The notes under the pieces: generated by a model
What the model saw: the letters and a program-made list of their open reading frames with translations, nothing else
What the model was told of the DNA's origin: nothing
The model's database searches: none
Program-made: the position numbers and the translations under genes
Source of the DNA: a bacterium
GTDB lineage: Bacteria > Sysuimicrobiota > Sysuimicrobiia > Sysuimicrobiales > Segetimicrobiaceae
Reading direction: 5' to 3'
DNA length: 64,000 bases
NCBI GenBank assembly: GCA_035945995.1
Contig: DASYZR010000120.1
Location: 927 to 64,926 of the forward strand
Part shown: positions 1 to 64,000 of the stretch, piece after piece
Layout of the letters: each line of letters opens with the position of its first letter
How positions within the stretch are numbered: position 1 is the first letter of the stretch

Positions 1-599
1 ACCGCGCCGCGCCGCACGCGGTTCGCGAACCCGAGGGCCGCGCCGCCCAGCACCGCCGTCCCGCAGTCAGGCCCCATCATCAGGCGGTGTTCGCCGGCCG
101 CGGCGTGCTTGAGGCGCACTTCATCGGCAAGCGGCACGTTGTCGCTGAACAGCATGACGTGCAGTCCGGCGCCGAGCGCCTCACGAGCGACGCCGGCCGC
201 AAAGCGGCCGGGCACGGAGACGAGCGCGAGGTTCGCCCCGGCGAGATGGCGCGCGGCCGCAGTCACGGTCCGCGGCCGGTACTGTCCGTCCGCGCCCGCC
301 GGGCGGCGGACGAGCAGTCCGTCCACGGCATCGAGCGCGGCCTGAACCTGCTCCGACCTGGCCCCGCCCACCATGACCACGAGATCGTTCGGACCGGCGG
401 CGGTTCCAGCGGCCGGGGCGGTCACGGCAAGACTCATCGGGTCGAGGCCGGCGTCGCGGAGCATTTCCAGGTTCGCGGGGGTCGCCATGACCACACCCGC
501 CTCCTGAACTCCGGGAAATTCGCGCAGCGCCTGTTGCACCTGCATCAGTGCCGCGGAGTCGAAGTAGGCGCTCCGCCGGATGGTGCCGCGAACGATCAT
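1..599 (-). CDS. fdrA: FdrA-family protein (succinyl-CoA-synthetase-alpha-like), N-terminal ~199 aa; 3' end runs off the window
   Basis: Hand translation of the minus strand from ATG 599..597 gives MIVRGTIRRSAYFDSAALMQVQQALREFPGVQEAGVVMATPANLEMLRDAGL...NLALVSVPGRFAA...VMLFSDNVPLADEVRLK...LMMGPDCGTAVLGG. This is collinear with the E. coli FdrA N-terminus as I recall it. It is absent from the ORF track because there is no in-window stop. Confidence 0.8.
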   Translation of the reverse strand, partial: MIVRGTIRRSAYFDSAALMQVQQALREFPGVQEAGVVMATPANLEMLRDAGLDPMSLAVTAPAAGTAAGPNDLVVMVGGARSEQVQAALDAVDGLLVRRPAGADGQYRPRTVTAAARHLAGANLALVSVPGRFAAGVAREALGAGLHVMLFSDNVPLADEVRLKHAAAGEHRLMMGPDCGTAVLGGAALGFANRVRRGA

Positions 600-709
600 C
601 GGAAAATCGGGCGAACCGGAAGCATGCGCATCGCTCGGGTGTGTTTCGACACGGGTGACACGCAGCCTCCGCCCCTGCTCCCACCCTGTTCGAAACCGGT
701 TGACCAGGG

Positions 710-1193
710 TCAGCGCGTCGTGGCGCGCCGGAGATCGACGCGCCCAAGGCCGGCCGTGGACGCCGGGACGCGGCCGGCGATGGCGATCCCGGAGACGACG
801 AGCAGCGTCCCGCCAATGAGCCGCGGGCTCAGCGGCTCGCCGAGAAGCCCGACGCCGAGCAACAGGCCGAAGAACCCAGGAGGCCAAGCCAGGCAAGGGC
901 CCGCCACGTCACCGGAAGATGTTGGCAGCCGCCGGCGGTGCGACCGCGGGAACAGCGAGCTCCAGCATCGCGTCGGCCATGCATACGGCGAGGGTCGCCT
1001 GCAAGATCAGCGGCCGTCCGCGCAGGTGCCTCCGGGCAAACGTCGCGGCAGGCGCATAACTGACGGAGGCGGCGAGAACCGCCGCCTGTCCCCAGAGGCT
1101 GTTCCACGGTGTCGCCGCCCCCAGGCTGCCGCTCACGAGGACGACGACGCCCGTGAAGCCGGGCGCGACGCCGCCGGCGCGCCACGGCGTCAT
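710..1193 (-). pseudogene. EamA/DMT-family transporter remnant (C-terminal half only, broken across three frames)
   Basis: ORF 909..1193 reads ...VVVLVSGSLGAATPWNSLWGQAAVLAASVSYAPAATFARRHL.... ORF 710..907, in another frame, reads ...FFGLLLGVGLLGEPLSPRLIGGTLLVVSGIAIAG. A third frame supplies WRALAWLGLLGS. These are typical EamA TM segments. About 30 aa are missing between the pieces and there is no N-terminal half upstream. Confidence 0.6.
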
Positions 1194-1408
1194 CTTCTCG
1201 TCACGAAGCCAGAAGTGCGCGATGACAAGGGTGAACCACCCGTTTTCTATCCGGTATCATCCGTCAAACCGGGAATGGGCGTGCGACCGTCTCCATGCGC
1301 TCTCCACATCGCCTCCATCGCTGCTCCATACCGCGGCCTCACACTCAACCAGAACCCCGGAACCGAGAGCCGCGATCTTGCGACGGCCAAGGAAGGAGCG
1401 TGCCGCTT

Positions 1409-1776
1409 GTGAAACTCAACCACGTCGATTTGCAGGTATCGGACGTCGACGCCGCGCGCGAGTTCTTCGAGCGATTTTTCGGCCTGCGGTGCACGTACCA
1501 GCGGCGCGGAGAGATCGCCATGCTGGAAGACGAAGCCGGATTTTCGCTCGGGGTAAGCAACCTGCGCCACTCGCCTCCGCCGGTGTACCCGCCGGATTTC
1601 CACGTGGGCTTCGTGCTGGAGCGCACGAGCGAGGTGCGCGAGGTGTACGATCGCCTGCGGAGGGCGGCGTCGCCATCGCGCGTGACCTGCAGCAGGGCGG
1701 GCCCAACGTGTACTTCATGTGCGTCGGACCCGATTCCATCCCGGTGGAAGTCCGGTCGCCACGGGACACCCCGTGA
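1409..1776 (+). pseudogene. VOC/glyoxalase-bleomycin-resistance family gene with a 1-nt frameshift near 1658..1668
   Basis: GGAAGGAG RBS at 1391..1398, then GTG 1409: VKLNHVDLQVSDVDAAREFFERFFGLRCTY...DFHVGFVLERTSEVREVYDRLRR in the 1295 frame. The natural C-terminus GGVAIARDLQQGGPNVYFMCVGPDSIPVEVRSPR* continues in the 1153 frame (stop 1774..1776). Confidence 0.7.
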
Positions 1777-1795
1777 GCAACGGCGGAGGTGGTTG

Positions 1796-2257
1796 ATGAG
1801 CGCCTATGTGCTCTTGCAATGGATTCACGTGCTGATGGCGATCACCGCGTTGGGGGCCAACATTACCTACGGTGTCTGGCTCACGAGGGCGGCCCGGGAA
1901 CCGCAGCACCTCGCCTTCGCGCTCCGCGGCGTCAAGATGCTGGACGATCGGATCGCCAATCCGGCCTACGGCCTCCTGCTGATCACGGGCATGGCCATGG
2001 CGGGCATGGGGAGGATCCCGCTGACGACGCCCTGGCTCCTCACGGGCCTCATCCTCTACGTCCTGCTCGTAGTGATCGCGATCGTCGGGTACACACCGAC
2101 GCTGCGGCGCCAAATCCAGGCGCTCGACGCGGGCGGTCCCAATTCACCCGCGTACCAAGCGCTCGCGGCGCGCGGCACGCGCCTCGGGATCTCACTCGCC
2201 ATCATCGCCGTGATCATCGTGTACATGATGGTGGCCAAACCGGCGTTGTGGGGATAG
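1796..2257 (+). CDS. DUF2269-family integral membrane protein
   Basis: ATG 1796 is preceded by GGAGGTGG. MSAYVLLQWIHVLMAITALGANITYGVWL...; 4 TM segments. It is in frame with but distinct from the VOC remnant inside track ORF 1295..2257. Confidence 0.8.
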   Translation: MSAYVLLQWIHVLMAITALGANITYGVWLTRAAREPQHLAFALRGVKMLDDRIANPAYGLLLITGMAMAGMGRIPLTTPWLLTGLILYVLLVVIAIVGYTPTLRRQIQALDAGGPNSPAYQALAARGTRLGISLAIIAVIIVYMMVAKPALWG

Positions 2258-2309
2258 GCCTCAATAGCGAGGAGCCCGGTGTGACCCGGACGCCGGTCCG
2301 CGGCAGGGC

Positions 2310-2546
2310 CTACCGGACCTGGATGCCGAGCAGCGTCACCCAATACTGGCACGACTGCAGGGCGAACCCGACGAGCAGAAGCGCAGTCCCCAGCACGCCG
2401 AGCCGCTGCGACGGCAGCGTGTCGGCCCACCACTCGACGTACGGGCTGACCGTCGCGACCACGGCGCCGACCGCGGCGACGACGAGCCCGATCTCGAACC
2501 CGAACTCGACGCCGCGGGCGCCTTCGTGGGTCAGGCGCCCGGCCAC
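2310..2546 (-). CDS. small 2-TM membrane protein, unknown function
   Basis: 78-aa ORF with two clear hydrophobic helices (IGLVVAAVGAVVATV, LGVLGTALLLVGFAL). It fills the gap between flanking genes. No family recognised. Confidence 0.4.
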   Translation of the reverse strand: MAGRLTHEGARGVEFGFEIGLVVAAVGAVVATVSPYVEWWADTLPSQRLGVLGTALLLVGFALQSCQYWVTLLGIQVR

Positions 2547-2683
2547 GGTCCCGGCGAGACCGATGACCGCTCCCCGAGATCCAGGACGACTCCACTCAGG
2601 CTGATCGCCGCGAGGACGTGGCTGCCGATCATCGCACCGGGAGTCCCGCGCGTGCCGGAGCAGACGTGCGGCGCTCGGCGACG

Positions 2684-3331
2684 TTACGGCTTTCGCAGGA
2701 ACTTAAACGCGTTGTTCCAGTTGTGGGAGGCTGACCCCGCGAGCACCCACACCATGCACATGGCTTCGAGGTAGTGGGCGGCGGCGATGCCGCCCACGTC
2801 GACCGTCTCCCAGCCAAAATCGCGGCAGATATCCGCCACACGCGCCTTGGCGCGCGCGTCGTCGCCGCAGATGAACATGCTCGGCGGTCCCCCCGGCAGC
2901 TCGGGCCGAAACATCAGCTGGTTCCCGACGGTGTTGAAGACCTTGACGACCTGCGCGTCCGGCAGGAGCCGCTGGTGCCGCTCGCCCCCGGAGTCCCCCA
3001 CCCCGCCGGCGAGCCCCGGGGGCGCCCCCTTCGAAAAGTCCAACGGGTTGGTGACGTCCATCACGAGCTTGCCGCGGAAGTGCTCGGGACCGGCGATGCG
3101 GATCGCGTTCTCTGTTGCCGCGCCGAGCGTCGCGAGCAGGACCATCTCGCCGAACTGCGCGGCCGCGGTGAAGGAGCCGGCGGATGCGCGCGCGCCGGCC
3201 GCCTTCGCCCACGCCGCCGCCTTGGGATTCTCCGGCTCGCGGGAGCCGAGCATCACCTCATCGCCGAGCGCGAGAAATCCCCGCCCGAGTGCCTGGCCGA
3301 CCTGGCCGCTCCCTAAGATGCCGACCTTCAT
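2684..3331 (-). CDS. NADPH-dependent F420 reductase-like (NADP oxidoreductase, coenzyme F420-dependent family)
   Basis: MKVGILGSGQVGQALGRGF Rossmann N-terminus; ...VKVFNTVG...MFICGDDARAK...DVGGIAAAHYLEAM. I prefer the internal ATG 3331 (GGGGGGTGG upstream) over the GTG at 3349. Confidence 0.8.
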   Translation of the reverse strand: MKVGILGSGQVGQALGRGFLALGDEVMLGSREPENPKAAAWAKAAGARASAGSFTAAAQFGEMVLLATLGAATENAIRIAGPEHFRGKLVMDVTNPLDFSKGAPPGLAGGVGDSGGERHQRLLPDAQVVKVFNTVGNQLMFRPELPGGPPSMFICGDDARAKARVADICRDFGWETVDVGGIAAAHYLEAMCMVWVLAGSASHNWNNAFKFLRKP

Positions 3332-3377
3332 GGCCACCCCCCTGGTCACGCGGTGTGCCGTCGGGAGTCCCGCGCCA

Positions 3378-4277
3378 TCACGCGGCCGCGGGCCGGTCTC
3401 CGATCGTCACCTGCACGTCCTGAATCTGTCCGGCACGCACGAGCCGGACCGACTCCGTCGCGCCGATCCGGTCTTCCGTAAGGAGCCCCATCAATTCATC
3501 CGCCCGGTCCACGGACCGGCCGCCGATGGCGAGCACCAGATCGCCGACCAGCAGTCCGGCGCGCTCCGCGGGGCTGCCCGGCTCGACGCCGTGCACGAGG
3601 AGCCCGGCGCGCTGATTGACGGTTTGCGCCAGTGCCGAGGGCACGGGCACTGTTTGCGCGGCGACGCCCAGGTATCCTCGTCTAACACGCCCGTGGGTCA
3701 GCAGGGCGTCCATCACGCGGCGCACCGTGGGCGTTGGAATGGTGAGTACGAGCCCCCGCCTGAGTCCCGCGGTATTCACCCCGATCACCCGGCCGTCGGC
3801 GTCGAGCAGCGGACCGCCGGAGACGCCGCGGACGGGCTCGATGTCGGGCTCCAGATAGCGATCGACTCGGGTCCCACCCGGAATTTGCCAGTCCTGCCCG
3901 GCCGCGCTCAAGATGCCCAACCTCGCCCGGACCGTCCGCCCGGGGCGGCCGAGGGCCAGGACCAACTGACCGACCTTCAGGGCTTCCGGGTCCCGCCACG
4001 TGAGAACCGGCAGCGCGCTGGCCTGAACTCTGAGGACGGCGAGATCGGTACTCGGATCCCGGCCGACAACCGTGGCCGCGAGTTCGCGTCCGTCGCCCAA
4101 GACGATCGTGATATCCTCGTCGCGGCGTAGCATGTGCTCCGTGGTCAGCACAATTCCATCCGCCGACCAGACAATTCCGGTAGACGGGCGGCGCCCGCCC
4201 GAGACGCGGACGACCGACGGAGCGGCCGCCTCCACCGCGCCCGCCAGGGCGTCGGAAAACGTCGTGAGTGCACTCAT
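3378..4277 (-). CDS. trypsin-like S1C (HtrA/DegP-like) serine protease with C-terminal PDZ domain, no signal peptide
   Basis: Triad context TTEHML / DLAVLRV / GVSGGPLLD. PDZ-like segment GLLVHGVEPGSPAERAGLLVGDLVLAIGG. GAGGTG RBS upstream. Confidence 0.85.
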   Translation of the reverse strand: MSALTTFSDALAGAVEAAAPSVVRVSGGRRPSTGIVWSADGIVLTTEHMLRRDEDITIVLGDGRELAATVVGRDPSTDLAVLRVQASALPVLTWRDPEALKVGQLVLALGRPGRTVRARLGILSAAGQDWQIPGGTRVDRYLEPDIEPVRGVSGGPLLDADGRVIGVNTAGLRRGLVLTIPTPTVRRVMDALLTHGRVRRGYLGVAAQTVPVPSALAQTVNQRAGLLVHGVEPGSPAERAGLLVGDLVLAIGGRSVDRADELMGLLTEDRIGATESVRLVRAGQIQDVQVTIGDRPAAA

Positions 4278-4372
4278 GACCGTGTCACCTCGTTTGCGTG
4301 TGATGTGTCTACAACCTGAGGGTAGCGTGGCACGACAGGCCCGACATCCATCGTTCGATCAGGTCCCGGGGG

Positions 4373-5005
4373 TCAAATCGTGATAAGACCCAGGCGGGCG
4401 GCACGGACAACCGCTTCCGTCCGGCTCTGGGTGCTCAGCTTGCCGAGGATAGTATGGACGTGGAACTTCGCGGTGTGCTCCGTAATGCCGAGGCGCTCGG
4501 CAATCGCTTTGTTCGCGAGTCCCTCGGCCATCAACCGCAAGACCTCGCGCTCGCGGCGGGTGAGCGTCTCCACGGGGAAGTCCGCCTCGGGGTCTCGGGC
4601 CGCGTCCCCAAACCCGGCGACCGAAGGGTCGAGCGCGAGGAGCCCTCCCGCCACCGTCCCGGCGGCGAGGATCACCCGCTCGGCGTCGGCCGCGCGCGGC
4701 AGCAGCCCCGCGGCGCCCAGCGCGAGCGCCCGGAACCCGTCGCGCTCGTCCTGAACCACGGCTACGATCGGCACCCGCAGCTCCTGCGCTTCGGAGAGGC
4801 GCAGGAGCGACGTTTCGGGATCGTCGCCCAGATCCCAAATGATCGCGTCGGGGTCCGCGGCCGCCGCGGCCGCGGCGAGATCGTCGTCGGTGCCAAACGG
4901 TCCGACGACCGTGCATGCGGGATGCGCGGCCAGGCGCGCGCTCATCTCGGATCGCGCGCCGGGATCGTCGATGACCAGCATCAGCGTGAGGGAAGCAGCG
5001 ACCAT
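4373..5005 (-). CDS. LuxR/NarL-type DNA-binding regulator with an atypical receiver domain
   Basis: C-terminal HTH LTRREREVLRLMAEGLANKAIAERLGITEHTAKFHVHTILGKL. N-terminal receiver-like fold: LVIDD, IIWDLG. Confidence 0.85.
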   Translation of the reverse strand: MVAASLTLMLVIDDPGARSEMSARLAAHPACTVVGPFGTDDDLAAAAAAADPDAIIWDLGDDPETSLLRLSEAQELRVPIVAVVQDERDGFRALALGAAGLLPRAADAERVILAAGTVAGGLLALDPSVAGFGDAARDPEADFPVETLTRREREVLRLMAEGLANKAIAERLGITEHTAKFHVHTILGKLSTQSRTEAVVRAARLGLITI

Positions 5006-5175
5006 ACAGCGACCTCGTCGCTGCGCCGAACGCCGCCGAGAGCAGCGTGATTCCCCGGCTCCTCAATGAAGGTCCGCGACAGGCGCTGCGCCACGCCGCC
5101 TACGAGCAGGGGTTGTTCGGGTCTTTGTGCCGGCGCAACGCAGATGCCGGGAACAACGGCGACGTCGCGGCGGAC

Positions 5176-6210
5176 TCAGTGGAGATGCGCCACCGGATGC
5201 CATATCTCGGCGAAGACGCCAAGGCCGACCAGCACCACCAAGACCGCCGTGCCCGCCGCCAGCGCGCGCCGCCGGCCTCTCCATCCCGGTCTGCGCTCAC
5301 GATCCAGGATCGGGACGGCGAGCAGCCAAAGGAAGAACACCAACGCGCCCCACAGGCCCTGCAGCCCAAACAGATTCTCCAGCCCGTACAAGGGCAGGAG
5401 GAGCCATGGTGGCTTTGTCACCTCGATGCCCGCGACGGGAGCGGCGCCTTCGCCGGGCGGCATGATGACCCCCAGCGCGAGCGCGAGGCCGAGCATGATG
5501 CCGCCGTACCCGGCCGCCTTCTTGAGGTGGTGGGCAAACGTGTACCGGGGCTCCGCCGCCGCGGGCCGGGTCAGGTGCGGCGAGATCCCGTGCTGTCGGA
5601 CCAGGTAGACGTGAGCCGTGAGCAAGATGAAGAGCACAAGCGGGAGCAGGCTCACGTGCGCCATGTACAATCGGGTCAGGAGCGGGACGTGACTCGAAAA
5701 TGTAGGCGAAAACCAACCGCCGAATATGCCCAGCAACGCGGTGAACGCGACGTTGTGCTCGAGCGCTTCGGCCGCCTCCTGGTCCCATCGCAGCACGGTC
5801 CCGGTGTAGAACAAAGCCAGCATCGTCGCGAGCAGCGCGACGCCCACAACCCAGTTGGCCTCGCGCGGGAACCGGTAGGCGCCGGTTGCGTAGACGCGCA
5901 TCAGATGCAGGAGCAGCACCACCATGGTCAGATGCGAGGCCCAGATGTGGATGCCGCGGATCGCCTCGCCGCCGGGGACTTGGGCGATAATGATCCGGAT
6001 GCTCTGGTTCGCGGCGCCGGGATCCGGAGCGTAGAACTGGCCGAGAAGGATACCGCTGGCAACCAGGATCACCAAGCCCGCGAGCGTGACCGCGCCCAGG
6101 ACGTACGGGAACGTGTTGGCGTAGGCAGGGACTTCGTAGAGGAAGTTGTGGAGCACCAGCCGCGCATCCAGCGCGACCCACAACCGCCTTACACGTGAAG
6201 GAGAACTCAT
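5176..6210 (-). CDS. cytochrome b (b6 plus subunit-IV type, single polypeptide)
   Basis: His pairs GIHIWASHLTMVVLLLH and AHVSLLPLVLFILLTAH have b6-type spacing. YRFPRE motif present. ATG 6210 overlaps the upstream stop (ATGA). The track ORF N-terminus (6211..6270) is rejected. Confidence 0.9.
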   Translation of the reverse strand: MSSPSRVRRLWVALDARLVLHNFLYEVPAYANTFPYVLGAVTLAGLVILVASGILLGQFYAPDPGAANQSIRIIIAQVPGGEAIRGIHIWASHLTMVVLLLHLMRVYATGAYRFPREANWVVGVALLATMLALFYTGTVLRWDQEAAEALEHNVAFTALLGIFGGWFSPTFSSHVPLLTRLYMAHVSLLPLVLFILLTAHVYLVRQHGISPHLTRPAAAEPRYTFAHHLKKAAGYGGIMLGLALALGVIMPPGEGAAPVAGIEVTKPPWLLLPLYGLENLFGLQGLWGALVFFLWLLAVPILDRERRPGWRGRRRALAAGTAVLVVLVGLGVFAEIWHPVAHLH

Positions 6211-6677
6211 CCGCGCACGACGAGTACCCCGGCCAGGGCCAGCAGCGCGGCGGCAGCCAGCAGGGCGCACGCGCTCGGCGTGGCGGCGAAGCGCGGCCGG
6301 ACGGGGATGAGGAGCGTCATGTCGATTCTCGCGGAGCCGGCTTGCGCGGGGCGCAGAGCGTCCATGAGGTCGGCCGCCGCGCCCGTGGGGTTCTCCTCGC
6401 CGAGCGCGTGGGCCGCGTTCTCCACACGGCTCATGTCCACTCCGCGCCGATCGGGTGCGAGCAGCGCCAGAATGACCTGTCGCGTGGCCGCGTCAAGGTC
6501 GGGCGGGGTGACCTCCAGGGCGGCCAACGCCCGGCGGACCAGGGTGAGCGCATCCTGAGGATTGGCTCCGGCCTCACCGGACCCAGATCCCGAAAGGGCC
6601 GCCAGGCCGAGAATGAGGGCGGCCGCGGCCGCCCCAGCGGCGGCCACTACCGTGGGGCGGCCCGGCGCCGCGTGCAT
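6207..6677 (-). CDS. hypothetical membrane-anchored protein (N- and C-terminal TM helices)
   Basis: 156-aa ORF translationally coupled (ATGA) to cytochrome b. TM helices at both ends, Ala/Leu-rich helical middle. No family recognised. Confidence 0.6.
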   Translation of the reverse strand: MHAAPGRPTVVAAAGAAAAALILGLAALSGSGSGEAGANPQDALTLVRRALAALEVTPPDLDAATRQVILALLAPDRRGVDMSRVENAAHALGEENPTGAAADLMDALRPAQAGSARIDMTLLIPVRPRFAATPSACALLAAAALLALAGVLVVRG

Positions 6678-6686
6678 GAAAAGGGA

Positions 6687-7421
6687 CTAGAGGACCACTA
6701 CGAACCCCTGCATCGCGATCGGAAAGTGAGGGGCGCCCTTCTTGGCCGCCGCCAGTCCGAATTTCGGGTTATACGTCGCGCTGCCCTCGTCGTAGAAAAA
6801 GTAGATTCCGGGGGTGGCAAACGTCACCGAGTGGCTCTTCCCGGCCGCGAGATCGAATTTGGGCCGGCCGGCCTGGACGAGTACCGGCGTGTGGGTGCGC
6901 GTGTCATCGTTGACCCAAGTCACCTTCCCTCCGGCGCGCACCACGGCGACGTCCGGGCCGTAGGCGCCTCCGGAGATCGTGACGGTTGCGGCGGGTGCGC
7001 CCGTGAAGCCGGGACCTTTGACCACAATCAGTCCTTCCATGGCCAAGGGGAACGCATCGGATTCTTTCCTGGCGGCGACCCGCCGGCTCGCGGTGTTGAA
7101 TGTCGCGTGATCCAGGCAGTAGTACGGGTACACCCCGGGCTTGGTGAATTTGAATGACACCGGCTTCCCGGGCGCATGGACGAGCGTGAACGCCTGGGGC
7201 GTCCCGGGGACGGTCGTGGTGACGTGCGGGTCGGAATCTTTGTTGATCCATGTGACGGTCTGCCCCGCCTCGATCATGACGGCCGCGGGGGCATAGTTAT
7301 CTCCCGGGATTGTGACCAGAACCCCGGCGGCGGCCTGGACCGCCCCGCGGTGGATGAGTGGACTGAGCATCGCCGCGCCCGCAAACAACAGAACCGCGAT
7401 CGTCGTGTACACTCGCCGCAT
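6687..7421 (-). CDS. secreted tandem cupredoxin (plastocyanin/amicyanin-like) protein
   Basis: Signal peptide MRRVYTTIAVLLFAGAAM. Domain 1 has type-1 Cu ligands: DPH ... YYCLDH ... AMEG. Domain 2 is a paralogous repeat lacking the Cys and the second His (FFYDEGS ... AMQG). GGGAGG RBS. Confidence 0.85.
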   Translation of the reverse strand: MRRVYTTIAVLLFAGAAMLSPLIHRGAVQAAAGVLVTIPGDNYAPAAVMIEAGQTVTWINKDSDPHVTTTVPGTPQAFTLVHAPGKPVSFKFTKPGVYPYYCLDHATFNTASRRVAARKESDAFPLAMEGLIVVKGPGFTGAPAATVTISGGAYGPDVAVVRAGGKVTWVNDDTRTHTPVLVQAGRPKFDLAAGKSHSVTFATPGIYFFYDEGSATYNPKFGLAAAKKGAPHFPIAMQGFVVVL

Positions 7422-7451
7422 CCTCTGCGCCTCCCTGGTGTCTCGGACCGA

Positions 7452-8798
7452 CTACAGAACTGCGAACGACAACAGAGACGGGGCCCGTGGCACTACGGGC
7501 TCGTCGCCGCACGGCAGTATTACGTCAATGCGTGTTCCCGCTCCTGGAAGGGTGGACGCGCTCACCTGCCCGCCGATGGCGGCGGCTCGCTCCCGCATGG
7601 CGAACACCCCGATGGCCCGCCCCTCGCCGCCGTGCGGGCTCATCGCGGGTTCGAACCTTGCGCCGTTGTCGGTGACCATGGCGCGCACGGTCAAACCGGC
7701 GCGCGCGATGGTCACCCCGACCCGGGTGGCGCCGGCATGTTTGGCGATGTCCGTGAGGGACTCCTGGAGGATGCGAAAGAGCACCACTTCCACCTTCGGC
7801 GGCAGGCGCGTCGCGAGGCCGTCGGTTTCAATGTCGACCGATATCCCGGCCGGTCTCAGTACCCGGTGCGCGTGAGCGGAAATGGCGGCCAGGAGCCCGA
7901 GCTCGTCGAGAAGCGTGGGCCGCAGGTCGCTGACGATCGCACGGATCTGGTCCAAGGTCTTCTCAGCCACGCTCCGTATGTACGCGATCTGCCGGGTCGT
8001 CTCCGCGGGCGCCTCGGCGAGGAACGGTTCGGTGCCATCCAGCGACATGATGAAGGCGGACAGCATCTGTCCGATCTCCTCGTGGAGCGCCCGGCAGATC
8101 CACCGGCGTTCGTCCTCCTGCGTGGTGAACACCCGCGCCAGCAGCGTCCCGCGCACGGTGTTGAGCAACGTCAGTTCGCGAACCCGTTGATTGGCGCGCA
8201 ACACGATCCCGGTCCCAAAGAGCAGCGTGAACACGCCCGACGCCAGCGCTCCCGGCAGCGGGGCCACCGGCCGCAAGAGCGGGTAATCCAACGCATGCAG
8301 ACCGGTGAAGACGAGCCCCCAGAAGAGAAGGACCGTTCCCCACTGCCGCACGCCGCGCTCGGCCTGCCGGAGGAAGTACGCCGAGGCGAGGAACGCGGCC
8401 GCCGCGAAGACCGACGGGGGCCACACCGTGATCCACCAGGTCCCGGCACCCGCGCCGAGTGCCGACGCCGCAAGCACGAACACGGCGGCTCCGCCCGCAC
8501 CGGCCAGCAGTTGGCGCCGTGTCAGCCCCCGCCACGCCGCGGCCACGCTCGAGAGCATCACCAGCGAGGCCGCGACGAATGCCGTGTTCCGGGCGAAGAA
8601 GAGCCAGGGCTGCGCCGTGCGCATCGCCGCCGCTTCGGCCACGACGTGCAGCGTGAACAGGACATAGGCGCCCGTCCACCACAGCACAATCCGCTCGCGG
8701 CTCTCGAGGTAACGCAGGAACAACAACAGCGTCACCGCGGCGTGGGCGCCGATCCCCAGGGCCAGCCAGTCGAGCGTCTCGATCGATACCGTCGGCAT
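7452..8798 (-). CDS. sensor histidine kinase, polytopic membrane N-terminus plus HisKA_3 plus HATPase_c
   Basis: H-box QEDERRWICRALHEEIGQMLSAF. ATPase boxes ILQESLTDIAKHA, DNGARFEP, GVFAMRERAAAIGG. About 6 N-terminal TM helices. Confidence 0.9.
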   Translation of the reverse strand: MPTVSIETLDWLALGIGAHAAVTLLLFLRYLESRERIVLWWTGAYVLFTLHVVAEAAAMRTAQPWLFFARNTAFVAASLVMLSSVAAAWRGLTRRQLLAGAGGAAVFVLAASALGAGAGTWWITVWPPSVFAAAAFLASAYFLRQAERGVRQWGTVLLFWGLVFTGLHALDYPLLRPVAPLPGALASGVFTLLFGTGIVLRANQRVRELTLLNTVRGTLLARVFTTQEDERRWICRALHEEIGQMLSAFIMSLDGTEPFLAEAPAETTRQIAYIRSVAEKTLDQIRAIVSDLRPTLLDELGLLAAISAHAHRVLRPAGISVDIETDGLATRLPPKVEVVLFRILQESLTDIAKHAGATRVGVTIARAGLTVRAMVTDNGARFEPAMSPHGGEGRAIGVFAMRERAAAIGGQVSASTLPGAGTRIDVILPCGDEPVVPRAPSLLSFAVL

Positions 8799-8929
8799 CG
8801 TCAGGCCCTCAACGCGATGCGAAACGCAGGAGGGGCAGGCGCGCGACCGGCCGGGACCTCTCGTTCCGCCGGCCGATCAGCGGCATGCCCCGTCAACCCC
8901 TGAGCCATCGCCCTGTGTGCTGCATTACA

Positions 8930-9568
8930 TTACGTCTGGCTTGTCGCGTACCGGGCCCCCTGCGTTACGGCGGTCGGGCCCGTCGTGGACAGTACCGCAG
9001 CCGGTTGCGCGGCGAGGTCGGCCGCCATGCGCATCAGGCAGCAGTAGCGCGGCCGCTGATCGTCCCACAGTTGGTTGACGGCCATGCCGGCGACGCCGCC
9101 CGATAGTCCGGGGAACCGCCGCACCAGCTCGGCTTGGTACTCCGCCCGCGCATGCAGCGGCGACCCGCCGAGTTGCGCCGTGCGGCCATCGACGGAGCAC
9201 GCCCAGAGGAGTTTGAACCGCCGTCGCAGCGTGGGCGTCATGATCAGGTCTTCCGGGACGTGACCGTACGCGAACTCGTCGTCGAGGATATCGGCGACGT
9301 GTCCCAGCTCGTGACGGAGGAACCGCGTCAACCCGAGCGGATCGGCAAAGCGCGCCGGAAGAACGGTCAAACTAAGCGTGACGCCATCTGCGCCCACCTC
9401 CGCGCCCTCTTCGGCCGCGGCCCAGGCCGGGCTCAGGCGCACCTCGGTGAACCGGTCGGTGAGCACCGAGATGGCCTCCCGTACCGTCGCGTCAAATCTA
9501 CCGACTCCCTCGCGCCGTGCGAGCGCGCCCTCCAGCTCCGGACTGTAGCTGATCCGCGTTGCAGCCAT
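8930..9568 (-). CDS. hypothetical protein with an HExxH motif
   Basis: ATG 9568 follows GGGAGG. MAATRISYSPELEG...LTRFLRHELGHVADILDDEFAYGHVPEDL.... The track ORF N-terminus (9569..9799) runs through the intergenic palindrome and is rejected. Confidence 0.6.
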   Translation of the reverse strand: MAATRISYSPELEGALARREGVGRFDATVREAISVLTDRFTEVRLSPAWAAAEEGAEVGADGVTLSLTVLPARFADPLGLTRFLRHELGHVADILDDEFAYGHVPEDLIMTPTLRRRFKLLWACSVDGRTAQLGGSPLHARAEYQAELVRRFPGLSGGVAGMAVNQLWDDQRPRYCCLMRMAADLAAQPAAVLSTTGPTAVTQGARYATSQT

Positions 9569-9629
9569 GACCGCGCCTCCCAACGTTCGCGCAACGAGCG
9601 CCTCAGTCTCTACGATAGAGTCGGCGCGG

Positions 9630-9709
9630 GCGCGGCGGTAGAGCCGTTGGCCCCAAGACTGAGGGCCAAAGGTCCCGGGACCTTTGGCCCTTCGGTAGAG
9701 CCGCCGCGC
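9630..9709 (-). repeat. nested palindromic element: 9-bp outer stem enclosing a perfect 28-bp palindrome, with CGRTAGAGYCG direct repeats
   Basis: Outer stem GCGCGGCGG (9630..9638) pairs with CCGCCGCGC (9701..9709). Inner palindrome GGGCCAAAGGTCCCGGGACCTTTGGCCC at 9663..9690. CGGTAGAGCCG occurs at 9636..9646 and 9693..9703, with a degenerate copy at 9613..9623. Confidence 0.8.
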
Positions 9710-9716
9710 GCGGAGG

Positions 9717-10361
9717 CTAGGACAGTTTCTGCTTGGCGGCCAGCGCCGCGGCCGCCGCGCGCCGCTGCACGTGCAGCTTGCCGAGCAGGGTGCTGACATA
9801 GTTCTTGACCGTCTTCTCGCTCAGGTGCAGCGCGGCGGCGATCTCTCGATTGGTCTTCCCGTCCCCGACCAGCGCCAGCACGCGGCGCTCCTGTTCCGTC
9901 AGCGCCGCGACGGGATCGCCGCCGGTCCCGGCCAGGCGCCTGAAGCGCGCGAGGAGTTGATGGGTGACCGTGGGATCGAGCAGCGATTCCCCGGCGGCCA
10001 CGACCTCAATCGCATGGATCAGCTCCGCGCTGCGGGTCTGCTTCAGCAGGTAGCCCGACGCTCCGGCCATCACGGAGGCATCGACGGCTTCCTCATCCGC
10101 AAACGACGTGAGCATCAGCACGCGGGTGTCGGGTCGCGCCGACCGGATCTCCCTGCAGGCTTCGACGCCGCTTCCATCCGGGAGGCGCACGTCCATGATC
10201 ACCACGTCGGGCGCCGCCCGCGCCGCCTCCTCCACCGCGGCCGCCGCGGTCGAGGCTTCGCCGACGATCGTCATATTGGACCGGTGCCCCAGCAGCATCC
10301 GGAGCCCGGCCCGCACCACTTCGTGGTCATCCACCAGCAGGATGCGCAGCGGCTTCTCCAT
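9717..10361 (-). CDS. NarL/FixJ-family response regulator
   Basis: MEKPLRILLVDDHEVVRAGL...VVIMDVRLPDGSG...LTSF...GYLLK. HTH LTEQERRVLALVGDGKTNREIAAALHLSEKTVKNYVSTLL. GGAGG RBS. The start overlaps the kinase 3' end. Confidence 0.95.
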   Translation of the reverse strand: MEKPLRILLVDDHEVVRAGLRMLLGHRSNMTIVGEASTAAAAVEEAARAAPDVVIMDVRLPDGSGVEACREIRSARPDTRVLMLTSFADEEAVDASVMAGASGYLLKQTRSAELIHAIEVVAAGESLLDPTVTHQLLARFRRLAGTGGDPVAALTEQERRVLALVGDGKTNREIAAALHLSEKTVKNYVSTLLGKLHVQRRAAAAALAAKQKLS

Positions 10362-12630
10362 GGTGCACCTCCACCTGCGCGCGGGTCGGCCGTGGGACAG
10401 AGACTTCGACCGTTGTCCCCGCGTCCGGGGCGGCCGTAACCCGAAGCCGCCCCCCGATCGCGCGGGCCCGTTCGGCCATACTGCCGAGGCCGAGGCCGTA
10501 GCGCGACGACAGCCCGGCAGGATCGAATCCACAACCGTCGTCCCGCACCCGGAGCGTGAGCGTGTCGTCTGCCGCGGACGCGTGGACGGTCACGCGTGCG
10601 GCCTGCGCGTGGCGGGCGGCGTTCGCGAGCGCTTCGCGAACGATGAGGATCAGTTGATTCCGCATCTCGTTGGGCAGCGCCGGCACTGCGTCGGCGCCTT
10701 CGAGGTCCAGGGTGACGGGGAGCCGGGAGTGCTCCTGGAACTCTCCGGCAACGGCCTCCAGAGCCGTCCGGAAGGTCCGCTCGGCCGTCTCGGGTGGACG
10801 AAGGTTGTGAACGTAGCCGCGAATCTCCTGAATGATGCGGGTGTGGATATCCAGCGTCTCGGCCAGCCGCCGCTTGGCGTCACCCGGGTCTTCGTCGATC
10901 AGTCCGGCGGCGTATTCCAGCGCAAGGTCGACGCCGTACAGGGCCTGCATCGTATTGTCATGGAGATCACGGCTGATGCGATCCCGCTCGCTGAGCACGG
11001 CAAGTTGTTGCACCTGCTGGTGCAGCTCGTTGCTCCGGACGGCCAGGGCGGCCAGGGCGGCGAGCGCGGAGAGCAGATTGGTGTCGTCCGGCGTCACGCG
11101 GCGGGGCGTGCTGCTGGCTACGCACAGTGTTCCAAGGGTGCGATCGCCGATTTGCACAGGTGCGACGGCGTGCGCGCGGTTGTAGCGGGCGTCGACAAAT
11201 GGACACGTGTGGCCCGTGGAGCACACTAACGGGTCTCCCTGCGCCAGGCCGCCGGAGCCGTTGGAATGCTCCGGCAGCCGCGCGTCGGGCGGTCCGCTCA
11301 ACTCCCCGAGCACGATGGGGCCGCCGTGTTCGGTGAACAGGCATAGCGCGCCGACCTCCATGTGGAGCAAGCGCCGCGCGTGCTCGGCGATGGCCGCGAG
11401 GATCGTCTGGAGGTCGGTGAGCGCCAGAATCTCGCGGCTGACGGCGTACAGTGCCTGCGCCTCGTGCTCGCGCCGGGCCCGTTCCGCGAGCGACGTCTTC
11501 AGGCGGTCGCGCATCGTATCGTAGGCGTCGGCCAGGCTGCCGATCTCATCGTGTCGATCAACCCGCACCACCGTCTCGAGGTCGCCGCCGGCGATGCGCT
11601 GTGCCGCGCCGGCCAGGAGCCGCAGCGGCCGCACTACGGTGCCGGTGTCCCACCACGCGAACAAGAGGGCCAGGATCAGGGCGGTCGTGCCGATCAAGAG
11701 ATTACGGTTCCGCACCGCGACGATCGGGGCAAAGGTTTCGGCTTGAGTCTGCCCCACACTCACCCCCCACGCCGTCTGATACAGCGGGGCAAAGGCCATG
11801 ATGTGGTATCCGTGGACCTGCCCTCCTTCGACCACCGCGGCGCGGCCGACCCCCGCCCGATGGCCGGCCATGAGCGCGTGATGGAACAGAGGGTGTTCGT
11901 TGGCCTGGAAGGCCTCGGCGTCTTCGGTGGTGGCCAGAACCTCTCCGTGCGCATCGATGATCAGCGCGTGCCACGTGGTGCCCGGCCGGCGCGTCGCGCT
12001 GTACTCCGTAATGTAGGGCAAGAGCTGCTGCCGGCGAAGGTCGACGGCGGCGCACAGTCCTCCGGCACGAATCGGCAATGGCACACAGAGCAGGACGGCT
12101 GGGACCCGGCCGGCACCCAGGACCTCGAGATTCGATGCCGCCGCGGGCGCGCCGCCGAGAACTTTCCCCAGGGCCGCATCGTTCCGGAAATTGATCGCAA
12201 AATCCCCCGGATGGGCGGGTTCCGCGATTCTGAGGCGCCCTGTCGCATCCACGAGGTAGAAGCCGTACGAAGCAAGCGCAATTTGGGACCGCATCTGACG
12301 AAGCAGTTCCCGTTGGCGGTCCGCGGCGGCGCCCGAAGCAGCCATTGCCGGCGAAGACGCAAGCGCCTGCAACTGCCGGAAGGATTGAGCCAGCGTTCCG
12401 TCCAGGAGCTCCGCCGTAGCCTGCGCTGATCGGAGCCGCTCTTGGAGTAGCTGGTCGGTCAACTGCCGTGCCATCTGGTAGCTGTCAACGCCCATGACGA
12501 CCAGCAGAACCAGAATGCCGACGGCGACGACCACCATGATTCGCGCCCGCAGGCTTCGCCCAGAAGACCACCCGCGCGCTGTGTCGGCGATCCGCTGTCT
12601 CCACGCAAACCCGTGGTGAGGCGCGTCCAT
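10327..12630 (-). CDS. sensor histidine kinase: extracytoplasmic sensor domain, HAMP, GAF, HisKA_3, HATPase_c
   Basis: TM, then a ~270-aa periplasmic region, then TM. HAMP RIAGGDLETVVRVDRHDEIGSLADAYDTM. GAF-like 150 aa. H-box ERDRISRDLHDNTMQALYG. REALANAARHA, DDGCGFD, GLGLGSMAERA. Confidence 0.95.
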   Translation of the reverse strand: MDAPHHGFAWRQRIADTARGWSSGRSLRARIMVVVAVGILVLLVVMGVDSYQMARQLTDQLLQERLRSAQATAELLDGTLAQSFRQLQALASSPAMAASGAAADRQRELLRQMRSQIALASYGFYLVDATGRLRIAEPAHPGDFAINFRNDAALGKVLGGAPAAASNLEVLGAGRVPAVLLCVPLPIRAGGLCAAVDLRRQQLLPYITEYSATRRPGTTWHALIIDAHGEVLATTEDAEAFQANEHPLFHHALMAGHRAGVGRAAVVEGGQVHGYHIMAFAPLYQTAWGVSVGQTQAETFAPIVAVRNRNLLIGTTALILALLFAWWDTGTVVRPLRLLAGAAQRIAGGDLETVVRVDRHDEIGSLADAYDTMRDRLKTSLAERARREHEAQALYAVSREILALTDLQTILAAIAEHARRLLHMEVGALCLFTEHGGPIVLGELSGPPDARLPEHSNGSGGLAQGDPLVCSTGHTCPFVDARYNRAHAVAPVQIGDRTLGTLCVASSTPRRVTPDDTNLLSALAALAALAVRSNELHQQVQQLAVLSERDRISRDLHDNTMQALYGVDLALEYAAGLIDEDPGDAKRRLAETLDIHTRIIQEIRGYVHNLRPPETAERTFRTALEAVAGEFQEHSRLPVTLDLEGADAVPALPNEMRNQLILIVREALANAARHAQAARVTVHASAADDTLTLRVRDDGCGFDPAGLSSRYGLGLGSMAERARAIGGRLRVTAAPDAGTTVEVSVPRPTRAQVEVHHGEAAAHPAGG

Positions 12631-12835
12631 CTCTGGTTCCTTTGCCCTGGCTTCGGAGCCGGGCGGGTATTTCTATCAGGATAACGCGAGAATACAGGGA
12701 GGGAGTATCGGGCGGCGGCCCGTATGTGGCATCAGACCTTCGCCGTATGGGGGCTGGGGGACCCGGCGAAAGGGGAAAGACCCTATCACGAGGTCCCATG
12801 CCACGCATGCGCCCTGCCGCCCGGAACCCCCACCC

Positions 12836-13840
12836 GTGAACGTCCAAGGCGCCCGCGTCCGCCGCCGGCTCGCACGCGGAGCGCAGGCCGTGCTGGCGTG
12901 CGCCATGGTCTTGACGTTGCCCGCATACGCCGGCGCTCAGGCCCCGCCCGACAGCACCGCATTGGCCGTCCCCGTCAGCGGGCGCATCGTGATTACCGAC
13001 ATGGGGAAGGCCCAAACGCATATCGTCCCCACACCGGTGGTCAGCAGCGGCAGCACCAGCCAGCGCGAGGATCTCGACATCAGCCTACCCGTGCTCGGGG
13101 TCCCGCTTCGCGGACCGGCGTCGCTGGTGATGGAAGCCCACATGACCTTGGTCGTCGTGAGCGCGACGACGACCGCGCAGGGCAAGGCGGAGCGCGTCGT
13201 CCTTCACGGGCCCGCGGGCGACGCGGTCGTGTCGCTCCTCATTAACCAACCCGTGCAAGGTATGGGAGGCTACGATCCGGCCGAGGCCACGGTCCACATC
13301 CGCGGCACCGGCGGCACCGGGATGTTCGAAGGCGTGCGAATCCAGGCCGATCTCAAGGGCGCCTTCAAACCCGCCGGCACGCTCTACCTCGGGTACCCGT
13401 CGGCCGACGCGGCGCTCGCGGCCGCCGGGCGCGGTCTCGCGCAGAATTCCGCCCTGACCGACCCGCAGCGGGCCGCGATCTTGAACCAGGTGCGACAAGC
13501 CCTCGCCGGCGCGACCGTCGACATCTTCCCGCCCGACCAAGGCGCCGGGCCGGCCGGCCGGCCCGGGAAGGCGCCGGCAAAAGCGATCGTGACGTCGGCG
13601 GTCCGGCCGGCCGGCCCGCAAACGCAGGTGATTGTGCGGATCGCCGTTCCTCAAGGCGACGCGCACCAACCCGTGAAGGTCCTCGCCGTTCAACCGGACG
13701 GAAGCCAGCGCACGGTCTATCTGGCCAACCACGCTCCGGGAGACGTCGTCTCCACGTCGGCCTCCGGGACGCCCCCGTTTGTGGTGCTGGTGTACGTGGC
13801 GGGCGAGATGGTACGGCAAATCGACGTCCCGGCCCCGTAG
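12836..13840 (+). CDS. secreted hypothetical protein
   Basis: GTG start. Signal peptide RRRLARGAQAVLACAMVLTLPAYAGAQA. 334 aa, with a Pro/Gly/Ala linker in the middle. No family recognised. Confidence 0.6.
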   Translation: MNVQGARVRRRLARGAQAVLACAMVLTLPAYAGAQAPPDSTALAVPVSGRIVITDMGKAQTHIVPTPVVSSGSTSQREDLDISLPVLGVPLRGPASLVMEAHMTLVVVSATTTAQGKAERVVLHGPAGDAVVSLLINQPVQGMGGYDPAEATVHIRGTGGTGMFEGVRIQADLKGAFKPAGTLYLGYPSADAALAAAGRGLAQNSALTDPQRAAILNQVRQALAGATVDIFPPDQGAGPAGRPGKAPAKAIVTSAVRPAGPQTQVIVRIAVPQGDAHQPVKVLAVQPDGSQRTVYLANHAPGDVVSTSASGTPPFVVLVYVAGEMVRQIDVPAP

Positions 13841-13895
13841 GCCTGTCCGCCCGGCGCGACAGGACGGCCGGCCTGCCCGGTGGAAGGTGGACGGC

Positions 13896-15116
13896 GTGAC
13901 TGACGCGGGATCGGCGCTCAGCGGCGTCCGGGTCGTGGACCTGACCCAATTCGAAGCCGGCACCTCCTGTACGGAGACGCTCGCCTGGCTGGGCGCCGAC
14001 GTCATCAAGGTGGAGCCGCCGGGGAAGGGTGAACAGGGCCGGGCGGCGTCGACCGATGTCCCCGGCCTCGACTCCTACTATTTCCTCCTCCTCAACGCCA
14101 ACAAACGCTCGGTCACCCTCAATCTCAAACACGCCGAGGGCAAGCGGCTGCTCGGCCGCCTGATCGAACGGGCGGACGTGTTCGTCGAGAACTTCGCTCC
14201 GGGCATCATCGAGCGGCTGGGGTTTGGCTACGATGACGTGCGGCGGCTCAATCCGCGCGCCGTCTACGCGCAGGTCAAGGGGTTCGCGCCGGACGGCCCC
14301 TTCGGAAATTATCCGGCATTCGACATGATCGCCCAGGCGGCCGGCGGCGCGATGAGCCTCACTGGGCGGCCGCAGGACCCGCCCCTCAAGCCCGGGCCGA
14401 CCATCGGCGACACCGGGGCCGGCCTTCATCTGGCGGTCGGGGTCCTCGCCGCGCTCGTCCAGCGGCAGCGGACCGGCCTCGGCCAGCGCGTCGAAGTGGC
14501 GATGCAGGAAGCGGTGATCAACTACTGCCGGATCTCGTTCGCCCGCCAGTTGCTCACGGGGCACGCGGCGGAGCGGTGGGGCAATCAGAGCCAGCTCGGC
14601 ATGACGGCGCCGAGCGGCATCTACCCGTGCACGCCGGGCGGCCCCAACGACTACGTGTTCATCTACACCAGCCGGGCGGCCAACCACCAGTGGGAGCGCC
14701 TGCTTGATGTGATCGGCCGTCCCGATCTGAGACACGATCCGCGGTTCGCGAACCCGGTGCAGCGGGCCGCCCATGCGGACGTGATCGACGAGGCGATCTC
14801 GGCGTGGACCCGCCAGTACACGAAGCGGGAGGCCATGGAGCGTCTGGGCACGGCCGGCGTGCCGGCCGGCGCGACCTTCGATACCTTGGAGTTGACCGGG
14901 GACGAGCACCTGAACCGCCGTGAGGCGATCGTGACCGTCGACCATCCGACGCGGGGACGCCTCAAGATGCCGGGCTGGCCGGTAAAGATGGAGCGCTCGC
15001 ACGTACCGGTCGCGGCGGCGCCCCTGCTGGGCCAGCACAATCGCGAGGTCTACGAGGAGCTTCTCGAACTGAGTGGCGAGGAACTCGCCCGTCTGCGCGA
15101 GCAGGGCGTCATCTAA
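13896..15116 (+). CDS. family III (CaiB/BaiF) CoA-transferase, formyl-CoA transferase (Frc/YfdW)-like
   Basis: GGAAGGTGG RBS then GTG 13896. GVRVVDLTQFEAGTSCTETLAWLGADVIKVEPPG, YFLLLNANKRS, VENFAPG and AQAAGGAMSLTG are collinear with E. coli YfdW as I recall it. Confidence 0.85.
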   Translation: MTDAGSALSGVRVVDLTQFEAGTSCTETLAWLGADVIKVEPPGKGEQGRAASTDVPGLDSYYFLLLNANKRSVTLNLKHAEGKRLLGRLIERADVFVENFAPGIIERLGFGYDDVRRLNPRAVYAQVKGFAPDGPFGNYPAFDMIAQAAGGAMSLTGRPQDPPLKPGPTIGDTGAGLHLAVGVLAALVQRQRTGLGQRVEVAMQEAVINYCRISFARQLLTGHAAERWGNQSQLGMTAPSGIYPCTPGGPNDYVFIYTSRAANHQWERLLDVIGRPDLRHDPRFANPVQRAAHADVIDEAISAWTRQYTKREAMERLGTAGVPAGATFDTLELTGDEHLNRREAIVTVDHPTRGRLKMPGWPVKMERSHVPVAAAPLLGQHNREVYEELLELSGEELARLREQGVI

Positions 15117-15128
15117 GGGGAGCGAACC

Positions 15129-16748
15129 GTGACCGGCAACGAGATCCTGGCGCGCTGCCTGAAAGACCACGGGGTGGACGTGATTTTCTTCCTCATGGGC
15201 GGCCCCATGATCGACTGCGAGAATGCCTGCCTGCGGCAGGAAATCCGGATGGTCGACGTGCGGCACGAGCAGGCGGCCGCGATGGCGGCCAACGCCTACA
15301 GCCGGCTCCGGCGGCGGCCGGCGGTCTGCATGGCCTGCAGCGGTCCTGGTTCGGCGAACCTCGTCACCGGGGTCGCCAACGCGTTCGTCGATTCCGCACC
15401 GGTGATCGCCATCGGCGGGTCGAGCCCAGTCTCCCATGCCGGGATGGGCGCCTTCCAGGAGACCGACCAGGTGGCGCTCTTTCGCCCGATCACCCGCTGG
15501 GCCGAGCGCTGCTACGATCCGCGGCGCATCCCCGAGCTGGTCGGCACCGCCTTCCGCCACGCCTTCGGCGCCCGGCCCGGACCGGTCTACCTGGACATGC
15601 CCGGGGACGTCCTCTACCGCGAAACACCAGATGATCAGGTCCGCAGGGTCCCGGCCGAGGCGGAGCGCCGGCGGCCGCCGGGAGACCCCCGGACCGTGGA
15701 GCGCGCCCTCGCGCTCATCGCCGCGTCCGAGCGCCCGATTCTCATCAGCGGCAGCGGCGTGCTGTGGGCGGAAGCGGAGGGCGAGTTGCGGTCGCTCGTG
15801 GAGCGGGCTCAAATTCCCTTTTATACGACGCCCCAGGGGCGCGGGGTCATTCCCGAGGATCATCCGCTCTGCTTCTTGGGGGCGCGCGGCGCGGCGTGGC
15901 GGGAGACCGACCTGATCGTCTTGGTGGGCACGCGCCAAAACTACGTGATCGGATACGCCCGGCCGCCGCGCGTGAATCCCGAGGCCAAGCTGATCCAGAT
16001 CGACATCGACCCCGAGGAGATCGGCCGCAACCGGCACGCGCACGCCGGCATCGCCGGAGACGCCAAAGCCGTCCTGGCGCAGATCCTCGACGCCGGCGGC
16101 GAGGCGTTCCACCCCGAACGGCGGACCGGCTGGGTCTCATACCTGGCAGGTCAGGACGAAGAAAGGCGGGCCGAGCAAGAGGAGCGGATGTCCTCGGACG
16201 CACGCCCCATCCATCCGCTCCGCCTCTGCAAGGAAGTCCGCGACTTCCTGCCGCGGGACGCGATCCTCTGCGTCGACGGGCAGGAAATCCTCAACTACGC
16301 CCGGGGCTCGATCCCCTTCTACGCCCCGCACAGCCTCAATTCGGGGCCGTACGGCTGCATGGGGGTGGGCCTGCCGTTCGGGCTGGGCGCGAAGGTGGCG
16401 ATGCCCGACAACCTCGTCGTGGTCCTCCACGGCGACGGCTCCTTCGGCCTCAACGCCATGGAGATGGACACGGCCCTCCGGCACCGCCTGCCGGTCGTCT
16501 GCGTGATCTCGAACAACGGCGGCTGGACCGCCACCGACCGATTCAAGACCGGCCGCGACCTCGGCTTCACGCGCTACGACCTCATGTTCGCGGCCGCCGG
16601 CTGCCACGGCGAGTACGTCGAGGACCCGGGCCTCATCAGGCCGGCCCTGGAACGGGCGGCGGCCAGCGGCAGGCCGGCCGTCGTCAATGTGGTCACCGAC
16701 CCTACCGCGCGGGCCCAGACCGCCCGTTTCGCCGATTACTCGACGTGA
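15129..16748 (+). CDS. thiamine-diphosphate enzyme of the oxalyl-CoA decarboxylase / 2-hydroxyacyl-CoA lyase / acetolactate-synthase-like family
   Basis: N-terminal TPP-PYR domain (VRHEQAAAMAANAY, SGPGSANLVTGVANA). C-terminal TPP-binding GDGSFGLNAMEMDT...NNGGW. AAGGGGAG RBS. Confidence 0.85.
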   Translation: MTGNEILARCLKDHGVDVIFFLMGGPMIDCENACLRQEIRMVDVRHEQAAAMAANAYSRLRRRPAVCMACSGPGSANLVTGVANAFVDSAPVIAIGGSSPVSHAGMGAFQETDQVALFRPITRWAERCYDPRRIPELVGTAFRHAFGARPGPVYLDMPGDVLYRETPDDQVRRVPAEAERRRPPGDPRTVERALALIAASERPILISGSGVLWAEAEGELRSLVERAQIPFYTTPQGRGVIPEDHPLCFLGARGAAWRETDLIVLVGTRQNYVIGYARPPRVNPEAKLIQIDIDPEEIGRNRHAHAGIAGDAKAVLAQILDAGGEAFHPERRTGWVSYLAGQDEERRAEQEERMSSDARPIHPLRLCKEVRDFLPRDAILCVDGQEILNYARGSIPFYAPHSLNSGPYGCMGVGLPFGLGAKVAMPDNLVVVLHGDGSFGLNAMEMDTALRHRLPVVCVISNNGGWTATDRFKTGRDLGFTRYDLMFAAAGCHGEYVEDPGLIRPALERAAASGRPAVVNVVTDPTARAQTARFADYST

Positions 16749-16971
16749 ACCCGAGGTAGCCGCCCGGCATCCGGTCCCGGCCCGACCTCCACAATCGAAT
16801 CGGTGCCGTATTGGCGCCTGGCCCGGCGCGCCATCATACTGAAGGGACAAGCAGCAAGAACGCCGACTCGCGCATGGGGGTGTCTGTACGGCCACCGTCC
16901 CCGGCACACCGCGCCTGACCCGCAGGCCCCCGGCCCGATCGCTCGGGCTTCAGGCCCGGATCACGCTCAGC

Positions 16972-18711
16972 GTGGCGGCGGCCACCGCCATCATTCTCAC
17001 CGTGTTTGCCTTTATCGCGTTCCGGGCCGTTCAAGAGAGCACGTCGACCGTGCTGCAGCAGCGGCTGCAGGTCGGGACCGCGCTTGCCGACCGGATTGCC
17101 GCCACCCTTACGGGTTACCGAAACGAGCTGGAAGATCTCGGGTGGGAACTATCTCAGGAAAGTGCGCCCGAACGTCGCGCCGCGGTCCTCGAAGACTCCG
17201 AGTGGGCCCGCAGGTTTTCCGCGCTCGCGATCATTGGCCCGGACGGCCGCGTGATCTGGTCCCAGCCGGCATCGTGGTTTGCCTCGATGCGGCGAGGTCT
17301 CCCCCTGGCGGTTTTGACGGCAGCGTCCGGTGGCGCGGCCGTGCTTCCTCCCCTCGCCATAGCGCCGAACGTGCATCTGACGGCCCTCGCCGTCCCTCTC
17401 GCCGATCGCGGCGTTCTTCTGGGCGCCGTGGACCTCGAACGCCTTGCCCTCAGGGGCATCTTCGACGGCCCAGTGGGGGCATCGTTCGACTTCGAAATCA
17501 TGGACGCGCAGGGCATCGTCCGCGCGTCGGCCGTCCTCGCCGAGGTCGGGCGGCCGAGCGAGCATCTCCCCATCCTCGCCCCGGTGGTTCGGCCGGGAAG
17601 GCAGGCCATTGTGTACCACAACGTTCCACGGCGCCCGCACTACGTCGTGTACACACCGCTCGCCGAGTACCCGGGGTGGTCGGTCAACTTCGAGGAGCCC
17701 AGCGACGTTGTGCTCTCGCTGCCGCATGCGCTTCGCAACGGCCTGCTCGCGCTCGGAGCCGTTATCATGGTAGGGATGTCCACTCTGGCCTTTTTCGACA
17801 CAAAGGGCATGCTGCGGCCGCTCGCCCGGCTGCGGAAGGCGGCGGAGCATATCGCCGGCGGCAATCTGGACGACACCGTGGACGTCGAACGCCGCGACGA
17901 GGTCGGCGCGCTCGCGCAGGCTTTCGAGGCGATGCGGGTGAAGCTGCGCGCCTCGCGTGACGAGATCGCCGCCTGGAACCGCGAACTCGAGGACCGGGTC
18001 GCCAGCCGCACGCGGGAGCTCAGCGCGGCCCATGCCCTGCGCCGCCAGCTCCTCGAACGGATCGTGCTCGCCCACGAGGAAGAGCGCCGCCGAATTGCCC
18101 GAGAGCTGCACGACGAGATCGGCCAGGGCTTGACCGCCCTCGTGATGCAGCTCGGAACGGCGGAGGGCGCCCTGGAGCCCGACGCGGATGGGATCCGGCC
18201 GCAGCTCCAGGCCGTCCGCGAACAGACCTCCGAGATGATCGAGAACGTCCGGCGGCTCATGCTGGACCTGCGCCCGGCGGTCCTGGACGATCTCGGGCTC
18301 GTCCCGGCCATTCGCTGGTACGCCGAATCCCATCTGCCTGCGGCCGGCATCGACGCCCAAGTGTCGATCTCGGGCCTCGACGAGCACGAGCGGCTCCCGC
18401 GGCGCCTCGAACTGGTGGCGTTCCGTCTCGCGCAGGAGGCTGTCACGAACGTGATCCGCCACGCGCAGGCCAGGCGCGCCGTCATTTCCTTGGCGCGCGT
18501 GGCGGGCGGGCTCGAGATCTCGGTCGAGGACGACGGCCGCGGCTTCGACCCGGAGGCGGCGCCCCCCACCGGACGCCGCGGGTGGGGCCTCGCCGGGATG
18601 CGGGAGCGGGTCGCCCTGCTCGGCGGCACGCTGTCCGTCACGTCCCACCCGGGGTGCGGCACGCGCGTCGCGGCCAGGATCCCCGTCGAGGAGACGCCGG
18701 ATGCCGATTAG
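16972..18711 (+). CDS. sensor histidine kinase (periplasmic domain, HAMP, HisKA_3, HATPase_c); N-terminus uncertain
   Basis: HAMP LRKAAEHIAGGNLDDTVDVERRDEVGALAQAFEAM. H-box EEERRRIARELHDEIGQGLTAL. EAVTNVIRHA, DDGRGFD, GWGLAGMRERV. The upstream in-frame sequence RSLGLQARITLS looks like genuine N-terminus but has no canonical start codon. Confidence 0.9.
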   Translation: MAAATAIILTVFAFIAFRAVQESTSTVLQQRLQVGTALADRIAATLTGYRNELEDLGWELSQESAPERRAAVLEDSEWARRFSALAIIGPDGRVIWSQPASWFASMRRGLPLAVLTAASGGAAVLPPLAIAPNVHLTALAVPLADRGVLLGAVDLERLALRGIFDGPVGASFDFEIMDAQGIVRASAVLAEVGRPSEHLPILAPVVRPGRQAIVYHNVPRRPHYVVYTPLAEYPGWSVNFEEPSDVVLSLPHALRNGLLALGAVIMVGMSTLAFFDTKGMLRPLARLRKAAEHIAGGNLDDTVDVERRDEVGALAQAFEAMRVKLRASRDEIAAWNRELEDRVASRTRELSAAHALRRQLLERIVLAHEEERRRIARELHDEIGQGLTALVMQLGTAEGALEPDADGIRPQLQAVREQTSEMIENVRRLMLDLRPAVLDDLGLVPAIRWYAESHLPAAGIDAQVSISGLDEHERLPRRLELVAFRLAQEAVTNVIRHAQARRAVISLARVAGGLEISVEDDGRGFDPEAAPPTGRRGWGLAGMRERVALLGGTLSVTSHPGCGTRVAARIPVEETPDAD

Positions 18712-19363
18712 GGTGCTGGTCGCCGACGACCATCGGATCGTCCGCGCGGGAATCCGGTCGTTTCTGGAGGGCCAGCGGGACATCGCCGTCGTGGGGGAAG
18801 CCGGCACGGGCGAAGAGGCGTTGGCGATGGCCCAAACGCTGCGGCCGGACGTGACGGTCATGGATCTCAATATGCCGGGAATGGGCGGGCTCGAGGCCAT
18901 TCGCCGTATCAAAGGCGAAATCGCGGAGGTCCACGTCGTCGCGCTGACCATGCACGCGGACCAGCGGTTCTTTCTCGAGGCCCTCGCCGCCGGCGCCGAA
19001 GGCTACGTGCTCAAAGGCGCCGACCCGGCGCAGTTGCTGGCCGCGGTGCGCGCGGCGGCGGCGGGCACCGCGTATCTGACGCCGGAACAGGCAAAGCGCA
19101 TGCTCACCGAATACCGCCGCGCCGGCGAACGCCAGGCCGAGGGAGCCGGCGCCGGGCTCACCGCGCGCGAGCGCGAAGTGCTCACGCTCATCGCCGAGGG
19201 GCTGACCGGCAAGGCGATCGCCGAGCAGCTCTGCCTGAGCCCCAACACGGTCGAGCGCCACCGCACCAACATCATGAACAAGCTCGGCCTGCACAACCGC
19301 GCGGAGCTTGTGCGGTTCGCCATCCGCGAGCGGTTGATCGACGACGAGCCGCCGTCCCCGTAA
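18701..19363 (+). CDS. NarL/FixJ-family response regulator
   Basis: MPIRVLVADDHRIVRAG...VTVMDLNMPGMGG...LTMH...GYVLK. HTH LTAREREVLTLIAEGLTGKAIAEQLCLSPNTVERHRTNIMNKL. Confidence 0.95.
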   Translation: MPIRVLVADDHRIVRAGIRSFLEGQRDIAVVGEAGTGEEALAMAQTLRPDVTVMDLNMPGMGGLEAIRRIKGEIAEVHVVALTMHADQRFFLEALAAGAEGYVLKGADPAQLLAAVRAAAAGTAYLTPEQAKRMLTEYRRAGERQAEGAGAGLTAREREVLTLIAEGLTGKAIAEQLCLSPNTVERHRTNIMNKLGLHNRAELVRFAIRERLIDDEPPSP

Positions 19364-19384
19364 CCACCCCCGTCGATACTCGAC

Positions 19385-20422
19385 TCAACCCTGCGGCGGA
19401 GCGGGGTCACGGCGCAGGGCCAGCACCAGCCCGCACGCCAGCGCAAGCGCAAGCCCGGCGGCCACAATTCCGGGCAGGCGGTCGACAACCACCGGCAGTC
19501 CGTCGACGCGCACCGACACCGCGCCTCCGGCAGACACGGGGCCGCCGGACCACCGCCCGTAGTGGCGCCCGCGTTCCGCAACGATACCGCCGGCACGCAG
19601 TGCCGTACCGGACACCCGGATGTTCGGGTCCGCCAGGAGCTCCAGGTCGGTCGCGCCGTAGGGGAACTCCCACCCCAGCGTCGCCGACCGGGAGCGCGGC
19701 TCAACCCCGAACGCGTACGCGACCTGTGTGGCGCCGGGCATCACGGGGATCGCATCCGTAATCGTGCGGTCTCGAATGTGCGGATTGCGCCATCCGTCGA
19801 CGAACTCGACCGGCTCGGCCGCCCGCGGCGCCGGGGACACCAGCGGCAACGGGAACACGAGGGGATCCCGGTCCGTCACCGCCACGACTCGATCGGTCGC
19901 GTTGTGGAGCTGCTGGATCACGCTCACGCGAAGTGCGTCGTGCACGAGCTCGAGGACGACGAATACCACCGTCCCGTGCACGGCGGCCCGGTCGGGCGTA
20001 GCGGCGAATACGGACAGCGGCACGTTGCGCACGGGGGCGGCGGCGGTCAGGACGATCCGGGCGGTATACGGAACTCCGCCGTATTCCACGTGCACCACGA
20101 ACACCCGAGGTCCGCCGCCGACCGGTAGGCCGGGGAACGCGAAGCGGCCCTGAGCGTCAGTCGTCGTGACCCGCGTCGAGCTGAAGGCGGGCTCGACGAT
20201 CTCGAGACGCACCGCCCGCCCCGCCACCGGGTGCGCCGGAGCTGTTTGATCTGCCACGCTGCCCCGGATCTCGCCGACCATACCCGCGGCGTACGCGGTG
20301 GTGCCGGTGCCGAGCGCGGCACAGACGATGAACGCGGCCCAGGAGCGCGCGGCCCGGCTAGAACGCCCACCAGGTGAACAAGAGAAGGTTGTTGTTGTCG
20401 TTCGCGTTGCGTCCGAACCCAT
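19385..20422 (-). CDS. CarboxypepD_reg-like domain protein with signal peptide and C-terminal TM anchor
   Basis: RSWAAFIVCAALGTGTTAYA signal. GEIRGSVADQ...GRAVRLEIV...TTTDAQGRFAFPGLPVGG...VVHVEYGGVPY matches the carboxypeptidase-regulatory fold pattern. C-terminal GIVAAGLALALACGLVLAL. The only canonical start (ATG 20422) overlaps the upstream gene by 65 nt. Confidence 0.7.
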   Translation of the reverse strand: MGSDATRTTTTTFSCSPGGRSSRAARSWAAFIVCAALGTGTTAYAAGMVGEIRGSVADQTAPAHPVAGRAVRLEIVEPAFSSTRVTTTDAQGRFAFPGLPVGGGPRVFVVHVEYGGVPYTARIVLTAAAPVRNVPLSVFAATPDRAAVHGTVVFVVLELVHDALRVSVIQQLHNATDRVVAVTDRDPLVFPLPLVSPAPRAAEPVEFVDGWRNPHIRDRTITDAIPVMPGATQVAYAFGVEPRSRSATLGWEFPYGATDLELLADPNIRVSGTALRAGGIVAERGRHYGRWSGGPVSAGGAVSVRVDGLPVVVDRLPGIVAAGLALALACGLVLALRRDPAPPQG

Positions 20423-21818
20423 CGTAATTGGTCGTCCCGCCGTTGAACTTCAGATAATAAGTATACTGCAGTGCGATCCGCACATTGAGCCATGGGTAGC
20501 CCGCGTGGGTGGTGTCGTTGCCAAAGGGCGTCCAATCGATTTGCGCAACGATCGCCTGCGAATTCGGGTATCCGTTTGCGCTCCCGGTCAGCGACGCGGG
20601 CGCGTACAGCGTCGGGTCCGCACTTCCAAAGGTGCTGGCATAGGCCAGCGTGACTCCATAGGTGTTGCGCCAGTAATAGGCCGCGGCGATGCGGAACTGC
20701 GTCAGATCGTTGGAAAGATTGCTGGACAGGCCCGCCGCGTTGGACGCCGTCAGTGTTTGCGTCTCAAACAGGATATTGCTGGTAATCGCGAGGGTGTCCG
20801 GCCCGAAGGTATGCTGGTACGTGGCGTCGAGACCCCAATCGATGTACCGATTTTGGTCCGACGGGGTTACGGCGCCCGGGACTTGCTGGAGCGGGATGTC
20901 CATGTACACCCCGCCGACTTCGAGGAAGTTGCTGCCCCACGAGTGCTGGTAGGCGAGCCGGAAATACGGGGCGGTGCCGGAAATGACTCCCAGGCTCGAC
21001 GGACTGATGTTCATGGTGCTGAGCGTACTCGCGCTCCATGATTGGTAGAGCCCGCCTTCGATATAGAGCTTGTTGTCGTACAAGGCCGACAGACTCAGGC
21101 CATATACCGTCGTACCGAGGGCACTGATCGCCGGGCTCGCGCTCGGCGCAGGCCCGATGAACGGCGTCAAATACGGGAACTGAAAGCCATTGTACAGCGA
21201 GTTGTAGGGATCGCTCCCCGACGGCGTATTCGTGAGATCGAACCCCAGCAAGAGCGAGTGATTCCCGATCGTCAACGGTTTCGTGAGCCGAAGATCCGAC
21301 GTGGCTTCTACCGCGGTGACCGATCCCCCGGGGACGCCGCTGAACCCAATTTGTTCAAATCCGCCGATGCCAAACTTGCCGTTGAACGAATACCCGCCCG
21401 TGATAAAGATGCCGCTGCCGCTCCCCAGGAGATTGAAAAAGTTATTCGTGCCGTACCCTGCGGGCGCCGCCGGCAGGGCCTTCGCGTCGATTTGGAGGCT
21501 CGGTGTAACGAGGATGTTGATCGGAATATTCGCCCAGGGGCCGGTGCCGCCACGCCAGGTATATCCGTTCGCTCTGAAAGCGATACCGAACGGCGTCAGT
21601 TGCGGCCCGAACCCGCCGATGTGGCAGGCGCTGCACGGTGCCCCTGTTTGTCCGGCGAAACTCGGCAGGGCATCGGCGCGCGGAGTCCACCAGAACGCGA
21701 TGGCGAGCGCCAGGATACCGAAGACCGCGGCGCGCAGGCCGCCAACCACACGCACCACGTCGATGGAAAGCGCGCCCCGCGTCCTCAGGCACAAGCCACG
21801 TCCCGACCTGCTCGCCAC
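20358..21818 (-). CDS. fused monoheme cytochrome c / outer-membrane beta-barrel porin, Cyc2-like
   Basis: Signal peptide GLRAAVFGILALAIAFWWTPRADA, then LPSFAGQTGAPCSACH (single CxxCH), then FGPQLTPFGIAFRANGY. About 430 aa rich in G/Y/T/S/N with alternating hydrophobicity. C-terminal LLLFTWWAF (terminal Phe OMP signature). Start options: GTG 21818 (GAGGGGGGA RBS), ATG 21887, GTG 21758. Confidence 0.75.
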   Translation of the reverse strand: MASRSGRGLCLRTRGALSIDVVRVVGGLRAAVFGILALAIAFWWTPRADALPSFAGQTGAPCSACHIGGFGPQLTPFGIAFRANGYTWRGGTGPWANIPINILVTPSLQIDAKALPAAPAGYGTNNFFNLLGSGSGIFITGGYSFNGKFGIGGFEQIGFSGVPGGSVTAVEATSDLRLTKPLTIGNHSLLLGFDLTNTPSGSDPYNSLYNGFQFPYLTPFIGPAPSASPAISALGTTVYGLSLSALYDNKLYIEGGLYQSWSASTLSTMNISPSSLGVISGTAPYFRLAYQHSWGSNFLEVGGVYMDIPLQQVPGAVTPSDQNRYIDWGLDATYQHTFGPDTLAITSNILFETQTLTASNAAGLSSNLSNDLTQFRIAAAYYWRNTYGVTLAYASTFGSADPTLYAPASLTGSANGYPNSQAIVAQIDWTPFGNDTTHAGYPWLNVRIALQYTYYLKFNGGTTNYDGFGRNANDNNNLLLFTWWAF

Positions 21819-21962
21819 CCCTGTTCCCCCCTCTTCTCGTCGTGCTCTCACGACCGCGCGCTCTTTTCTCGCCCCGGTCCGCGGCACGCCGAGCCCCGTT
21901 CTGAATTTCCGATTTTCGTCCCTGGACTCCTCCGGCCGGCGGGACCCGTCCGGTCTCGGCCG

Positions 21963-22421
21963 CTAGGGAGGCGTCACGATTAATCGTCCGAACATCGTCG
22001 CGTGCCGCACCCCGCAGTAGGTCGTGCACATGTACAGGTATGTGCCGGGTTTGGGAGCGGTCACCGTCAGCTCGATCGATTTCCCCGGAATCAGTTCGGT
22101 GACTTGCGCGTCCAGACCCAGGATTTTGAACCCATGCACGACGTCCTCCGACTCGAGCCGGATCCGGAGCGGCACCCCCGCGGTCGCGTGCAGAACGTTC
22201 GGCGCGTACTGCCACTGGGTCGCGTGGACCACGACCACGTGACGATCCATCCACCGGCCGTACGCGAACACCGTGGCCGGCCCCACCACGAGCACCGCCG
22301 CGGCGACGCCGAGCGCGGCCAGTTCACCCGCTCCGACCGCGCGGACGCGCGCCGCCGCCGCCCGCACCGCGGCCAGCGTGCGTCGTCCCCGTGTCGATAG
22401 GGCGTTCACGTGGGTTCGCAT
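21963..22421 (-). CDS. membrane-anchored CuA-type cupredoxin (cytochrome oxidase subunit II-like domain, no partner subunit I)
   Basis: N-terminal TM LAALGVAAAVLVVGPATVFA. DVVHGF ... CTTYCGVRHATM fits H...C-x3-C-G-x2-H-x2-M, the binuclear CuA ligand pattern. AGGAGG RBS. Confidence 0.8.
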   Translation of the reverse strand: MRTHVNALSTRGRRTLAAVRAAAARVRAVGAGELAALGVAAAVLVVGPATVFAYGRWMDRHVVVVHATQWQYAPNVLHATAGVPLRIRLESEDVVHGFKILGLDAQVTELIPGKSIELTVTAPKPGTYLYMCTTYCGVRHATMFGRLIVTPP

Positions 22422-22431
22422 CTTGGGCCTC

Positions 22432-23910
22432 CTATCCCACGAACAGCCAGAGGAATGCCGCCGTAATCCCGCCGAGCAGCACGATCTGCGGCATCACCGC
22501 GCGGGCCGCCGCGGCCGGCGCGGGAAACGTCTGCCGGGCGATCTTCCAGGCCACGTCGAGCGAATACACGAACCCGAAGAGGAGGGCCGCGGCCTGCAGC
22601 GCCGGCAGCCAGCTCGTGAGGATCGGCGTCCAGGCGAAATGCGCGGTCCCGAAGAGATTCCAGCCCCAGCCGAAGGGGTCGGAGATGATCCGCAGCACGT
22701 ACGACCCGTTCGGCAGCAGGATCGCGAAGCTGAACCCGATCCACGCCAGCAGCCCGATCGGCACCAGGTGATAGGCGAAGTTCGTGAACACGCGGCGAAA
22801 CGGCACGGTGCGCCCCGCAAGCCGCCAGGACAACCAGGCGGAGGCGCCGTGCAGCGCCGGCAGCACGCCGGCCAGGACCGTGACGAGCCCCGCGGCAAAC
22901 AACGCCCACCCGCCGAGCGACCGGAGGTTCGCCCAGTCCTTGAGCGTGCCCCACGGCCCCATCATCGTCGCCGAGTAGACGGCCGCCGCGCCGAGCATGA
23001 TGAACGCCTTCCACGACTCGTCGAGACCGCGGTGCGACTCCACCAGGAGATCCGTCCCGAACGGGCGGACGTACAGACCCATGTTGTCATGCGAGCAGCA
23101 GCGGAAACATTCGAGGCAGAGCCCGCAGTAGGTGTTGCGTTTCAGGCTGGTCGGCTGCTCGAGCCACGGGCAGCCGTGGCCCGCGGCGCTGCCGAGGATG
23201 CACTCCTTGGACTTGTGGCCGACGCAGACCGGCGTGCTCTTCGGCCGGATCTCCAGCGCCGCGAAATTAGCGTACAGGCCGAGGAAGCCCCCGACCGGAC
23301 AGAGGTAGCGGCAGAACGTCCGCCGCTCGTAGACGAGGAAAAGGCCCGTGCCCAGGACCATGATCGAGCCCAGGAGCGCCACGGTCGCCCACGGCCGCGT
23401 CGTGATGATCCCGCTGAACGCCGCGACGCCCAGAAACACGCCGTTCACGAGCCACATGCTGCGCAGCTTCTTGGGCCATTTCAGCGACAGGCCGAGCGGC
23501 CGGCGCCAGCTGCGCCGGACGAGGGAGAGGCGCTGCAGCCACTCGCCCAGCACGGGCAGGGGGCACATCCCGCACCAGAGGCGGGACGCGAACGGGACGA
23601 GCACCAGCATCAGCGCCGACCACCACAGGATCCAAATGAACACGATCGCGATGTTCGCGTTGCCCACAGGCGTGCCGACGATGCCGGCGGCGAGGATGAC
23701 CAGGAACAGGAAGAGGTTCAGCGCGGTCGGCAGGAAGGTCGTCCAGCGGCTTCGCAGCAGGCGGCGCAGCCACGGCGCCTTCGTCAGCTCGAGACGCGCG
23801 TCCACGGGCACGAGGCCGAGGAAGACGTCGCGCGGTCGGGCGTTGCCGGCCGCGGTTCCGCCGGCCACGGCCGTCGCGGTGTCCGCCGCCACCCGATCCA
23901 CCGCACTCAT
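22432..23910 (-). CDS. polytopic 4Fe-4S (NapH/MauN/CcoG-like polyferredoxin) membrane protein with an extra C-terminal 5-TM domain
   Basis: WCGMCP and FCRYLCPVGG membrane Cys motifs. Soluble Cys-rich loop CVGHKSKEC...GHGCPW...YCGLCLECFRCC. About 10 TM helices. ATG 23910 overlaps the upstream stop (ATGA). The track ORF N-terminal 53 aa are rejected. Confidence 0.8.
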   Translation of the reverse strand: MSAVDRVAADTATAVAGGTAAGNARPRDVFLGLVPVDARLELTKAPWLRRLLRSRWTTFLPTALNLFLFLVILAAGIVGTPVGNANIAIVFIWILWWSALMLVLVPFASRLWCGMCPLPVLGEWLQRLSLVRRSWRRPLGLSLKWPKKLRSMWLVNGVFLGVAAFSGIITTRPWATVALLGSIMVLGTGLFLVYERRTFCRYLCPVGGFLGLYANFAALEIRPKSTPVCVGHKSKECILGSAAGHGCPWLEQPTSLKRNTYCGLCLECFRCCSHDNMGLYVRPFGTDLLVESHRGLDESWKAFIMLGAAAVYSATMMGPWGTLKDWANLRSLGGWALFAAGLVTVLAGVLPALHGASAWLSWRLAGRTVPFRRVFTNFAYHLVPIGLLAWIGFSFAILLPNGSYVLRIISDPFGWGWNLFGTAHFAWTPILTSWLPALQAAALLFGFVYSLDVAWKIARQTFPAPAAAARAVMPQIVLLGGITAAFLWLFVG

Positions 23911-24368
23911 GGCTTCCGTCCCTCCTCCCACGCGGCGTAGAGCACCGTGGCGCCGATCGTGCCGAGCGCCAGCAGACCCAGCCGCAGCGTGACATTGGGC
24001 TGAACGCGCAGCCAGCCGATCATGTACGGATGGAACGGTCCGCACGTGACCGCGCACCGGAACATCCATCGTCCGCTCCGCGTCGCCACGAACCGCGCGG
24101 TGACCGTTTGGCCGGGCACCACGGTTTCGGTGACGTTGTAGCCGTCGAGGTAGAATCCATGGGTCACGTCGTCGGCCTTGATGATCAGGGTGACCGGGTC
24201 ACCCTCGTTCACGGTCACGATGCCCGGCGTATACCGCCACTGCGACGCGGTGAGCGTAATCGTCCGCGGGTGCGGTAGCGGCGACGCGCCCAGGCGCACC
24301 ACGAAGACGCCGGCCGCGAGGAGCACCGCGCCCGCCACCACGACCAGATATCGTCGGCCTCTTATCAT
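23907..24368 (-). CDS. CuA-type cupredoxin with N- and C-terminal TM helices
   Basis: ATG 24368 follows GGGAGG. YLVVVAGAVLLAAGVFVV. DVTHGF ... CAVTCGPFHPYM (C-x3-C-G-x2-H-x2-M). C-terminal LRLGLLALGTIGATVLYAAW. Confidence 0.8.
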   Translation of the reverse strand: MIRGRRYLVVVAGAVLLAAGVFVVRLGASPLPHPRTITLTASQWRYTPGIVTVNEGDPVTLIIKADDVTHGFYLDGYNVTETVVPGQTVTARFVATRSGRWMFRCAVTCGPFHPYMIGWLRVQPNVTLRLGLLALGTIGATVLYAAWEEGRKP

Positions 24369-24392
24369 GGTCGCCTCCCGTCGGCCGGATGC

Positions 24393-24419
24393 GCGAGGCC
24401 CGGCCTGCGCCGGGCTCGC
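24393..24419 (-). promoter_or_regulatory. intercistronic GC-rich stem-loop between the blue-copper gene and the rest of the cluster
   Basis: GCGAGGCCCGGC-CTGC-GCCGGGCTCGC: 11-12 bp stem with one bulge, 4-nt loop. It lies in the 73-nt gap 24369..24441. No U tract. Confidence 0.45.
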
Positions 24420-24441
24420 GTCGTCGTTCGGCTGCCAACCC

Positions 24442-24978
24442 TTAGTTCGCACCCGCGACGAGCGACGCGGCGCCCGCCGGAGCGACACTCGGTGCCTGGG
24501 CCGTGGGGGAGACGACCAGTTTGTCCCACATCCCGGCGACTGCGTGTCCCGAGACGCCGCAGATCAACTCGTACGTCCCGGCCTTGCTCGCCTCGAAGGT
24601 GAATGTCTCCTTGGCGCCCTTGGGGAGTCCCGTTGCGGGATCTTTGGTCGTCGCACCCGAGAATACCGGGGCGGCCGACGGCGCCGGCTGCTGGTTCGCG
24701 CCGGAGGGCAACACCGCCAGGCTGTGGGGGAGGTCGTTGGCGTTCACAAAGTGCACGACGACCCGCCAGCCGAGGGGCACGGTAATCGTCATCCCGCCGC
24801 GCTGGTACCCGTTGAAATCGAAGCCCCCGCCGGCCGCGTTCTTACCCGCCACGATCGACAGTTCAACCGTGTGCGCCGCCGCGGCCGAGCCCGCCGTCCC
24901 CGGCACCATTGCCGCGAGGCCCCCGAGGATCCCGACCGCGAGCGCCCGCCACGCCGCTCTTGTCAGGTTGGATGTCAT
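24442..24978 (-). CDS. sulfocyanin-like type-1 blue copper protein
   Basis: ATG 24978 follows GGAGGTGGGAG. Signal/anchor AWRALAVGILGGLAAMV. Ligands LPHSL ... ELICGVSGHAVAGMW, close to the sulfocyanin C-G-x-P-G-H-x3-G-M-W pattern as I recall it. Confidence 0.75.
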   Translation of the reverse strand: MTSNLTRAAWRALAVGILGGLAAMVPGTAGSAAAAHTVELSIVAGKNAAGGGFDFNGYQRGGMTITVPLGWRVVVHFVNANDLPHSLAVLPSGANQQPAPSAAPVFSGATTKDPATGLPKGAKETFTFEASKAGTYELICGVSGHAVAGMWDKLVVSPTAQAPSVAPAGAASLVAGAN

Positions 24979-25204
24979 TGTCTCCCACCTCCGCTTGCGT
25001 TTTGTCGGCACCGTCCTTACCCGCACTGTAACCCGGCGCGGCTGCACGACCATCCCCATACGCCGTCATGGGCCAATGGCGATTTCCCGTCATTCGGCCT
25101 CGGATCGTTGCCCGATGGCGGGATCGGGCGCGGAGACGAGGCCGCTAGGGCGGGGGAATTCAGGGCCGCATGGAGAGGCGGCCGGCGCACAGAAATACCC
25201 GGGT

Positions 25205-26092
25205 ATGGAGACTCAACGGATCGGATTTGTCGGCCTGGGCCGCATGGGGCGCCCGATGGCCCGGCGGCTCGTGCAGGCCGGCTATCGGGTGACCGGATAC
25301 GACCTCAACGACGACGCCCTCGCGGCGGCGCGGCGCGACGGGGCCGCGTCCGCCTCGAGCGTGGCGGAGGCGGCCGGTGAGGCGGACGTGATCATCACCA
25401 TGCTGCCGGACGGACCGGCGGTCGAGCACGCCGCCTACGGTGACCGCGGACTCGCCGCCGCCGTCCGGCCCGGGCAGACGCTGCTCGAGATGACCTCGTC
25501 GCACCCGGCCGTCACCCGGCGGCTCGCCGCCGATCTGGCCGCCCGCGGGGTCGGGGTGCTCGATGCCCCGGTCTCCGGCGGCGTGCGCGGCGCGGAACAG
25601 GGCACCCTCTGCGTGATGGTCGGCGGTCCCGCCGCCCTCATCGAGTTGCAGCGGGCCGTCCTCGAGTGCTTCGGCGGGATCGTCCACGTCGGGGATGCGC
25701 CGGGAGACGGCGACGTCGCCAAGACGATCAACAACCTGATGTCGGCGACGACGATCTGGAGCGCCGTCGAAGCCGTCGCGCTGGCGCGCCGCGCCGGCGT
25801 GGACCCTGTGCGGATGCTCGACGCGGTGAACCGCTCGACCGGCCGCAGTTACACCACGGAGCACAAGGTCGCGCAGTACATGCTGCCCCGGCGGTTCACG
25901 GCCGGCTTCACCGTCGCCCAGTACCTGAAGGACCTCGACATCTGCCTCGACGTCGCCGGCGGTCTGGGCGTCCCCATGGTGCTCGGGGAAGTCGTCCGGC
26001 AAGCGTGGCGGGCGGCGGCCGAGTCGGGCCTGGCGGGCGAGGATCACACGGCGCTCATCACGCTGGTCGAGCGGTGGCTGGGACCAGCCTAG
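25205..26092 (+). CDS. NAD(P)-dependent 3-hydroxyisobutyrate/6-phosphogluconate dehydrogenase-family (HIBADH-like) oxidoreductase
   Basis: METQRIGFVGLGRMGRPMARRL Rossmann. DAPVSGG, GDGDVAKTINN. The 234-aa N-terminal extension of track ORF 24503..26092 is antisense to the blue-copper gene and is rejected. Confidence 0.9.
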   Translation: METQRIGFVGLGRMGRPMARRLVQAGYRVTGYDLNDDALAAARRDGAASASSVAEAAGEADVIITMLPDGPAVEHAAYGDRGLAAAVRPGQTLLEMTSSHPAVTRRLAADLAARGVGVLDAPVSGGVRGAEQGTLCVMVGGPAALIELQRAVLECFGGIVHVGDAPGDGDVAKTINNLMSATTIWSAVEAVALARRAGVDPVRMLDAVNRSTGRSYTTEHKVAQYMLPRRFTAGFTVAQYLKDLDICLDVAGGLGVPMVLGEVVRQAWRAAAESGLAGEDHTALITLVERWLGPA

Positions 26093-26106
26093 CGAGGCCG
26101 GACGGG

Positions 26107-26505
26107 GTGCTCCGGCGCGCGCGCGTCGCGCGGCTGGCGACGGCCGACCGGCAGGGCCGGCCGAGCGTAGTACCGATCTGTTTCGCGGTTCGCGGCCGCC
26201 GGCTCTATTCGGCGATCGACGAGAAACCGAAGCGCGCGGCGCCCCGGCGCCTCAAACGGGTCCGCAATATCGCGGCGAATCCGCACGTCGCCCTCGTGGT
26301 GGACGCGTACCGGGAAGACTGGCGCCGCCTTTGGTACGTCCTCGTCATCGGCACGGCCGAGGTGATTCAGCCTGGCGCGGCCGAGCATGCCGCGGCGCTT
26401 AGAGCCCTCCGCCGGAAGTACCGTCAGTACAGAACGATGCGGCTTGAAGAGCGCCCCGTGCTCGGCATCACGCCGGGCCGCATTGTCATGTGGACGGCGA
26501 CCTGA
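26107..26505 (+). CDS. PPOX-class (pyridoxamine 5'-phosphate oxidase fold) probable F420-dependent enzyme
   Basis: GTG 26107. RRARVARLATADRQGRPSVVPICFAV...LYSAIDEKPK...NPHVALVVD...WRRLWYVLVIGTAEV. Confidence 0.75.
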   Translation: MLRRARVARLATADRQGRPSVVPICFAVRGRRLYSAIDEKPKRAAPRRLKRVRNIAANPHVALVVDAYREDWRRLWYVLVIGTAEVIQPGAAEHAAALRALRRKYRQYRTMRLEERPVLGITPGRIVMWTAT

Positions 26506-27097
26506 CGACGCGGAAGCGGAGATTCGTCAGCTGCCCTGACCGGGTTATGCTCGCCGTTTCCAAGTCGATCGGCAGGGTCCAAGGTCCGCCGTACAGCCGG
26601 ACGCCCTCGCCGAGTAAGACCGGCGCCAGACGAACGAGGATCTCGTCGACAAGGCGTGCGTGGATGCACTGCTGCGCGACGTTGGCGCCGATCACAACCA
26701 CATTTTTGCCCTTGGCGGCGCGAAGGGCCGTGGTGACGGCGCGATGGATATCCCCTGAGAGGAATGTGATCGTCGGATCTTCGGGAACGTCCGGGGCGCG
26801 GTGGGTGAGTACGAATTGCGGTCCGGTCCAGGCTCCGCCGTAGACTGTGCTGAATTCGGCGCGCTGCCCGTTTCTTCTCCCGGTGTCGTAGCTGCGCCGC
26901 CCCACCAGCACCGCACCGGTTGTGCTGACGACCTCGTCGGTGATCGCCCTCATGGCGGACGCCTCGTGCGGTCCCGAATATCGCAAGATCCGGTCCATAA
27001 CGTCGCCCGGGCCGGCGATGAAGCCGTCTAAGGACATCGTCACATGCCAAAGGACTTTGCCCGCCGTGCTTCCATTGCGTCTCAACGTACGTCCCAT
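26486..27097 (-). CDS. dihydrofolate reductase-family protein (RibD C-terminal domain)
   Basis: ATG 27097. GKVLWHVTMSLDGFIAGP...VLVGRRSY...VVIGANVAQQCIHARLVDEILVRLAPVLLGEGVRL. Confidence 0.85.
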   Translation of the reverse strand: MGRTLRRNGSTAGKVLWHVTMSLDGFIAGPGDVMDRILRYSGPHEASAMRAITDEVVSTTGAVLVGRRSYDTGRRNGQRAEFSTVYGGAWTGPQFVLTHRAPDVPEDPTITFLSGDIHRAVTTALRAAKGKNVVVIGANVAQQCIHARLVDEILVRLAPVLLGEGVRLYGGPWTLPIDLETASITRSGQLTNLRFRVVRSPST

Positions 27098-27388
27098 GAG
27101 AACCTCTTCTCTCCCCGCCCGGACCGGGGACGGTCCTTCTCTCACACTAGATAGTCGGACGGACGGCTTCGAAATCGACACGACCGGCGTCTCTCATGAA
27201 CGTACGATGCCCTTGTGGGCACGCCGTGGAGGCGCAGTGGCGAGGTTGTGGAGGTTTCCGTTCTCGGCGGCTGAGCGGCTCGCTCTGGTGGTACGGACGG
27301 AGACGTTCGCGTAAAGCGTACGTCCGCTCGCCGTCAGGCGCGCTCCATCGGAGACCTCGCAGCGCTCTTTCACCCGGATTGTCCCTGT

Positions 27389-27988
27389 CTACTTCTTCTT
27401 CCTCATGACGTCGCAGAGCATGTCCGAGTGGATGTTCAGACCGATATTTGTCATGTTGTAAATGTGCTCGCTGGCGACAAGCCACACGATCTCGCAGATT
27501 TGGCGGTCGGAATAATAGGCGGACATGCGGGCAAAAGTGTTCGGGTTCACCTTTTTGTCCCTTGTCAACTCCGTCACATAGTTCAGAGCGGCACGTTCTG
27601 CATCGGTAAAGAGTGAGCTGGTCTGATAGTGCTCCAGGGCATCGAATTTGGCTTCATTCATCGCCGCTTTGATCACGGCCGCGCGGGCAGCATCGATGCA
27701 GAAAAGGCAGACGTTGATACGCGCCACCTGTACACGGATGAGCACCGCCGTTTCCGGCGGCAGCGACAGCTTCTTATCCAGCGCGCTGACCTTACCGTAG
27801 AACACGCCGAATGCAAGCGGCAATCGGGCGGAATACACCGTCAGCGGTGTAAGCACTTTGCCAAACTGCCGGCGTGTAAAGTAGAACACCAGCTTCATCA
27901 TCACCCCCTTGGGGTTTTCGATGGGAGGAAGAAATGTGCCCTGGGCGTCGGGAACTGCTGGCACTGGGTTTTTCACACTTGCTTGCAT
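27389..27988 (-). CDS. carboxymuconolactone decarboxylase (AhpD-like) family protein, compositionally atypical
   Basis: ATG 27988 follows GGAAGGAG. ...RVQVARINVCLFCIDAARAA...ALNYVTELT.... Three 60-nt lines counted by hand gave 47, 55 and 52% G+C, against about 72% next door. Confidence 0.8.
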   Translation of the reverse strand: MQASVKNPVPAVPDAQGTFLPPIENPKGVMMKLVFYFTRRQFGKVLTPLTVYSARLPLAFGVFYGKVSALDKKLSLPPETAVLIRVQVARINVCLFCIDAARAAVIKAAMNEAKFDALEHYQTSSLFTDAERAALNYVTELTRDKKVNPNTFARMSAYYSDRQICEIVWLVASEHIYNMTNIGLNIHSDMLCDVMRKKK

Positions 27989-28033
27989 GGCTGTCTCCTT
28001 CCACAATGCGTTCATATCCGCTCGACTTCCCAT

Positions 28034-28060
28034 TGTCACATCGATTGGGCTTCATCCGTC
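28034..28060 (+). promoter_or_regulatory. ECF41-type promoter motif TGTCACA-N16-CGTC upstream of the sigma factor gene
   Basis: TGTCACA at 28034..28040, 16-nt spacer, CGTC at 28057..28060. It lies 30 nt before GTG 28090. A 9-bp inverted repeat ATCCGTCAT/ATGACGGAT (28054..28075) overlaps the -10 element. Confidence 0.55.
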
Positions 28061-28089
28061 ATAGTGATGACGGATCGCAAGGAGGAAAC

Positions 28090-28974
28090 GTGACCGTGGG
28101 CGGGAGCGACTGGCTGGCGGGACGGTTCGAGGCCCACCGGACCCACCTAAGAGCGGTGGCCTACCGAATGCTGGGCTCGCTGAGCGAGGCGGACGACGCC
28201 GTCCAGGACGCCTGGCTGCGGCTCAGCCGCTCCGGCGCGAGCGGCGTCGAGAACCTCGGGGGATGGCTGACGACGGTGGTCGCGCGGGTGTGCCTCGACA
28301 TGCTGCGCGCGCGCAAGTCGCGGCGGGAGGAGTCCCTGGGCGTGCACGTGCCCGACCCGATCGTGGGCCGCGAGGATCGGTTCGACCCCGAGCACGAAGC
28401 GCTCCTGGCCGACTCGGTCGGTCTCGCGCTGCTCGTGGTGCTCGAAACGCTCGCTCCCGCCGAACGGCTCGCGTTCGTGCTGCACGACATGTTCGACGTC
28501 CCCTTCGATGAGATCGCGTCCATCGTCGGGCGCTCCCCGGTTGCGGCACGGCAACTCGCGAGCCGCGCACGCCGCCGGGTGCGGGGCGCGGCGACCGTTC
28601 CCGACGTCGATCTCACCCGCCAGCGGTCAGTCGTCGACGCCTTTCTCGCGGCCTCGCGCGGCGGTGACTTCGATGCGCTGCTCACGGTGCTCGACCCAGA
28701 CGTCGTGCTCCGAGCCGACCGCGGCTCCGCGGCTCCGGGAGCATCGCGGCTGGTCCGCGGTGCGCGGGCCGTGGCCGAGCAGGCGCTCACTTTCTCGCGG
28801 CTTGTCGCGTTCGTACGACCGGTACTCGTGAATGGAGCCGCGGGAATCGCGTCCTGGCTTCCGGATGGACGGCTGCTTTCTGTCATGGGCTTCACGATCG
28901 CCCGCGGGAAGATCGTCGAAATTGACGTGCTCGCCGACCCCGAGCGCCTCCGCCGGCTCGACCTCGGCGGTTAA
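28090..28974 (+). CDS. ECF sigma factor, ECF41/SigJ-like, with fused SnoaL-like C-terminal domain
   Basis: GGAGGA RBS then GTG 28090. Region 2 DDAVQDAWLRL. Region 4 LAPAERLAFVLHDMFDVPFDEIASIVGRSPVAARQLASRARRRV. About 110-aa C-terminal extension VVDAFLAASRGGDFDALLTVLDPDVV.... No anti-sigma gene is adjacent. Confidence 0.9.
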   Translation: MTVGGSDWLAGRFEAHRTHLRAVAYRMLGSLSEADDAVQDAWLRLSRSGASGVENLGGWLTTVVARVCLDMLRARKSRREESLGVHVPDPIVGREDRFDPEHEALLADSVGLALLVVLETLAPAERLAFVLHDMFDVPFDEIASIVGRSPVAARQLASRARRRVRGAATVPDVDLTRQRSVVDAFLAASRGGDFDALLTVLDPDVVLRADRGSAAPGASRLVRGARAVAEQALTFSRLVAFVRPVLVNGAAGIASWLPDGRLLSVMGFTIARGKIVEIDVLADPERLRRLDLGG

Positions 28975-29194
28975 CTACGCAATCTGCCTCTGCCGCCGGC
29001 CTTGTTGTGGGCGACGGCGGCGCGCACCAGATGGTACCCCAGTTCCACTCTTCGGTAATGCCGGGGGCGGCCATACTGGATGCCACTGCCCCTGTAGCCA
29101 GATGTTCTCCGGGCAAGGATGAAGTCCACGCGTCTACTCCCTGCCGCCCATGAGCTCGACCCCTGGGCCGCATCGAGGTGGACACGAGTGGTGA

Positions 29195-30358
29195 CTACGC
29201 ATCCCGGTTCCGGCTTTCTCCGTAGGGCGCGAACTCCAGCACGCTGAGGCCACGGTTGCGATCGATCGCGTAGACCAAGCCGCGCGCGTCCACAAAGATG
29301 TCGTTCGTCTGCGGCGCGGCCTCGCCCGCCGGCGTCGGCGGCACGTAGTAGCCGGCCTCGCGCGGCGCGTACGGATCCGAGACGTCGACGGCCCGGACGC
29401 CGCCGCTGAACCACGCGAGGAAGACGAGATTGTCGGGTCCGACATGCTCCCACGGCTGATGTGCACCGAAGCGCCGGCCCGGGACGGCGAGCCCCTCGGG
29501 GCTCGCCTGGTACGTCGCCACCGGCACCGGCCGCGCCTCGTTCGTGATATCGAGCACCCACATGAACGCCGGCGGATCCTCGAGGACGTCGTCGGTGACG
29601 TCTTCGTCGGTGACGACCGCGAACCGGCGGCCGCGGATCGCGTGCGGCAGCGGCAGAAAGGTGTGCGTCGGACACGTGTACGGCGGGTTCCAGGCCGCGG
29701 CCCCGACCGTGCGCGGCGCGCGGAGATCCGTGATGTCGACGATCACGGCGCCGGCACGTCCGCACGCGGCGTACGCCCGCTCGCCCCGGGCGAGCGCGAG
29801 ATGGACCCAGTAGTGCCCGCCGGCCGGGGGCTCCTCTCCCGCCGCCGTGTGCTGCCCCGGCAGCCACCACCGGCCGATCAACTCCGGATGCGCCGGGCGG
29901 GCCACGTCGACGATCGCCAGGATGTTGGTGGAGAACCCGTCCCACTCCGTCGAGAGAAACACGCGGGTCCCGGCGAGGTCGAAGCGGTGGACGCCGCGGG
30001 CGACCGTCGGGAACCGGCCGATGAGGCGTGGCTGCGCCCGATCGGCGATGTCGTAGAGCACGAGACCGACAGCCGGACCATCCGCGCCCGCGCCCCCCCG
30101 GGCGGGGTAGCGTTCGTGGTTCACGAGCATCAGGTCGCCGAGCACCCGCACCTTGTGCGAGTGGATGTCTTGGGGCACGGAAATTTCCGCGACCAGCCGC
30201 GGTGTGCGCGGGTTCGAGACGTCGACGATGCTCGTCCCGTGCGGCGGCGCCATGTGGCCGACGTACGCCCACGGCCCGTCGACGATGACCTGGCCGCCGC
30301 CGGGGATGTCGAGGTAGCCGATGCGGCTGAACTGCGATGCGCGGACAGACTGACTCAA
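29195..30358 (-). CDS. LVIVD-repeat beta-propeller protein, no signal peptide
   Basis: TTG 30358 follows GAGGAGG. Repeats TSIVDVSNPRTP, LVLYDIADRAQP, LAIVDVARPAHP, AVIVDITDLRAP, MWVLDITNEARP, VRAVDVSDPYAP. Confidence 0.8.
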   Translation of the reverse strand: MSQSVRASQFSRIGYLDIPGGGQVIVDGPWAYVGHMAPPHGTSIVDVSNPRTPRLVAEISVPQDIHSHKVRVLGDLMLVNHERYPARGGAGADGPAVGLVLYDIADRAQPRLIGRFPTVARGVHRFDLAGTRVFLSTEWDGFSTNILAIVDVARPAHPELIGRWWLPGQHTAAGEEPPAGGHYWVHLALARGERAYAACGRAGAVIVDITDLRAPRTVGAAAWNPPYTCPTHTFLPLPHAIRGRRFAVVTDEDVTDDVLEDPPAFMWVLDITNEARPVPVATYQASPEGLAVPGRRFGAHQPWEHVGPDNLVFLAWFSGGVRAVDVSDPYAPREAGYYVPPTPAGEAAPQTNDIFVDARGLVYAIDRNRGLSVLEFAPYGESRNRDA

Positions 30359-30592
30359 CGGGGGAGCCTCCTCGCCATGGCCGTGAGCGGAATTCGACGA
30401 CTGCCGTGCTCTTGAATGGTACGCCGGGCGCGGCACGACATCCTCGCTCCGGGCGCACTCATTGCTCAGCGGCCCCCCGGCATCCGATGCGCGTGTGATT
30501 CGTTTCACACCGCACCTGTGTGTGACCTCATCGCCGCTGTGGAGCTGAAGGCCTACGTTTGACGTGACCACACTGCCGACGTCGGGGGGCGG

Positions 30593-31903
30593 ATGATGGG
30601 GCCGGACGTGTTTGATCACAAGCGGCATGCCATCGTCATCAGTGTGTTGGCGGCTGTGTTACTTGCCGTCGCGATGAAACCCGCCGCCGGTCAGCCGCTT
30701 GATCCTCCGCGTGCCGGAATCCTCGACGTGGGCATGGCGCGGCAGTCCCTGCGGATCACGATGGCAACGGAGGGGCTGGAGGGCTCCCAGGCCGATCCCC
30801 CAATTGTGACCGTATCGGTTTGGCTGGACGGTGTGCCGATCCGTGCGGCGCTGCCATTGATTCACATGCCGTCCCGTTTCGCGATGGACATTGATCTCCC
30901 CGCGGGCGTCGTCCGCGTCGGCGGCGTCGCGGTCGGGCGCTTCGCGCCCGTGCCCCCGTTCAGAGAGAATCTGCGATTCCCGGTCGAGGTGACGGTCCGT
31001 CGCGGACCGCTCGTCGCCACGGCCCGCCGGACGGCCACGATCCTCCTGCCGACCGTCATCGTGCCCGGCTATCTCAACGAGGAGGACGGGCCGAGTCAGG
31101 CGGTGCTGACGGTCTTTCGCGGGCATGGCTATACCGACACCGGCGCGGCTCGGAACGTGTTCTGGTTTACCTATCCCTCGCGGCAGATCACGCTCCCGGA
31201 GGGTGCCCAGGCCCTCGCCGCGTATGTGCGCCGCGTCGTGCTGCCCGCGACCTACGCCGCGAGCGTCAACATCGTCGGGTACAGCCTCGGCGGCCTCATG
31301 GCCCGGTGGAACGTCGCCTACGACGTTGACGGCTGGGACACGCTGGTCAACCGGCTCGTGCTGGTCGGCGTGCCCAACGAGGGGACGGTCATAGCCTACT
31401 TGGGGAGCCACGCGCCGTCCGCGCTGCCGGCCTCGGGCCTCGGGCGAACGCCGGCGGCCCGGTCGTTCATGCCGACGTTCCCCTTTTGGCGGGCCGCACC
31501 TACGCTCCCATGGAGCATGCCGCCGGACGCGCAGAATGCCCTTCTCGCCGGGCTCAACGCCCGCGCGATTCCGCCCGACATTCGCATCTATCTCTTCTAC
31601 GGGAGCCATGATCCCCGCGACGCTGCCGGACCGCAGACGTCGGCGGGGATCACCGGCGTCTTGCCCGGCGCCACGCTTTCGTATGGAGCCGGGGATGGGA
31701 TGGTTCTTGCGGCCAGCGCCCAAGGGCTGCCGATCCGCGGGGGGAAGGGTGTGCCCGGCCTGATCGATCGGGCCGTGCTTCGCGTCGACCTGGGCGCCGT
31801 ATATCATACGCGACTCCTCGACGCGGCCGCCGACAGGATCGCCGGAGCATTGCTCGACCGGTTCGCTCACCGGGTGGATGATTGGACGCCGCATTCGCCT
31901 TGA
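30593..31903 (+). CDS. secreted alpha/beta-hydrolase (lipase/esterase-like) with an N-terminal extra domain
   Basis: Signal AIVISVLAAVLLAVAMKPAAG. Nucleophile elbow VNIVGYSLGGLMA. VLVGVPNEG. Confidence 0.75.
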   Translation: MMGPDVFDHKRHAIVISVLAAVLLAVAMKPAAGQPLDPPRAGILDVGMARQSLRITMATEGLEGSQADPPIVTVSVWLDGVPIRAALPLIHMPSRFAMDIDLPAGVVRVGGVAVGRFAPVPPFRENLRFPVEVTVRRGPLVATARRTATILLPTVIVPGYLNEEDGPSQAVLTVFRGHGYTDTGAARNVFWFTYPSRQITLPEGAQALAAYVRRVVLPATYAASVNIVGYSLGGLMARWNVAYDVDGWDTLVNRLVLVGVPNEGTVIAYLGSHAPSALPASGLGRTPAARSFMPTFPFWRAAPTLPWSMPPDAQNALLAGLNARAIPPDIRIYLFYGSHDPRDAAGPQTSAGITGVLPGATLSYGAGDGMVLAASAQGLPIRGGKGVPGLIDRAVLRVDLGAVYHTRLLDAAADRIAGALLDRFAHRVDDWTPHSP

Positions 31904-31969
31904 CCTCACGCGCAGCGGCTGTGTTGAAGCGGACCTGCCGCCCCTCGTTCTCGGCGAAGATCCCTGGGG

Positions 31970-32560
31970 TCAGGGGACGAGCGTGGCGCATTCCCACTCC
32001 GCGCCGGACCGGCAAAACAGCCGGCGGTCGTGCAGTCGCTCCTCCGATCCGTGCCAGGTCTCGATCTCGCGGGGCACCACATAGATGCCCGCGAGGCTCG
32101 GCGGCGCGGGTACGGCGTCGCCGTCCGGATAGCGGTGCCGCAGCTCCCCGATCCCGGCCAGAAACTCCTGTCGCGAGGCGATCCGTGCGCTCTGGGGCCG
32201 GAACTCCGTGTAATAGTGCTCCAGCAACTTGGATCCGTGACTCTTGCGCCGCCAATACGCGTCGACCTGCTCCGGCTCCATCGTCGCGACGCCGCCCCAA
32301 ATCCGGTACTGCCGACGGACGCTCGGCCAGTGAATCAGGATGGCCGCCGTCCCGGCGCCCCGCAGCTGCCGCCACTTGGGGCTGGTGCGGTTGACGAGGA
32401 CGCCGACTCCGCGCTCGGTGACGTCCCGCAACGTCAACGCGCGCCCTTCCGCCCGCTCGGCCGAGGCCACGGTCACCAGATAACAGACGTCGGTGAGCGG
32501 GTCGCCCAGCGCTCTGGCTCGTTCGCGCTCTTGGATGATCTCCTGGATCGGGTCGGCCAT
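31970..32560 (-). CDS. pyridoxamine 5'-phosphate oxidase (PdxH-like)
   Basis: ...RALTLRDVTERGVGVLVNRTSPKWRQL...RRQYRIWG...AYWRRKSHGSKL...IETWHGSEERLHDRRLF. Confidence 0.8.
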   Translation of the reverse strand: MADPIQEIIQERERARALGDPLTDVCYLVTVASAERAEGRALTLRDVTERGVGVLVNRTSPKWRQLRGAGTAAILIHWPSVRRQYRIWGGVATMEPEQVDAYWRRKSHGSKLLEHYYTEFRPQSARIASRQEFLAGIGELRHRYPDGDAVPAPPSLAGIYVVPREIETWHGSEERLHDRRLFCRSGAEWECATLVP

Positions 32561-32624
32561 CGCGTGAGACTCTTCGGACCGGCCGCGATCAGTCCTCCGA
32601 TCGTCGGATCGCGGCGCGGGTGCC

Positions 32625-33434
32625 TCAGCGCCCCAGCCATGGTGCGGCCCACATCGCGACGCCGGAGACGAGCATCGCTACGCCGGCCAGTCTCCCGATA
32701 GGCGGCCCGTGGGGAACGACGTTCTCGATGAAGATCACCGCCGCCAACAGCGCCATCCACCCGAGGTTCATCAAGCCTACGGCAAACAATACGCACATCA
32801 AACCGGCACTGCACCCGACGCACCGTGCGCCGTGAGCCGCGCCCGATCGGAACGCACCAGCTGCGCCCTCCCGCCATTCTTGTTGGAGACGAGCAAGCCG
32901 CGAGCGGCAGTGCTCGAGGCAAGACCGCTTCAGGGAGCTCCACTGGTAGAGTCCGGCGACGATCAAGATGAACCCGCCGATGAAGGGACTGGACGTCCGC
33001 AGCCCGGGCGCCGCCATGCGCACGTCCGGCACGACGAGCGAAAGCATATAGATCCCGGCACCGACGAGGCCCCAGATCGCGAGATATCCGAGGAGGAAGA
33101 GCGAGGTCGCCGCTCCGCGCGGGCCTGCCCGGCGGCGGTCTTGGCCCATCGTCGCAAAGACTGTCGCCGTTGGGGCTACCGAGGGGAACATCATCGCCAC
33201 CATCATCGCAAGCCAGCCCGACAGGAAGGGCACAGCGGAAGACGGTGGAGGCGGCATGTCGGGTATGCCGCCCATACCGCCCATGCTCCGAGCCTGGAAA
33301 ACCATCACCGCCCACGCAACGGCGGCCAACCCTAGCAACGCCGCCCAGACGGCAATCGGGGTGAACGGTGACGGTCCCGAGGATGTCCGCGGGGGCCGGT
33401 ACGGCTCTGCCGTCGACGGGTGGACGTTACTCAT
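32625..33434 (-). CDS. DUF2182-family predicted metal-binding integral membrane protein
   Basis: WLAMMVAMMFPSVAPT, LLGYLAIWGLVG, SLKRSCLEHCRS and GARCVGCSAGLM are typical DUF2182 blocks. Confidence 0.8.
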   Translation of the reverse strand: MSNVHPSTAEPYRPPRTSSGPSPFTPIAVWAALLGLAAVAWAVMVFQARSMGGMGGIPDMPPPPSSAVPFLSGWLAMMVAMMFPSVAPTATVFATMGQDRRRAGPRGAATSLFLLGYLAIWGLVGAGIYMLSLVVPDVRMAAPGLRTSSPFIGGFILIVAGLYQWSSLKRSCLEHCRSRLARLQQEWREGAAGAFRSGAAHGARCVGCSAGLMCVLFAVGLMNLGWMALLAAVIFIENVVPHGPPIGRLAGVAMLVSGVAMWAAPWLGR

Positions 33435-34200
33435 ACCTGTCGTGATGATGCACCCAGTCGGTCAGGTTGTGCCGGGGGCCCGTCTCGTTGCGGCCCTTCG
33501 GCGTCAGGTCGAGCCAGTGGTAGGTGCCGAGCAGCATGTCGCCGCCGCGCGCGTAACTGGAGTAGCTGTGGAAGATGTCGCCGGTCTCGGCCTTGCAGAA
33601 CACGCTGATCCCGAATATCTCGTCGGTCGCCCCAATGCCCTGGAAGTCGAGCACCCCGTAGTTGTAGTAGACCTTGCCCGCGGCCATCTCGTCGTTCGTG
33701 AACGTGACGTGATAATCGTAGTTGAAATCACTTCCGTAGGACGACACCCACTTGAAGCGCCAGCCCATCCGCTTCTTGAAGGCTTCGATCTGGGGCAGCC
33801 GCGCGCGCGAGACTGCCAGCCATGTCACGTCGCGCTGCGCCAGGTGCGCCACCGCGCCGTCCATATGGTCTGCCAGGAACGAGCAATACGGGCACCCCTC
33901 CTCCCAGTCCGGGCCGAGCATGAAATGATAGACGATCAACTGGCTTCGGCCGTCGAACAGGTCGGCGAGCGTTTGCTTGCCCTCGGGCGTGTCGAACACG
34001 TAATTTTTCTCGACCTTGACCCAGGGAAGCTCGCGCCGCTCCCGGCTGAGCGCGTCTCGCTGCCGTGTGAACTCCTTCTCTCTGGTCAGGTGCGCTTTGC
34101 GCGCCTCGAGCCATTCGTCCCTCGAGACGATCGTGTGGCCGATATCGAACGCCTTCATGGCGTTGCCTCCTGTTTGATGGCGCTGCACCTGCTCGCTCAT
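33427..34200 (-). CDS. DUF899 thioredoxin-like family protein
   Basis: SRDEWLEARKAHLTREKEFTRQRDALSRERRELPWV...LIVYHFMLGPDWEEGCPYCSFLADH...SVFCKAETGDIFHSYSSYARG. Confidence 0.85.
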   Translation of the reverse strand: MSEQVQRHQTGGNAMKAFDIGHTIVSRDEWLEARKAHLTREKEFTRQRDALSRERRELPWVKVEKNYVFDTPEGKQTLADLFDGRSQLIVYHFMLGPDWEEGCPYCSFLADHMDGAVAHLAQRDVTWLAVSRARLPQIEAFKKRMGWRFKWVSSYGSDFNYDYHVTFTNDEMAAGKVYYNYGVLDFQGIGATDEIFGISVFCKAETGDIFHSYSSYARGGDMLLGTYHWLDLTPKGRNETGPRHNLTDWVHHHDRYE

Positions 34201-34649
34201 CGGCGACGCTCTGCCCCTTCACGAACCTTGGCGAGAATGTAGCTCCACCCTTGGCCGACGCCCTCTCGATGGGCGGGTGTGATCGGTCCGATCGCCCGAT
34301 GGACCAATGTGAGGCGCGTGTGGCGGCCCTCGGCCGTCAGCCGGTATTGGACGTGGGAGACGGCAGGATACGACATGAACAGCGGCCCGCTGATTTCGAG
34401 AAGCGTGGGCGGCTTGATGACCTGGACATGCCCCCAGAAGTGCCCTGTGTTCTGCCCGAGATCCCGGTACCACCGGCCGCCCGGCCACGGCTCGAGCGTC
34501 ATGGGCATCGGCGACCCCGGCCCCGTCTCGTTGAGCGGCCCGAGATGCTCCAGGAGCGTCTCGAACACGACCTCGATGGGCGCCGCGATCTCTTCCTCCT
34601 TTGTGATCTCCAGCGTGTGCACCGCCTGCTCTGACGTGCTAGTCACCAT
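34197..34649 (-). CDS. SRPBCC/AHSA1 (START-like) domain protein
   Basis: LEITKEEEIAAPIEVVFETLLEHLG...WPGGRWYRDLG...GHVQVIKPPTLLEISG...RLTLVHR. Confidence 0.8.
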   Translation of the reverse strand: MVTSTSEQAVHTLEITKEEEIAAPIEVVFETLLEHLGPLNETGPGSPMPMTLEPWPGGRWYRDLGQNTGHFWGHVQVIKPPTLLEISGPLFMSYPAVSHVQYRLTAEGRHTRLTLVHRAIGPITPAHREGVGQGWSYILAKVREGAERRR

Positions 34650-34863
34650 GGTTACCCCTCCTCGTCTCTGGCTCGTCGTTTTCGCGAGCCGATCGCTCCG
34701 TCATCTTGCGCTCGGCCCGCTCCTTGATTCGGCCGAGCTGCCGGGTCCAGAAGTGCTCAAACCTCTTCACCCAGTCGTGCACCGGCCCCAGCTCCCTCGC
34801 GTCGTGGCCGTGAGTGGCATCGCCTAGCATTATATTCCCATATAGGAATATGTCAAGAGGCAA
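34639..34863 (-). pseudogene. C-terminal remnant of an ArsR/SmtB-type regulator (HTH part missing); possibly a 47-aa leader ORF from GTG 34782
   Basis: HDWVKRFEHFWTRQLGRIKERAERK resembles the C-terminal helix of ArsR regulators that precede SRPBCC genes. The 5' third of the track ORF is the promoter itself. There is no room upstream for a winged helix. Confidence 0.4.
34829..34856 (-). promoter_or_regulatory. consensus sigma70-type promoter TTGACA-N16-TATAAT with an embedded inverted repeat
   Basis: Minus strand reads cctcTTGACAtattcctatatgggaaTATAATgctagg. The -35 is at 34856..34851 and the -10 at 34834..34829. The inverted repeat ATATTCC/GGAATAT (34832..34851) fills the spacer. Only AT-rich island in this stretch. 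Confidence 0.6.
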
Positions 34864-34904
34864 AAACCGGTGGGGGGGAACCGGCGCTTGTCGACCTTAC
34901 CCCT

Positions 34905-36263
34905 TCATGAGAGCGGCGTTTCCGCCCCGGCGCCCGGGAGCCACCGTCCCCACCCCGGCTCTCCGACCGGCCGCCCGTCGCGGGCGACGAGGCGGCCGCG
35001 CACAAACGTCATCACCGGGGTCCCGATCACCTCGCGGCCGGCATACGGCGTCCAGCCGGCCTTGCTCACGACGTCGGCGTCCGCGAGGCGGCGCCGGCGG
35101 GCGGGATCGATCAGCGTGATGTCGGCGTCGGCGCCCGGCGCGAGCGTGCCCTTGCGCGGATAGAACCCGTACAACCTGGCGGGCTGCTCGCAGAGCACGT
35201 CGACGACGCGTTCGAGCGTCACCCGGCCCTGCGCGGCGGCGGTCAGCATGAGAGACAGTGTGGTCTCGACGCCCGGCAGTCCGAAGGGACACGCCCAGAT
35301 GTCCCCGCGGCGTTTCTGCTCCCGGGTGGCCGGCGCGTGGTCCGTGCTGACGTGGGTGATGGCGCCCGACGCGAGCCGCCGCCACATCGCATCCGCGTCG
35401 TCCGGCGTGCGGATCCTCGCGGGCGGCGTGAACTTCCGAAACGGGCCGTGCTCCAGCACCTCGCGCTCCTCGAGGTAGAAGTACTGCGGACAGCTCTCGA
35501 CCCACAGCCGGCCGCCCATGGCCCGCGCGGCCGCGATCGCGTCCACGACCGGCGCATGGCTGGTGTGGGCGATCACCACCCGCGCGCCGGTGAGCCGCGC
35601 CAGGACGGCGACTTCGTCGACCGCGACGGCCTCCGCTTCACGCGCCCGCCACTCCGGAATGACGCCGCCGTCCTGGCGGCCGGCCGCACGCAGAGCGTCG
35701 GCACGGTCGCGCGTGATCGCGTCGTCTTCGCAGTGCGCCAGCACGACCCCGTCCCACCGCGCGACCTCCCGGAGGGCGCGCAGGAGATGCCCGGCGGGGA
35801 CGGCGGGCACGCCGTGGGTCTCACAGGTGAAGATCTTGAGGTACGCGGGCCCCGCGGTCCACAACTCACCCAGATGGGGGACCTGGTCCGGCCAGACATG
35901 CGCGGCGAGGGCAAAGTCGACGAAGGAGCGGCCGGCGAGGTGCGCGACCTTGCCGCGGAGGTCGCCGGCAGTCCGCACCGGGGCAGCGTGTGTGTGCTCG
36001 ACGACCGTCGTCGTGCCGCCGGCCGCGGCGGCGGCGCTGCCGGTGATGAAATCTTCGCGGTCGGTCTCGCCCGGATCCATGAAATGAACGTGACTGTCCA
36101 CGACGCCGGGGATCGCCATGAGTCCGCCGGCGTCCACGACGGTTCGCGCCGGAGTGTCCAGGGTGCCGAGGGCGACGATCGTGCCGCCGGCGACCTGTAG
36201 GTCCGCCCGGTACCGTCCCCGCGGCCCGACTACCGTCGCCCCCCGGACTGCGAGATCGATCAC
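34905..36263 (-). CDS. cyclic amidohydrolase (allantoinase / dihydropyrimidinase / dihydroorotase superfamily)
   Basis: GTG 36263 (GTGA overlap). GVVDSHVHF, AYLKIF, VLAHCED, VIAHTSH, VSTDHAP. Confidence 0.85.
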   Translation of the reverse strand: MIDLAVRGATVVGPRGRYRADLQVAGGTIVALGTLDTPARTVVDAGGLMAIPGVVDSHVHFMDPGETDREDFITGSAAAAAGGTTTVVEHTHAAPVRTAGDLRGKVAHLAGRSFVDFALAAHVWPDQVPHLGELWTAGPAYLKIFTCETHGVPAVPAGHLLRALREVARWDGVVLAHCEDDAITRDRADALRAAGRQDGGVIPEWRAREAEAVAVDEVAVLARLTGARVVIAHTSHAPVVDAIAAARAMGGRLWVESCPQYFYLEEREVLEHGPFRKFTPPARIRTPDDADAMWRRLASGAITHVSTDHAPATREQKRRGDIWACPFGLPGVETTLSLMLTAAAQGRVTLERVVDVLCEQPARLYGFYPRKGTLAPGADADITLIDPARRRRLADADVVSKAGWTPYAGREVIGTPVMTFVRGRLVARDGRPVGEPGWGRWLPGAGAETPLS

Positions 36264-37420
36264 CCAGCCTGCCCCGCCTGCCCCGCCTGCCCCGCCTGCC
36301 CCGCGCCAGACGGGGCGCCAGACGGGGCGCCAGACGGGGCGCCAGACCCCGCGACAAACGGGGCGACCCGGACGACGACGCGGCCGGTCACCCGGTCCTC
36401 TCGGACCATCGCCAGGGCGTCGTTGACGCGCGCGAGCGGCACCTCCTCAGCGACGATCGGCCGCACGAGCCCGCGCGATACCAGGTCGAGCGCCCGGCGC
36501 AATTCCCGGCGGGTCACGTACCGGGAGCCGACGACGCTGATCTCCCCGAGCGCCAGCCGCTCGCTCGGCACCGGCGGATAATCGGCGGCGACGACTGTGT
36601 ACCCGACGAGCACGATGCGCCCCCCGGTCCGGACCAGGTCGGCCGCGGCGAGGAGCGACCCATGGTGGCCGACGGTGTCCACGACGACGTCCGCCCCGCG
36701 GCCGTCCGTGGCCTGCCGCACCGCGTCCGCCGCCCCGTCCCCCGCGAGAAACGCGCCGTCGGCGCCGAGGACGCGCGCCGCGTCCAGGCGGTGGCGTTGC
36801 AGGTCAACCGCGAGGGCGCGCGCCCCCGCGGCCCGCACGACCTCGACCGCGTGCAATCCGACGCCGCCGGCGCCGAGGATCGCTACGGTCTCACCGGCCC
36901 GGACGCCCGCGCGCGTGACCACCGCGCGGTAGGCGGTGCCGAGCGCGCAGGACAGCGGACCGCCGTGCTCGGGCGGCACGTTCACCGGCAACGGCAGCAC
37001 GCAGTCGCCCGGGACGACGAGGTATTCTTGGAAGCCGCCGGGAGAGGTAAAACCCGTCCATCCTTGGAGCCGTTCGCACAGGTTTTCCTCGCCGGCTTGG
37101 CAGCGCGCGCACGTGCGGCAGCCCCAGTAGTTGTAGACGACGACCCGATCGCCGGTGTGCACGCCGGGAGTGGCCCCCGGACCGCCGTCTTGCGCCGGGG
37201 GGCCGAACGCGACGATCTCTCCGGCGATCTCGTGCCCCGGCACGTGGGGCAGCCGGAGCGTCGCGGAAAACGGCATCGCGCCGTCGGCGATCTTGAGGTC
37301 GGACCGGCACACGCCGCACCCAAGCACCCGCACCAGGACCTGTCCCGGCCCGGGAACCGGCTGCGGCAGGTCGATCGGCCGCAGCGGCTCGCCGTATCGC
37401 TCCACCGCCATCGCGCGCAC
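36260..37420 (-). CDS. Zn-dependent alcohol dehydrogenase (MDR family) with a repeat-encoded C-terminal tail
   Basis: GCGVCRSDL, GHEIAGEIV, CRTCARCQAGEENLC, ILGAGGVGL. The tail ...GAPSGAPSGAPSGAGQAGQAGQAGQAG* is encoded by the tandem arrays. AAGGAGGG RBS. Confidence 0.9.
   Translation of the reverse strand: MRAMAVERYGEPLRPIDLPQPVPGPGQVLVRVLGCGVCRSDLKIADGAMPFSATLRLPHVPGHEIAGEIVAFGPPAQDGGPGATPGVHTGDRVVVYNYWGCRTCARCQAGEENLCERLQGWTGFTSPGGFQEYLVVPGDCVLPLPVNVPPEHGGPLSCALGTAYRAVVTRAGVRAGETVAILGAGGVGLHAVEVVRAAGARALAVDLQRHRLDAARVLGADGAFLAGDGAADAVRQATDGRGADVVVDTVGHHGSLLAAADLVRTGGRIVLVGYTVVAADYPPVPSERLALGEISVVGSRYVTRRELRRALDLVSRGLVRPIVAEEVPLARVNDALAMVREDRVTGRVVVRVAPFVAGSGAPSGAPSGAPSGAGQAGQAGQAGQAG
36268..36351. 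repeat. composite tandem array: (CCTGCCCCG)x4 followed by (CGCCAGACGGGG)x3 plus one degenerate copy
   Basis: Direct reading. 9-mers at 36268..36303. 12-mers at 36304..36339, plus the degenerate copy at 36340..36351. Confidence 0.95.
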
Positions 37421-37432
37421 GCGATCCCTCCT

Positions 37433-38473
37433 TCAAAATGCTCTACCGTCGATCGCGATCGCCCCGCGTCCGAGGAGCGTGCCGGCCCGCAGCATCGCGT
37501 GCAGCGCCTCCGCGTCGGCGAGCGGGCGCACGCCGGACACGACCGGCGCGATCCGGCCCTCCTGCACGAGCCGGGCCGCCGCGAGCACCTCGGCCCGCGA
37601 ACAGTAGCGCGATCCCATGATCGTCAGCTCGCCCATCACCATCCGGCGGGTCGCCACGTCGAGCGCGGCGCCTTCCGCGGTGGTGAGCATCACCATCCGG
37701 CCACCGGCCCCGAGCAGGCCGAACGCCCACGCGAGGGTCTCCGGACCGCCGACGAGATCGATCGCCACGGTCGCCCCGCCCGCGAGCGCCGTTCGTGCGC
37801 GATCCTCCGCGTCCGGAGCCCGGAAGTTCACCGCGGCCTCGGCGCCCGCGCGGCGGCAGTGCTCGAGCTTCGCCTCGTCCACGTCCACGGCCACGACGCG
37901 CCCGCCGAACAGCCGCGCCATCTGCACCATGTGAATGCCGACGCCACCACCCGCGCCGATCACGAGCACGCGATCCCCGACCCGGACCGCCGCCCGCGAC
38001 GCGCAGACGTGATACGGCGTCGCCACCGCGTCCGGAATCACCGTCCCGTCGACGAACGGCACGCCGTCCGGCAGCGGCAGCACGTTCGCCTCGGGCAGGC
38101 AGACCAGTTCCGCGTACCCGCCGTCCCGATGCACCCCCACGTACCCGCCGTGGTTCCGGCAGAGCGGCTCGCGGCCGGACCGGCACCATTCGCAGCGCCC
38201 GCAGGTGAGGTAGAAGTAACTCATCACACGGTCCCCGGGGCGGAGGCCGGTCACGCCCGGCCCCGCCTCGACCACGACGCCAGTGAACTCGTGGCCCGGC
38301 ACCCGCGGCAACGGCTCCGGGCGGCCGAGCCGCCCGGCCATGTAGTTGACCACGGTGAGCCCGACGCCGCACGCCCGAACGGCAACGAGCACTTCACCCG
38401 CCCCGGCGACCGGGTCGGGGTGGTCCGCGTAGACGAGCGGACCGCCCCACGCCCGCAGCAGCTGGGCCTTCAC
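37433..38473 (-). CDS. Zn-dependent alcohol dehydrogenase (MDR family)
   Basis: GHEFTGVVVE, CGRCEWCRSGREPLC, VIGAGGGVG. GTG 38473 in a GTGA overlap. Confidence 0.9.
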   Translation of the reverse strand: MKAQLLRAWGGPLVYADHPDPVAGAGEVLVAVRACGVGLTVVNYMAGRLGRPEPLPRVPGHEFTGVVVEAGPGVTGLRPGDRVMSYFYLTCGRCEWCRSGREPLCRNHGGYVGVHRDGGYAELVCLPEANVLPLPDGVPFVDGTVIPDAVATPYHVCASRAAVRVGDRVLVIGAGGGVGIHMVQMARLFGGRVVAVDVDEAKLEHCRRAGAEAAVNFRAPDAEDRARTALAGGATVAIDLVGGPETLAWAFGLLGAGGRMVMLTTAEGAALDVATRRMVMGELTIMGSRYCSRAEVLAAARLVQEGRIAPVVSGVRPLADAEALHAMLRAGTLLGRGAIAIDGRAF

Positions 38474-39192
38474 GGGGTCCCGGCGGGCACCCCGCGGAAC
38501 AGCGTCAAGATCTCATCGGTCTGCAGGACCCAGCCCAGGCAGCGCTGGACGTTCTCGAGTCCCAAGACGTGGAGATCGTCGCCGTACATGCTGGCGACGG
38601 CGTCGGACGCGACGATCACCCGCAGGTCGCGGTTGAACGCGTCGAACGCGGTGCACAGCACGCACGTGTTGGTGTTGATGCCGCAGATCACCACGGTATC
38701 AGCGCCGAGCGCGCGCAGCAGCGTGTCCAGTTCGGTCCCATAGAACGCGCTGAGCCGCTTCTTGCTGCGGATCACGTAGTCGCCCGGCTGCGCGGCGAGC
38801 TCCGGCGGCAGCTCGGTCTGCGGCGAGCCTTCCTGGTTGTGGTGCACGATCGTGCTGCGCCGCCCGGGCGTCATCGACTCCCGCGCCGCCTCGACGGCCT
38901 GCCAAAAGGGATTGCCCATGCTCTCGAGCCCGGGCGGGGTCGTGCGGCGGTACGTCAGTAGGACATAGATCACGGATACCGTGGCCGCCCGCGCGCCTCC
39001 GAGGAGACGCGTCACCGCGGCGCGCACCCGCCGCGCGTCCTCCGGCGCCACGGGCATCGTCGCCACGTCGGGATCGAGATGGCCGCGGTGAACATCCACC
39101 GCGAGCACGACGGTCTTCGCGGGATCAAGGTACAACTGCGCGCGGATCGCCCCGAGAAACGCGCGGCGATCCGGAGGCGCTACACCGGCCAC
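38470..39192 (-). CDS. isochorismatase-family cysteine hydrolase
   Basis: VVLAVDVH (Asp), IRSKKRLSAF (Lys), VICGINTNTCV (Cys). Confidence 0.85.
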   Translation of the reverse strand: MAGVAPPDRRAFLGAIRAQLYLDPAKTVVLAVDVHRGHLDPDVATMPVAPEDARRVRAAVTRLLGGARAATVSVIYVLLTYRRTTPPGLESMGNPFWQAVEAARESMTPGRRSTIVHHNQEGSPQTELPPELAAQPGDYVIRSKKRLSAFYGTELDTLLRALGADTVVICGINTNTCVLCTAFDAFNRDLRVIVASDAVASMYGDDLHVLGLENVQRCLGWVLQTDEILTLFRGVPAGTP

Positions 39193-39213
39193 GACGCGCT
39201 CCCCGTCACCCGG

Positions 39214-40464
39214 TCACCGGCCGCACCCGTTGCAGGGCGGGTACGTGCGCGAGTAGACGGGGTGCGCGAGAAACTCCTCCGGCTTGTAGGTCCAGAACTG
39301 CGAGACGCTGTGGTACGTGTAGATGATCACGTTGGCCAACTCGCCGTTGACCTGCTCGACCTTCCGGACGTACACGTTCTGCACGGGGTTGCCGTAGGCG
39401 TCGAGCCGCACGGGCCCCCGGGGCGCGTCGGGAATCGTGATCCCGCGCATGAGCGTGGCGAACGCGGCGCCGTCCGTAATGTCGCCGTGGACGGCCTGGA
39501 GCGCCCGGTCGAGGAACATCATCCCTACGTAAGTCCCGTCCGCGTAGTAGGACGGGACGTGTCCGTTCGCCGCCTTGTACGCCGCCACGAACGCCTTGTT
39601 CGCCGGCGTGTCGAGCGTCGCGCTGTACTGCAGCGCCGTGATCGTCCCGATCGCCGGCGTGCCGGTCGCCGCGAGCGTACTCTCGTCGGTGGCGTTCCCC
39701 TGGCACACCAGCGGCATCTTCAGGCCGAAGGCCCGGTACTGCCTGAAGAACGCGATCGCGGTCGACCCGGAAAAACTGCAGAGCACGGCATCGACGTCGC
39801 GCGGGATCTGCGAGAGGTAGGCCGAGAAGTCGTTCGTCGTCTGCGGCGTCCAGATCTCCTTGACGACCGTGCCGCCGTCCTGCTGGAAGGTCTGCACGAA
39901 CCCGCTGATGCTCTGCCAGCCGAACTCGAAGTCGTAGGCGATCGCGGCCACCTTGCGGTAGCGCAGGGTCTTGTAGGCGTAGTCGCCGAGCGGCTGCGTG
40001 GGCTGGCTGCTCGTCCAGCCGGTGCGGACGATGTAGGGGCTGCGCTTGCGCTGCGTGAGGTCGTCGGCGGAGACGATCGGGTAGACGGCCGGGATCTTGT
40101 GCTGGTCGATGTACGGCACCAGCGCCGAGCCGACCGCGGCGTTGAGCGGTCCAAAGAGCACGGTCGCGCCGTCCTGCTCGACGAGCCGCCGCGCCTGGGT
40201 CAGGCCGACCGACGGATTGCCGGCTGTGTCGCCGATCACGACCTGCACGTCACGGCCGCCGAGCTTGTTGCCGTGCTGCTTCAGGTAGAGCTCGAATCCT
40301 TCGCGCATGAACTTCCCCGGCGCCGCGAGATAGCCGGTCTCCGGGATGATCACGCCGATCTTGAGCGGCGCCGGCATGGCCGCCGGCCACGCCGCACCCG
40401 AGACGCCGAGCACCAGCAACAGCACGAGCGACGCGCTGAGTCGCTTCACGCCCCTACCCCCCAT
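39214..40464 (-). CDS. ABC substrate-binding protein, HAAT (LivK/LivJ-like) family
   Basis: Signal peptide RLSASLVLLLVLGVSGAAWPAA. KIGVIIPETGYLAAPG..., type-I periplasmic binding fold pattern. GGGAGGA RBS. Confidence 0.9.
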   Translation of the reverse strand: MGGRGVKRLSASLVLLLVLGVSGAAWPAAMPAPLKIGVIIPETGYLAAPGKFMREGFELYLKQHGNKLGGRDVQVVIGDTAGNPSVGLTQARRLVEQDGATVLFGPLNAAVGSALVPYIDQHKIPAVYPIVSADDLTQRKRSPYIVRTGWTSSQPTQPLGDYAYKTLRYRKVAAIAYDFEFGWQSISGFVQTFQQDGGTVVKEIWTPQTTNDFSAYLSQIPRDVDAVLCSFSGSTAIAFFRQYRAFGLKMPLVCQGNATDESTLAATGTPAIGTITALQYSATLDTPANKAFVAAYKAANGHVPSYYADGTYVGMMFLDRALQAVHGDITDGAAFATLMRGITIPDAPRGPVRLDAYGNPVQNVYVRKVEQVNGELANVIIYTYHSVSQFWTYKPEEFLAHPVYSRTYPPCNGCGR

Positions 40465-40518
40465 CGTGACATCCTCCCGAATCCGTCCTTCGCTGGCCGC
40501 GCCACGCCCTCCCGCGCG

Positions 40519-41223
40519 TCACACGCCGAGGTGGCGCCGGCGAATTTCGTCGTCCTTCGCGATCTCGCCGGCGGAGGCCTGATGCACGACCTGTCCCCGG
40601 CTCAGCAGATAGCAGGTATGCGCGACGGCGAGCGCGAGCGGCAGGTTCTGCTCGACCAGCAGGATCGCGAGGCCCCCCTGCGCCAGCTGCGCGATCGCGT
40701 CCTTGAGGTCGCGGACGATGAGCGGCGCCAGCCCCTCGGACGGCTCGTCCATCAACAGCAGCGCCGGGTTGGTCATCAGCGCGCGCCCGATCGCGAGCAT
40801 CTGCTGCTCGCCCCCCGAGAGCTGCCCGCCGAGATGCCCGCGCCGCTCGAGGAGCCGGGGAAAGAGGCCGTAGACCCGGTCGAGGGTCCAGCGGCCGTCG
40901 CCGTGGGCGACCACGCGCAGCTGCTCCTCGACGGTCAGGGACGGAAAGATCCGGCGTCCCTGCGGCACGAGCCCGATCCCCTGCCGCGCGATCGCGTGGC
41001 TCGGCAACCGCTGGATCTCCCTGCCGGCGAAGACGATCCGGCCCCGCCGGGGCGGGGTGAAGCCGATCACCGACCGGATCAACGTGGTCTTGCCCATCCC
41101 GTTGCGGCCGAGCAGGGCGGTGACCTCGCCCGCGGGAACGGTGAGGGTCACGCCGTGCAACACGTGGTTGTCGCCGTAGTAGGTGTGGATGTCCGCCAGG
41201 GAGAGCAGGGCGTCCGCGGTCAC
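40519..41223 (-). CDS. ABC ATPase, LivF-like
   Basis: GTG 41223 (GTGA overlap). GRNGMGKTT Walker A, LSGGEQQMLAIGRAL, LLLMDEPSEGL. The N-terminal 158 aa of the track ORF are rejected. Confidence 0.9.
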   Translation of the reverse strand: MTADALLSLADIHTYYGDNHVLHGVTLTVPAGEVTALLGRNGMGKTTLIRSVIGFTPPRRGRIVFAGREIQRLPSHAIARQGIGLVPQGRRIFPSLTVEEQLRVVAHGDGRWTLDRVYGLFPRLLERRGHLGGQLSGGEQQMLAIGRALMTNPALLLMDEPSEGLAPLIVRDLKDAIAQLAQGGLAILLVEQNLPLALAVAHTCYLLSRGQVVHQASAGEIAKDDEIRRRHLGV

Positions 41224-41972
41224 ACCACGCCTCCGAGATAGATCTCCTGCACGGTCGCGTCGGCGCGGATCTCCGCCGGCGCGCCCTCGGCCACCACCGC
41301 CCCGTGGTGCAGGACCGTGATCCGCTCGACGATGTCGAACACGACGTCCATGTCGTGCTCGATCAGCACGATCGTCACGTCGCGCGGGTAGGTGCGGAGC
41401 ATCGCGGTGACGAGCGTCGCGTCGCCCGGCGCGAGGCCGGCGGTCGGCTCGTCGAGCAGCAGCAGCGTGGGCCGCTGCGCGATGGCGAGCAGGATCTCGA
41501 CCTGCCGTTGCTCGCCGTGGCCCAGCATGCGCACCGGCCAGTCGGCCCGCTCGTCGAGCTGCACCTGCGCGAGAAGCCGGAGGGCCTCGTCTCGCAGGTC
41601 CGTATACCGTTCGAGCGGCACGAGGCACTGGTAGCGGACCGGACGCAGCGCGGCGAGCGAGAGCATCACGTTGTCGACGACGCGCAGCCGCGGACACAGC
41701 ATCGTCGTCTGAAACGTCCGGGCGATCCCGAGCCGCGCCCGGCGATACGGCGGAAACGACGTGATGTCGCGTCCGAGGAGCCGTACGGCCCCGGCGCTCG
41801 GCCTGACCTCGCCCGAGATCGCGTTGAAGAGCGTGCTTTTGCCGGCGCCGTTCGGGCCGATGATTCCCCGGCGTTCGCCGGCCATCACCGTCATCGACAC
41901 GTTGTCGAGCGCCCGCAGACTGCCGAAACGGACCGAGAGGCCACGGACGTCCAACGACGGCACCGCGGTCAC
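41220..41972 (-). CDS. ABC ATPase, LivG-like
   Basis: GTG 41972 (GTGA overlap). GPNGAGKST, LGHGEQRQVEILLA, LLLLDEPTAGL. Confidence 0.9.
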   Translation of the reverse strand: MTAVPSLDVRGLSVRFGSLRALDNVSMTVMAGERRGIIGPNGAGKSTLFNAISGEVRPSAGAVRLLGRDITSFPPYRRARLGIARTFQTTMLCPRLRVVDNVMLSLAALRPVRYQCLVPLERYTDLRDEALRLLAQVQLDERADWPVRMLGHGEQRQVEILLAIAQRPTLLLLDEPTAGLAPGDATLVTAMLRTYPRDVTIVLIEHDMDVVFDIVERITVLHHGAVVAEGAPAEIRADATVQEIYLGGVV

Positions 41973-42985
41973 AATTTCACCCCCGTCTGACGCCCCGTCT
42001 GGCGCCCCGTCTGGCGCGGGGCTGGCGGGGCTGGGCGTCGCCCGGCGGCGCTCCACATCCGCCGGGCGACGCCCACCAGGCCGTCGCGGGCGTAGAGCAA
42101 GATGACGACGTACATTGCGCCGAGGATCAGCTCCCATCGCTGGGTGAGGTTGCTGAGCGCGTTGCTGACGAAGACGACCACGCCGGCCCCGGCGAGCGGT
42201 CCGAGCAGTGTGCCGGTCCCGCCCAAGATGACCATGATGAGAATCTGCACTGTCGTCTCGAGACTGAGGTTGACGGGGCCGACGAACTCATTGTAGTACG
42301 CGAACAGCACGCCCGCGACACCGGCGAACGCCGCGGCCATAACGTAGGCCGCGTAGCGGAACCGGTTGACGGGATAGCCGAGCGCCGCCATCCGGCGCGG
42401 CCGCTCCCGGATGCCCCGCAACACCAGCCCGAACGGCGAGCGGACGATCGTGACGAGGAGCGCGACACACACGACGAGCACGGCCAGGCAGAACAGATAA
42501 TAGGCCGGGGTCGAGGCGAGATTCATCCCCGCGATCACCGGCCGGGGGAAGCCGGCGATCCCGTTGTCGCCGCCGCTCATGTCCACCCACTGATAGGCAA
42601 GGCCCCAGATGATCTCGTTCAGGGCGAGCGTGATGATGATGAAGCTGACGCCTTCGCCCCGGAAGGCCAGGAGGCCGAAGACCCCGGCGAGGGCAGCGGC
42701 GCCGAGCACCGCCAGCGCCGGCACCGGCCAGAACGCGGCGACGCCGTACCGCGTGAGGAGCAGCGCGACGATATAGGCGCTCGTGCCGAAGAACGCGGCG
42801 TGGCTGAAACTCACGAGGCCGGTGAACCCGACCAGCAGGTCCAGGCTCATCGCGGCGATGCCGTAGATCCACGTCTGCGTCAGCAGCGACACGTAATACT
42901 GCGGCAGCCCGAACGACGGCACGAGCGCCGCGAGCGCGATCGCGGCCGCCACGATACCGGCGAGCAGCGCGCGGCGGCGGGTCAC
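41969..42985 (-). CDS. ABC permease, LivM-like, with a repeat-encoded C-terminal tail
   Basis: About 9 TM helices. GGDNGIAGFPRP motif. The tail ...PAPPAPRQTGRQTGRQTGVKL* is encoded by the tandem arrays. Confidence 0.9.
   Translation of the reverse strand: MTRRRALLAGIVAAAIALAALVPSFGLPQYYVSLLTQTWIYGIAAMSLDLLVGFTGLVSFSHAAFFGTSAYIVALLLTRYGVAAFWPVPALAVLGAAALAGVFGLLAFRGEGVSFIIITLALNEIIWGLAYQWVDMSGGDNGIAGFPRPVIAGMNLASTPAYYLFCLAVLVVCVALLVTIVRSPFGLVLRGIRERPRRMAALGYPVNRFRYAAYVMAAAFAGVAGVLFAYYNEFVGPVNLSLETTVQILIMVILGGTGTLLGPLAGAGVVVFVSNALSNLTQRWELILGAMYVVILLYARDGLVGVARRMWSAAGRRPAPPAPRQTGRQTGRQTGVKL
41981..42034. repeat. composite tandem array: (CCCCGTCTGRCG)x3 followed by (CGGGGCTGG)x2; inverted copy of the 36268..36351 array
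   Basis: Direct reading. 12-mers at 41981..42016. 9-mers at 42017..42034. Confidence 0.95.
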
Positions 42986-43839
42986 CGCTTCCGTCCCAGG
43001 AGGCCCTGGGGGCGCAGCGCCATGATCGCCGCCACGGGCACGAAAATCGTGAAGTAGGAGAGCTGCGGGAACAGCGCCTTGCCGAAGGTGCCCACGAGCC
43101 CGATGACGAGGCTCCCGACGTACGCGCCCTCGAGGCTCCCGATGCCGCCGATGATGATTACGGCGAACGCCAGCGGCAGCAGCTCACCGTCCAGACCGGG
43201 GTAGGCGCCGGTGATCGGCCCCCCGAGCAGGCCCCCGGCACCGGCGAGGAACGCGCCGATCCCGAAGACGATGAAGAACGCGCGATCGACGTCGATGCCG
43301 AGCCCGCGGATCATCTCCTCGTCGTCGACGCCCGCGCGGATGACCGCACCCAGCATCGTGCGGCGCTCGACGAAGGCGAGTGCTGCGCCGATGAGCAGGC
43401 TGATGCCGATCAACGCGAGCCAGTACGACGGAAAGATCAGCGTGCCCACCTGCAGCGAGGACGCCAGCATCGCGGGCGGGGCCACCGATTGCGGGTCCCC
43501 GCCCCAGACCGCCAGCGCGCCGTCGTCCAACATCAGCGTGAAGCCGATGGTCAGCAAGAGCGCGGTCAGTTCGTCCGCGTGATACGGATGCAGGACGCGG
43601 TAGATGGCGAGACCGATCACGGTGACCGCGGCGCCGGCCAGCGGCACCGCGGCGAAAAACGGCACGCCGTGGTTCGTGAGCATCAGGCCGACGTAGACGC
43701 CGATGAGGAAAAACGCCGTCTGCGCGATGTTGACGACCCGCATCAGGCCGAAGATCAGGGTGAAGCCGGCCGCGATCAGGAACAGCAGGCTGCCGTACGC
43801 CAGCCCCCCGAGTGCGTTCTGCGCGTAGAACGTCGTCAT
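42982..43839 (-). CDS. ABC permease, LivH-like
   Basis: 285 aa, about 8 TM helices. LGGLAYGSLLFLIAAGFTLIFG typical N-terminus. Confidence 0.9.
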   Translation of the reverse strand: MTTFYAQNALGGLAYGSLLFLIAAGFTLIFGLMRVVNIAQTAFFLIGVYVGLMLTNHGVPFFAAVPLAGAAVTVIGLAIYRVLHPYHADELTALLLTIGFTLMLDDGALAVWGGDPQSVAPPAMLASSLQVGTLIFPSYWLALIGISLLIGAALAFVERRTMLGAVIRAGVDDEEMIRGLGIDVDRAFFIVFGIGAFLAGAGGLLGGPITGAYPGLDGELLPLAFAVIIIGGIGSLEGAYVGSLVIGLVGTFGKALFPQLSYFTIFVPVAAIMALRPQGLLGRKR

Positions 43840-43848
43840 CGGCCGGAC

Positions 43849-43906
43849 CCCCGCGCAAGGCGCGGGGCAGGCGCGGCGCCTGCCCTGCCCCGCGCTCTGC
43901 GCGGGG
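43849..43906 (-). repeat. three adjacent GC-rich palindromes in the binding-protein/permease spacer (REP-like)
   Basis: CCCGCGC-AAG-GCGCGGG core hairpin at 43849..43867. Palindrome CAGGCGC-G-GCGCCTG at 43868..43882. CCCCGCGC-TCT-GCGCGGGG at 43888..43906. Confidence 0.7.
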
Positions 43907-43940
43907 CCGATCGAGACCGCCTACCCCCGCGGGCAGGCAC

Positions 43941-45236
43941 TCACTTGGCGATGCCCTGGAACGTGTTGGAGTACACCGGCTGTTTGAGGTATTGCGCCGG
44001 ATTGTAGGTCCAGAACTGGGAAACGCTCGGATATGTCTTGATCACGACGTTCCACGTCTTCGCGTACGCCGCGTACTGGGGGGGGACGCGCTGCACTTCC
44101 CGGATGTACACGTTCTGCACCGGCGCCCCGTACGGATCCAGGCGTTGCGGCCCGAAGGGCGAATCGGGCACCGAGGCGGTCCGGACGGCGTTCAAGAACT
44201 TCTGCTGGTCCGTCGCGTCGCCGTGGACCTCCACGAGCGCCCTCTGGATCCACTCCGCCGCGGTATAGAAGCCGGCCGCCATGTAGGACGGCAGCGCATG
44301 GTACGCCTTGGCGTAGGTGGCGATAAACCGCTCGGTCGCCGGATCGCCGCGGCCTTCCGCGTAGTGGGAGAAGGCGATGATGCCGACCACATCCTCCGGC
44401 GGGAGCGTGCGGATGCTCGACTGGTCGGTGACCGTCTCCTGCACGATCAGCGGGACCCTGCCTTTGAGCCCAAACGAGGTCCACTGCTGCAGGAAATGGA
44501 CCGCGTCCGCGCCGACGACGCAGACCATGACCACGTCGGGGCGCTCCGCTTGCACCTGAGAGAGGTAGGGGCTGAAGTCCGTCGTGCCGAGCGGCACCCA
44601 CAGCTGCTTGGTCACCTTGCCGCCCTTTTCCGTGAACGTTTGCGCGAACCCGCCGACGCTCTCGTACGCGAAGGCGTACGCGTCGCCGAGTGTGACGGCC
44701 TTCCGGTACCCCTTCTCGACCGCCCAACCGCCGGCCGGATGCGTCGTTTGGCTCGAGGACCAGCCGGCCACCTTGATCACGAACGAACTGGCCTTTCGCT
44801 GCGTCAGATCGTCCGCCGAGACCGTCGGCAGAAACAGCGGCGTCTTGTGCTCTTCCGCGTACGGCGCCACCGCGAGGCCCTCGTTGGCCAGGTAGGGGCC
44901 GATCAGCAGCTGCACCCCGTCCTGCTCCACGGCCCGGCGCGCCTGCGTCAGCGCGGTGTTGGGATTCGACGCCGTATCGTAGTAGGTGGTGTCGATCGTC
45001 GTCCCGGCTACGGCGTCGCCGTGCTGGGACCACCACAACTTCCACCCGTTGATCATGTCGTGGCCCGGCGCCGCCGCCACGCCCGTGGTCGGGGCCAGCA
45101 AACCGACCTTCAACCGGGCCGGTGGGGCCGCCGCGGCGAAGCGCGCCGGCCCCCCGCCTGGAAGGACGGCACCCGGCCCTGACCCGACCGTCACGAAGAC
45201 AATGGCGATCGCCGCGTTCCTGAGTATTCGCGTCAT
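43941..45236 (-). CDS. ABC substrate-binding protein, HAAT (LivK-like) family, second copy
   Basis: ATG 45236 (ATGA overlap). Signal MTRILRNAAIAIVFVTVGSG. KVGLLAPTTGVAAAPG.... The N-terminal 187 aa of the track ORF are rejected. Confidence 0.9.
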   Translation of the reverse strand: MTRILRNAAIAIVFVTVGSGPGAVLPGGGPARFAAAAPPARLKVGLLAPTTGVAAAPGHDMINGWKLWWSQHGDAVAGTTIDTTYYDTASNPNTALTQARRAVEQDGVQLLIGPYLANEGLAVAPYAEEHKTPLFLPTVSADDLTQRKASSFVIKVAGWSSSQTTHPAGGWAVEKGYRKAVTLGDAYAFAYESVGGFAQTFTEKGGKVTKQLWVPLGTTDFSPYLSQVQAERPDVVMVCVVGADAVHFLQQWTSFGLKGRVPLIVQETVTDQSSIRTLPPEDVVGIIAFSHYAEGRGDPATERFIATYAKAYHALPSYMAAGFYTAAEWIQRALVEVHGDATDQQKFLNAVRTASVPDSPFGPQRLDPYGAPVQNVYIREVQRVPPQYAAYAKTWNVVIKTYPSVSQFWTYNPAQYLKQPVYSNTFQGIAK

Positions 45237-46279
45237 GACCTGCCCCCTTCGGTCATTCTGTCGTGCTCCGTGTGTACCGTACCGGCGCCGGTGAGCCCCA
45301 AGAGCCGCGCGCCGTTGTCGCCCAGGATGGCCCGTGTCTCGTCCGGACCCAGCCCCAACCGGTTCACCCGCTCCACCGGCCGCTCGTCCGCCATGTCGTA
45401 CGGCAGATCGGTCCCGAGCAGCACGCGCGCCGGGCCCGCCGCCTCGACGAGATACCCGAGCGCGCGGTCGCTGTGGGTGATCGTGTCGGCATACATGCGG
45501 CGCAGGTAGGCCGACGGAGGTGCGGGGATCGCGTCCCGCACCTCCGCCCGGACCGCGTAGGTGTGGTCGAGCCGTCCCAGCAGAAACGGCAGGCTCCCCG
45601 CGCCGTGGGCGAGGACGAGCCGCAGCTCGGGATACCGGTCGAGCGTACCGGACAGAATGAGCCGCGCCGCGGCGAGCGCCGTTTCGCCGGGGTTGCCGAC
45701 TGAGTTGCCGAGATGCCACCCGCTCATCCGGTCCTCGCCGGCGTTGTTCAGCGGGTGGGTGAACACCGGCAGCCCGTGACGCACGGCGCAGTCCCACAGC
45801 GGGGCGAACGACGGATCGTCGAGATACCGGCCGTTCACGTTCGTGCCGACGTACAGCGCCCGGCAGCCGGCCCGGGCGGCCCGCTCGGCCTCCGCCACCG
45901 CCGCCCGGACGTCTTGCAGCGGCAGCGTCGCGAACGCGAGGAACCGGGGCGGATGCGCCCGGGCGATCGCCGCGACCTCGTCGTTGAACACCGCGGCCAG
46001 TTCGCGGCCTAGATCCGGCGGCGCCCAGTACAGCATCGGCGGCGAGAGCGACAACGCCTGCATCGTGATCCCCCAGCGGTCGAGCGCCGCCAGGCGTTCG
46101 CCCACGTCCCAGAAGACCGGGCCGATCGTCGCCCGCTGATGCGGGCTGCTCCAGACGATCCGGTCGCCCCCCCGCGCTTCAACTTTGGCGCCGTAGCGGC
46201 CGCCCTCCCGGTCCAGCGCCGCGAGAAACCGGTCCGGGAACACGTGGGCGTGCACGTCGAGGATCATGCGCGCCGCCAC
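45233..46279 (-). CDS. amidohydrolase_2 (ACMSD / non-oxidative decarboxylase-like) family protein
   Basis: ILDVHAHVFP, FATLPLQD, VFTHP, LVLAHGAG, LLGTDLPYD. The start is either GTG 46279 or ATG 46267. Confidence 0.85.
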   Translation of the reverse strand: MAARMILDVHAHVFPDRFLAALDREGGRYGAKVEARGGDRIVWSSPHQRATIGPVFWDVGERLAALDRWGITMQALSLSPPMLYWAPPDLGRELAAVFNDEVAAIARAHPPRFLAFATLPLQDVRAAVAEAERAARAGCRALYVGTNVNGRYLDDPSFAPLWDCAVRHGLPVFTHPLNNAGEDRMSGWHLGNSVGNPGETALAAARLILSGTLDRYPELRLVLAHGAGSLPFLLGRLDHTYAVRAEVRDAIPAPPSAYLRRMYADTITHSDRALGYLVEAAGPARVLLGTDLPYDMADERPVERVNRLGLGPDETRAILGDNGARLLGLTGAGTVHTEHDRMTEGGRS

Positions 46280-46319
46280 GGGCCCCCAGGCGGGGATATG
46301 CGGCTCATCGCGTACGATC

Positions 46320-47576
46320 TCATGCCATCATGTCGTCGGCATGCTCGCAAAGGGTGAACCGCTCGTGGCCGGTCTCTGTCACGACGATGTTTTCTTCGAG
46401 GCGCACCGTCTGCTCGAGGCCGGCGTGCCCCGCGAAGGTCTCGATCGCGAAGTACATGTTCTGCTTGAGCTCCGCCGGGTACTTGAGCGAGTAGGCGCGC
46501 GAGATCCACATCCCCTCGTACAGGCTGAGGCCGATGCTGTGCGCGAACTGCTGCAGGGAGACGCTGCCGTACTTATCGTCGTCGTAGACCGGGAAGTGCT
46601 TCGCGACGTCCGCGCTCGTCGCCCCCGCCCGGACGGCGCCGATCGCGGCGTAGAGGGAATCGTAACACTCCCGGTAGAGGTCCTTCTCCTTTTGGGTCGG
46701 CGGTGAGGCGACTTTCCAGCAGCGCACGAAGTCGATGAAATAGCCGCCCGGGCCGACGGCGTTGATGTCGATGATCATCAGGTCGCCCTGACGGATGATC
46801 TTGTCCGTGTGCCAGCGGCGGTACGGGCTCGTGTTGCCGCCAGAGGCGACGATGATGTCGTAGACGAAGTCGAAGCCGCTCCGGTACAAGTACTCGTTCA
46901 CCTTGGCGCAGACCTCGGCTTCGCGCACGCCGGGCCGGGCCCACTCGTGCTTCGCCATGTACATCGCCGCGTCGCCGTGCGCGGCGGAGATCTTGTGGCA
47001 CTCCAACTCGTCCTGCGTCTTGATGACACGCGCCTGCGACATCGCCGGCCAGCCGTTCACGATGTTGAGGCCCTCCTGGGTGAGCGCCTGATATGCCACC
47101 ATGTCCATGATGTCGATGCCGATCTTTTCCTTGTGCACGCCGGCCTCGCGCAGCACGTCCGCGATCGACCCGGCCATCCGCGCCGCCATCTCGGGCTCCG
47201 CGCCCTCGGACCACTTCCAGGTGATCGCCGGCCGGATCTCCGTCAACCACGGCGCGTCGATCTCGGCGCAGACCATGTCGCTCCCCACCGTCTCGAACAG
47301 CACCGGGTCCCCTCCGCGCGGGAGGACCGCGTAGCGGATGAAGATGTTGTTCTTCCAGTTGCCCTGGTAGACGCCGGTCGTGTAGCGGACGTTCTCGCCG
47401 ACGAACAGAATGAGCGCGCCGAGGTCGTGCTTGGCCATCATCTCCCGGGCGCGGGCCAGCCGCTCGCTCCGCAGCCGGTCGAAGTTGACACGGCCCTGCC
47501 AGTCGGTGCCCGAGGTGCTGAAGACACGCCGGGGTTGCAGTTCGTGCTGCCCGGCGAGGAACTGATGGTACGTCAT
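46320..47576 (-). CDS. M24-family metallohydrolase (creatinase/prolidase fold)
   Basis: Creatinase-like N-domain. Metal ligands in IIDINAV..YFIDF, FAHSIG, FAIETF, RLEENIVV. Confidence 0.85.
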   Translation of the reverse strand: MTYHQFLAGQHELQPRRVFSTSGTDWQGRVNFDRLRSERLARAREMMAKHDLGALILFVGENVRYTTGVYQGNWKNNIFIRYAVLPRGGDPVLFETVGSDMVCAEIDAPWLTEIRPAITWKWSEGAEPEMAARMAGSIADVLREAGVHKEKIGIDIMDMVAYQALTQEGLNIVNGWPAMSQARVIKTQDELECHKISAAHGDAAMYMAKHEWARPGVREAEVCAKVNEYLYRSGFDFVYDIIVASGGNTSPYRRWHTDKIIRQGDLMIIDINAVGPGGYFIDFVRCWKVASPPTQKEKDLYRECYDSLYAAIGAVRAGATSADVAKHFPVYDDDKYGSVSLQQFAHSIGLSLYEGMWISRAYSLKYPAELKQNMYFAIETFAGHAGLEQTVRLEENIVVTETGHERFTLCEHADDMMA

Positions 47577-47693
47577 CGATGCGACCCCCCTTTGCGTTCG
47601 CGTCGGCCGCCCCGCCCCGCGTAGCCGGGGTGCCCCGACGCAGCCGTCTTCTCGCGTCCGCGACGTGCGTCGTATGGGGCAGGTGCGGGAGCG

Positions 47694-48911
47694 CTACGCG
47701 AGCAGCGCCGCGCAGTAGGCACTTCGCGAAATCCGCCGTGACCCCGCTTCCGTCACGGCCACCATGTCCTCCAGCCGTACCCCTCCGCCGCCCCGCACGC
47801 CGGGCAGCCAGATGAGGGGCTCGACCGCGAATACCATGCCGGCTTCGAGCGGCACGGTCGCCGCGCCGGGAAACGCTTCGCCGATATACGGGGGCTCGTT
47901 GGACCCGCACCCGATTCCGTGGCCGATGAAGAGGCTGAGGAAACGGTCACCGAGGCCGTGGGATCCGGCGCGGGCCCGGATCACCGAAGCCACCTCGGCG
48001 TTGGTGGCACCCGGCCGCATCGCCTCGATGCCCGCCTGCAGGCCGTCCCACACCGCCCGGTAAATGCGCCGCTGCTCCGGCGAGGGCTCGCCGCAGACCA
48101 CCGTGCGGCCGATGTCGCCGAAATAGCCGTTCCACATCGCGCCGATGTCGATGAAGACGAGATCGCCCTCGCGGATCAGTTTGTCGGTCGCGAGGCGGGT
48201 GGGCGGCGCCATCCGCTCGCCGCTCGCCACGAACGGCGTCGTGACGTGGGGCGACTCCCCGCCGAGCCGGTACAAGGTCCGGAGCGCTTCCCCCGCGACC
48301 TCGCACTCCCGCACCCCCTCGCGCGCGGCGGCGGTCGCGGTCGCCGTGACCGCCTCGGCGATCGCGGTCGCCTCTTCGATGAGCGCGAGCTCGTCCGCGG
48401 TCTTGATGCGCCGCGCCGCCTGCATCGCCGCGTCGCCGTCCACCCAGCGGATGTCGACGCACGTCTCCGCCAGCGCGTCCATCAGCAGCTTGCTCGCCAG
48501 GTCGATGCCGACGCGCGCGCCGCGGAGCCCCCGGCGGCGCAGCAGGCCCGGGATGATCTCCGAGGCGACGTGACGGATGAGGCCGGGCTCTTCGAGGATC
48601 GGAATCGTCTCCCAATCGCCCACCCACGGCATCGTGGCCTCGGCGCGGTCGCGGTCGCCGCCCGAGATGAGCAGCGCGACCGTGCCGTCCCGGGTGCACA
48701 GCGCGCCGTTCAGCACCCCGTTCTTGCCGGCGATGATCTGCGGCCGCAGGCTCGTGAGGTACCGGACGTTCTCTTCCTTCCAGACGAGCACGGCGTCGAG
48801 GTTCGCCGCCGCGATGGCGTGCCGCGCCCGCTCGACCCGCCCGGCGCGCAGGCGCGCCATGTCGACGCGCGCCTCGTAATCGGCGGCGCCGGCGCCGCGC
48901 GACCAGGTCAA
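47694..48911 (-). CDS. M24-family metallohydrolase (creatinase/prolidase fold), paralogue
   Basis: TTG start in a TTGA overlap. VFIDIGAMWNGYFGDIGR, FIGHGIG, VFAVEP, VRLEDMVAVT. Confidence 0.85.
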   Translation of the reverse strand: MTWSRGAGAADYEARVDMARLRAGRVERARHAIAAANLDAVLVWKEENVRYLTSLRPQIIAGKNGVLNGALCTRDGTVALLISGGDRDRAEATMPWVGDWETIPILEEPGLIRHVASEIIPGLLRRRGLRGARVGIDLASKLLMDALAETCVDIRWVDGDAAMQAARRIKTADELALIEEATAIAEAVTATATAAAREGVRECEVAGEALRTLYRLGGESPHVTTPFVASGERMAPPTRLATDKLIREGDLVFIDIGAMWNGYFGDIGRTVVCGEPSPEQRRIYRAVWDGLQAGIEAMRPGATNAEVASVIRARAGSHGLGDRFLSLFIGHGIGCGSNEPPYIGEAFPGAATVPLEAGMVFAVEPLIWLPGVRGGGGVRLEDMVAVTEAGSRRISRSAYCAALLA

Positions 48912-49903
48912 TACGCGACCTCGACGAGGCGGCCCTCGCGTGCCGATCGGACCACCGCGTCGGTCAACTGCACGCTGCGCAGACCGTCCAACCCCGAGGC
49001 GTTCGGCTCGTGATCCTGCTTGACGGCATCGTTGAACGCGGCCACCGACCGCACGACCGCGTCCTTGCTGGAATGCTTGGTGACCTGCTCGCCGGCCGCG
49101 GTGAGGACGCGGAGCTCGCCGTCACGGAAGGGCCGCGTGCAGTCGACGCCGAGGATGCGGCCCGCAGTACCGTAAATGTCGATGTCCGGCTGGAAGTTCG
49201 GCACCTTCTGGTTTGCGTTGACGTAGGCCATCGCGCCGTTCTGAAAGCGCAGCAGCGCGAGGACCATGTGCTCCAATTCGGCACCCCGGGCCACGTCCGT
49301 CATCGCCGTCACTTCCCGGACCTCGGACCCCAGCAGGTGGCGCACCAAATCGAAGGGGTGGACCGCGATGTTGTTGATCGAGCCCAGTCCGGCGAGCTGT
49401 GGGTCGGCGCGCCAGGACCGGAATGGATTCGCGCCGGAGCTCGCTTCGATCTGCACGAGGATCACGTCCCCGATCGCGCGCCGCTGCAGCAGACGCTTCG
49501 TCTCGACGAACGCGGTGTGATGGCGCGTCTGAAAGTGCGTGCCGAGCTTCAGGCCCGCCGCCTCGAACGCTTCGACCATGCGCCGCGCGTCACTCACCGA
49601 AAGCGCAAGCGGCTTCTCGCAGAGCACGTGCTTGCCGGCGCGCGCGGCCGCGAGGGCCTGCTCCGCGTGCTGGGCGTTCGGGGTGGAGATGTAGACGATA
49701 TCGACGTCGCGGTCGCGCAGCAGGTCCGCGTAGTCCGTATACGCCCGCTTGGCGCCGTGCTGCGCCGCGAACGCGTCGGCGCGGCCCCGGTCGCGGCTGA
49801 CCGCGGCGATCAGCGAGCCCTGATCGCCGAGCGCCTGGATCGCCGGCGCGGTGGCGCTGCCGGCGAAGCCGCCGGTCCCGATGATGCCCCATCCGAGTGA
49901 CAC
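48908..49903 (-). CDS. Gfo/Idh/MocA-family NAD(P) oxidoreductase
   Basis: GTG 49903 follows GGGGAGGGGAG. GWGIIGTGGFAG, YISTPNAQHAEQALAAARAGKHVLCEKP. Confidence 0.9.
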   Translation of the reverse strand: MSLGWGIIGTGGFAGSATAPAIQALGDQGSLIAAVSRDRGRADAFAAQHGAKRAYTDYADLLRDRDVDIVYISTPNAQHAEQALAAARAGKHVLCEKPLALSVSDARRMVEAFEAAGLKLGTHFQTRHHTAFVETKRLLQRRAIGDVILVQIEASSGANPFRSWRADPQLAGLGSINNIAVHPFDLVRHLLGSEVREVTAMTDVARGAELEHMVLALLRFQNGAMAYVNANQKVPNFQPDIDIYGTAGRILGVDCTRPFRDGELRVLTAAGEQVTKHSSKDAVVRSVAAFNDAVKQDHEPNASGLDGLRSVQLTDAVVRSAREGRLVEVAY

Positions 49904-50077
49904 GTGGCTCCCCTCCCCGGCCTCTTGGGGTATGGTGCGATCTTCCCTTCGATAACTATCGGTTCCCTACCCGCCCTACCATGCAATCGAAGCCGCGCCG
50001 GTCCAACGCGTCCAGGATCAGCCCCTTCGCGGCAACCTAGGAAACGGTCGCGGGCCGGGGGAAATCGACAGGTCAGA

Positions 50078-51280
50078 ATGAAGACCGCATCTCGGCGTCG
50101 CGCGCCGAGCCTCGCGCTGGGCGCCGCTGGATTCTGCGCGAGTATCTCCTGGCAGGTCGTGCTCCCCATCCTCTCCCTCCATCTTGCGCACATCGGCTTC
50201 AGTTTCGCAGAGATCGGCATCGTGGTCGGCGTGTTCAGCCTGAGCATGGGACTGGTGGAGCTCCAGGCCGGCGTAATCGCCGCCGCGGTCGGACGCCGCC
50301 GCCAGTTGCTGGGGGCCTTCGCCGCGAACGCGCTCTGTCTTGGCGTCGCCGCGATCGGCCAGGCCCGCTGGCTCGTCGCCGTCGCCCTCACGGCGGTCGG
50401 CGCCGCACGGGGCGTGCTCGTCCCTCCGCTCCACGCCACCGTCGCGGACTCGTCGACGCCGGAAGACCGCGGGCGGGCCTTCGGCACCTTCTGGCTGTGC
50501 ACGTCGTTCGCCGCGCTCACCGGTCCCGCGATCGGCGGCTTCGTGGCGGCGCGCACCGGCGAGCGCACGCCCTTCGTGCTCGGCGCGCTCTTCAGCCTGG
50601 CCGCGCTCCCGCTCATGGCCGGCTGGCCGATGCCCGGGCGCGCCGCGAATCGGGCGTCGTTTCGCGACTTCATCGCGTTTCTGTCAACGGCATCGGTGGC
50701 GCGCCTCGGCGTCGCCATTCTGCTCTGCTACAGCGTGGCCGGCATCTGGACGACGTTCCTGCCGCTGTACGCGTCGCGGCAGGGCGTCTCCGTCCTGTTC
50801 ATCGGCTGGATCTTCGCGATTCAAGGCGGCATGTACGCGCTGATGCAGGTCCCGACCGGCCGGCTCGTCGCGCGGGACCACGGCCGGTGGCTGATGCTCG
50901 CCGCCATCGCCGGGACGGCCGGCACCGAATTCGCCATCCCGCTCGTCCGCGGCGTGCCGCTGCTGCTCGCCGCGGGCGCCGTTTACGGAGTGGCCTGGGG
51001 GATTATGCCGGTCACGTTCGCCATGCTCATGACGCGGCGCGTATCGGCCGACCAGTACACGGCGGCCATGAGCGTCTATAACAGCGCGATCGACCTGGGC
51101 TTGTTCGCCGGCCCGCTCCTGGGCGCGGCGGTGACGCGGTGGAGCCTGACGGTGCCGTTCCTGCTGGCGCTCCCGCTCGGGCTCGCGGCCGCCGCGATAG
51201 GCCCGGGGGCGTCGTCCCAGCAGGCCGGCCAAGGAATGGTCCCGGATCGAAGAGGATCGCCGCCAGCCGCTTGCCGTTGA
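50078..51280 (+). CDS. MFS transporter
   Basis: ATG 50078. 12 TM pattern. GAAVGRRRQLL loop motif. The upstream 58 aa of the track ORF are rejected. Confidence 0.85.
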   Translation: MKTASRRRAPSLALGAAGFCASISWQVVLPILSLHLAHIGFSFAEIGIVVGVFSLSMGLVELQAGVIAAAVGRRRQLLGAFAANALCLGVAAIGQARWLVAVALTAVGAARGVLVPPLHATVADSSTPEDRGRAFGTFWLCTSFAALTGPAIGGFVAARTGERTPFVLGALFSLAALPLMAGWPMPGRAANRASFRDFIAFLSTASVARLGVAILLCYSVAGIWTTFLPLYASRQGVSVLFIGWIFAIQGGMYALMQVPTGRLVARDHGRWLMLAAIAGTAGTEFAIPLVRGVPLLLAAGAVYGVAWGIMPVTFAMLMTRRVSADQYTAAMSVYNSAIDLGLFAGPLLGAAVTRWSLTVPFLLALPLGLAAAAIGPGASSQQAGQGMVPDRRGSPPAACR

Positions 51281-51388
51281 GCGCCCGGATCGTGCGGCGG
51301 CCCTCGCCGCCGGCGACGACCCTCACGTCGCGCAGCACATCGAGCGCCAGGGCCTCTCTGTGACTGTCAGCATGCACCCCTCCGGACT

Positions 51389-52375
51389 TTAGCGCGCGTA
51401 GACTTCGGGATTGGCGACATTCGGCGGGCGGTCCCCGCGCAGCCACGCCTCGATGTTGTCGACGACCACGCCGGCGATCCGCTCGCGCGTGTCGCGGTCG
51501 GCGCTGCCGACATGCGGCGTGAGCACAACGTTGGGCAGGCCGATGAGGTCCGGCGCGACCCGCGGCTCGTGCTCGTACACGTCGAGGCCGGCCCCGGCGA
51601 TCCGGCCTTCGCGCAGGGCGCGGGCCAGCGCGGCCTCGTCGACGAGCGGGCCCCGCGACGTGTTGATCAAGTACGCGGCCGGCTTCATGAGGCCGAGCTC
51701 GCGCGCGCCGATTAGATGGCGCGTCTCCCGGGTCAGGAGCGCGTTCACGGAGACGAAATCCGAGGCCCGGAGCAGGTCGTCGAGCGGCGCCCACTCGACG
51801 CCGAGCGCGCGTTCGTCCGGCTCCGGAAGCCGGCGGCGCTTCACGTACAACACCCGCATGCCGAACCCGTGCCCCCGGCGCGCCACCGCCCGGCCGATCG
51901 CGCCAAACCCCACGATGCCGAGCGTCTTGCCGTGCACGGTTCCGCCGACGAGGTGCATCGACTGGGAGCCCGGAAAGACGCCGGAGCGGAGCAGCCGGTC
52001 GCCTTCCACGATCCGCCTGGCCACGGCCAGCAGCAGCGCCATGTTCACGTCGGCCGTGGCTTCGGTTACGAGCGGCGGGATCACCGTCACCGGGATCGAG
52101 CGGGCCGTGGCCGCCGCCAGATCGACGTTGGCCGGGATGATGGCCATGCACGCCACGAGCCGGAGCCGCCCGCCGGCGGTCAGCACCTCGGCATCGATCC
52201 GGTCGTGGAGGAGACAGAACAGAACGTCCGCCTCGCGGACCCCGGCGAGCAGCCGGTCGCGCGGCGCGATCGTCAACGGGTCGTCGTGCATCTCGACCTC
52301 GGCCAGAGCTCGAAGACGCGCGAGCGCGCCCTCGGGAATCGGCTGCGTGAGAAAGATCCGCGGAGACGGCGCCAT
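51389..52375 (-). CDS. D-isomer-specific 2-hydroxyacid dehydrogenase (glyoxylate/hydroxypyruvate reductase-like)
   Basis: GKTLGIVGFGAIGRAVARR, NTSRGPLVDE, TPHVGSA. Confidence 0.9.
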   Translation of the reverse strand: MAPSPRIFLTQPIPEGALARLRALAEVEMHDDPLTIAPRDRLLAGVREADVLFCLLHDRIDAEVLTAGGRLRLVACMAIIPANVDLAAATARSIPVTVIPPLVTEATADVNMALLLAVARRIVEGDRLLRSGVFPGSQSMHLVGGTVHGKTLGIVGFGAIGRAVARRGHGFGMRVLYVKRRRLPEPDERALGVEWAPLDDLLRASDFVSVNALLTRETRHLIGARELGLMKPAAYLINTSRGPLVDEAALARALREGRIAGAGLDVYEHEPRVAPDLIGLPNVVLTPHVGSADRDTRERIAGVVVDNIEAWLRGDRPPNVANPEVYAR

Positions 52376-52511
52376 CGGGCTCCCCGGACGCGGCGGCCGT
52401 CACGGGCCGGCGCGGGATCGGAACGGTCACGTGCAGCTTTCGAAGGCGCGCGGATGCGGTCCTCTTGCGCGTTGCCGCCGGGCAGGCCATTCGGGCGCGC
52501 GGGCGAATATC

Positions 52512-53297
52512 ATGAGCCCCATGACCTCAGACGGGCAGATCGCCTTGGTGACCGGCGCGTCACGCGGATTGGGCAGAGCCATCGCCCTGCGTCTGGCGCG
52601 GGACGGGGCGGCCGTGTGCGTGAACTACCGGACCCGGGCCGGCAAGGCGCAGGCGGTCGTGGACCAGATCCGCGCCGCGGGCGGACGGGCGATCGCGGTG
52701 CGCGCGGACATCGGCGACCCGAATCAGGTCCGGGAGATGGTGGCCCGAGCCGCGGAGGAGTTGGGGCCGGTCTCCGTCCTCGTGAACAACGCCGGGGTCG
52801 GTGTGGACGTCACGCTGGAAGACTTCGACGTGAGCCGTCTCGACGAGATGCGCCGCACCAACGTCGACGGGCTGATCCACGCGACGCGAACCGTGATCCC
52901 CTCGATGAAAGAACGCCGCTACGGCCGCATCGTCAACATCAGCTCGATCGCCGGCCACGGGACGACGCTGCCCGGCACCACGTTCTACGCCGCGACCAAG
53001 GCCGCGGTGTCGGTCTTGACGCGGCGATTCGCCATGAAGCTCGGACCGCACGGCATCACCGTCAATGCTGTCGCGCCCGGCTTCATCCTCACCGACATGG
53101 TCAGAGAGGACCGCACCGAGCCCGAGCTCCGCGACGTCGTGAAGAGCGTCGGCGAGCGCAGCATGGTCCGCCGGGTCGGCGACCCTGAAGACATCGCCCA
53201 CGCCGTGGCCTTCCTCGCCGCGCCGGAGTCGGGGTTCATCACGGCGCAGATCCTGACGGTGGACGGCGGCCGCATGGACTACATTGGTCACCCGTAA
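52512..53297 (+). CDS. short-chain dehydrogenase/reductase (FabG-like)
   Basis: ATG 52512. ALVTGASRGLGRAIA, NNAG, YAATKAAV. The N-terminal 367 aa of track ORF 51411..53297 are antisense to the 2-HADH gene and are rejected. Confidence 0.9.
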   Translation: MSPMTSDGQIALVTGASRGLGRAIALRLARDGAAVCVNYRTRAGKAQAVVDQIRAAGGRAIAVRADIGDPNQVREMVARAAEELGPVSVLVNNAGVGVDVTLEDFDVSRLDEMRRTNVDGLIHATRTVIPSMKERRYGRIVNISSIAGHGTTLPGTTFYAATKAAVSVLTRRFAMKLGPHGITVNAVAPGFILTDMVREDRTEPELRDVVKSVGERSMVRRVGDPEDIAHAVAFLAAPESGFITAQILTVDGGRMDYIGHP

Positions 53298-53330
53298 CCG
53301 GCGCCCACGCCGATTCCCGGGGCCGGCACA

Positions 53331-54071
53331 ATGACGGCGTCCCAAGCCCGCTCCGCGCTCTCGCCGTCCGGTACCCTGCGCGCCGGCATCAACTACGGAA
53401 ACTTCCTGCTCGCGCACCGTGACGGCCCCGGCGGGGAGCCGCGCGGTATCGCGCCCGACCTGGGGCGGGAGATCGCACGGCGGCTCGGCGTGCCCGTGGC
53501 GTTCGTGGCGTTCGACCAGGCCGGCCCCCTCGCCGACGCCGCGACCGAGGACGTGTGGGACATCGGGTTCCTCGGCAACGAGCCGCGGCGCGCCGCCGAG
53601 ATCGCTTTTAGCCCGGCGTACCTCGAGATCCCCGTGACGTATCTCGTGCCGGCGGGCTCGCCGATCCGGACGCTTGCGGATGTGGACCGCGCAGGGGTCC
53701 GGATCGCGGTCTCGGGCGAGAGCGCCTACGACCTCTTTCTCAGTCGCACGCTCACGCACGCGACGCTCGTGCGCGCCCGGGGCATCGGGGCGTCATACCG
53801 CCTCTTCGTCGACGAGAAGTTGGACGCGTTGGCGGGCCTGAGGCCTCGGCTGATCGCCGACGCCGCGGCGCTGCGGGGGTCGCGCGTCCTCGACGGCCAG
53901 GTGACCGGCGTGCAGCAATCGATCGGGACGCCGCGCGCCCGCGGCGAGGCGGGCGTGAGCTACCTGCGGGAGTTCGTCGAGGAGGCGAAGGCCTCCGGGC
54001 TCGTGGCGCGGCTCATCGCGTCCCACGGCGTGCGCGGCGTGACGGTGGCGCCGATGGCGCCGGGGCCGTGA
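53331..54071 (+). CDS. type-3 solute-binding-protein-fold (SBP_bac_3-like) protein without an obvious signal peptide
   Basis: LRAGINYGNFLLA...GIAPDLGREIARRLGVPVAFV...FSPAYLEIPVTYLV. Confidence 0.65.
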   Translation: MTASQARSALSPSGTLRAGINYGNFLLAHRDGPGGEPRGIAPDLGREIARRLGVPVAFVAFDQAGPLADAATEDVWDIGFLGNEPRRAAEIAFSPAYLEIPVTYLVPAGSPIRTLADVDRAGVRIAVSGESAYDLFLSRTLTHATLVRARGIGASYRLFVDEKLDALAGLRPRLIADAAALRGSRVLDGQVTGVQQSIGTPRARGEAGVSYLREFVEEAKASGLVARLIASHGVRGVTVAPMAPGP

Positions 54072-54079
54072 ACGGGTCT

Positions 54080-54096
54080 GCCCCCTGCCGGGGGGC
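54080..54096. terminator. GC hairpin in the 37-nt convergent gap (possible bidirectional terminator)
   Basis: GCCCCC-TGCCG-GGGGGC: 6 GC pairs, 5-nt loop, no clear U tract. Confidence 0.3.
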
Positions 54097-54108
54097 CAAC
54101 GGCGCGAC

Positions 54109-55503
54109 CTACTTCAGCGATTGGAGGTAATCGAGCAGCGCATGGAGGTCGGACGGGCCGAGCGTGGTGAACGCCGGCATGCCGTCTTTCCCGTGCGTGA
54201 TCGTCGTCTGGATGTCCGTCCGGCCGAGCCTCGCGCCGACGTGCGTGAGATCCGGACCGACATTGGCGCCCACGCCGGCGATCGTGTGGCAATTGACGCA
54301 TCCCTGGACCTGGAACTGCCGGGCGCCGGCGGCGGCCGCCGCCGGCGCGGCCGCGGGGGTGGGGACGGCGGTCGTGCGGGCGGCCGGCGCGGGAGCGATG
54401 ATTCCGAGGTAGGTCAGCCCGAGGACGCCGACGACCGCCAGGCCCGCGCAGGCCGTGGCGATCGGACGGCGCAGAGGATGGCGCTCGGGGCTGCGGTCGA
54501 AGAACGGCAGCAGCAGAAGCAGCAGCACGACGCCCGTTACCGCGAGAAAGATCCACAGGGGCTCCCACTGTCCTTTGAGGTACCAGAGCAGCTGAAAGAA
54601 GTCGAGGAAGTACCATTCGGGGCGCGGGACGTAACTGGTGGTATTGGGATCCGCGGGGGTCTCGACCGGGCTGCCGACGGCCACCGCCAGCACGCCGATC
54701 GCAACAAAGAGGACCAGGGCAAAGAGTGCGTCCTTCTGGACCGCCAGGTAGAACGGATGGCCGGCCCGCTTCTCCATCGCGTACTCGCGCTCGTAGCGCT
54801 CGCGAAGCGGAAGCCCCTGCCCTTCCGGGCCGAGGGCGAGCGGCCGGCGTCGGGGCGGCGCGGCGATCCCCTGCCGGATCACCATGAAGAGGTGCACCGC
54901 GACAAACAAGAGAAGCGCGGCCGGCAGCAACCAGATGTGAAACGCGTAGAAGCGCTGCAACGTCAGTTCCCCGATCGCGGTACCCCCTCGGAGCAGGCGC
55001 AACGCCCACCCGCCGACGAAGGGCGCGGCCCCGGCGATGTTGGTCCCGACCACCGTGGCCCAGTAGGCCTTCTCATCGTAGGGCAGGAGATACCCGGTGA
55101 ACGAAAACCCGAGCACCAACAGCAGCAAGACGACCCCGGTGATCCAGGTCGCTTCCCGCGGGTACTTGTAGGCCCCATAGAGGAACACCCGGAGCATGTG
55201 CAATCCGACGATGACCACCAGGAAGCTCGCGGACCATCGATGGACGCCGCGCACGAACTCCCCAAACGGCACGTCCTGGGTGATGAAGCGGACGCTCTGA
55301 TACGCGTGATCGGCCGAGGGCGAGTAGTACACGGTGAGAAAGATGCCGGTCACAATCTGGACCGTGAGCAGGAACAGGGTGGCGCTCCCGAACACGTGGA
55401 ACCAGCCGACGCCCCGAGGCACGGACCGGTCCAGGAACGCGCGCCACAGGGGAACGACGTCGAGGCGTTCGTCAAGCCACCCTACGAACCGCCTCACCGT
55501 CAC
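54109..55503 (-). CDS. cytochrome b (b6 plus subunit IV) fused to a C-terminal monoheme cytochrome c
   Basis: GTG 55503 (GTGA overlap with the Rieske gene). VHRWSASFLVVIVGLH, FHIWLLPAALLLFVAVH, PRPEWYFLDFFQ. C-terminal GCVNCH...GMPAF. The N-terminal 133 aa of the track ORF are rejected. Confidence 0.9.
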   Translation of the reverse strand: MTVRRFVGWLDERLDVVPLWRAFLDRSVPRGVGWFHVFGSATLFLLTVQIVTGIFLTVYYSPSADHAYQSVRFITQDVPFGEFVRGVHRWSASFLVVIVGLHMLRVFLYGAYKYPREATWITGVVLLLLVLGFSFTGYLLPYDEKAYWATVVGTNIAGAAPFVGGWALRLLRGGTAIGELTLQRFYAFHIWLLPAALLLFVAVHLFMVIRQGIAAPPRRRPLALGPEGQGLPLRERYEREYAMEKRAGHPFYLAVQKDALFALVLFVAIGVLAVAVGSPVETPADPNTTSYVPRPEWYFLDFFQLLWYLKGQWEPLWIFLAVTGVVLLLLLLPFFDRSPERHPLRRPIATACAGLAVVGVLGLTYLGIIAPAPAARTTAVPTPAAAPAAAAAGARQFQVQGCVNCHTIAGVGANVGPDLTHVGARLGRTDIQTTITHGKDGMPAFTTLGPSDLHALLDYLQSLK

Positions 55504-56048
55504 GCCTCCCCTGGGGTCAGGTGTCCCATGTACAAGACCCCCTGCTCGACCCTGGTCGCGTACTGATCCAGCGGCCGCGGCGGAGGACCGGAGACGGCGT
55601 GTCCGGAGGCATCGAAGACGCCGCCGTGACACGGACAGAAGAACCGCTGCGCGGCGGCATTCCATCTCACGGCGCACCCCATGTGGGTGCAGTGGATGTC
55701 GAAGACGGAGGCCCGGTCGGGTCCCGTCGGATGGACGTAGACGGCGATGGGGGTGTCCGTCTGGATCCACCCATCCTGCACCGGCACGCTCACCTTCGCA
55801 AGCGTTGTCGTGCCGGACGGAAACGAGTCCATGGTCCCCACCCGCACCCACGGCTCTCGCGCGGCGAGGGTCGGAGCGATCGAGCGGCCGAGCCAGCGCC
55901 ACGCGTACCGGCCGCGGATCGTCGGCCCGAAGAGGAACACGAACAGGGGGACGCCGAGGACGATCCCGATGAAGCCGGTAATCGCGCCCAGAAGGCGGAT
56001 GACGGCACGGCGCCGGGTTAGGGTCTCCTCAGTTGGGGATCCGTTCAT
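55500..56048 (-). CDS. Rieske [2Fe-2S] protein
   Basis: Tat-like TRRRAVIRLLGAITG. CTHMGC ... CPCHGG. GGAGG RBS. Confidence 0.95.
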   Translation of the reverse strand: MNGSPTEETLTRRRAVIRLLGAITGFIGIVLGVPLFVFLFGPTIRGRYAWRWLGRSIAPTLAAREPWVRVGTMDSFPSGTTTLAKVSVPVQDGWIQTDTPIAVYVHPTGPDRASVFDIHCTHMGCAVRWNAAAQRFFCPCHGGVFDASGHAVSGPPPRPLDQYATRVEQGVLYMGHLTPGEA

Positions 56049-56060
56049 CCGTCGCCTCCG

Positions 56061-56393
56061 CTAGGGCCGGCTCTCGAGCGTGTCGACCTTCTTCACCCAG
56101 TAGAAGCCCGCAATCTCCCGCACCTGCGCCGCGGTCAACTGGAGCACGCGGATGCGGTGGCCTTCCACGCCGGCCACGGTGCCGATCTGCTGCAGCCTGT
56201 TGATGTGAAAGAATTCCGGCTGGAACGGAAACTCCACCGCGACCGAATACAGCGGTTGGTTCTGCCGCAGCGCCTGCCGGAGCGCGGGGCTGAGCCGGCC
56301 CTCCGCCGTGAGGGCGCCGTAGAGCGGCCCGGCTTCCAGCGCGAGCGCCGCCACGATCGCCGGCACCAGGAGGCGGATGGCGAGCCCCTTCAC
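56061..56393 (-). CDS. hypothetical small protein (N-terminal hydrophobic segment), GTGA-coupled to the ABC permease
   Basis: GTG 56393. VKGLAIRLLVPAIVAALALEAG.... 110 aa. No family recognised. Confidence 0.5.
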   Translation of the reverse strand: MKGLAIRLLVPAIVAALALEAGPLYGALTAEGRLSPALRQALRQNQPLYSVAVEFPFQPEFFHINRLQQIGTVAGVEGHRIRVLQLTAAQVREIAGFYWVKKVDTLESRP

Positions 56394-57157
56394 GGCTCGA
56401 CCACCGTGCCCCAGCGCTTCACGGTGCGGCGCTCGAGCGGCATCAGGATCACGTTGTCCATGACGACCCACAGGATGCCGATGGTGGCGATCCCCGCCAG
56501 GATCTCGTCGGTCCGGAAGTAGTGGCTCGCATCGAAGATCAGGAACCCGAGCCCGCTCGTCGCCGCGATCAACTCGGCCGCGACCAGCGCCCGCCACCCG
56601 AAGCCCAACCCGCTGCGGATGCCCGCGACGATGTAGGGCAGCGCCCCCGGCAGGAAGACCTGCAGGATGAGCACGCGGGGCCCGCCGCCGAGCGTCCGGA
56701 TCGCCTGCTCCATGATCCGCGGCACCGACCGGATGCCGAGCACGGTGTTGAAGAAGACGAGAAAGAAGATCGAATTCCAGATCACGAAGGTCACGGCGAC
56801 CGTCCCGAGCCCGAACCACATGATCGCGAGCGGGATCCACGCGATGCCGCTCACCGCGCTGAAGAACGCGGCAAGCGGAAGGAGCAGATCGCCGAGCACC
56901 CGGTTGAGTCCGGCCAGGATGCCGAGACCGACCGCGAGGACGATGCTCACGGTGGCGCCCAGCGCGAGCCGGGCGAGACTGGCCAGGATGTCGGCCGCGA
57001 GCGTTCCGTCGGACAGGAGCGTCCGCGCCGCGCCGAGCACGCTCTCGGGCCGCGGCAGCGCCCCGGCGCTGAACCGGCCGGAGTGCGACGCCAGCCACCA
57101 CGCCGCCACCAGCGCGAGGAACGGCAGCGCGCCCAGGGCGGACTCGACCCGTTTCAC
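56390..57157 (-). CDS. ABC permease, NitT/TauT (SsuC/TauC-like) family
   Basis: GTG 57157 (GTGA overlap). BPD-transport EAA-like loop RSVPRIMEQAIRTLGGGPRVLILQVFLPGALPY. Confidence 0.9.
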   Translation of the reverse strand: MKRVESALGALPFLALVAAWWLASHSGRFSAGALPRPESVLGAARTLLSDGTLAADILASLARLALGATVSIVLAVGLGILAGLNRVLGDLLLPLAAFFSAVSGIAWIPLAIMWFGLGTVAVTFVIWNSIFFLVFFNTVLGIRSVPRIMEQAIRTLGGGPRVLILQVFLPGALPYIVAGIRSGLGFGWRALVAAELIAATSGLGFLIFDASHYFRTDEILAGIATIGILWVVMDNVILMPLERRTVKRWGTVVEP

Positions 57158-57996
57158 CGCTGCACCATCCCCCAGCGCTCGATGGTACAGCGTTCGAGCG
57201 GCCGGAGGAACCCCGCGTCGAGAAAGATCCAGAGGAGCCCGATCACGATCATGCCGTCGATGATGCGGGCGGTCTGTTGAAAATCCCGTGACTGAAACAA
57301 GAGAAAGCCGATGCCTCCGACGCCGGCCACCATCTCGCCCGCGATGAGCGCGCGCCACCCGTACGCGACGCCGAGCCGGACGCCGACGATGATGCTCGGA
57401 AGCGCGCCGGGAAGCCAGACGTCCGTGATCAGCCGCCGCCGGCCGGCGCCCATGGTGCGGAGGGCGTCGGCAAGGTGGGCCGGGACCGTCCGGAGTCCGG
57501 TCATGGTGTTGAAGACGATCGGAAAGAAGGCGGTATAGAGAATGACCGCCTGGATCGTCTTCTCGGTGAACCCGAACCACACGACCACCATCGGCAGCCA
57601 GGCGATCCCGGAGAGCGACTGGAAGAATTTCAGGAAGGGCGTGAAGGTGATGGCGAGCGTGCGGTTCGAACCGAGCACGAGGCCGACGGGGACGCCGAGC
57701 AGGACGGCGAGTCCTCCGCCGACCGCGATCCGCTTGAGACTCGCCGCCGCATAATCCGGCAGGATCCCTTCCGCCAGCAGCGGCCCGGCCGCCCGCGCCG
57801 TGGCGGCCGGCGAGGGCAGGACCGCGGGGCCGGGGTGCAGGACGATCGCGGCGGCCCACCACACGGCGAGGAGCAGGAGGAAGGGCGCCACCGTCCGGCG
57901 GGCCGCGTCGAGCGCCGCGGGCCACCACGGCGTCGATCGTACGTCGAGACCCGTCGGTACCGGCCCGAGCACCGGCGCAGTCGGCTTCGCTTTCAT
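57154..57996 (-). CDS. ABC permease, NitT/TauT family
   Basis: RTVPAHLADALRTMGAGRRRLITDVWLPGALPS. 6 TM helices. Confidence 0.9.
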   Translation of the reverse strand: MKAKPTAPVLGPVPTGLDVRSTPWWPAALDAARRTVAPFLLLLAVWWAAAIVLHPGPAVLPSPAATARAAGPLLAEGILPDYAAASLKRIAVGGGLAVLLGVPVGLVLGSNRTLAITFTPFLKFFQSLSGIAWLPMVVVWFGFTEKTIQAVILYTAFFPIVFNTMTGLRTVPAHLADALRTMGAGRRRLITDVWLPGALPSIIVGVRLGVAYGWRALIAGEMVAGVGGIGFLLFQSRDFQQTARIIDGMIVIGLLWIFLDAGFLRPLERCTIERWGMVQR

Positions 57997-58850
57997 TGCG
58001 CTCCGGGGCGTCTCGCGGCCTGCGCCGCCTCCGGACTCGTGACTTCGGTCCTCACGGACTGCAGCACGTGGTCGCGGACCTCCAGGAACCGGCCGTCGCG
58101 GTTGACGACGTCCCAGGACCGCGCGCCGCGCGGCAGCGGGACCGTCACCGACTCCTTGACCGTCCCGGGGCGGCGCGTCAGGACCATCACGCGGTCGCCG
58201 AGGAACACCGCCTCATCGACGCTGTGCGTGACGAACAGGATCGTCTTCTTCGTGACGACGGAGATCCGGAGCAATTCTTCTTGAAGCGTGATCCGTGTTT
58301 GGGCATCCACGGCGGCGAACGGCTCGTCCATGAGGATGACGTTGGGATCGGGGGCCAGCGTCCGCGCCACCGCCACACGCTGCTTCATGCCGCCGGACAG
58401 CTCGTGCGGGTAGCGGTCTTCGAACCCGCGCAGTCCCACGAGGTCGATGTAGCGGGCGACGATCGTCTCCCGTGCCGGCCCCGGGACGCCGGCGATCTCG
58501 AGGCCGTGCCCGATGTTGCGCCGGACCGTGCGCCAGGGCAGGATCGCGAGTTCCTGGAACACCACGCCCCGGTCGCTCCCGGGGCCGCGAACGCGCCGGC
58601 CGTCGACGAACAGGTCGCCGGCGGCGGGCCGGATCAACCCCGCGATAATGTGGATGAGCGTCGACTTGCCGCACCCGCTCGGGCCGACGACCGTCACCAG
58701 CTCGCCTTCCGCCACCTCGAACGACACGTGGTCGAGCGCCGGCACCTGGCGGCCGTCGTTGCTCCGATACTGATGGCGAAGGCCGGCGACCCGGATCTTG
58801 ACCGCCGCCGGTGCGGCGCCAGCCTGCGCGCCGTGCGCCGGCAGGATCAC
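57993..58850 (-). CDS. ABC ATPase, NitT/TauT (SsuB/TauB-like) family
   Basis: GPSGCGKST, LSGGMKQRVAVARTL, ILMDEPFAAVD. Confidence 0.95.
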   Translation of the reverse strand: MILPAHGAQAGAAPAAVKIRVAGLRHQYRSNDGRQVPALDHVSFEVAEGELVTVVGPSGCGKSTLIHIIAGLIRPAAGDLFVDGRRVRGPGSDRGVVFQELAILPWRTVRRNIGHGLEIAGVPGPARETIVARYIDLVGLRGFEDRYPHELSGGMKQRVAVARTLAPDPNVILMDEPFAAVDAQTRITLQEELLRISVVTKKTILFVTHSVDEAVFLGDRVMVLTRRPGTVKESVTVPLPRGARSWDVVNRDGRFLEVRDHVLQSVRTEVTSPEAAQAARRPGAQ

Positions 58851-58866
58851 CTCGGACGAGGCGCCC

Positions 58867-59910
58867 CTAGCGGCCGCACGACGCCGGGATCGGCTTGAGG
58901 TCGCGGAACAGCCCCGGGTACAGCGCCTGGGTCTGCTTCGCGAAACGGTCGGTCAGCTGCTGGTCGGCGGGCATGAGTGCCTTGATCTTGTGCTGCTCGT
59001 AGAGCAGCTGCGTCGCCGCGGCAAACGCCTTGACCGTGCAGCCGCTGACCCGCGGATCGAAGGGGATGTGCTTGATGGCATCCGCGGCCACTTTCGCGTC
59101 GAGCCCGGGAATCCAGTGCGTCACCACCTGGGCGGCGTCCCCGGGATGGGTGCGGATCCAGAACGAGGTCTCGGCGATCGCGTCGGCGACGTCCTGGACG
59201 ATCGCCGCGTGGCTCTGCGCGTACGCCTCGGTGGTCCCGACGCCGAGGATGTAGCCCAGGATCGGGCCCCCGCGCTTGATCAGCACGGCCTGCGGCCCCA
59301 TGGTCTCGAGGATCACCGTCTGGAAGGGCTCCCACGTGGCGATGGCATCGACGTTCTTGTTCTGGATCGTGACGAGCTGGGATCCCGGCTCGACGTTCAA
59401 GTAGCCGACCTGCTTCGGATCGACGCCCTGCTTCGTCAGCCACGTCGTCAGCCACACGTCCGCCGTGCCGCCCCGGACCAGCCCGACCTTCTTGCCGGCG
59501 AAGCTCCGCGCGTCCTCGGGCTTGATCCCGCTGTCCGCCCGGGCGACGACGGCCAGCGGACTGTCGCCGTACTCGGTGGTGGCGTCGTTCAGGACCGGCA
59601 CGGCCATGAACACCTTGAGCCCGGCCTCGCGCGCCGCCTGGACCGACGTCACGCCGGTGTCCGTGAACTGCGCGGCGCCCGATTCCATGGCGGCATTGGC
59701 CTCGGCGCCCGTCTGGGTGTGGATAAACTTCACGTTGATCCCGTGCTTGAGAAAGAACCCCTTCTCGACCGCCACGAATTCGGGCGTGTGGAGCATGTTG
59801 GTGACGGTGATCAGCGTCACCGTGGTCGGCATGGGGGCCGCCCGCCCCACCGCGCCGGCGACGAGGGTACATGCGATTGCGCAGACCAGCGCCGCGGAAC
59901 GTCGCAGCAC
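58867..59910 (-). CDS. ABC substrate-binding protein, NMT1/THI5 (SsuA/TauA-like) family
   Basis: GTG 59910. Signal RRSAALVCAIACTLVAGAVG. ...EKGFFLKHGINVKF.... The N-terminal 114 aa of the track ORF are rejected. Confidence 0.85.
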   Translation of the reverse strand: MLRRSAALVCAIACTLVAGAVGRAAPMPTTVTLITVTNMLHTPEFVAVEKGFFLKHGINVKFIHTQTGAEANAAMESGAAQFTDTGVTSVQAAREAGLKVFMAVPVLNDATTEYGDSPLAVVARADSGIKPEDARSFAGKKVGLVRGGTADVWLTTWLTKQGVDPKQVGYLNVEPGSQLVTIQNKNVDAIATWEPFQTVILETMGPQAVLIKRGGPILGYILGVGTTEAYAQSHAAIVQDVADAIAETSFWIRTHPGDAAQVVTHWIPGLDAKVAADAIKHIPFDPRVSGCTVKAFAAATQLLYEQHKIKALMPADQQLTDRFAKQTQALYPGLFRDLKPIPASCGR

Positions 59911-60041
59911 GTTACCGTCCCCCCGTCGAGCGATCGTGATCGGCCGACGCAGACGCACCCATCGGACGTCGACCCGGTCGCACGGAACTTCGTTTTGGGC
60001 TGTCGCACACCCTCCGGCGCCGCCGGAACGCCGGGGCCCGG

Positions 60042-60788
60042 TCATGCGGGCCGTCCGTACGGCCGGAGCCGATACGCCGCCGCGGCATTGGCGCCGAAGA
60101 TTTTCTCCCGCGCCGCGCCCGGCAGATCGCCCAGGGCATGGCGCGCCGCGTCGAGCACCTCGGCGTACGTCCCGGCCAGCAGACACACCGGCCAATCCGA
60201 GCCGAACATGAGCCGGTCCGCCCCGAACCACGCCAGCGCCTCCCGTACGCACCCGGTCAGGTCATCGGGGCGCCACCGGCGCCAGTCCGCCTCGGCGATC
60301 AGCCCGGAGAGCTTGCACCAGACATTGCCGTACGCGGCGAGCGGAGCGAGCGCGGCCGCCCATTCTCCGAGTGCCCCCGTCCGCAGCGGCGGCTTGGCGA
60401 GATGATCCACGATCAGGCGAAGGCCGGGGCGCAGCAGCCACTCGGGGTCTGCCTCATCGTGCACCTGGTGGCGGACCCCGACGAGCCGCCTTCCCCCGGC
60501 CGACGACCGGAGCATCTCGAGTTGCCCCGCCACGTCGGACGCGCTCAAGTCCACCCAGGCCACGACACCGGCGATGAAGTCCGTCCGGCACGCGATGGCC
60601 AGGAACTCGCGCGACTCCTCGAGGCTCGCGCGGGTCTGCACGAGGATGGTGCGGTCCACACCGCATTCCGCCAGCAGCGGACGCAGATCTTCGGGGCCGA
60701 AGCGGCGCCGGACGGCCGCGAAGTCGCCCGTCATCCACGGGTAGTCCGCCGTGGACGGATCCCAGAAATGCTGATGGGCGTCGATCAC
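60042..60788 (-). CDS. amidohydrolase_2-family metal hydrolase, sugar-lactonase (L-fuconolactonase)-like
   Basis: GTG 60788. VIDAHQHFWDP, ILVQT, VGVRHQVHDE, IVDHLAKPP, MFGSDWPVC. Confidence 0.75.
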   Translation of the reverse strand: MIDAHQHFWDPSTADYPWMTGDFAAVRRRFGPEDLRPLLAECGVDRTILVQTRASLEESREFLAIACRTDFIAGVVAWVDLSASDVAGQLEMLRSSAGGRRLVGVRHQVHDEADPEWLLRPGLRLIVDHLAKPPLRTGALGEWAAALAPLAAYGNVWCKLSGLIAEADWRRWRPDDLTGCVREALAWFGADRLMFGSDWPVCLLAGTYAEVLDAARHALGDLPGAAREKIFGANAAAAYRLRPYGRPA

Positions 60789-60802
60789 CGCAGGCTGGGG
60801 TC

Positions 60803-61813
60803 TCAGGCGGCTTCGGGCGGCACCGGGACATCGTCCGGGAGCAGACGTGCCCGGCGGAGACCGTCCCACAGCGACGCGGGTATGGGACGGCGAAACATGC
60901 GCACGTTGTCCGCCAGTTCGTGCTCGGACCGGCACCCGACCACCACCGCGGTGACGGCCGGATGGCCGAACGGAAACTGGAGCGCCGCCGCGGCCAGCGG
61001 CACGCCGTGCTCGGCGCACAGCGCCTCGAGCCGCCGCGCTTTGGCGATCACCTCGGGAGCGGCCGGGCCGTAGTCGAACGGGGCGTCCGGCGCGGGCGCC
61101 GCCAGGATGCCGCTGTTGAACACGCCGCCCGCGATGACGGCGATGCCCCGGGCCAGACACACGGGCAGCAGGTCCGGCAGCGCGCTCTGATCCAGCAGCG
61201 TGTACCGCCCCGCCACGAGGAAGCAGTCGACGTCGGTCTCCCGCGCGAAGCGCAGCAGCACGGCGGTCCCGTTCATGCCCACGCCGACAGCCCCGATCAC
61301 CCCCTCGCCGCGCAGCCGGGCCAGCGCCGCATACGCGCCGGCGCGCGCCTCATCGTAGTGGTCGTCCGGATCATGAATGTGCAGGATGTCGATTCGCCCG
61401 AGCCCGAGCCGCTCGAGGCTTTCGTCCATGGAGCGGAGCACGCCGTCGTACGAGAAGTCAAAGACGGGATTGAACGGGAGGGCGCCCTGATACAGGGGCC
61501 GGCCGTCGCGAAACTGCGTCCGGTCGGGCGGCGCGCCGGCGCGAAGAAGACGCCCCACCTTCGTCGCGAGCACGAACTCATCCCGCGGGCGCTCCCGCAG
61601 CGCCGATCCGACTCTGCGCTCGGCCAGACCGCTGCCGTACAGCGGCGCGGTATCGAACAGCCGAAGGCCTTCGGCGTAGGCGCGCGCGAGGACGGCCGAT
61701 GCGTCCGCGTCGCCGACGGAGGCGAACAGGCCCCCCAGCGGGGCGGTGCCCAGGCCGAGACGCGTGACCTGGAGGGCGGACCTACCCAGGCGTACGCGCG
61801 TCGCGGGATCCAT
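60803..61813 (-). CDS. aldo/keto reductase (D-threo-aldose / L-fucose 1-dehydrogenase-like)
   Basis: LGLGTAPLGG, FDTAPLYG, VLATKVGR, HIHDPD. Confidence 0.85.
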   Translation of the reverse strand: MDPATRVRLGRSALQVTRLGLGTAPLGGLFASVGDADASAVLARAYAEGLRLFDTAPLYGSGLAERRVGSALRERPRDEFVLATKVGRLLRAGAPPDRTQFRDGRPLYQGALPFNPVFDFSYDGVLRSMDESLERLGLGRIDILHIHDPDDHYDEARAGAYAALARLRGEGVIGAVGVGMNGTAVLLRFARETDVDCFLVAGRYTLLDQSALPDLLPVCLARGIAVIAGGVFNSGILAAPAPDAPFDYGPAAPEVIAKARRLEALCAEHGVPLAAAALQFPFGHPAVTAVVVGCRSEHELADNVRMFRRPIPASLWDGLRRARLLPDDVPVPPEAA

Positions 61814-61822
61814 CGCCCGTGT

Positions 61823-62590
61823 TCATGACGACGCGCCGCCCGGCTCGGCCGCGGCGGCACGGCCTCCGGTGACGATCAGTTCAAGGATCTCGTCCTCGGT
61901 CGAGTCGCGGACCCGCCGCGTGCCGACGTGGCGTCCCTGCTTGAGCACCGCGACGCGGTCGCCGATCGCGAAGACTTCCTGCAGTCGGTGGCTGATCAGG
62001 ATCACGCCGACGTTGTGCCGCTTGAGGTCCGCCACCAACGCCAGCACCTCGTGGGTCGCGCCGGGCGAGAGGTTCGCGGTGGGCTCGTCGAGGATCAGGA
62101 CGGCGGGATCGAACGACAGGGCGCGCGCGATCGCCACGCTCTGGCGCCGCCCGCCCGACAGATGGCGCACCTGCAGCGCGACCGACGGCACGTCGATGCG
62201 CAGCCGGGCCAGCATCGCCTCCGCGGAGCGCTGCATGGCCCGGCGGTCGACCAGGAAGCGGCCGCGCAGCGGCCACCGTCCCAGGAAGACGTTCTGCGCG
62301 ATGTCGAGATTGTTGCACAACGCGAAGTCCTGGTAGACCATCTCGATTCCACGCAACCGGGCGTCGGCGGGCGAATCGAAACGAACCGGCGCGCCCCGGA
62401 ACACGATGTGGCCGGCGTCCGGGGGGATCGCGCCGGACAGGATCTTCATCAACGTCGACTTGCCGGCGGCGTTGTCGCCGACCAGCCCCAGCACTTCCCC
62501 GGGCCACAGCTCAAGGTCGACCCCGCGGAGCGCGTGGATCGCGCCAAAATGTTTCTCGATGGCCCGCAGCTCCACGACAGGCGGCGTCAT
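61823..62590 (-). CDS. sugar ABC transporter ATPase (single NBD, CUT2-like)
   Basis: GDNAAGKST, LSGGRRQSVAIARAL, LILDEPTANL. Confidence 0.9.
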   Translation of the reverse strand: MTPPVVELRAIEKHFGAIHALRGVDLELWPGEVLGLVGDNAAGKSTLMKILSGAIPPDAGHIVFRGAPVRFDSPADARLRGIEMVYQDFALCNNLDIAQNVFLGRWPLRGRFLVDRRAMQRSAEAMLARLRIDVPSVALQVRHLSGGRRQSVAIARALSFDPAVLILDEPTANLSPGATHEVLALVADLKRHNVGVILISHRLQEVFAIGDRVAVLKQGRHVGTRRVRDSTEDEILELIVTGGRAAAAEPGGASS

Positions 62591-62594
62591 GCGA

Positions 62595-63578
62595 CTACTT
62601 GAGGAACTGGGCGACGTTGACCTTCGTCACCACGTCGAGACCGGTGTGCCAAGGATCCTGCGGCTTGACCTTCTTCGTGACATAGTTGTTGAGGGCAAGG
62701 ATGCTGTCCGCGCCCATCTCGTAGGGCCGCTGGCCGACGAGCGCGCTCACGTAGCCGGCCTTCAGCAGCTGCAGCTCCTGCTGCAGCGTGTCGAAGGAGA
62801 CGATCGCGAACTTCCCCGCGGCCATCGCCGCCGTCTTCGGCTTCAGCGCCTGCTTGAACGCCTCGGGCGCGAACAGCGGCCACCCCCCGACCGGCACGAC
62901 CCCGGCCAGATCCGGGTGCGCGATGATGGCCTGCTCGATGAGCTGCACCGCCCGGTTGACGTCATCGTTGCACGGGAACGGCGATCCGGACTGTTCGATG
63001 AACTTCGCGGCGACGCCGGCCTGTTTGAGGCCGTCGTGGACTCCCTTGATCCGCTCGTTGAGGTTCTCCGCGCCAAGTCCGCCCGTGATGATCACGTACT
63101 TGCCGCCGCCGGGCAGGGCCCGCGCGAACTGCTTCCCGAGGGCGACGCCGCCGGCGTAGTTGTCGGTCCCGATGAACGCCAGGCGCTTCGATCCCGGCGC
63201 CGCGTCGGAATCGAACGTCACGACCGCGATCCCCTTGCCCATGGCGCTGTCGATGAGCGGCACCGCCGCCTTGCCGTCGACCGGGGCGATCGCCATTCCG
63301 TCCACGTGCCGCTGGACCAGACTCTCCAACACCTGCATCTGCGGCTGGATCTCGGTGACCGTCGGCCCCGTAAAATCGCACGTCACGCCGAGCTTCCTGG
63401 CTTCATCTTCACATCCCCGCCGGACCTCGTTGTAGAACGGGTTGTTGATCGCCTTCGGCACGACCGCGAACACCAGGCGCTTCGCGCCGCGGGCCGGGGA
63501 TGTGCCGAGCACCAACGAGCCCGCCAGCAGGACGGCCAGGACGGCCGCCCCAGAAACCCGCCACCTGCACATATTCAC
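62595..63578 (-). CDS. sugar ABC substrate-binding protein (RbsB-like, type-I PBP)
   Basis: Signal VSGAAVLAVLLAGSLVLG. FAVVPKAINNPFYNEV..., GTDNYAGG. Confidence 0.9.
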   Translation of the reverse strand: MNMCRWRVSGAAVLAVLLAGSLVLGTSPARGAKRLVFAVVPKAINNPFYNEVRRGCEDEARKLGVTCDFTGPTVTEIQPQMQVLESLVQRHVDGMAIAPVDGKAAVPLIDSAMGKGIAVVTFDSDAAPGSKRLAFIGTDNYAGGVALGKQFARALPGGGKYVIITGGLGAENLNERIKGVHDGLKQAGVAAKFIEQSGSPFPCNDDVNRAVQLIEQAIIAHPDLAGVVPVGGWPLFAPEAFKQALKPKTAAMAAGKFAIVSFDTLQQELQLLKAGYVSALVGQRPYEMGADSILALNNYVTKKVKPQDPWHTGLDVVTKVNVAQFLK

Positions 63579-63651
63579 CCCTCCTCTTCTGTCATCGTGC
63601 GTGTGATGAGTGTGTTCGGTACGTCGTCTGTGATCCCCGGTGCCGGCCGGG

Positions 63652-64000
63652 CTAGTCGCGGCTCAGCCGGATCCGCAGCCGGTCCAGGAGCACCGCGACG
63701 ATGATCGTGGTCCCAATCACCACCTCCTGCCAGAACGCCGGGACGCCGATCAGCACCATCGCGTTCAGGAGCACGCCGATCAGCGCGGCTCCTGCGAACA
63801 GGCCGAGCACGGAACCCTGGCCGCCGAGGAGGCTCACGCCCCCGATGACCGCGGCGGCGATCACGTTGAGTTCCTCGCCCTGTCCCGTGGTGGCATCCCC
63901 GACGGAGAGCCGGGCGGCCAGCAGGATGCCCGTCAGGGCCGCCAGCGCCCCGCTGATCATATAGGCCGCGAGGCGCACTCGGGCGACGCGGATCCCGCTG
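63652..64000 (-). CDS. sugar ABC permease (RbsC-like), C-terminal part; 5' end outside the window
   Basis: ...AYMISGALAALTGILLAARL...AIAAVIGGVSLLGGQG.... The reading frame stays open upstream to the window edge (SGIRVARVRL). Confidence 0.85.
   Translation of the reverse strand, partial: SGIRVARVRLAAYMISGALAALTGILLAARLSVGDATTGQGEELNVIAAAVIGGVSLLGGQGSVLGLFAGAALIGVLLNAMVLIGVPAFWQEVVIGTTIIVAVLLDRLRIRLSRD

Follow-up and report, generated by a model that had tools for sequence, protein, structure and literature searches.

A conserved CuA cupredoxin–polyferredoxin gene triad as a candidate electron-transfer module beside sulfocyanin-like and Cyc2-type genes

Our analysis identifies, in a 64,000-nucleotide stretch of DNA from a soil bacterium ("the window", meaning the whole stretch analysed), a triad of genes in which two CuA-type cupredoxins, CupU upstream and CupD downstream, flank a NapH-related polyferredoxin. 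As judged by its sequences, the triad is a portable and widespread module with variable partners. We tentatively read it as a membrane electron-transfer complex that, in this window, would be wired to an envelope-spanning iron-redox chain with outward electron flow, and we regard this reading as a whole as possible rather than probable.

Results

All sequence features named for the triad were confirmed on the minus strand (Table 1), including the ATGA overlap that couples the polyferredoxin start to the CupU stop. The operon runs beyond the triad, with a sulfocyanin-like gene upstream and Cyc2-type and CarboxypepD_reg-like genes downstream. The sulfocyanin-like and Cyc2-type genes are co-directional with the triad, no gap exceeds 170 nt, and terminator signals in the gaps between these genes do not rise above chance. 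The same layout is kept in loci L002, L008 and L009, where orthologues of the sulfocyanin-like gene and a Cyc2-type gene hold the same places. The CarboxypepD_reg-like gene (gene calls taken from L001 and L002; Pfam CarboxypepD_reg 1.3e-6, under the gathering score) is variable and is missing from the orthologous locus L002. A NarL-type kinase/regulator pair, convergent to the operon, also adjoins it in L002/L003; among the 68 dereplicated groups a response regulator adjoins the triad in 31/68 and a kinase in 21/68.

Table 1. Features of the triad, its operon and the convergent two-component system (window positions).
Feature	Position	Strand	Details
Sulfocyanin-like type-1 copper protein	24442..24978	(-)	178 aa; leads operon; signal/anchor segment
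CupU, upstream cupredoxin	23907..24368	(-)	ATG 24368, TGA 23907; 153 aa
CuA loop of CupU (predicted)	24021..24056	(-)	CAVTCGPFHPYM
Polyferredoxin	22432..23910	(-)	ATG 23910, TAG 22432; 492 aa; 9 TM, NapH-related
First membrane-edge Cys motif, C113-G-M-C116-P	23560..23574	(-)	WC113GMC116P; invariant, alignment A1
Second membrane-edge Cys motif, C200-R-Y-L-C204-P	23296..23313	(-)	FC200RYLC204P; invariant, alignment A1
Fe-S loop (predicted cytoplasmic)	23095..23226	(-)	C229-x2-H232-x4-C237-x9-C247P, then C262-x2-C265-x2-C268-x3-C272 (C262GLCLECFRCC272)
TM7-TM8 loop (predicted outward-facing), residues 401-429	22624..22710	(-)	strongly conserved
CupD, downstream cupredoxin	21963..22421	(-)	ATG 22421, TAG 21963; 152 aa
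CuA loop of CupD (predicted)	21993..22028	(-)	CTTYCGVRHATM
Cyc2-type fused monohaem cytochrome-porin	20358..21887 (about)	(-)	start codon uncertain, 21794-21887
CarboxypepD_reg-like protein	19385..20281	(-)	C-terminal TM helix; end gene of run
NarL-type two-component system	16972..19363	(+)	convergent to operon
HAMP/HisKA_3 histidine kinase	16972-18711	(+)	part of NarL-type pair
LuxR-type response regulator	18701-19363	(+)	part of NarL-type pair

The sequence-only reading had described both small proteins as cupredoxins with CuA ligand spacing, which was confirmed. CupU consists of an N-terminal transmembrane (TM) helix, a periplasmic CuA domain and a C-terminal TM helix, and carries DDVTH70GF and C105AVTCGPFHPYM116 (predicted CuA ligands H70, C105, C109, H113 and M116). 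CupD has one N-terminal TM anchor followed by a periplasmic CuA domain with EDVVH96GF and C132TTYCGVRHATM143 (predicted ligands H96, C132, C136, H140 and M143). Both pass the Pfam gathering scores of Cupredoxin_1 and COX2 and align across the whole domain to the CuA domain of Thermus thermophilus ba3 oxidase (2CUA/1EHK_B, E 1e-11 to 1e-17) with His, Cys, Cys, His and Met in register; the CuA loop of CupU aligns with C149-x3-C153-x3-H157-x2-M160 of its subunit II. Their best PDB matches are oxidase subunit II and the CuA domain of NosZ. Among all six-frame ORFs of the window C-x3-C-x3-H-x2-M occurs only in CupU and CupD. The complete binuclear CuA ligand set is kept in both cupredoxin classes across about 160 sequences. 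CupU and CupD form two orthologous classes with a nearest-neighbour class fidelity of 78/78 and 68/68. The C-terminal TM helix is confined to the CupU class (64/67 across loci), members of which are fused to the polyferredoxin in 11/91 loci, and the CupD class bears a C-terminal cytochrome c tail in 19/68 loci. Going by these sequence classes, CupU and CupD are anciently separate, non-equivalent subunits.

The gene between them had been called NapH-like, with CxxCP and Cx3CP motifs, a Cys-rich loop and an extra C-terminal 5-TM domain, and all of this stood. The protein matches Pfam Fer4_5, and at the profile level it aligns by hhalign to E. coli NapH residues 101-280 (probability 94.9%, E 4.6e-8), the end of NapH coinciding with the start of the five extra helices; TM1-4 and the cytoplasmic Fe-S domain are the NapH-homologous part. 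C113-G-M-C116-P lines up with the first CX3CP motif of NapH and C200-R-Y-L-C204-P to its WCGHICP. In alignment A1 the Cys residues of the Fe-S loop are invariant and H232 is nearly so; by K/R counts, the positive-inside rule places this loop on the predicted cytoplasmic side. The loop between TM7 and TM8 (invariant in A1: N401, S403, Y404, S410, D411, P412, G416, W417, G421, T422, A423, W427 and P429) has a K+R count of 1, consistent with a location outside, and may serve the CuA domains as a docking site or electron-transfer surface. The NCBIfam NapH/MauN score is 22 against a cut-off of 213, no conserved His pairs were seen in the TM helices in A1, and no PDB homologue was found by sequence or by fold. 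For a homologue that is a natural fusion, the AF2 model reached pLDDT 86 and pTM 0.86. The closest named relative in our search comes from an Armatimonadota MAG (83% identity). In some relatives (P0261, P0262, P0274) the Fe-S loop contains an inserted GltD-like NAD(P)H flavoprotein, which suggests that electrons pass through the cytoplasmic Fe-S clusters; in some a thioredoxin-like domain is fused to cupredoxin and polyferredoxin (P0063, P0261).

Orthologous triads were sought in public genomes: the triad is retained in 91/91 loci examined, and 624 clusters at 50% identity match at E<=1e-30. Among the 91 loci a full-motif CuA cupredoxin lies upstream in 73, fused in 11 and downstream in 75. 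Across phyla of both Bacteria and Archaea the order of the triad, its pair of cupredoxin classes and the fusions persist; neighbours (counted in the 68 groups) vary. Genes for Mo-alpha, FeS-beta, NarJ and EB_dh subunits of the periplasmic Nar/Nxr type lie directly upstream in 26/68 groups, in 8 of which EB_dh is fused to a cupredoxin; fusion partners of the CuA domains are the EB_dh haem-b subunit, cytochrome c and the polyferredoxin. NosZ lies downstream in 2/68 groups (L024, L086). The groups outside the Mo/EB_dh context show a CupD-cytochrome c fusion in 18/42 and type-1 copper neighbours in 7/42. Sco1 adjoins the triad in seven groups, five of them in Nar context, which fits genuine CuA sites needing copper insertion.

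The absence of oxidase subunit I, NosZ and Sco from the window, as first noted, holds. Neither haem-copper oxidase subunit I nor NosZ was found in the Pfam-scanned ORFs, the unscanned gaps are too short for either, and seeded phmmer, run on every ORF of the window, returned no Sco1. Pfam scans of the window also returned no PCuAC, an absence that is less certain because several short ORFs lay outside the scan. The window encodes no molybdoenzyme or EB_dh gene and no NapG, NapA, NapB or NapC.

The first gene of the operon encodes a protein with the type-1 ligand pattern H...C-x4-H-x4-M (CGVSGHAVAGM); it matches Pfam SoxE (7.9e-22; 77.8 bits against a cut-off of 21) and the NCBIfam models for sulfocyanin (80 bits, under the equivalog cut-off of 168) and rusticyanin (4e-8). 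Under published sequence criteria for Cyc2 (PMC8406198), the Cyc2-type protein has one CXXCH with AxPxFA(G)QT ahead of the haem site and PQL behind it. Its signal peptide ends in ...PRADA, the mature N-terminus is LPSFAGQTGAPCSACHIGGFGPQL and the C-terminus is ...WWAF. The AF2 model (pLDDT 72.7) is a beta-barrel of about 16-18 strands, which Foldseek matches to 16-strand porins, OprO and OprP among them. The sulfocyanin-like and Cyc2-type pair is limited to the window's clade. Two observations tell against the main reading: the motif has Gly (AxPxFAGQT) where the published consensus has Arg, and the Cyc2 association is seen in 1/68 groups.

Discussion

The analysis shows the identity of the domains, the conservation of their ligands, the logic of the topology, and the synteny, fusions and distribution of the genes; the complex, its copper and Fe-S loading, its donor and its direction we infer. 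The three gene products would form one membrane complex built around the polyferredoxin, in which the two Cys motifs would sit where the membrane meets the cytoplasm and one or two Fe-S clusters would face the cytoplasm. The 5-TM extension would present its outward-facing loop, with CupU and CupD anchored alongside in the periplasm. Electrons would enter at the Fe-S side from the quinol pool or a cytoplasmic reductant, and the CuA centres would pass them to high-potential periplasmic partners, much as in NapGH, NosR or NosGH, with CuA domains replacing NapG or the FMN domain. In the window the sulfocyanin-type protein could serve as periplasmic shuttle and the Cyc2-type cytochrome-porin as outer-membrane end, so that the operon would encode a chain from the inner-membrane electron pool to iron, or a comparable metal ion, dissolved outside the cell. 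Of the quinol:CuA electron-transfer module proposed in the sequence-only reading, the electron-transfer part is favoured by the Nar/EB_dh synteny, the fusions, the two NosZ loci and high transcription together with Nar in Ca. Methanoperedens; quinol would be one candidate donor, next to a cytoplasmic reductant. To our knowledge, no quinone-site motif is known. An evident cofactor for carrying electrons across the bilayer is also missing, which weighs against the main reading, and NapH and NosR pose the same puzzle.

Outward direction, to which we commit, is the weakest step. The module would here oxidise quinol or another reductant as a functional stand-in for a bc1 complex and feed a high-potential extracellular acceptor, e.g. 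Fe(III) in acidic soil. Outward flow is supported by the nature of NosZ and the Methanoperedens nitrate reductase, both electron acceptors, and by the NAD(P)H-flavoprotein insertion in the Fe-S loop. Carriers at about +200 to +300 mV could reduce only high-potential acceptors, which counts against it.

The same hardware could also run inward, which we consider rather unlikely: Cyc2 would oxidise dissolved Fe(II) and electrons would pass via sulfocyanin and CuA to the polyferredoxin and on to a quinone or cytoplasmic acceptor, comparable, as an "uphill" branch, to the reverse bc1 route in Acidithiobacillus. Every Cyc2 homologue validated by biochemistry is an Fe(II) oxidase, so precedent points inward and against outward flow, and the window's protein has the motif, the haem site and the porin; use of Cyc2 and rusticyanin in reverse has so far been a proposal, for anaerobic A. 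ferrooxidans. The operon's first gene resembles sulfocyanin and rusticyanin alike, cupredoxins and cytochromes c are natural electron donors to the CuA domains of oxidases, and some triads lie beside Nxr-like enzymes in Brocadiaceae (L026, L036), for which the inward direction has long been postulated. However, quinone or cytoplasmic Fe-S could be reached from carriers at about +0.2 to +0.3 V only uphill and against the membrane potential, and no energy-coupling element was found. Neither operon nor window encodes a terminal oxidase, and separate Rieske/cytochrome b complexes encoded in the window could serve an uphill route. Partners of known direction (Methanoperedens Nar, NosZ) point outward, and the flavoprotein insertion implies the same.

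Improbable in our view is a role in copper handling, with the polyferredoxin as a CcoG-like cupric reductase or transmembrane reductant exporter and the cupredoxins binding copper or delivering it to periplasmic cuproenzymes, e.g. the sulfocyanin. CcoG does belong to the Fer4_5 family, copper proteins always stand beside the module, and thioredoxin-like fusions exist. Near triads in groups without the molybdoenzyme PCYCGC (20/42), HMA P-type ATPase (6/42), Sco1, thioredoxin-like and DsbD_TM neighbours occur, and PCYCGC, HMA P-type ATPase, thioredoxin-like and DsbD genes recur in Chloroflexota and Bacillota. These last neighbours are also readable as a copper-homeostasis context, a point against our main reading, but the copper-handling neighbours in other lineages are better read as CuA maturation factors, and none of them occurs in the window. 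Pfam and NCBIfam scans of the polyferredoxin gave no CcoG match and no FixG_C domain, and full conservation of both CuA ligand sets is typical of electron-transfer sites rather than chaperones; the earlier suggestion of a cupric reductase is accordingly disfavoured. Copper handling would also hardly explain the EB_dh and cytochrome c fusions, the operon linkage to NarGHJ and NosZ, or Methanoperedens transcription at Nar-like levels.

A split or degenerate operon, in which the cupredoxins would be left over from CoxB or the NosZ CuA domain, with the catalytic partner (CoxA or NosZ) encoded elsewhere, and the polyferredoxin would be an ordinary NosR/NapH-type accessory, has the top PDB matches and the two NosZ loci in its favour but is very improbable, because homologues are not always found beside coxA or nosZ (no CyoB/COX1 homologue in 90 related loci, 1.4 Mb in total; NosZ in just two groups), order, classes and fusions are conserved across phyla, CoxB equivalog scores are 54 (CupD) and 38 (CupU) against a cut-off of 147.7, and the cupredoxins, with one or two TM helices, have a layout unlike CoxB.

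Returning to the electron-transfer complex that we prefer, several known systems share parts of it. The quinol dehydrogenase NapGH of E. coli and Wolinella has the same membrane core, with two Cys-x(2-3)-Cys-Pro motifs and a cytoplasmic Fe-S domain, and a like proposed role, supplying a periplasmic partner with electrons drawn from the membrane pool. In contrast to the four TM helices of NapH the window's polyferredoxin has nine, its first Fe-S motif is altered to C-x2-H-x4-C-x9-CP, and its periplasmic partner would be two CuA cupredoxins instead of the poly-[4Fe-4S] NapG. NapH-like proteins have been described as modular transmembrane electron-transfer units (PMC8238504), and NosR/NosGH and the FMN "NapH-like systems" of Méheust et al. 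2021 (PMC8238504) likewise use such a membrane Fe-S protein to link membrane or cytosolic electrons to extracytosolic oxidoreductases. The NosR/NosGH path also ends at a CuA centre, in NosZ, and two triad loci lie directly upstream of NosZ; the triad differs by lacking an FMN-binding domain and ApbE, by its own CuA centres and by the 5-TM extension. Subunit II of the B-family ba3 oxidase is the top match in sequence and fold, with all CuA ligands kept at a His-to-Cys spacing of 35-36 residues, whereas no subunit I accompanies the triad in the window or the 90 related loci, CupU has an additional C-terminal TM helix, and the scores are far under the CoxB equivalog cut-off.

The Cyc2/rusticyanin chain of Acidithiobacillus and the Cyc2 of neutrophilic iron oxidisers (PMC8406198) share with the window an outer-membrane monohaem cytochrome-porin bearing the Cyc2 N-terminal motif, whose gene here lies in one operon with those for CuA proteins and a periplasmic blue copper protein. 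The window differs in having no cytochrome c4/Cyc1 or CoxA, the inner-membrane part being the CuA-polyferredoxin module.

As a gene set the triad is already known: the nar operon of Ca. Methanoperedens holds "HCO II–NapH–HCO II" (MPEBLZ_02039-02041; Arshad et al. 2015, PMC4683180), with high transcription throughout NarG-NarH-NarJ-Orf7-HCOII-NapH(9 TM)-HCOII, and the genes were named NarGH/NapH/HCOIIa,b/Orf7 as late as 2026 (PMC13079737). Gene order is identical, the 9-TM NapH-like protein has the five additional C-terminal helices and shares 47-51% identity with the window's along the full length (L016, L027, L045), and the flanking proteins are CuA-type, of the same CupU and CupD classes. 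The two systems, compared by genes and sequences, differ in host, a bacterium for the window, and in setting: the Methanoperedens triad stands behind NarG-NarH-NarJ-Orf7 and the window's between sulfocyanin-like and Cyc2-type genes. The triad had earlier been noted only next to the nitrate reductase of methane-oxidising archaea; new are the apparent portability of the module, the ancient CupU/CupD split, the varied partners and the Cyc2/sulfocyanin context.

Gene organization around the triad

The upstream CuA-type cupredoxin (CupU), the NapH-related polyferredoxin and the downstream CuA-type cupredoxin (CupD), together the triad, are part of a tight co-directional gene run on the minus strand of the window (see table). 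The stop codon TGA of CupU overlaps the start ATG of the polyferredoxin, the polyferredoxin and CupD are separated by 10 nt, and the remaining gaps in the operon are at most about 170 nt. A scan of the operon region for promoters and terminators gave no signal above chance.

The sequence-only reading of this region has held up well. All of its motifs were found (DDVTHGF/CAVTCGPFHPYM and EDVVHGF/CTTYCGVRHATM in the cupredoxins; WCGMCP, FCRYLCP and CGLCLECFRCC in the polyferredoxin), the TGA/ATG overlap is the ATGA coupling it described, and its statement that the window holds no oxidase subunit I, NosZ or Sco gene agrees with homologue searches across the window, which returned no molybdoenzyme, NapG, NapA, NapB or NapC, COX1, NosZ, Sco1, PCYCGC or P-type ATPase. 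Homologues of the molybdopterin subunit, FeS-beta, NarJ and EB_dh were likewise not found in the window, so that the triad does not occupy a narGHJ-orf7 location here. Only the window's own clade (window/L001, L002/L003, L008 and L009) joins the triad to both a sulfocyanin-like gene and a Cyc2-type ORF.

Positions of redox and regulatory genes in the window and of NosZ genes at two related loci
Feature	Position	Strand	Remark
Sulfocyanin-like gene	24978-24442	minus	triad operon
CupU	24368-23907	minus	triad operon
Polyferredoxin	23910-22432	minus	triad operon
CupD	22421-21963	minus	triad operon
Cyc2-type ORF	about 21887-20358	minus	triad operon; 478-509 aa
CarboxypepD_reg-like gene	20281-19385	minus	triad operon
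NarL-type two-component system	16972-19363	plus	convergent on the operon
NarL-type two-component system	9717-12630		
LuxR-type regulator	4373-5005	minus	second small redox cluster (4373-8798)
Cytochrome b	5176-6270	minus	second small redox cluster; 364 aa
Unassigned ORF	6207-6677	minus	second small redox cluster; 156 aa
Two-domain plastocyanin/cupredoxin-like protein	6687-7421	minus	second small redox cluster
HisKA_3 kinase	7452-8798	minus	second small redox cluster
Cytochrome b with C-terminal cytochrome c domain	54109-55902	minus	597 aa
Rieske protein	55500-56048	minus	overlaps the cytochrome b gene
NosZ downstream of triad	L024 3579-5480		Fidelibacterota MAG; Sco1 and an extra cupredoxin in between
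NosZ downstream of triad	L086 12812-14869		Chloroflexota MAG

Two classes of CuA-type cupredoxin

Both cupredoxins match the Pfam families COX2 (PF00116; CupD 30.7 and CupU 29.7 bits, cut-off 22) and Cupredoxin_1 (37.8 and 31.1 bits, respectively, cut-off 27). They are not CoxB equivalogs, scoring 54.1 (CupD) and 38 (CupU) against a TIGR02866 cut-off of 147.7. Among solved structures, the closest are the CuA domain of Thermus thermophilus ba3 subunit II and its engineered versions (E 1e-11 to 1e-17, whole domain), with NosZ CuA domains next, and a fold search with the model of a homologue is in agreement. The CuA ligand spacing read from the sequence alone extends to each of the five side-chain ligands, which are in register with those of the ba3 domain (2CUA/1EHK_B; residues as CupU/CupD): H70/H96 with H114, C105/C132 with C149, C109/C136 with C153, H113/H140 with H157 and M116/M143 with M160. 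The His-to-Cys spacing is 35-36 residues. The pattern H ... C-x3-C-x3-H-x2-M is kept in about 160 flanking cupredoxins; its C-x3-C-x3-H-x2-M part is absent from every other six-frame ORF of the window. CupU carries a TM helix at both its N- and C-terminus, CupD an N-terminal anchor alone, and by the positive-inside rule both copper domains are predicted to face outward.

At 73 of 91 loci the polyferredoxin is preceded by a cupredoxin with the complete CuA motif, at 11 the two are fused, and at 75 such a cupredoxin follows it; the remaining cases are for the most part contig ends. The nearest neighbour in another locus belonged to the same class for every upstream (78/78) and every downstream (68/68) cupredoxin. 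Identity is 46% and 40% within the classes versus 29% between them, and a C-terminal TM helix is present in 64 of 67 upstream cupredoxins versus none of 68 downstream ones. Judged from these comparisons, the cupredoxins on the two sides of the polyferredoxin form distinct classes of ancient origin, a pattern that we regard as the signature of a conserved heteromeric complex.

The polyferredoxin

The polyferredoxin contains the Pfam domain Fer4_5 and scores 22.3 against the NapH/MauN model (TIGR02163, cut-off 213), which places it outside that family; it has neither a match to an NCBIfam CcoG model at E<=0.01 nor a Pfam FixG_C domain. When a 21-member profile built from the family alignment A1 was compared with E. 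coli NapH, hhalign aligned it to residues 101-280 and superposed the Fe-S motifs as well as the two Cys-x(2-3)-Cys-Pro motifs (probability 94.9%, E 4.6e-8), which supports homology at the superfamily level only. All 11 Cys of the motifs are invariant in A1, TM2 is rich in Trp, an outward loop (residues 401-429) is strikingly conserved, and conserved His pairs able to bind haem were not seen.

By their K and R counts, the N-terminus and the segments with the Cys motifs and the Fe-S loop are cytoplasmic. For the loop this is independently confirmed by three relatives (P0261, P0262 and P0274) whose loop contains an inserted GltD-like NAD(P)H flavoprotein (Fer4_20 + Pyr_redox_2). A further implication of the insertion is that the Fe-S clusters are part of an electron path leading from the cytoplasm towards the periplasmic copper domain. 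Two of the three additionally have an N-terminal thioredoxin-like or cupredoxin domain, and from their domain composition all three look like self-contained NAD(P)H-to-periplasm electron exporters. Some larger relatives combine a thioredoxin-like domain with a cupredoxin, and in P0371 and P0386 (~850 aa) a multihaem Cytochrome_C554 domain takes the N-terminal place of the cupredoxin, so that the periplasmic output domain of the scaffold is interchangeable between copper and haem.

A natural CupU-polyferredoxin fusion (P0061) gave a confident AF2 model (pLDDT 86, pTM 0.86), the helix pattern of which fits a cupredoxin between two TM helices followed by nine TM helices. The polyferredoxin profile found no match in the PDB even at E<=1, and Foldseek with the P0061 model gave only cupredoxins among the 50 matches listed, with no analogue of the membrane part.

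Distribution and genomic partners

The polyferredoxin family is large: a 90%-clustered database gave more than 2249 matches, 624 cluster representatives (50% identity) matched at E<=1e-30, and 561 places were confirmed in genomes representing species. The 80 best genome loci come from hosts that include Armatimonadota (83% identity), Symbiobacteriaceae and other Bacillota, many Chloroflexota, Planctomycetota including Brocadiaceae, Omnitrophota, Spirochaetes, Actinomycetota (Hakubella), Acidobacteriota, Gemmatimonadota, Rokubacteria and archaea. The search for orthologous triads that the earlier reading had proposed found the arrangement conserved across bacterial and archaeal phyla.

Partner genes were counted over 68 groups of loci dereplicated at 90% identity. 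In 26 groups the triad immediately follows a periplasmic operon of the type II DMSO-reductase family. This operon encodes an alpha subunit of ~1160 aa that resembles NarG/NxrA, a beta subunit of the Fe-S type, a NarJ-like chaperone and, as gamma subunit, an EB_dh haem-b protein, which is fused to CupU in eight of these groups. This narGHJ-orf7-type context is missing in the other 42 groups. Here CupD is fused to a cytochrome c domain in 18 groups (e.g. L089), a type-1 copper protein is a neighbour in seven (including L088, L010 and L030), and response regulators (28), kinases (21), PCYCGC (20), DUF1573 (12) and HMA P-type ATPases (6) are found near the triad, where thioredoxin-like or DsbD proteins recur as well. 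To our knowledge, PCYCGC and DUF1573 have no known function. Sco1 occurs in seven of the 68 groups, five of them in the Nar context. Two loci carry a bona fide NosZ 1-1.5 kb downstream of the triad (E 1e-81 and 1e-94 to solved NosZ), which suggests that the module can substitute for NosR or NosGH.

Several arrangements deserve mention in their own right. At L089 (6538-10450) and about 20 other Chloroflexota loci the order is PCYCGC, CupU, a DUF1573/113-aa protein, the polyferredoxin and a CupD-cytochrome c fusion, often adjoining a two-component system and an HMA P-type ATPase. At L037 (8565-9437) and L068 (8740-9564) the gene that immediately precedes the triad encodes an EB_dh-type haem-b protein; no molybdopterin subunit was found in the 8-10 kb available upstream, and the haem-b protein may therefore be a stand-alone partner. 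At L088 (1594-3018, Symbiobacteriaceae) a 474-aa protein of porin-cytochrome size, with no Pfam match and without the Cyc2 motif, lies near the triad and adjoins cytochrome c, cupredoxin and thioredoxin-like genes.

Operon companions and other redox genes

According to Keffer et al., Cyc2 proteins have AXPXFAR[Q/K][T/Y] before the haem site, PXL after it, a length of at least 365 aa and a 16-strand, OprO/OprP-like porin (PMC8406198). The ORF downstream of CupD (N-terminal sequence ALPSFAGQTGAPCSACHIGGFGPQL) has a signal peptide (PRADA followed by LPSFAGQTGAPCSACHIGGFGPQL), a single CXXCH, PXL, a length above 365 aa and a porin barrel of ~16 strands. It is rich in Asn, Tyr and Gly and ends in Phe. 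Its motif is ALPSFAGQT, with Gly replacing the Arg of the strict form, and homologues of ~43% identity (Acidibrevibacterium) have AVPAFARQT. The AF2 model shows a barrel of about 16-18 strands (pLDDT 72.7), whose Foldseek matches are 16-strand porins including OprO (4RJW) and OprP (2O4V). On the basis of haem site, signal peptide and barrel features we call the ORF Cyc2-type; source annotations of this Cyc2-like family read only 'cytochrome C' or 'hypothetical', and the genomic contexts of two distant homologues (Acidibrevibacterium L093; L094) were uninformative. The gene has a GC content of 0.61 (GC3 0.78) versus 0.67-0.72 (GC3 0.83-0.93) in its operon neighbours, a difference that could stem from the amino-acid composition of a porin or from later acquisition of the gene.

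The product of the gene upstream of CupU has a type-1 copper ligand pattern (CGVSGHAVAGM) and matches Pfam SoxE (77.8 bits, cut-off 21). Since it scores 80.3 against the NCBIfam sulfocyanin cut-off of 168.4, it is described here as sulfocyanin-like and not as an equivalog.

The two-domain cupredoxin of the second small redox cluster shares 60% identity with the gene immediately preceding the triad in an Armatimonadota MAG (L010) and may therefore be another partner of the module. The Rieske and cytochrome b genes encode a bc-type complex in which b and c are fused, and conventional quinol-oxidising complexes are therefore present in the organism as well. Within 12 kb there are at least three two-component systems of the NarL type (HisKA_3/LuxR). 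In the middle one, the ORF of the kinase (10327-12630), a protein with Cache, HAMP and GAF domains, and that of the response regulator (9717-10532) share ~200 nt, an overlap that points to an ambiguous start codon.

Proposed mechanism and alternatives

Taken together, we tentatively put forward, at close to even confidence, the reading that CupU, the polyferredoxin and CupD represent a third widespread class of CuA respiratory complex beside haem-copper oxidases and N2O reductase. This would be a CuA-terminated NapH-type conduit, an alternative quinol (or cytoplasmic reductant):periplasmic-acceptor oxidoreductase in the role of complex III, interchangeable with respect to periplasmic nitrate/nitrite molybdoenzymes, NosZ, cytochromes c and blue copper proteins, and forming in this soil lineage, with the Cyc2 porin-cytochrome, an unrecognised minimal extracellular iron redox route.

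The three proteins would form one complex in which electrons pass between the Fe-S domain on the cytoplasmic side and the CuA centres in the periplasm. Quinol, the donor assumed for NapH, or a cytoplasmic reductant may feed the Fe-S domain, and the CuA centres would exchange electrons with whatever periplasmic partner the operon supplies. Such a module would fit the description of NapH-like proteins as modular units for electron transfer across the membrane (PMC8238504), with CuA in place of FMN or NapG. In the window, the chain would run from the polyferredoxin via CuA (CupU/CupD) and the sulfocyanin-like protein to the Cyc2-type porin-cytochrome and a dissolved extracellular metal ion.

As to direction, we lean towards outward flow with the module as donor, a preference held a little short of even confidence. 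The partners of known direction, i.e. the Methanoperedens Nar, NosZ and the NAD(P)H-flavoprotein fusions, place acceptors on the periplasmic side, and potential and membrane field also favour this direction. Inward flow, i.e. Fe(II) oxidation, has the Cyc2 precedent on its side, but electrons would have to move uphill on this route, for which no coupling device is apparent; we consider this direction doubtful.

The sequence-only reading had left two options, an electron-transfer module and a CcoG-like cupric reductase. The haem-b, haem-c and flavoprotein fusions and the linkage to Nar and NosZ make the former the better of the two, and the latter is disfavoured by the missing CcoG match and FixG_C domain. 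A CcoG-like copper reductase or copper-trafficking role is improbable in our estimation. Copper-handling neighbours of the triad in other lineages speak for it, yet they are better read as CuA maturation factors, and such a role accounts neither for the binuclear ligand sets, which are conserved throughout, nor for the fusions to haem and flavoprotein modules, the Nar/NosZ linkage and the missing CcoG signatures. A DsbD-like thiol-disulfide relay via the membrane Cys pairs, as the thioredoxin-like fusions might suggest, was rejected because it does not explain the conserved Fe-S motifs and CuA sites, and the idea is kept only within this copper/maturation alternative. A split conventional oxidase or N2O reductase operon, which homologues always lying beside coxA or nosZ would have indicated, is essentially excluded: no haem-copper oxidase subunit I (CyoB/COX1) was found in 1.4 Mb of flanks of 90 related loci, and NosZ was found at two loci.

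Relation to known systems

CuA centres are known in very few enzyme types, and NapH-like membrane Fe-S proteins are common and mechanistically obscure. The closest precedent is the nar operon of Ca. Methanoperedens, for which Arshad et al. (2015) listed NarG, NarH, NarJ, Orf7, HCO II, NapH (9 TM) and HCO II, all highly transcribed, and proposed an unusual membrane-bound nitrate-reducing complex (PMC4683180). In a paper from 2026, the description of this module is still limited to annotation (PMC13079737). We found no literature treating the module outside Methanoperedens and nothing relevant on polyferredoxins with cupredoxins, PCYCGC or the anammox nxr cluster genes (kustd1709-1713); the module is not among the listed genes of the Kuenenia nxr cluster.

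The "NapH + two HCO II" curiosity of Methanoperedens is, on this evidence, a conserved, portable three-subunit module with interchangeable partners in many bacterial and archaeal phyla. New are its modular cross-domain distribution, the two classes of CuA subunits, the diversity of partners and fusions, and the coupling to a sulfocyanin-like/Cyc2-type pair seen here. The module is a testable candidate for the missing membrane link of periplasmic Nar/Nxr-type enzymes and for the electron donor of some NosZ enzymes, and in the window it is a candidate inner-membrane link for a Cyc2 and blue-copper chain in an operon without a dedicated oxidase or bc1. For annotation, a Cyc2 or sulfocyanin match in such a setting need not mean classical Fe(II) oxidation, nor a COX2 match an oxidase.

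With 47-51% identity over the full length to three Methanoperedens proteins (L016, L027 and L045), the window polyferredoxin belongs to the Methanoperedens orthologous family, and the triad is a member of the family already noted there. Both units share the gene order, the 9-TM NapH-like protein with a 5-TM C-terminal extension and the CuA-type flanks (Table 1 of PMC4683180), and the assignment of their cupredoxins to the CupU and CupD classes agrees; the Methanoperedens triad lies in a narGHJ-orf7 operon, whereas the window triad does not. Compared with NapH, which has 4 TM and the partners NapG/NapA, the polyferredoxin has 9 TM in a window without a NapG, NapA, NapB or NapC homologue, and NapH stops where five further helices start, in line with the additional C-terminal domain recognized from the sequence alone. 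The first Fe-S motif, CxxCxxCxxxCP in NapH, is instead C229-x2-H232-x4-C237-x9-C247P, whereas the second is canonical in both (C262/C265/C268/C272 in the polyferredoxin).
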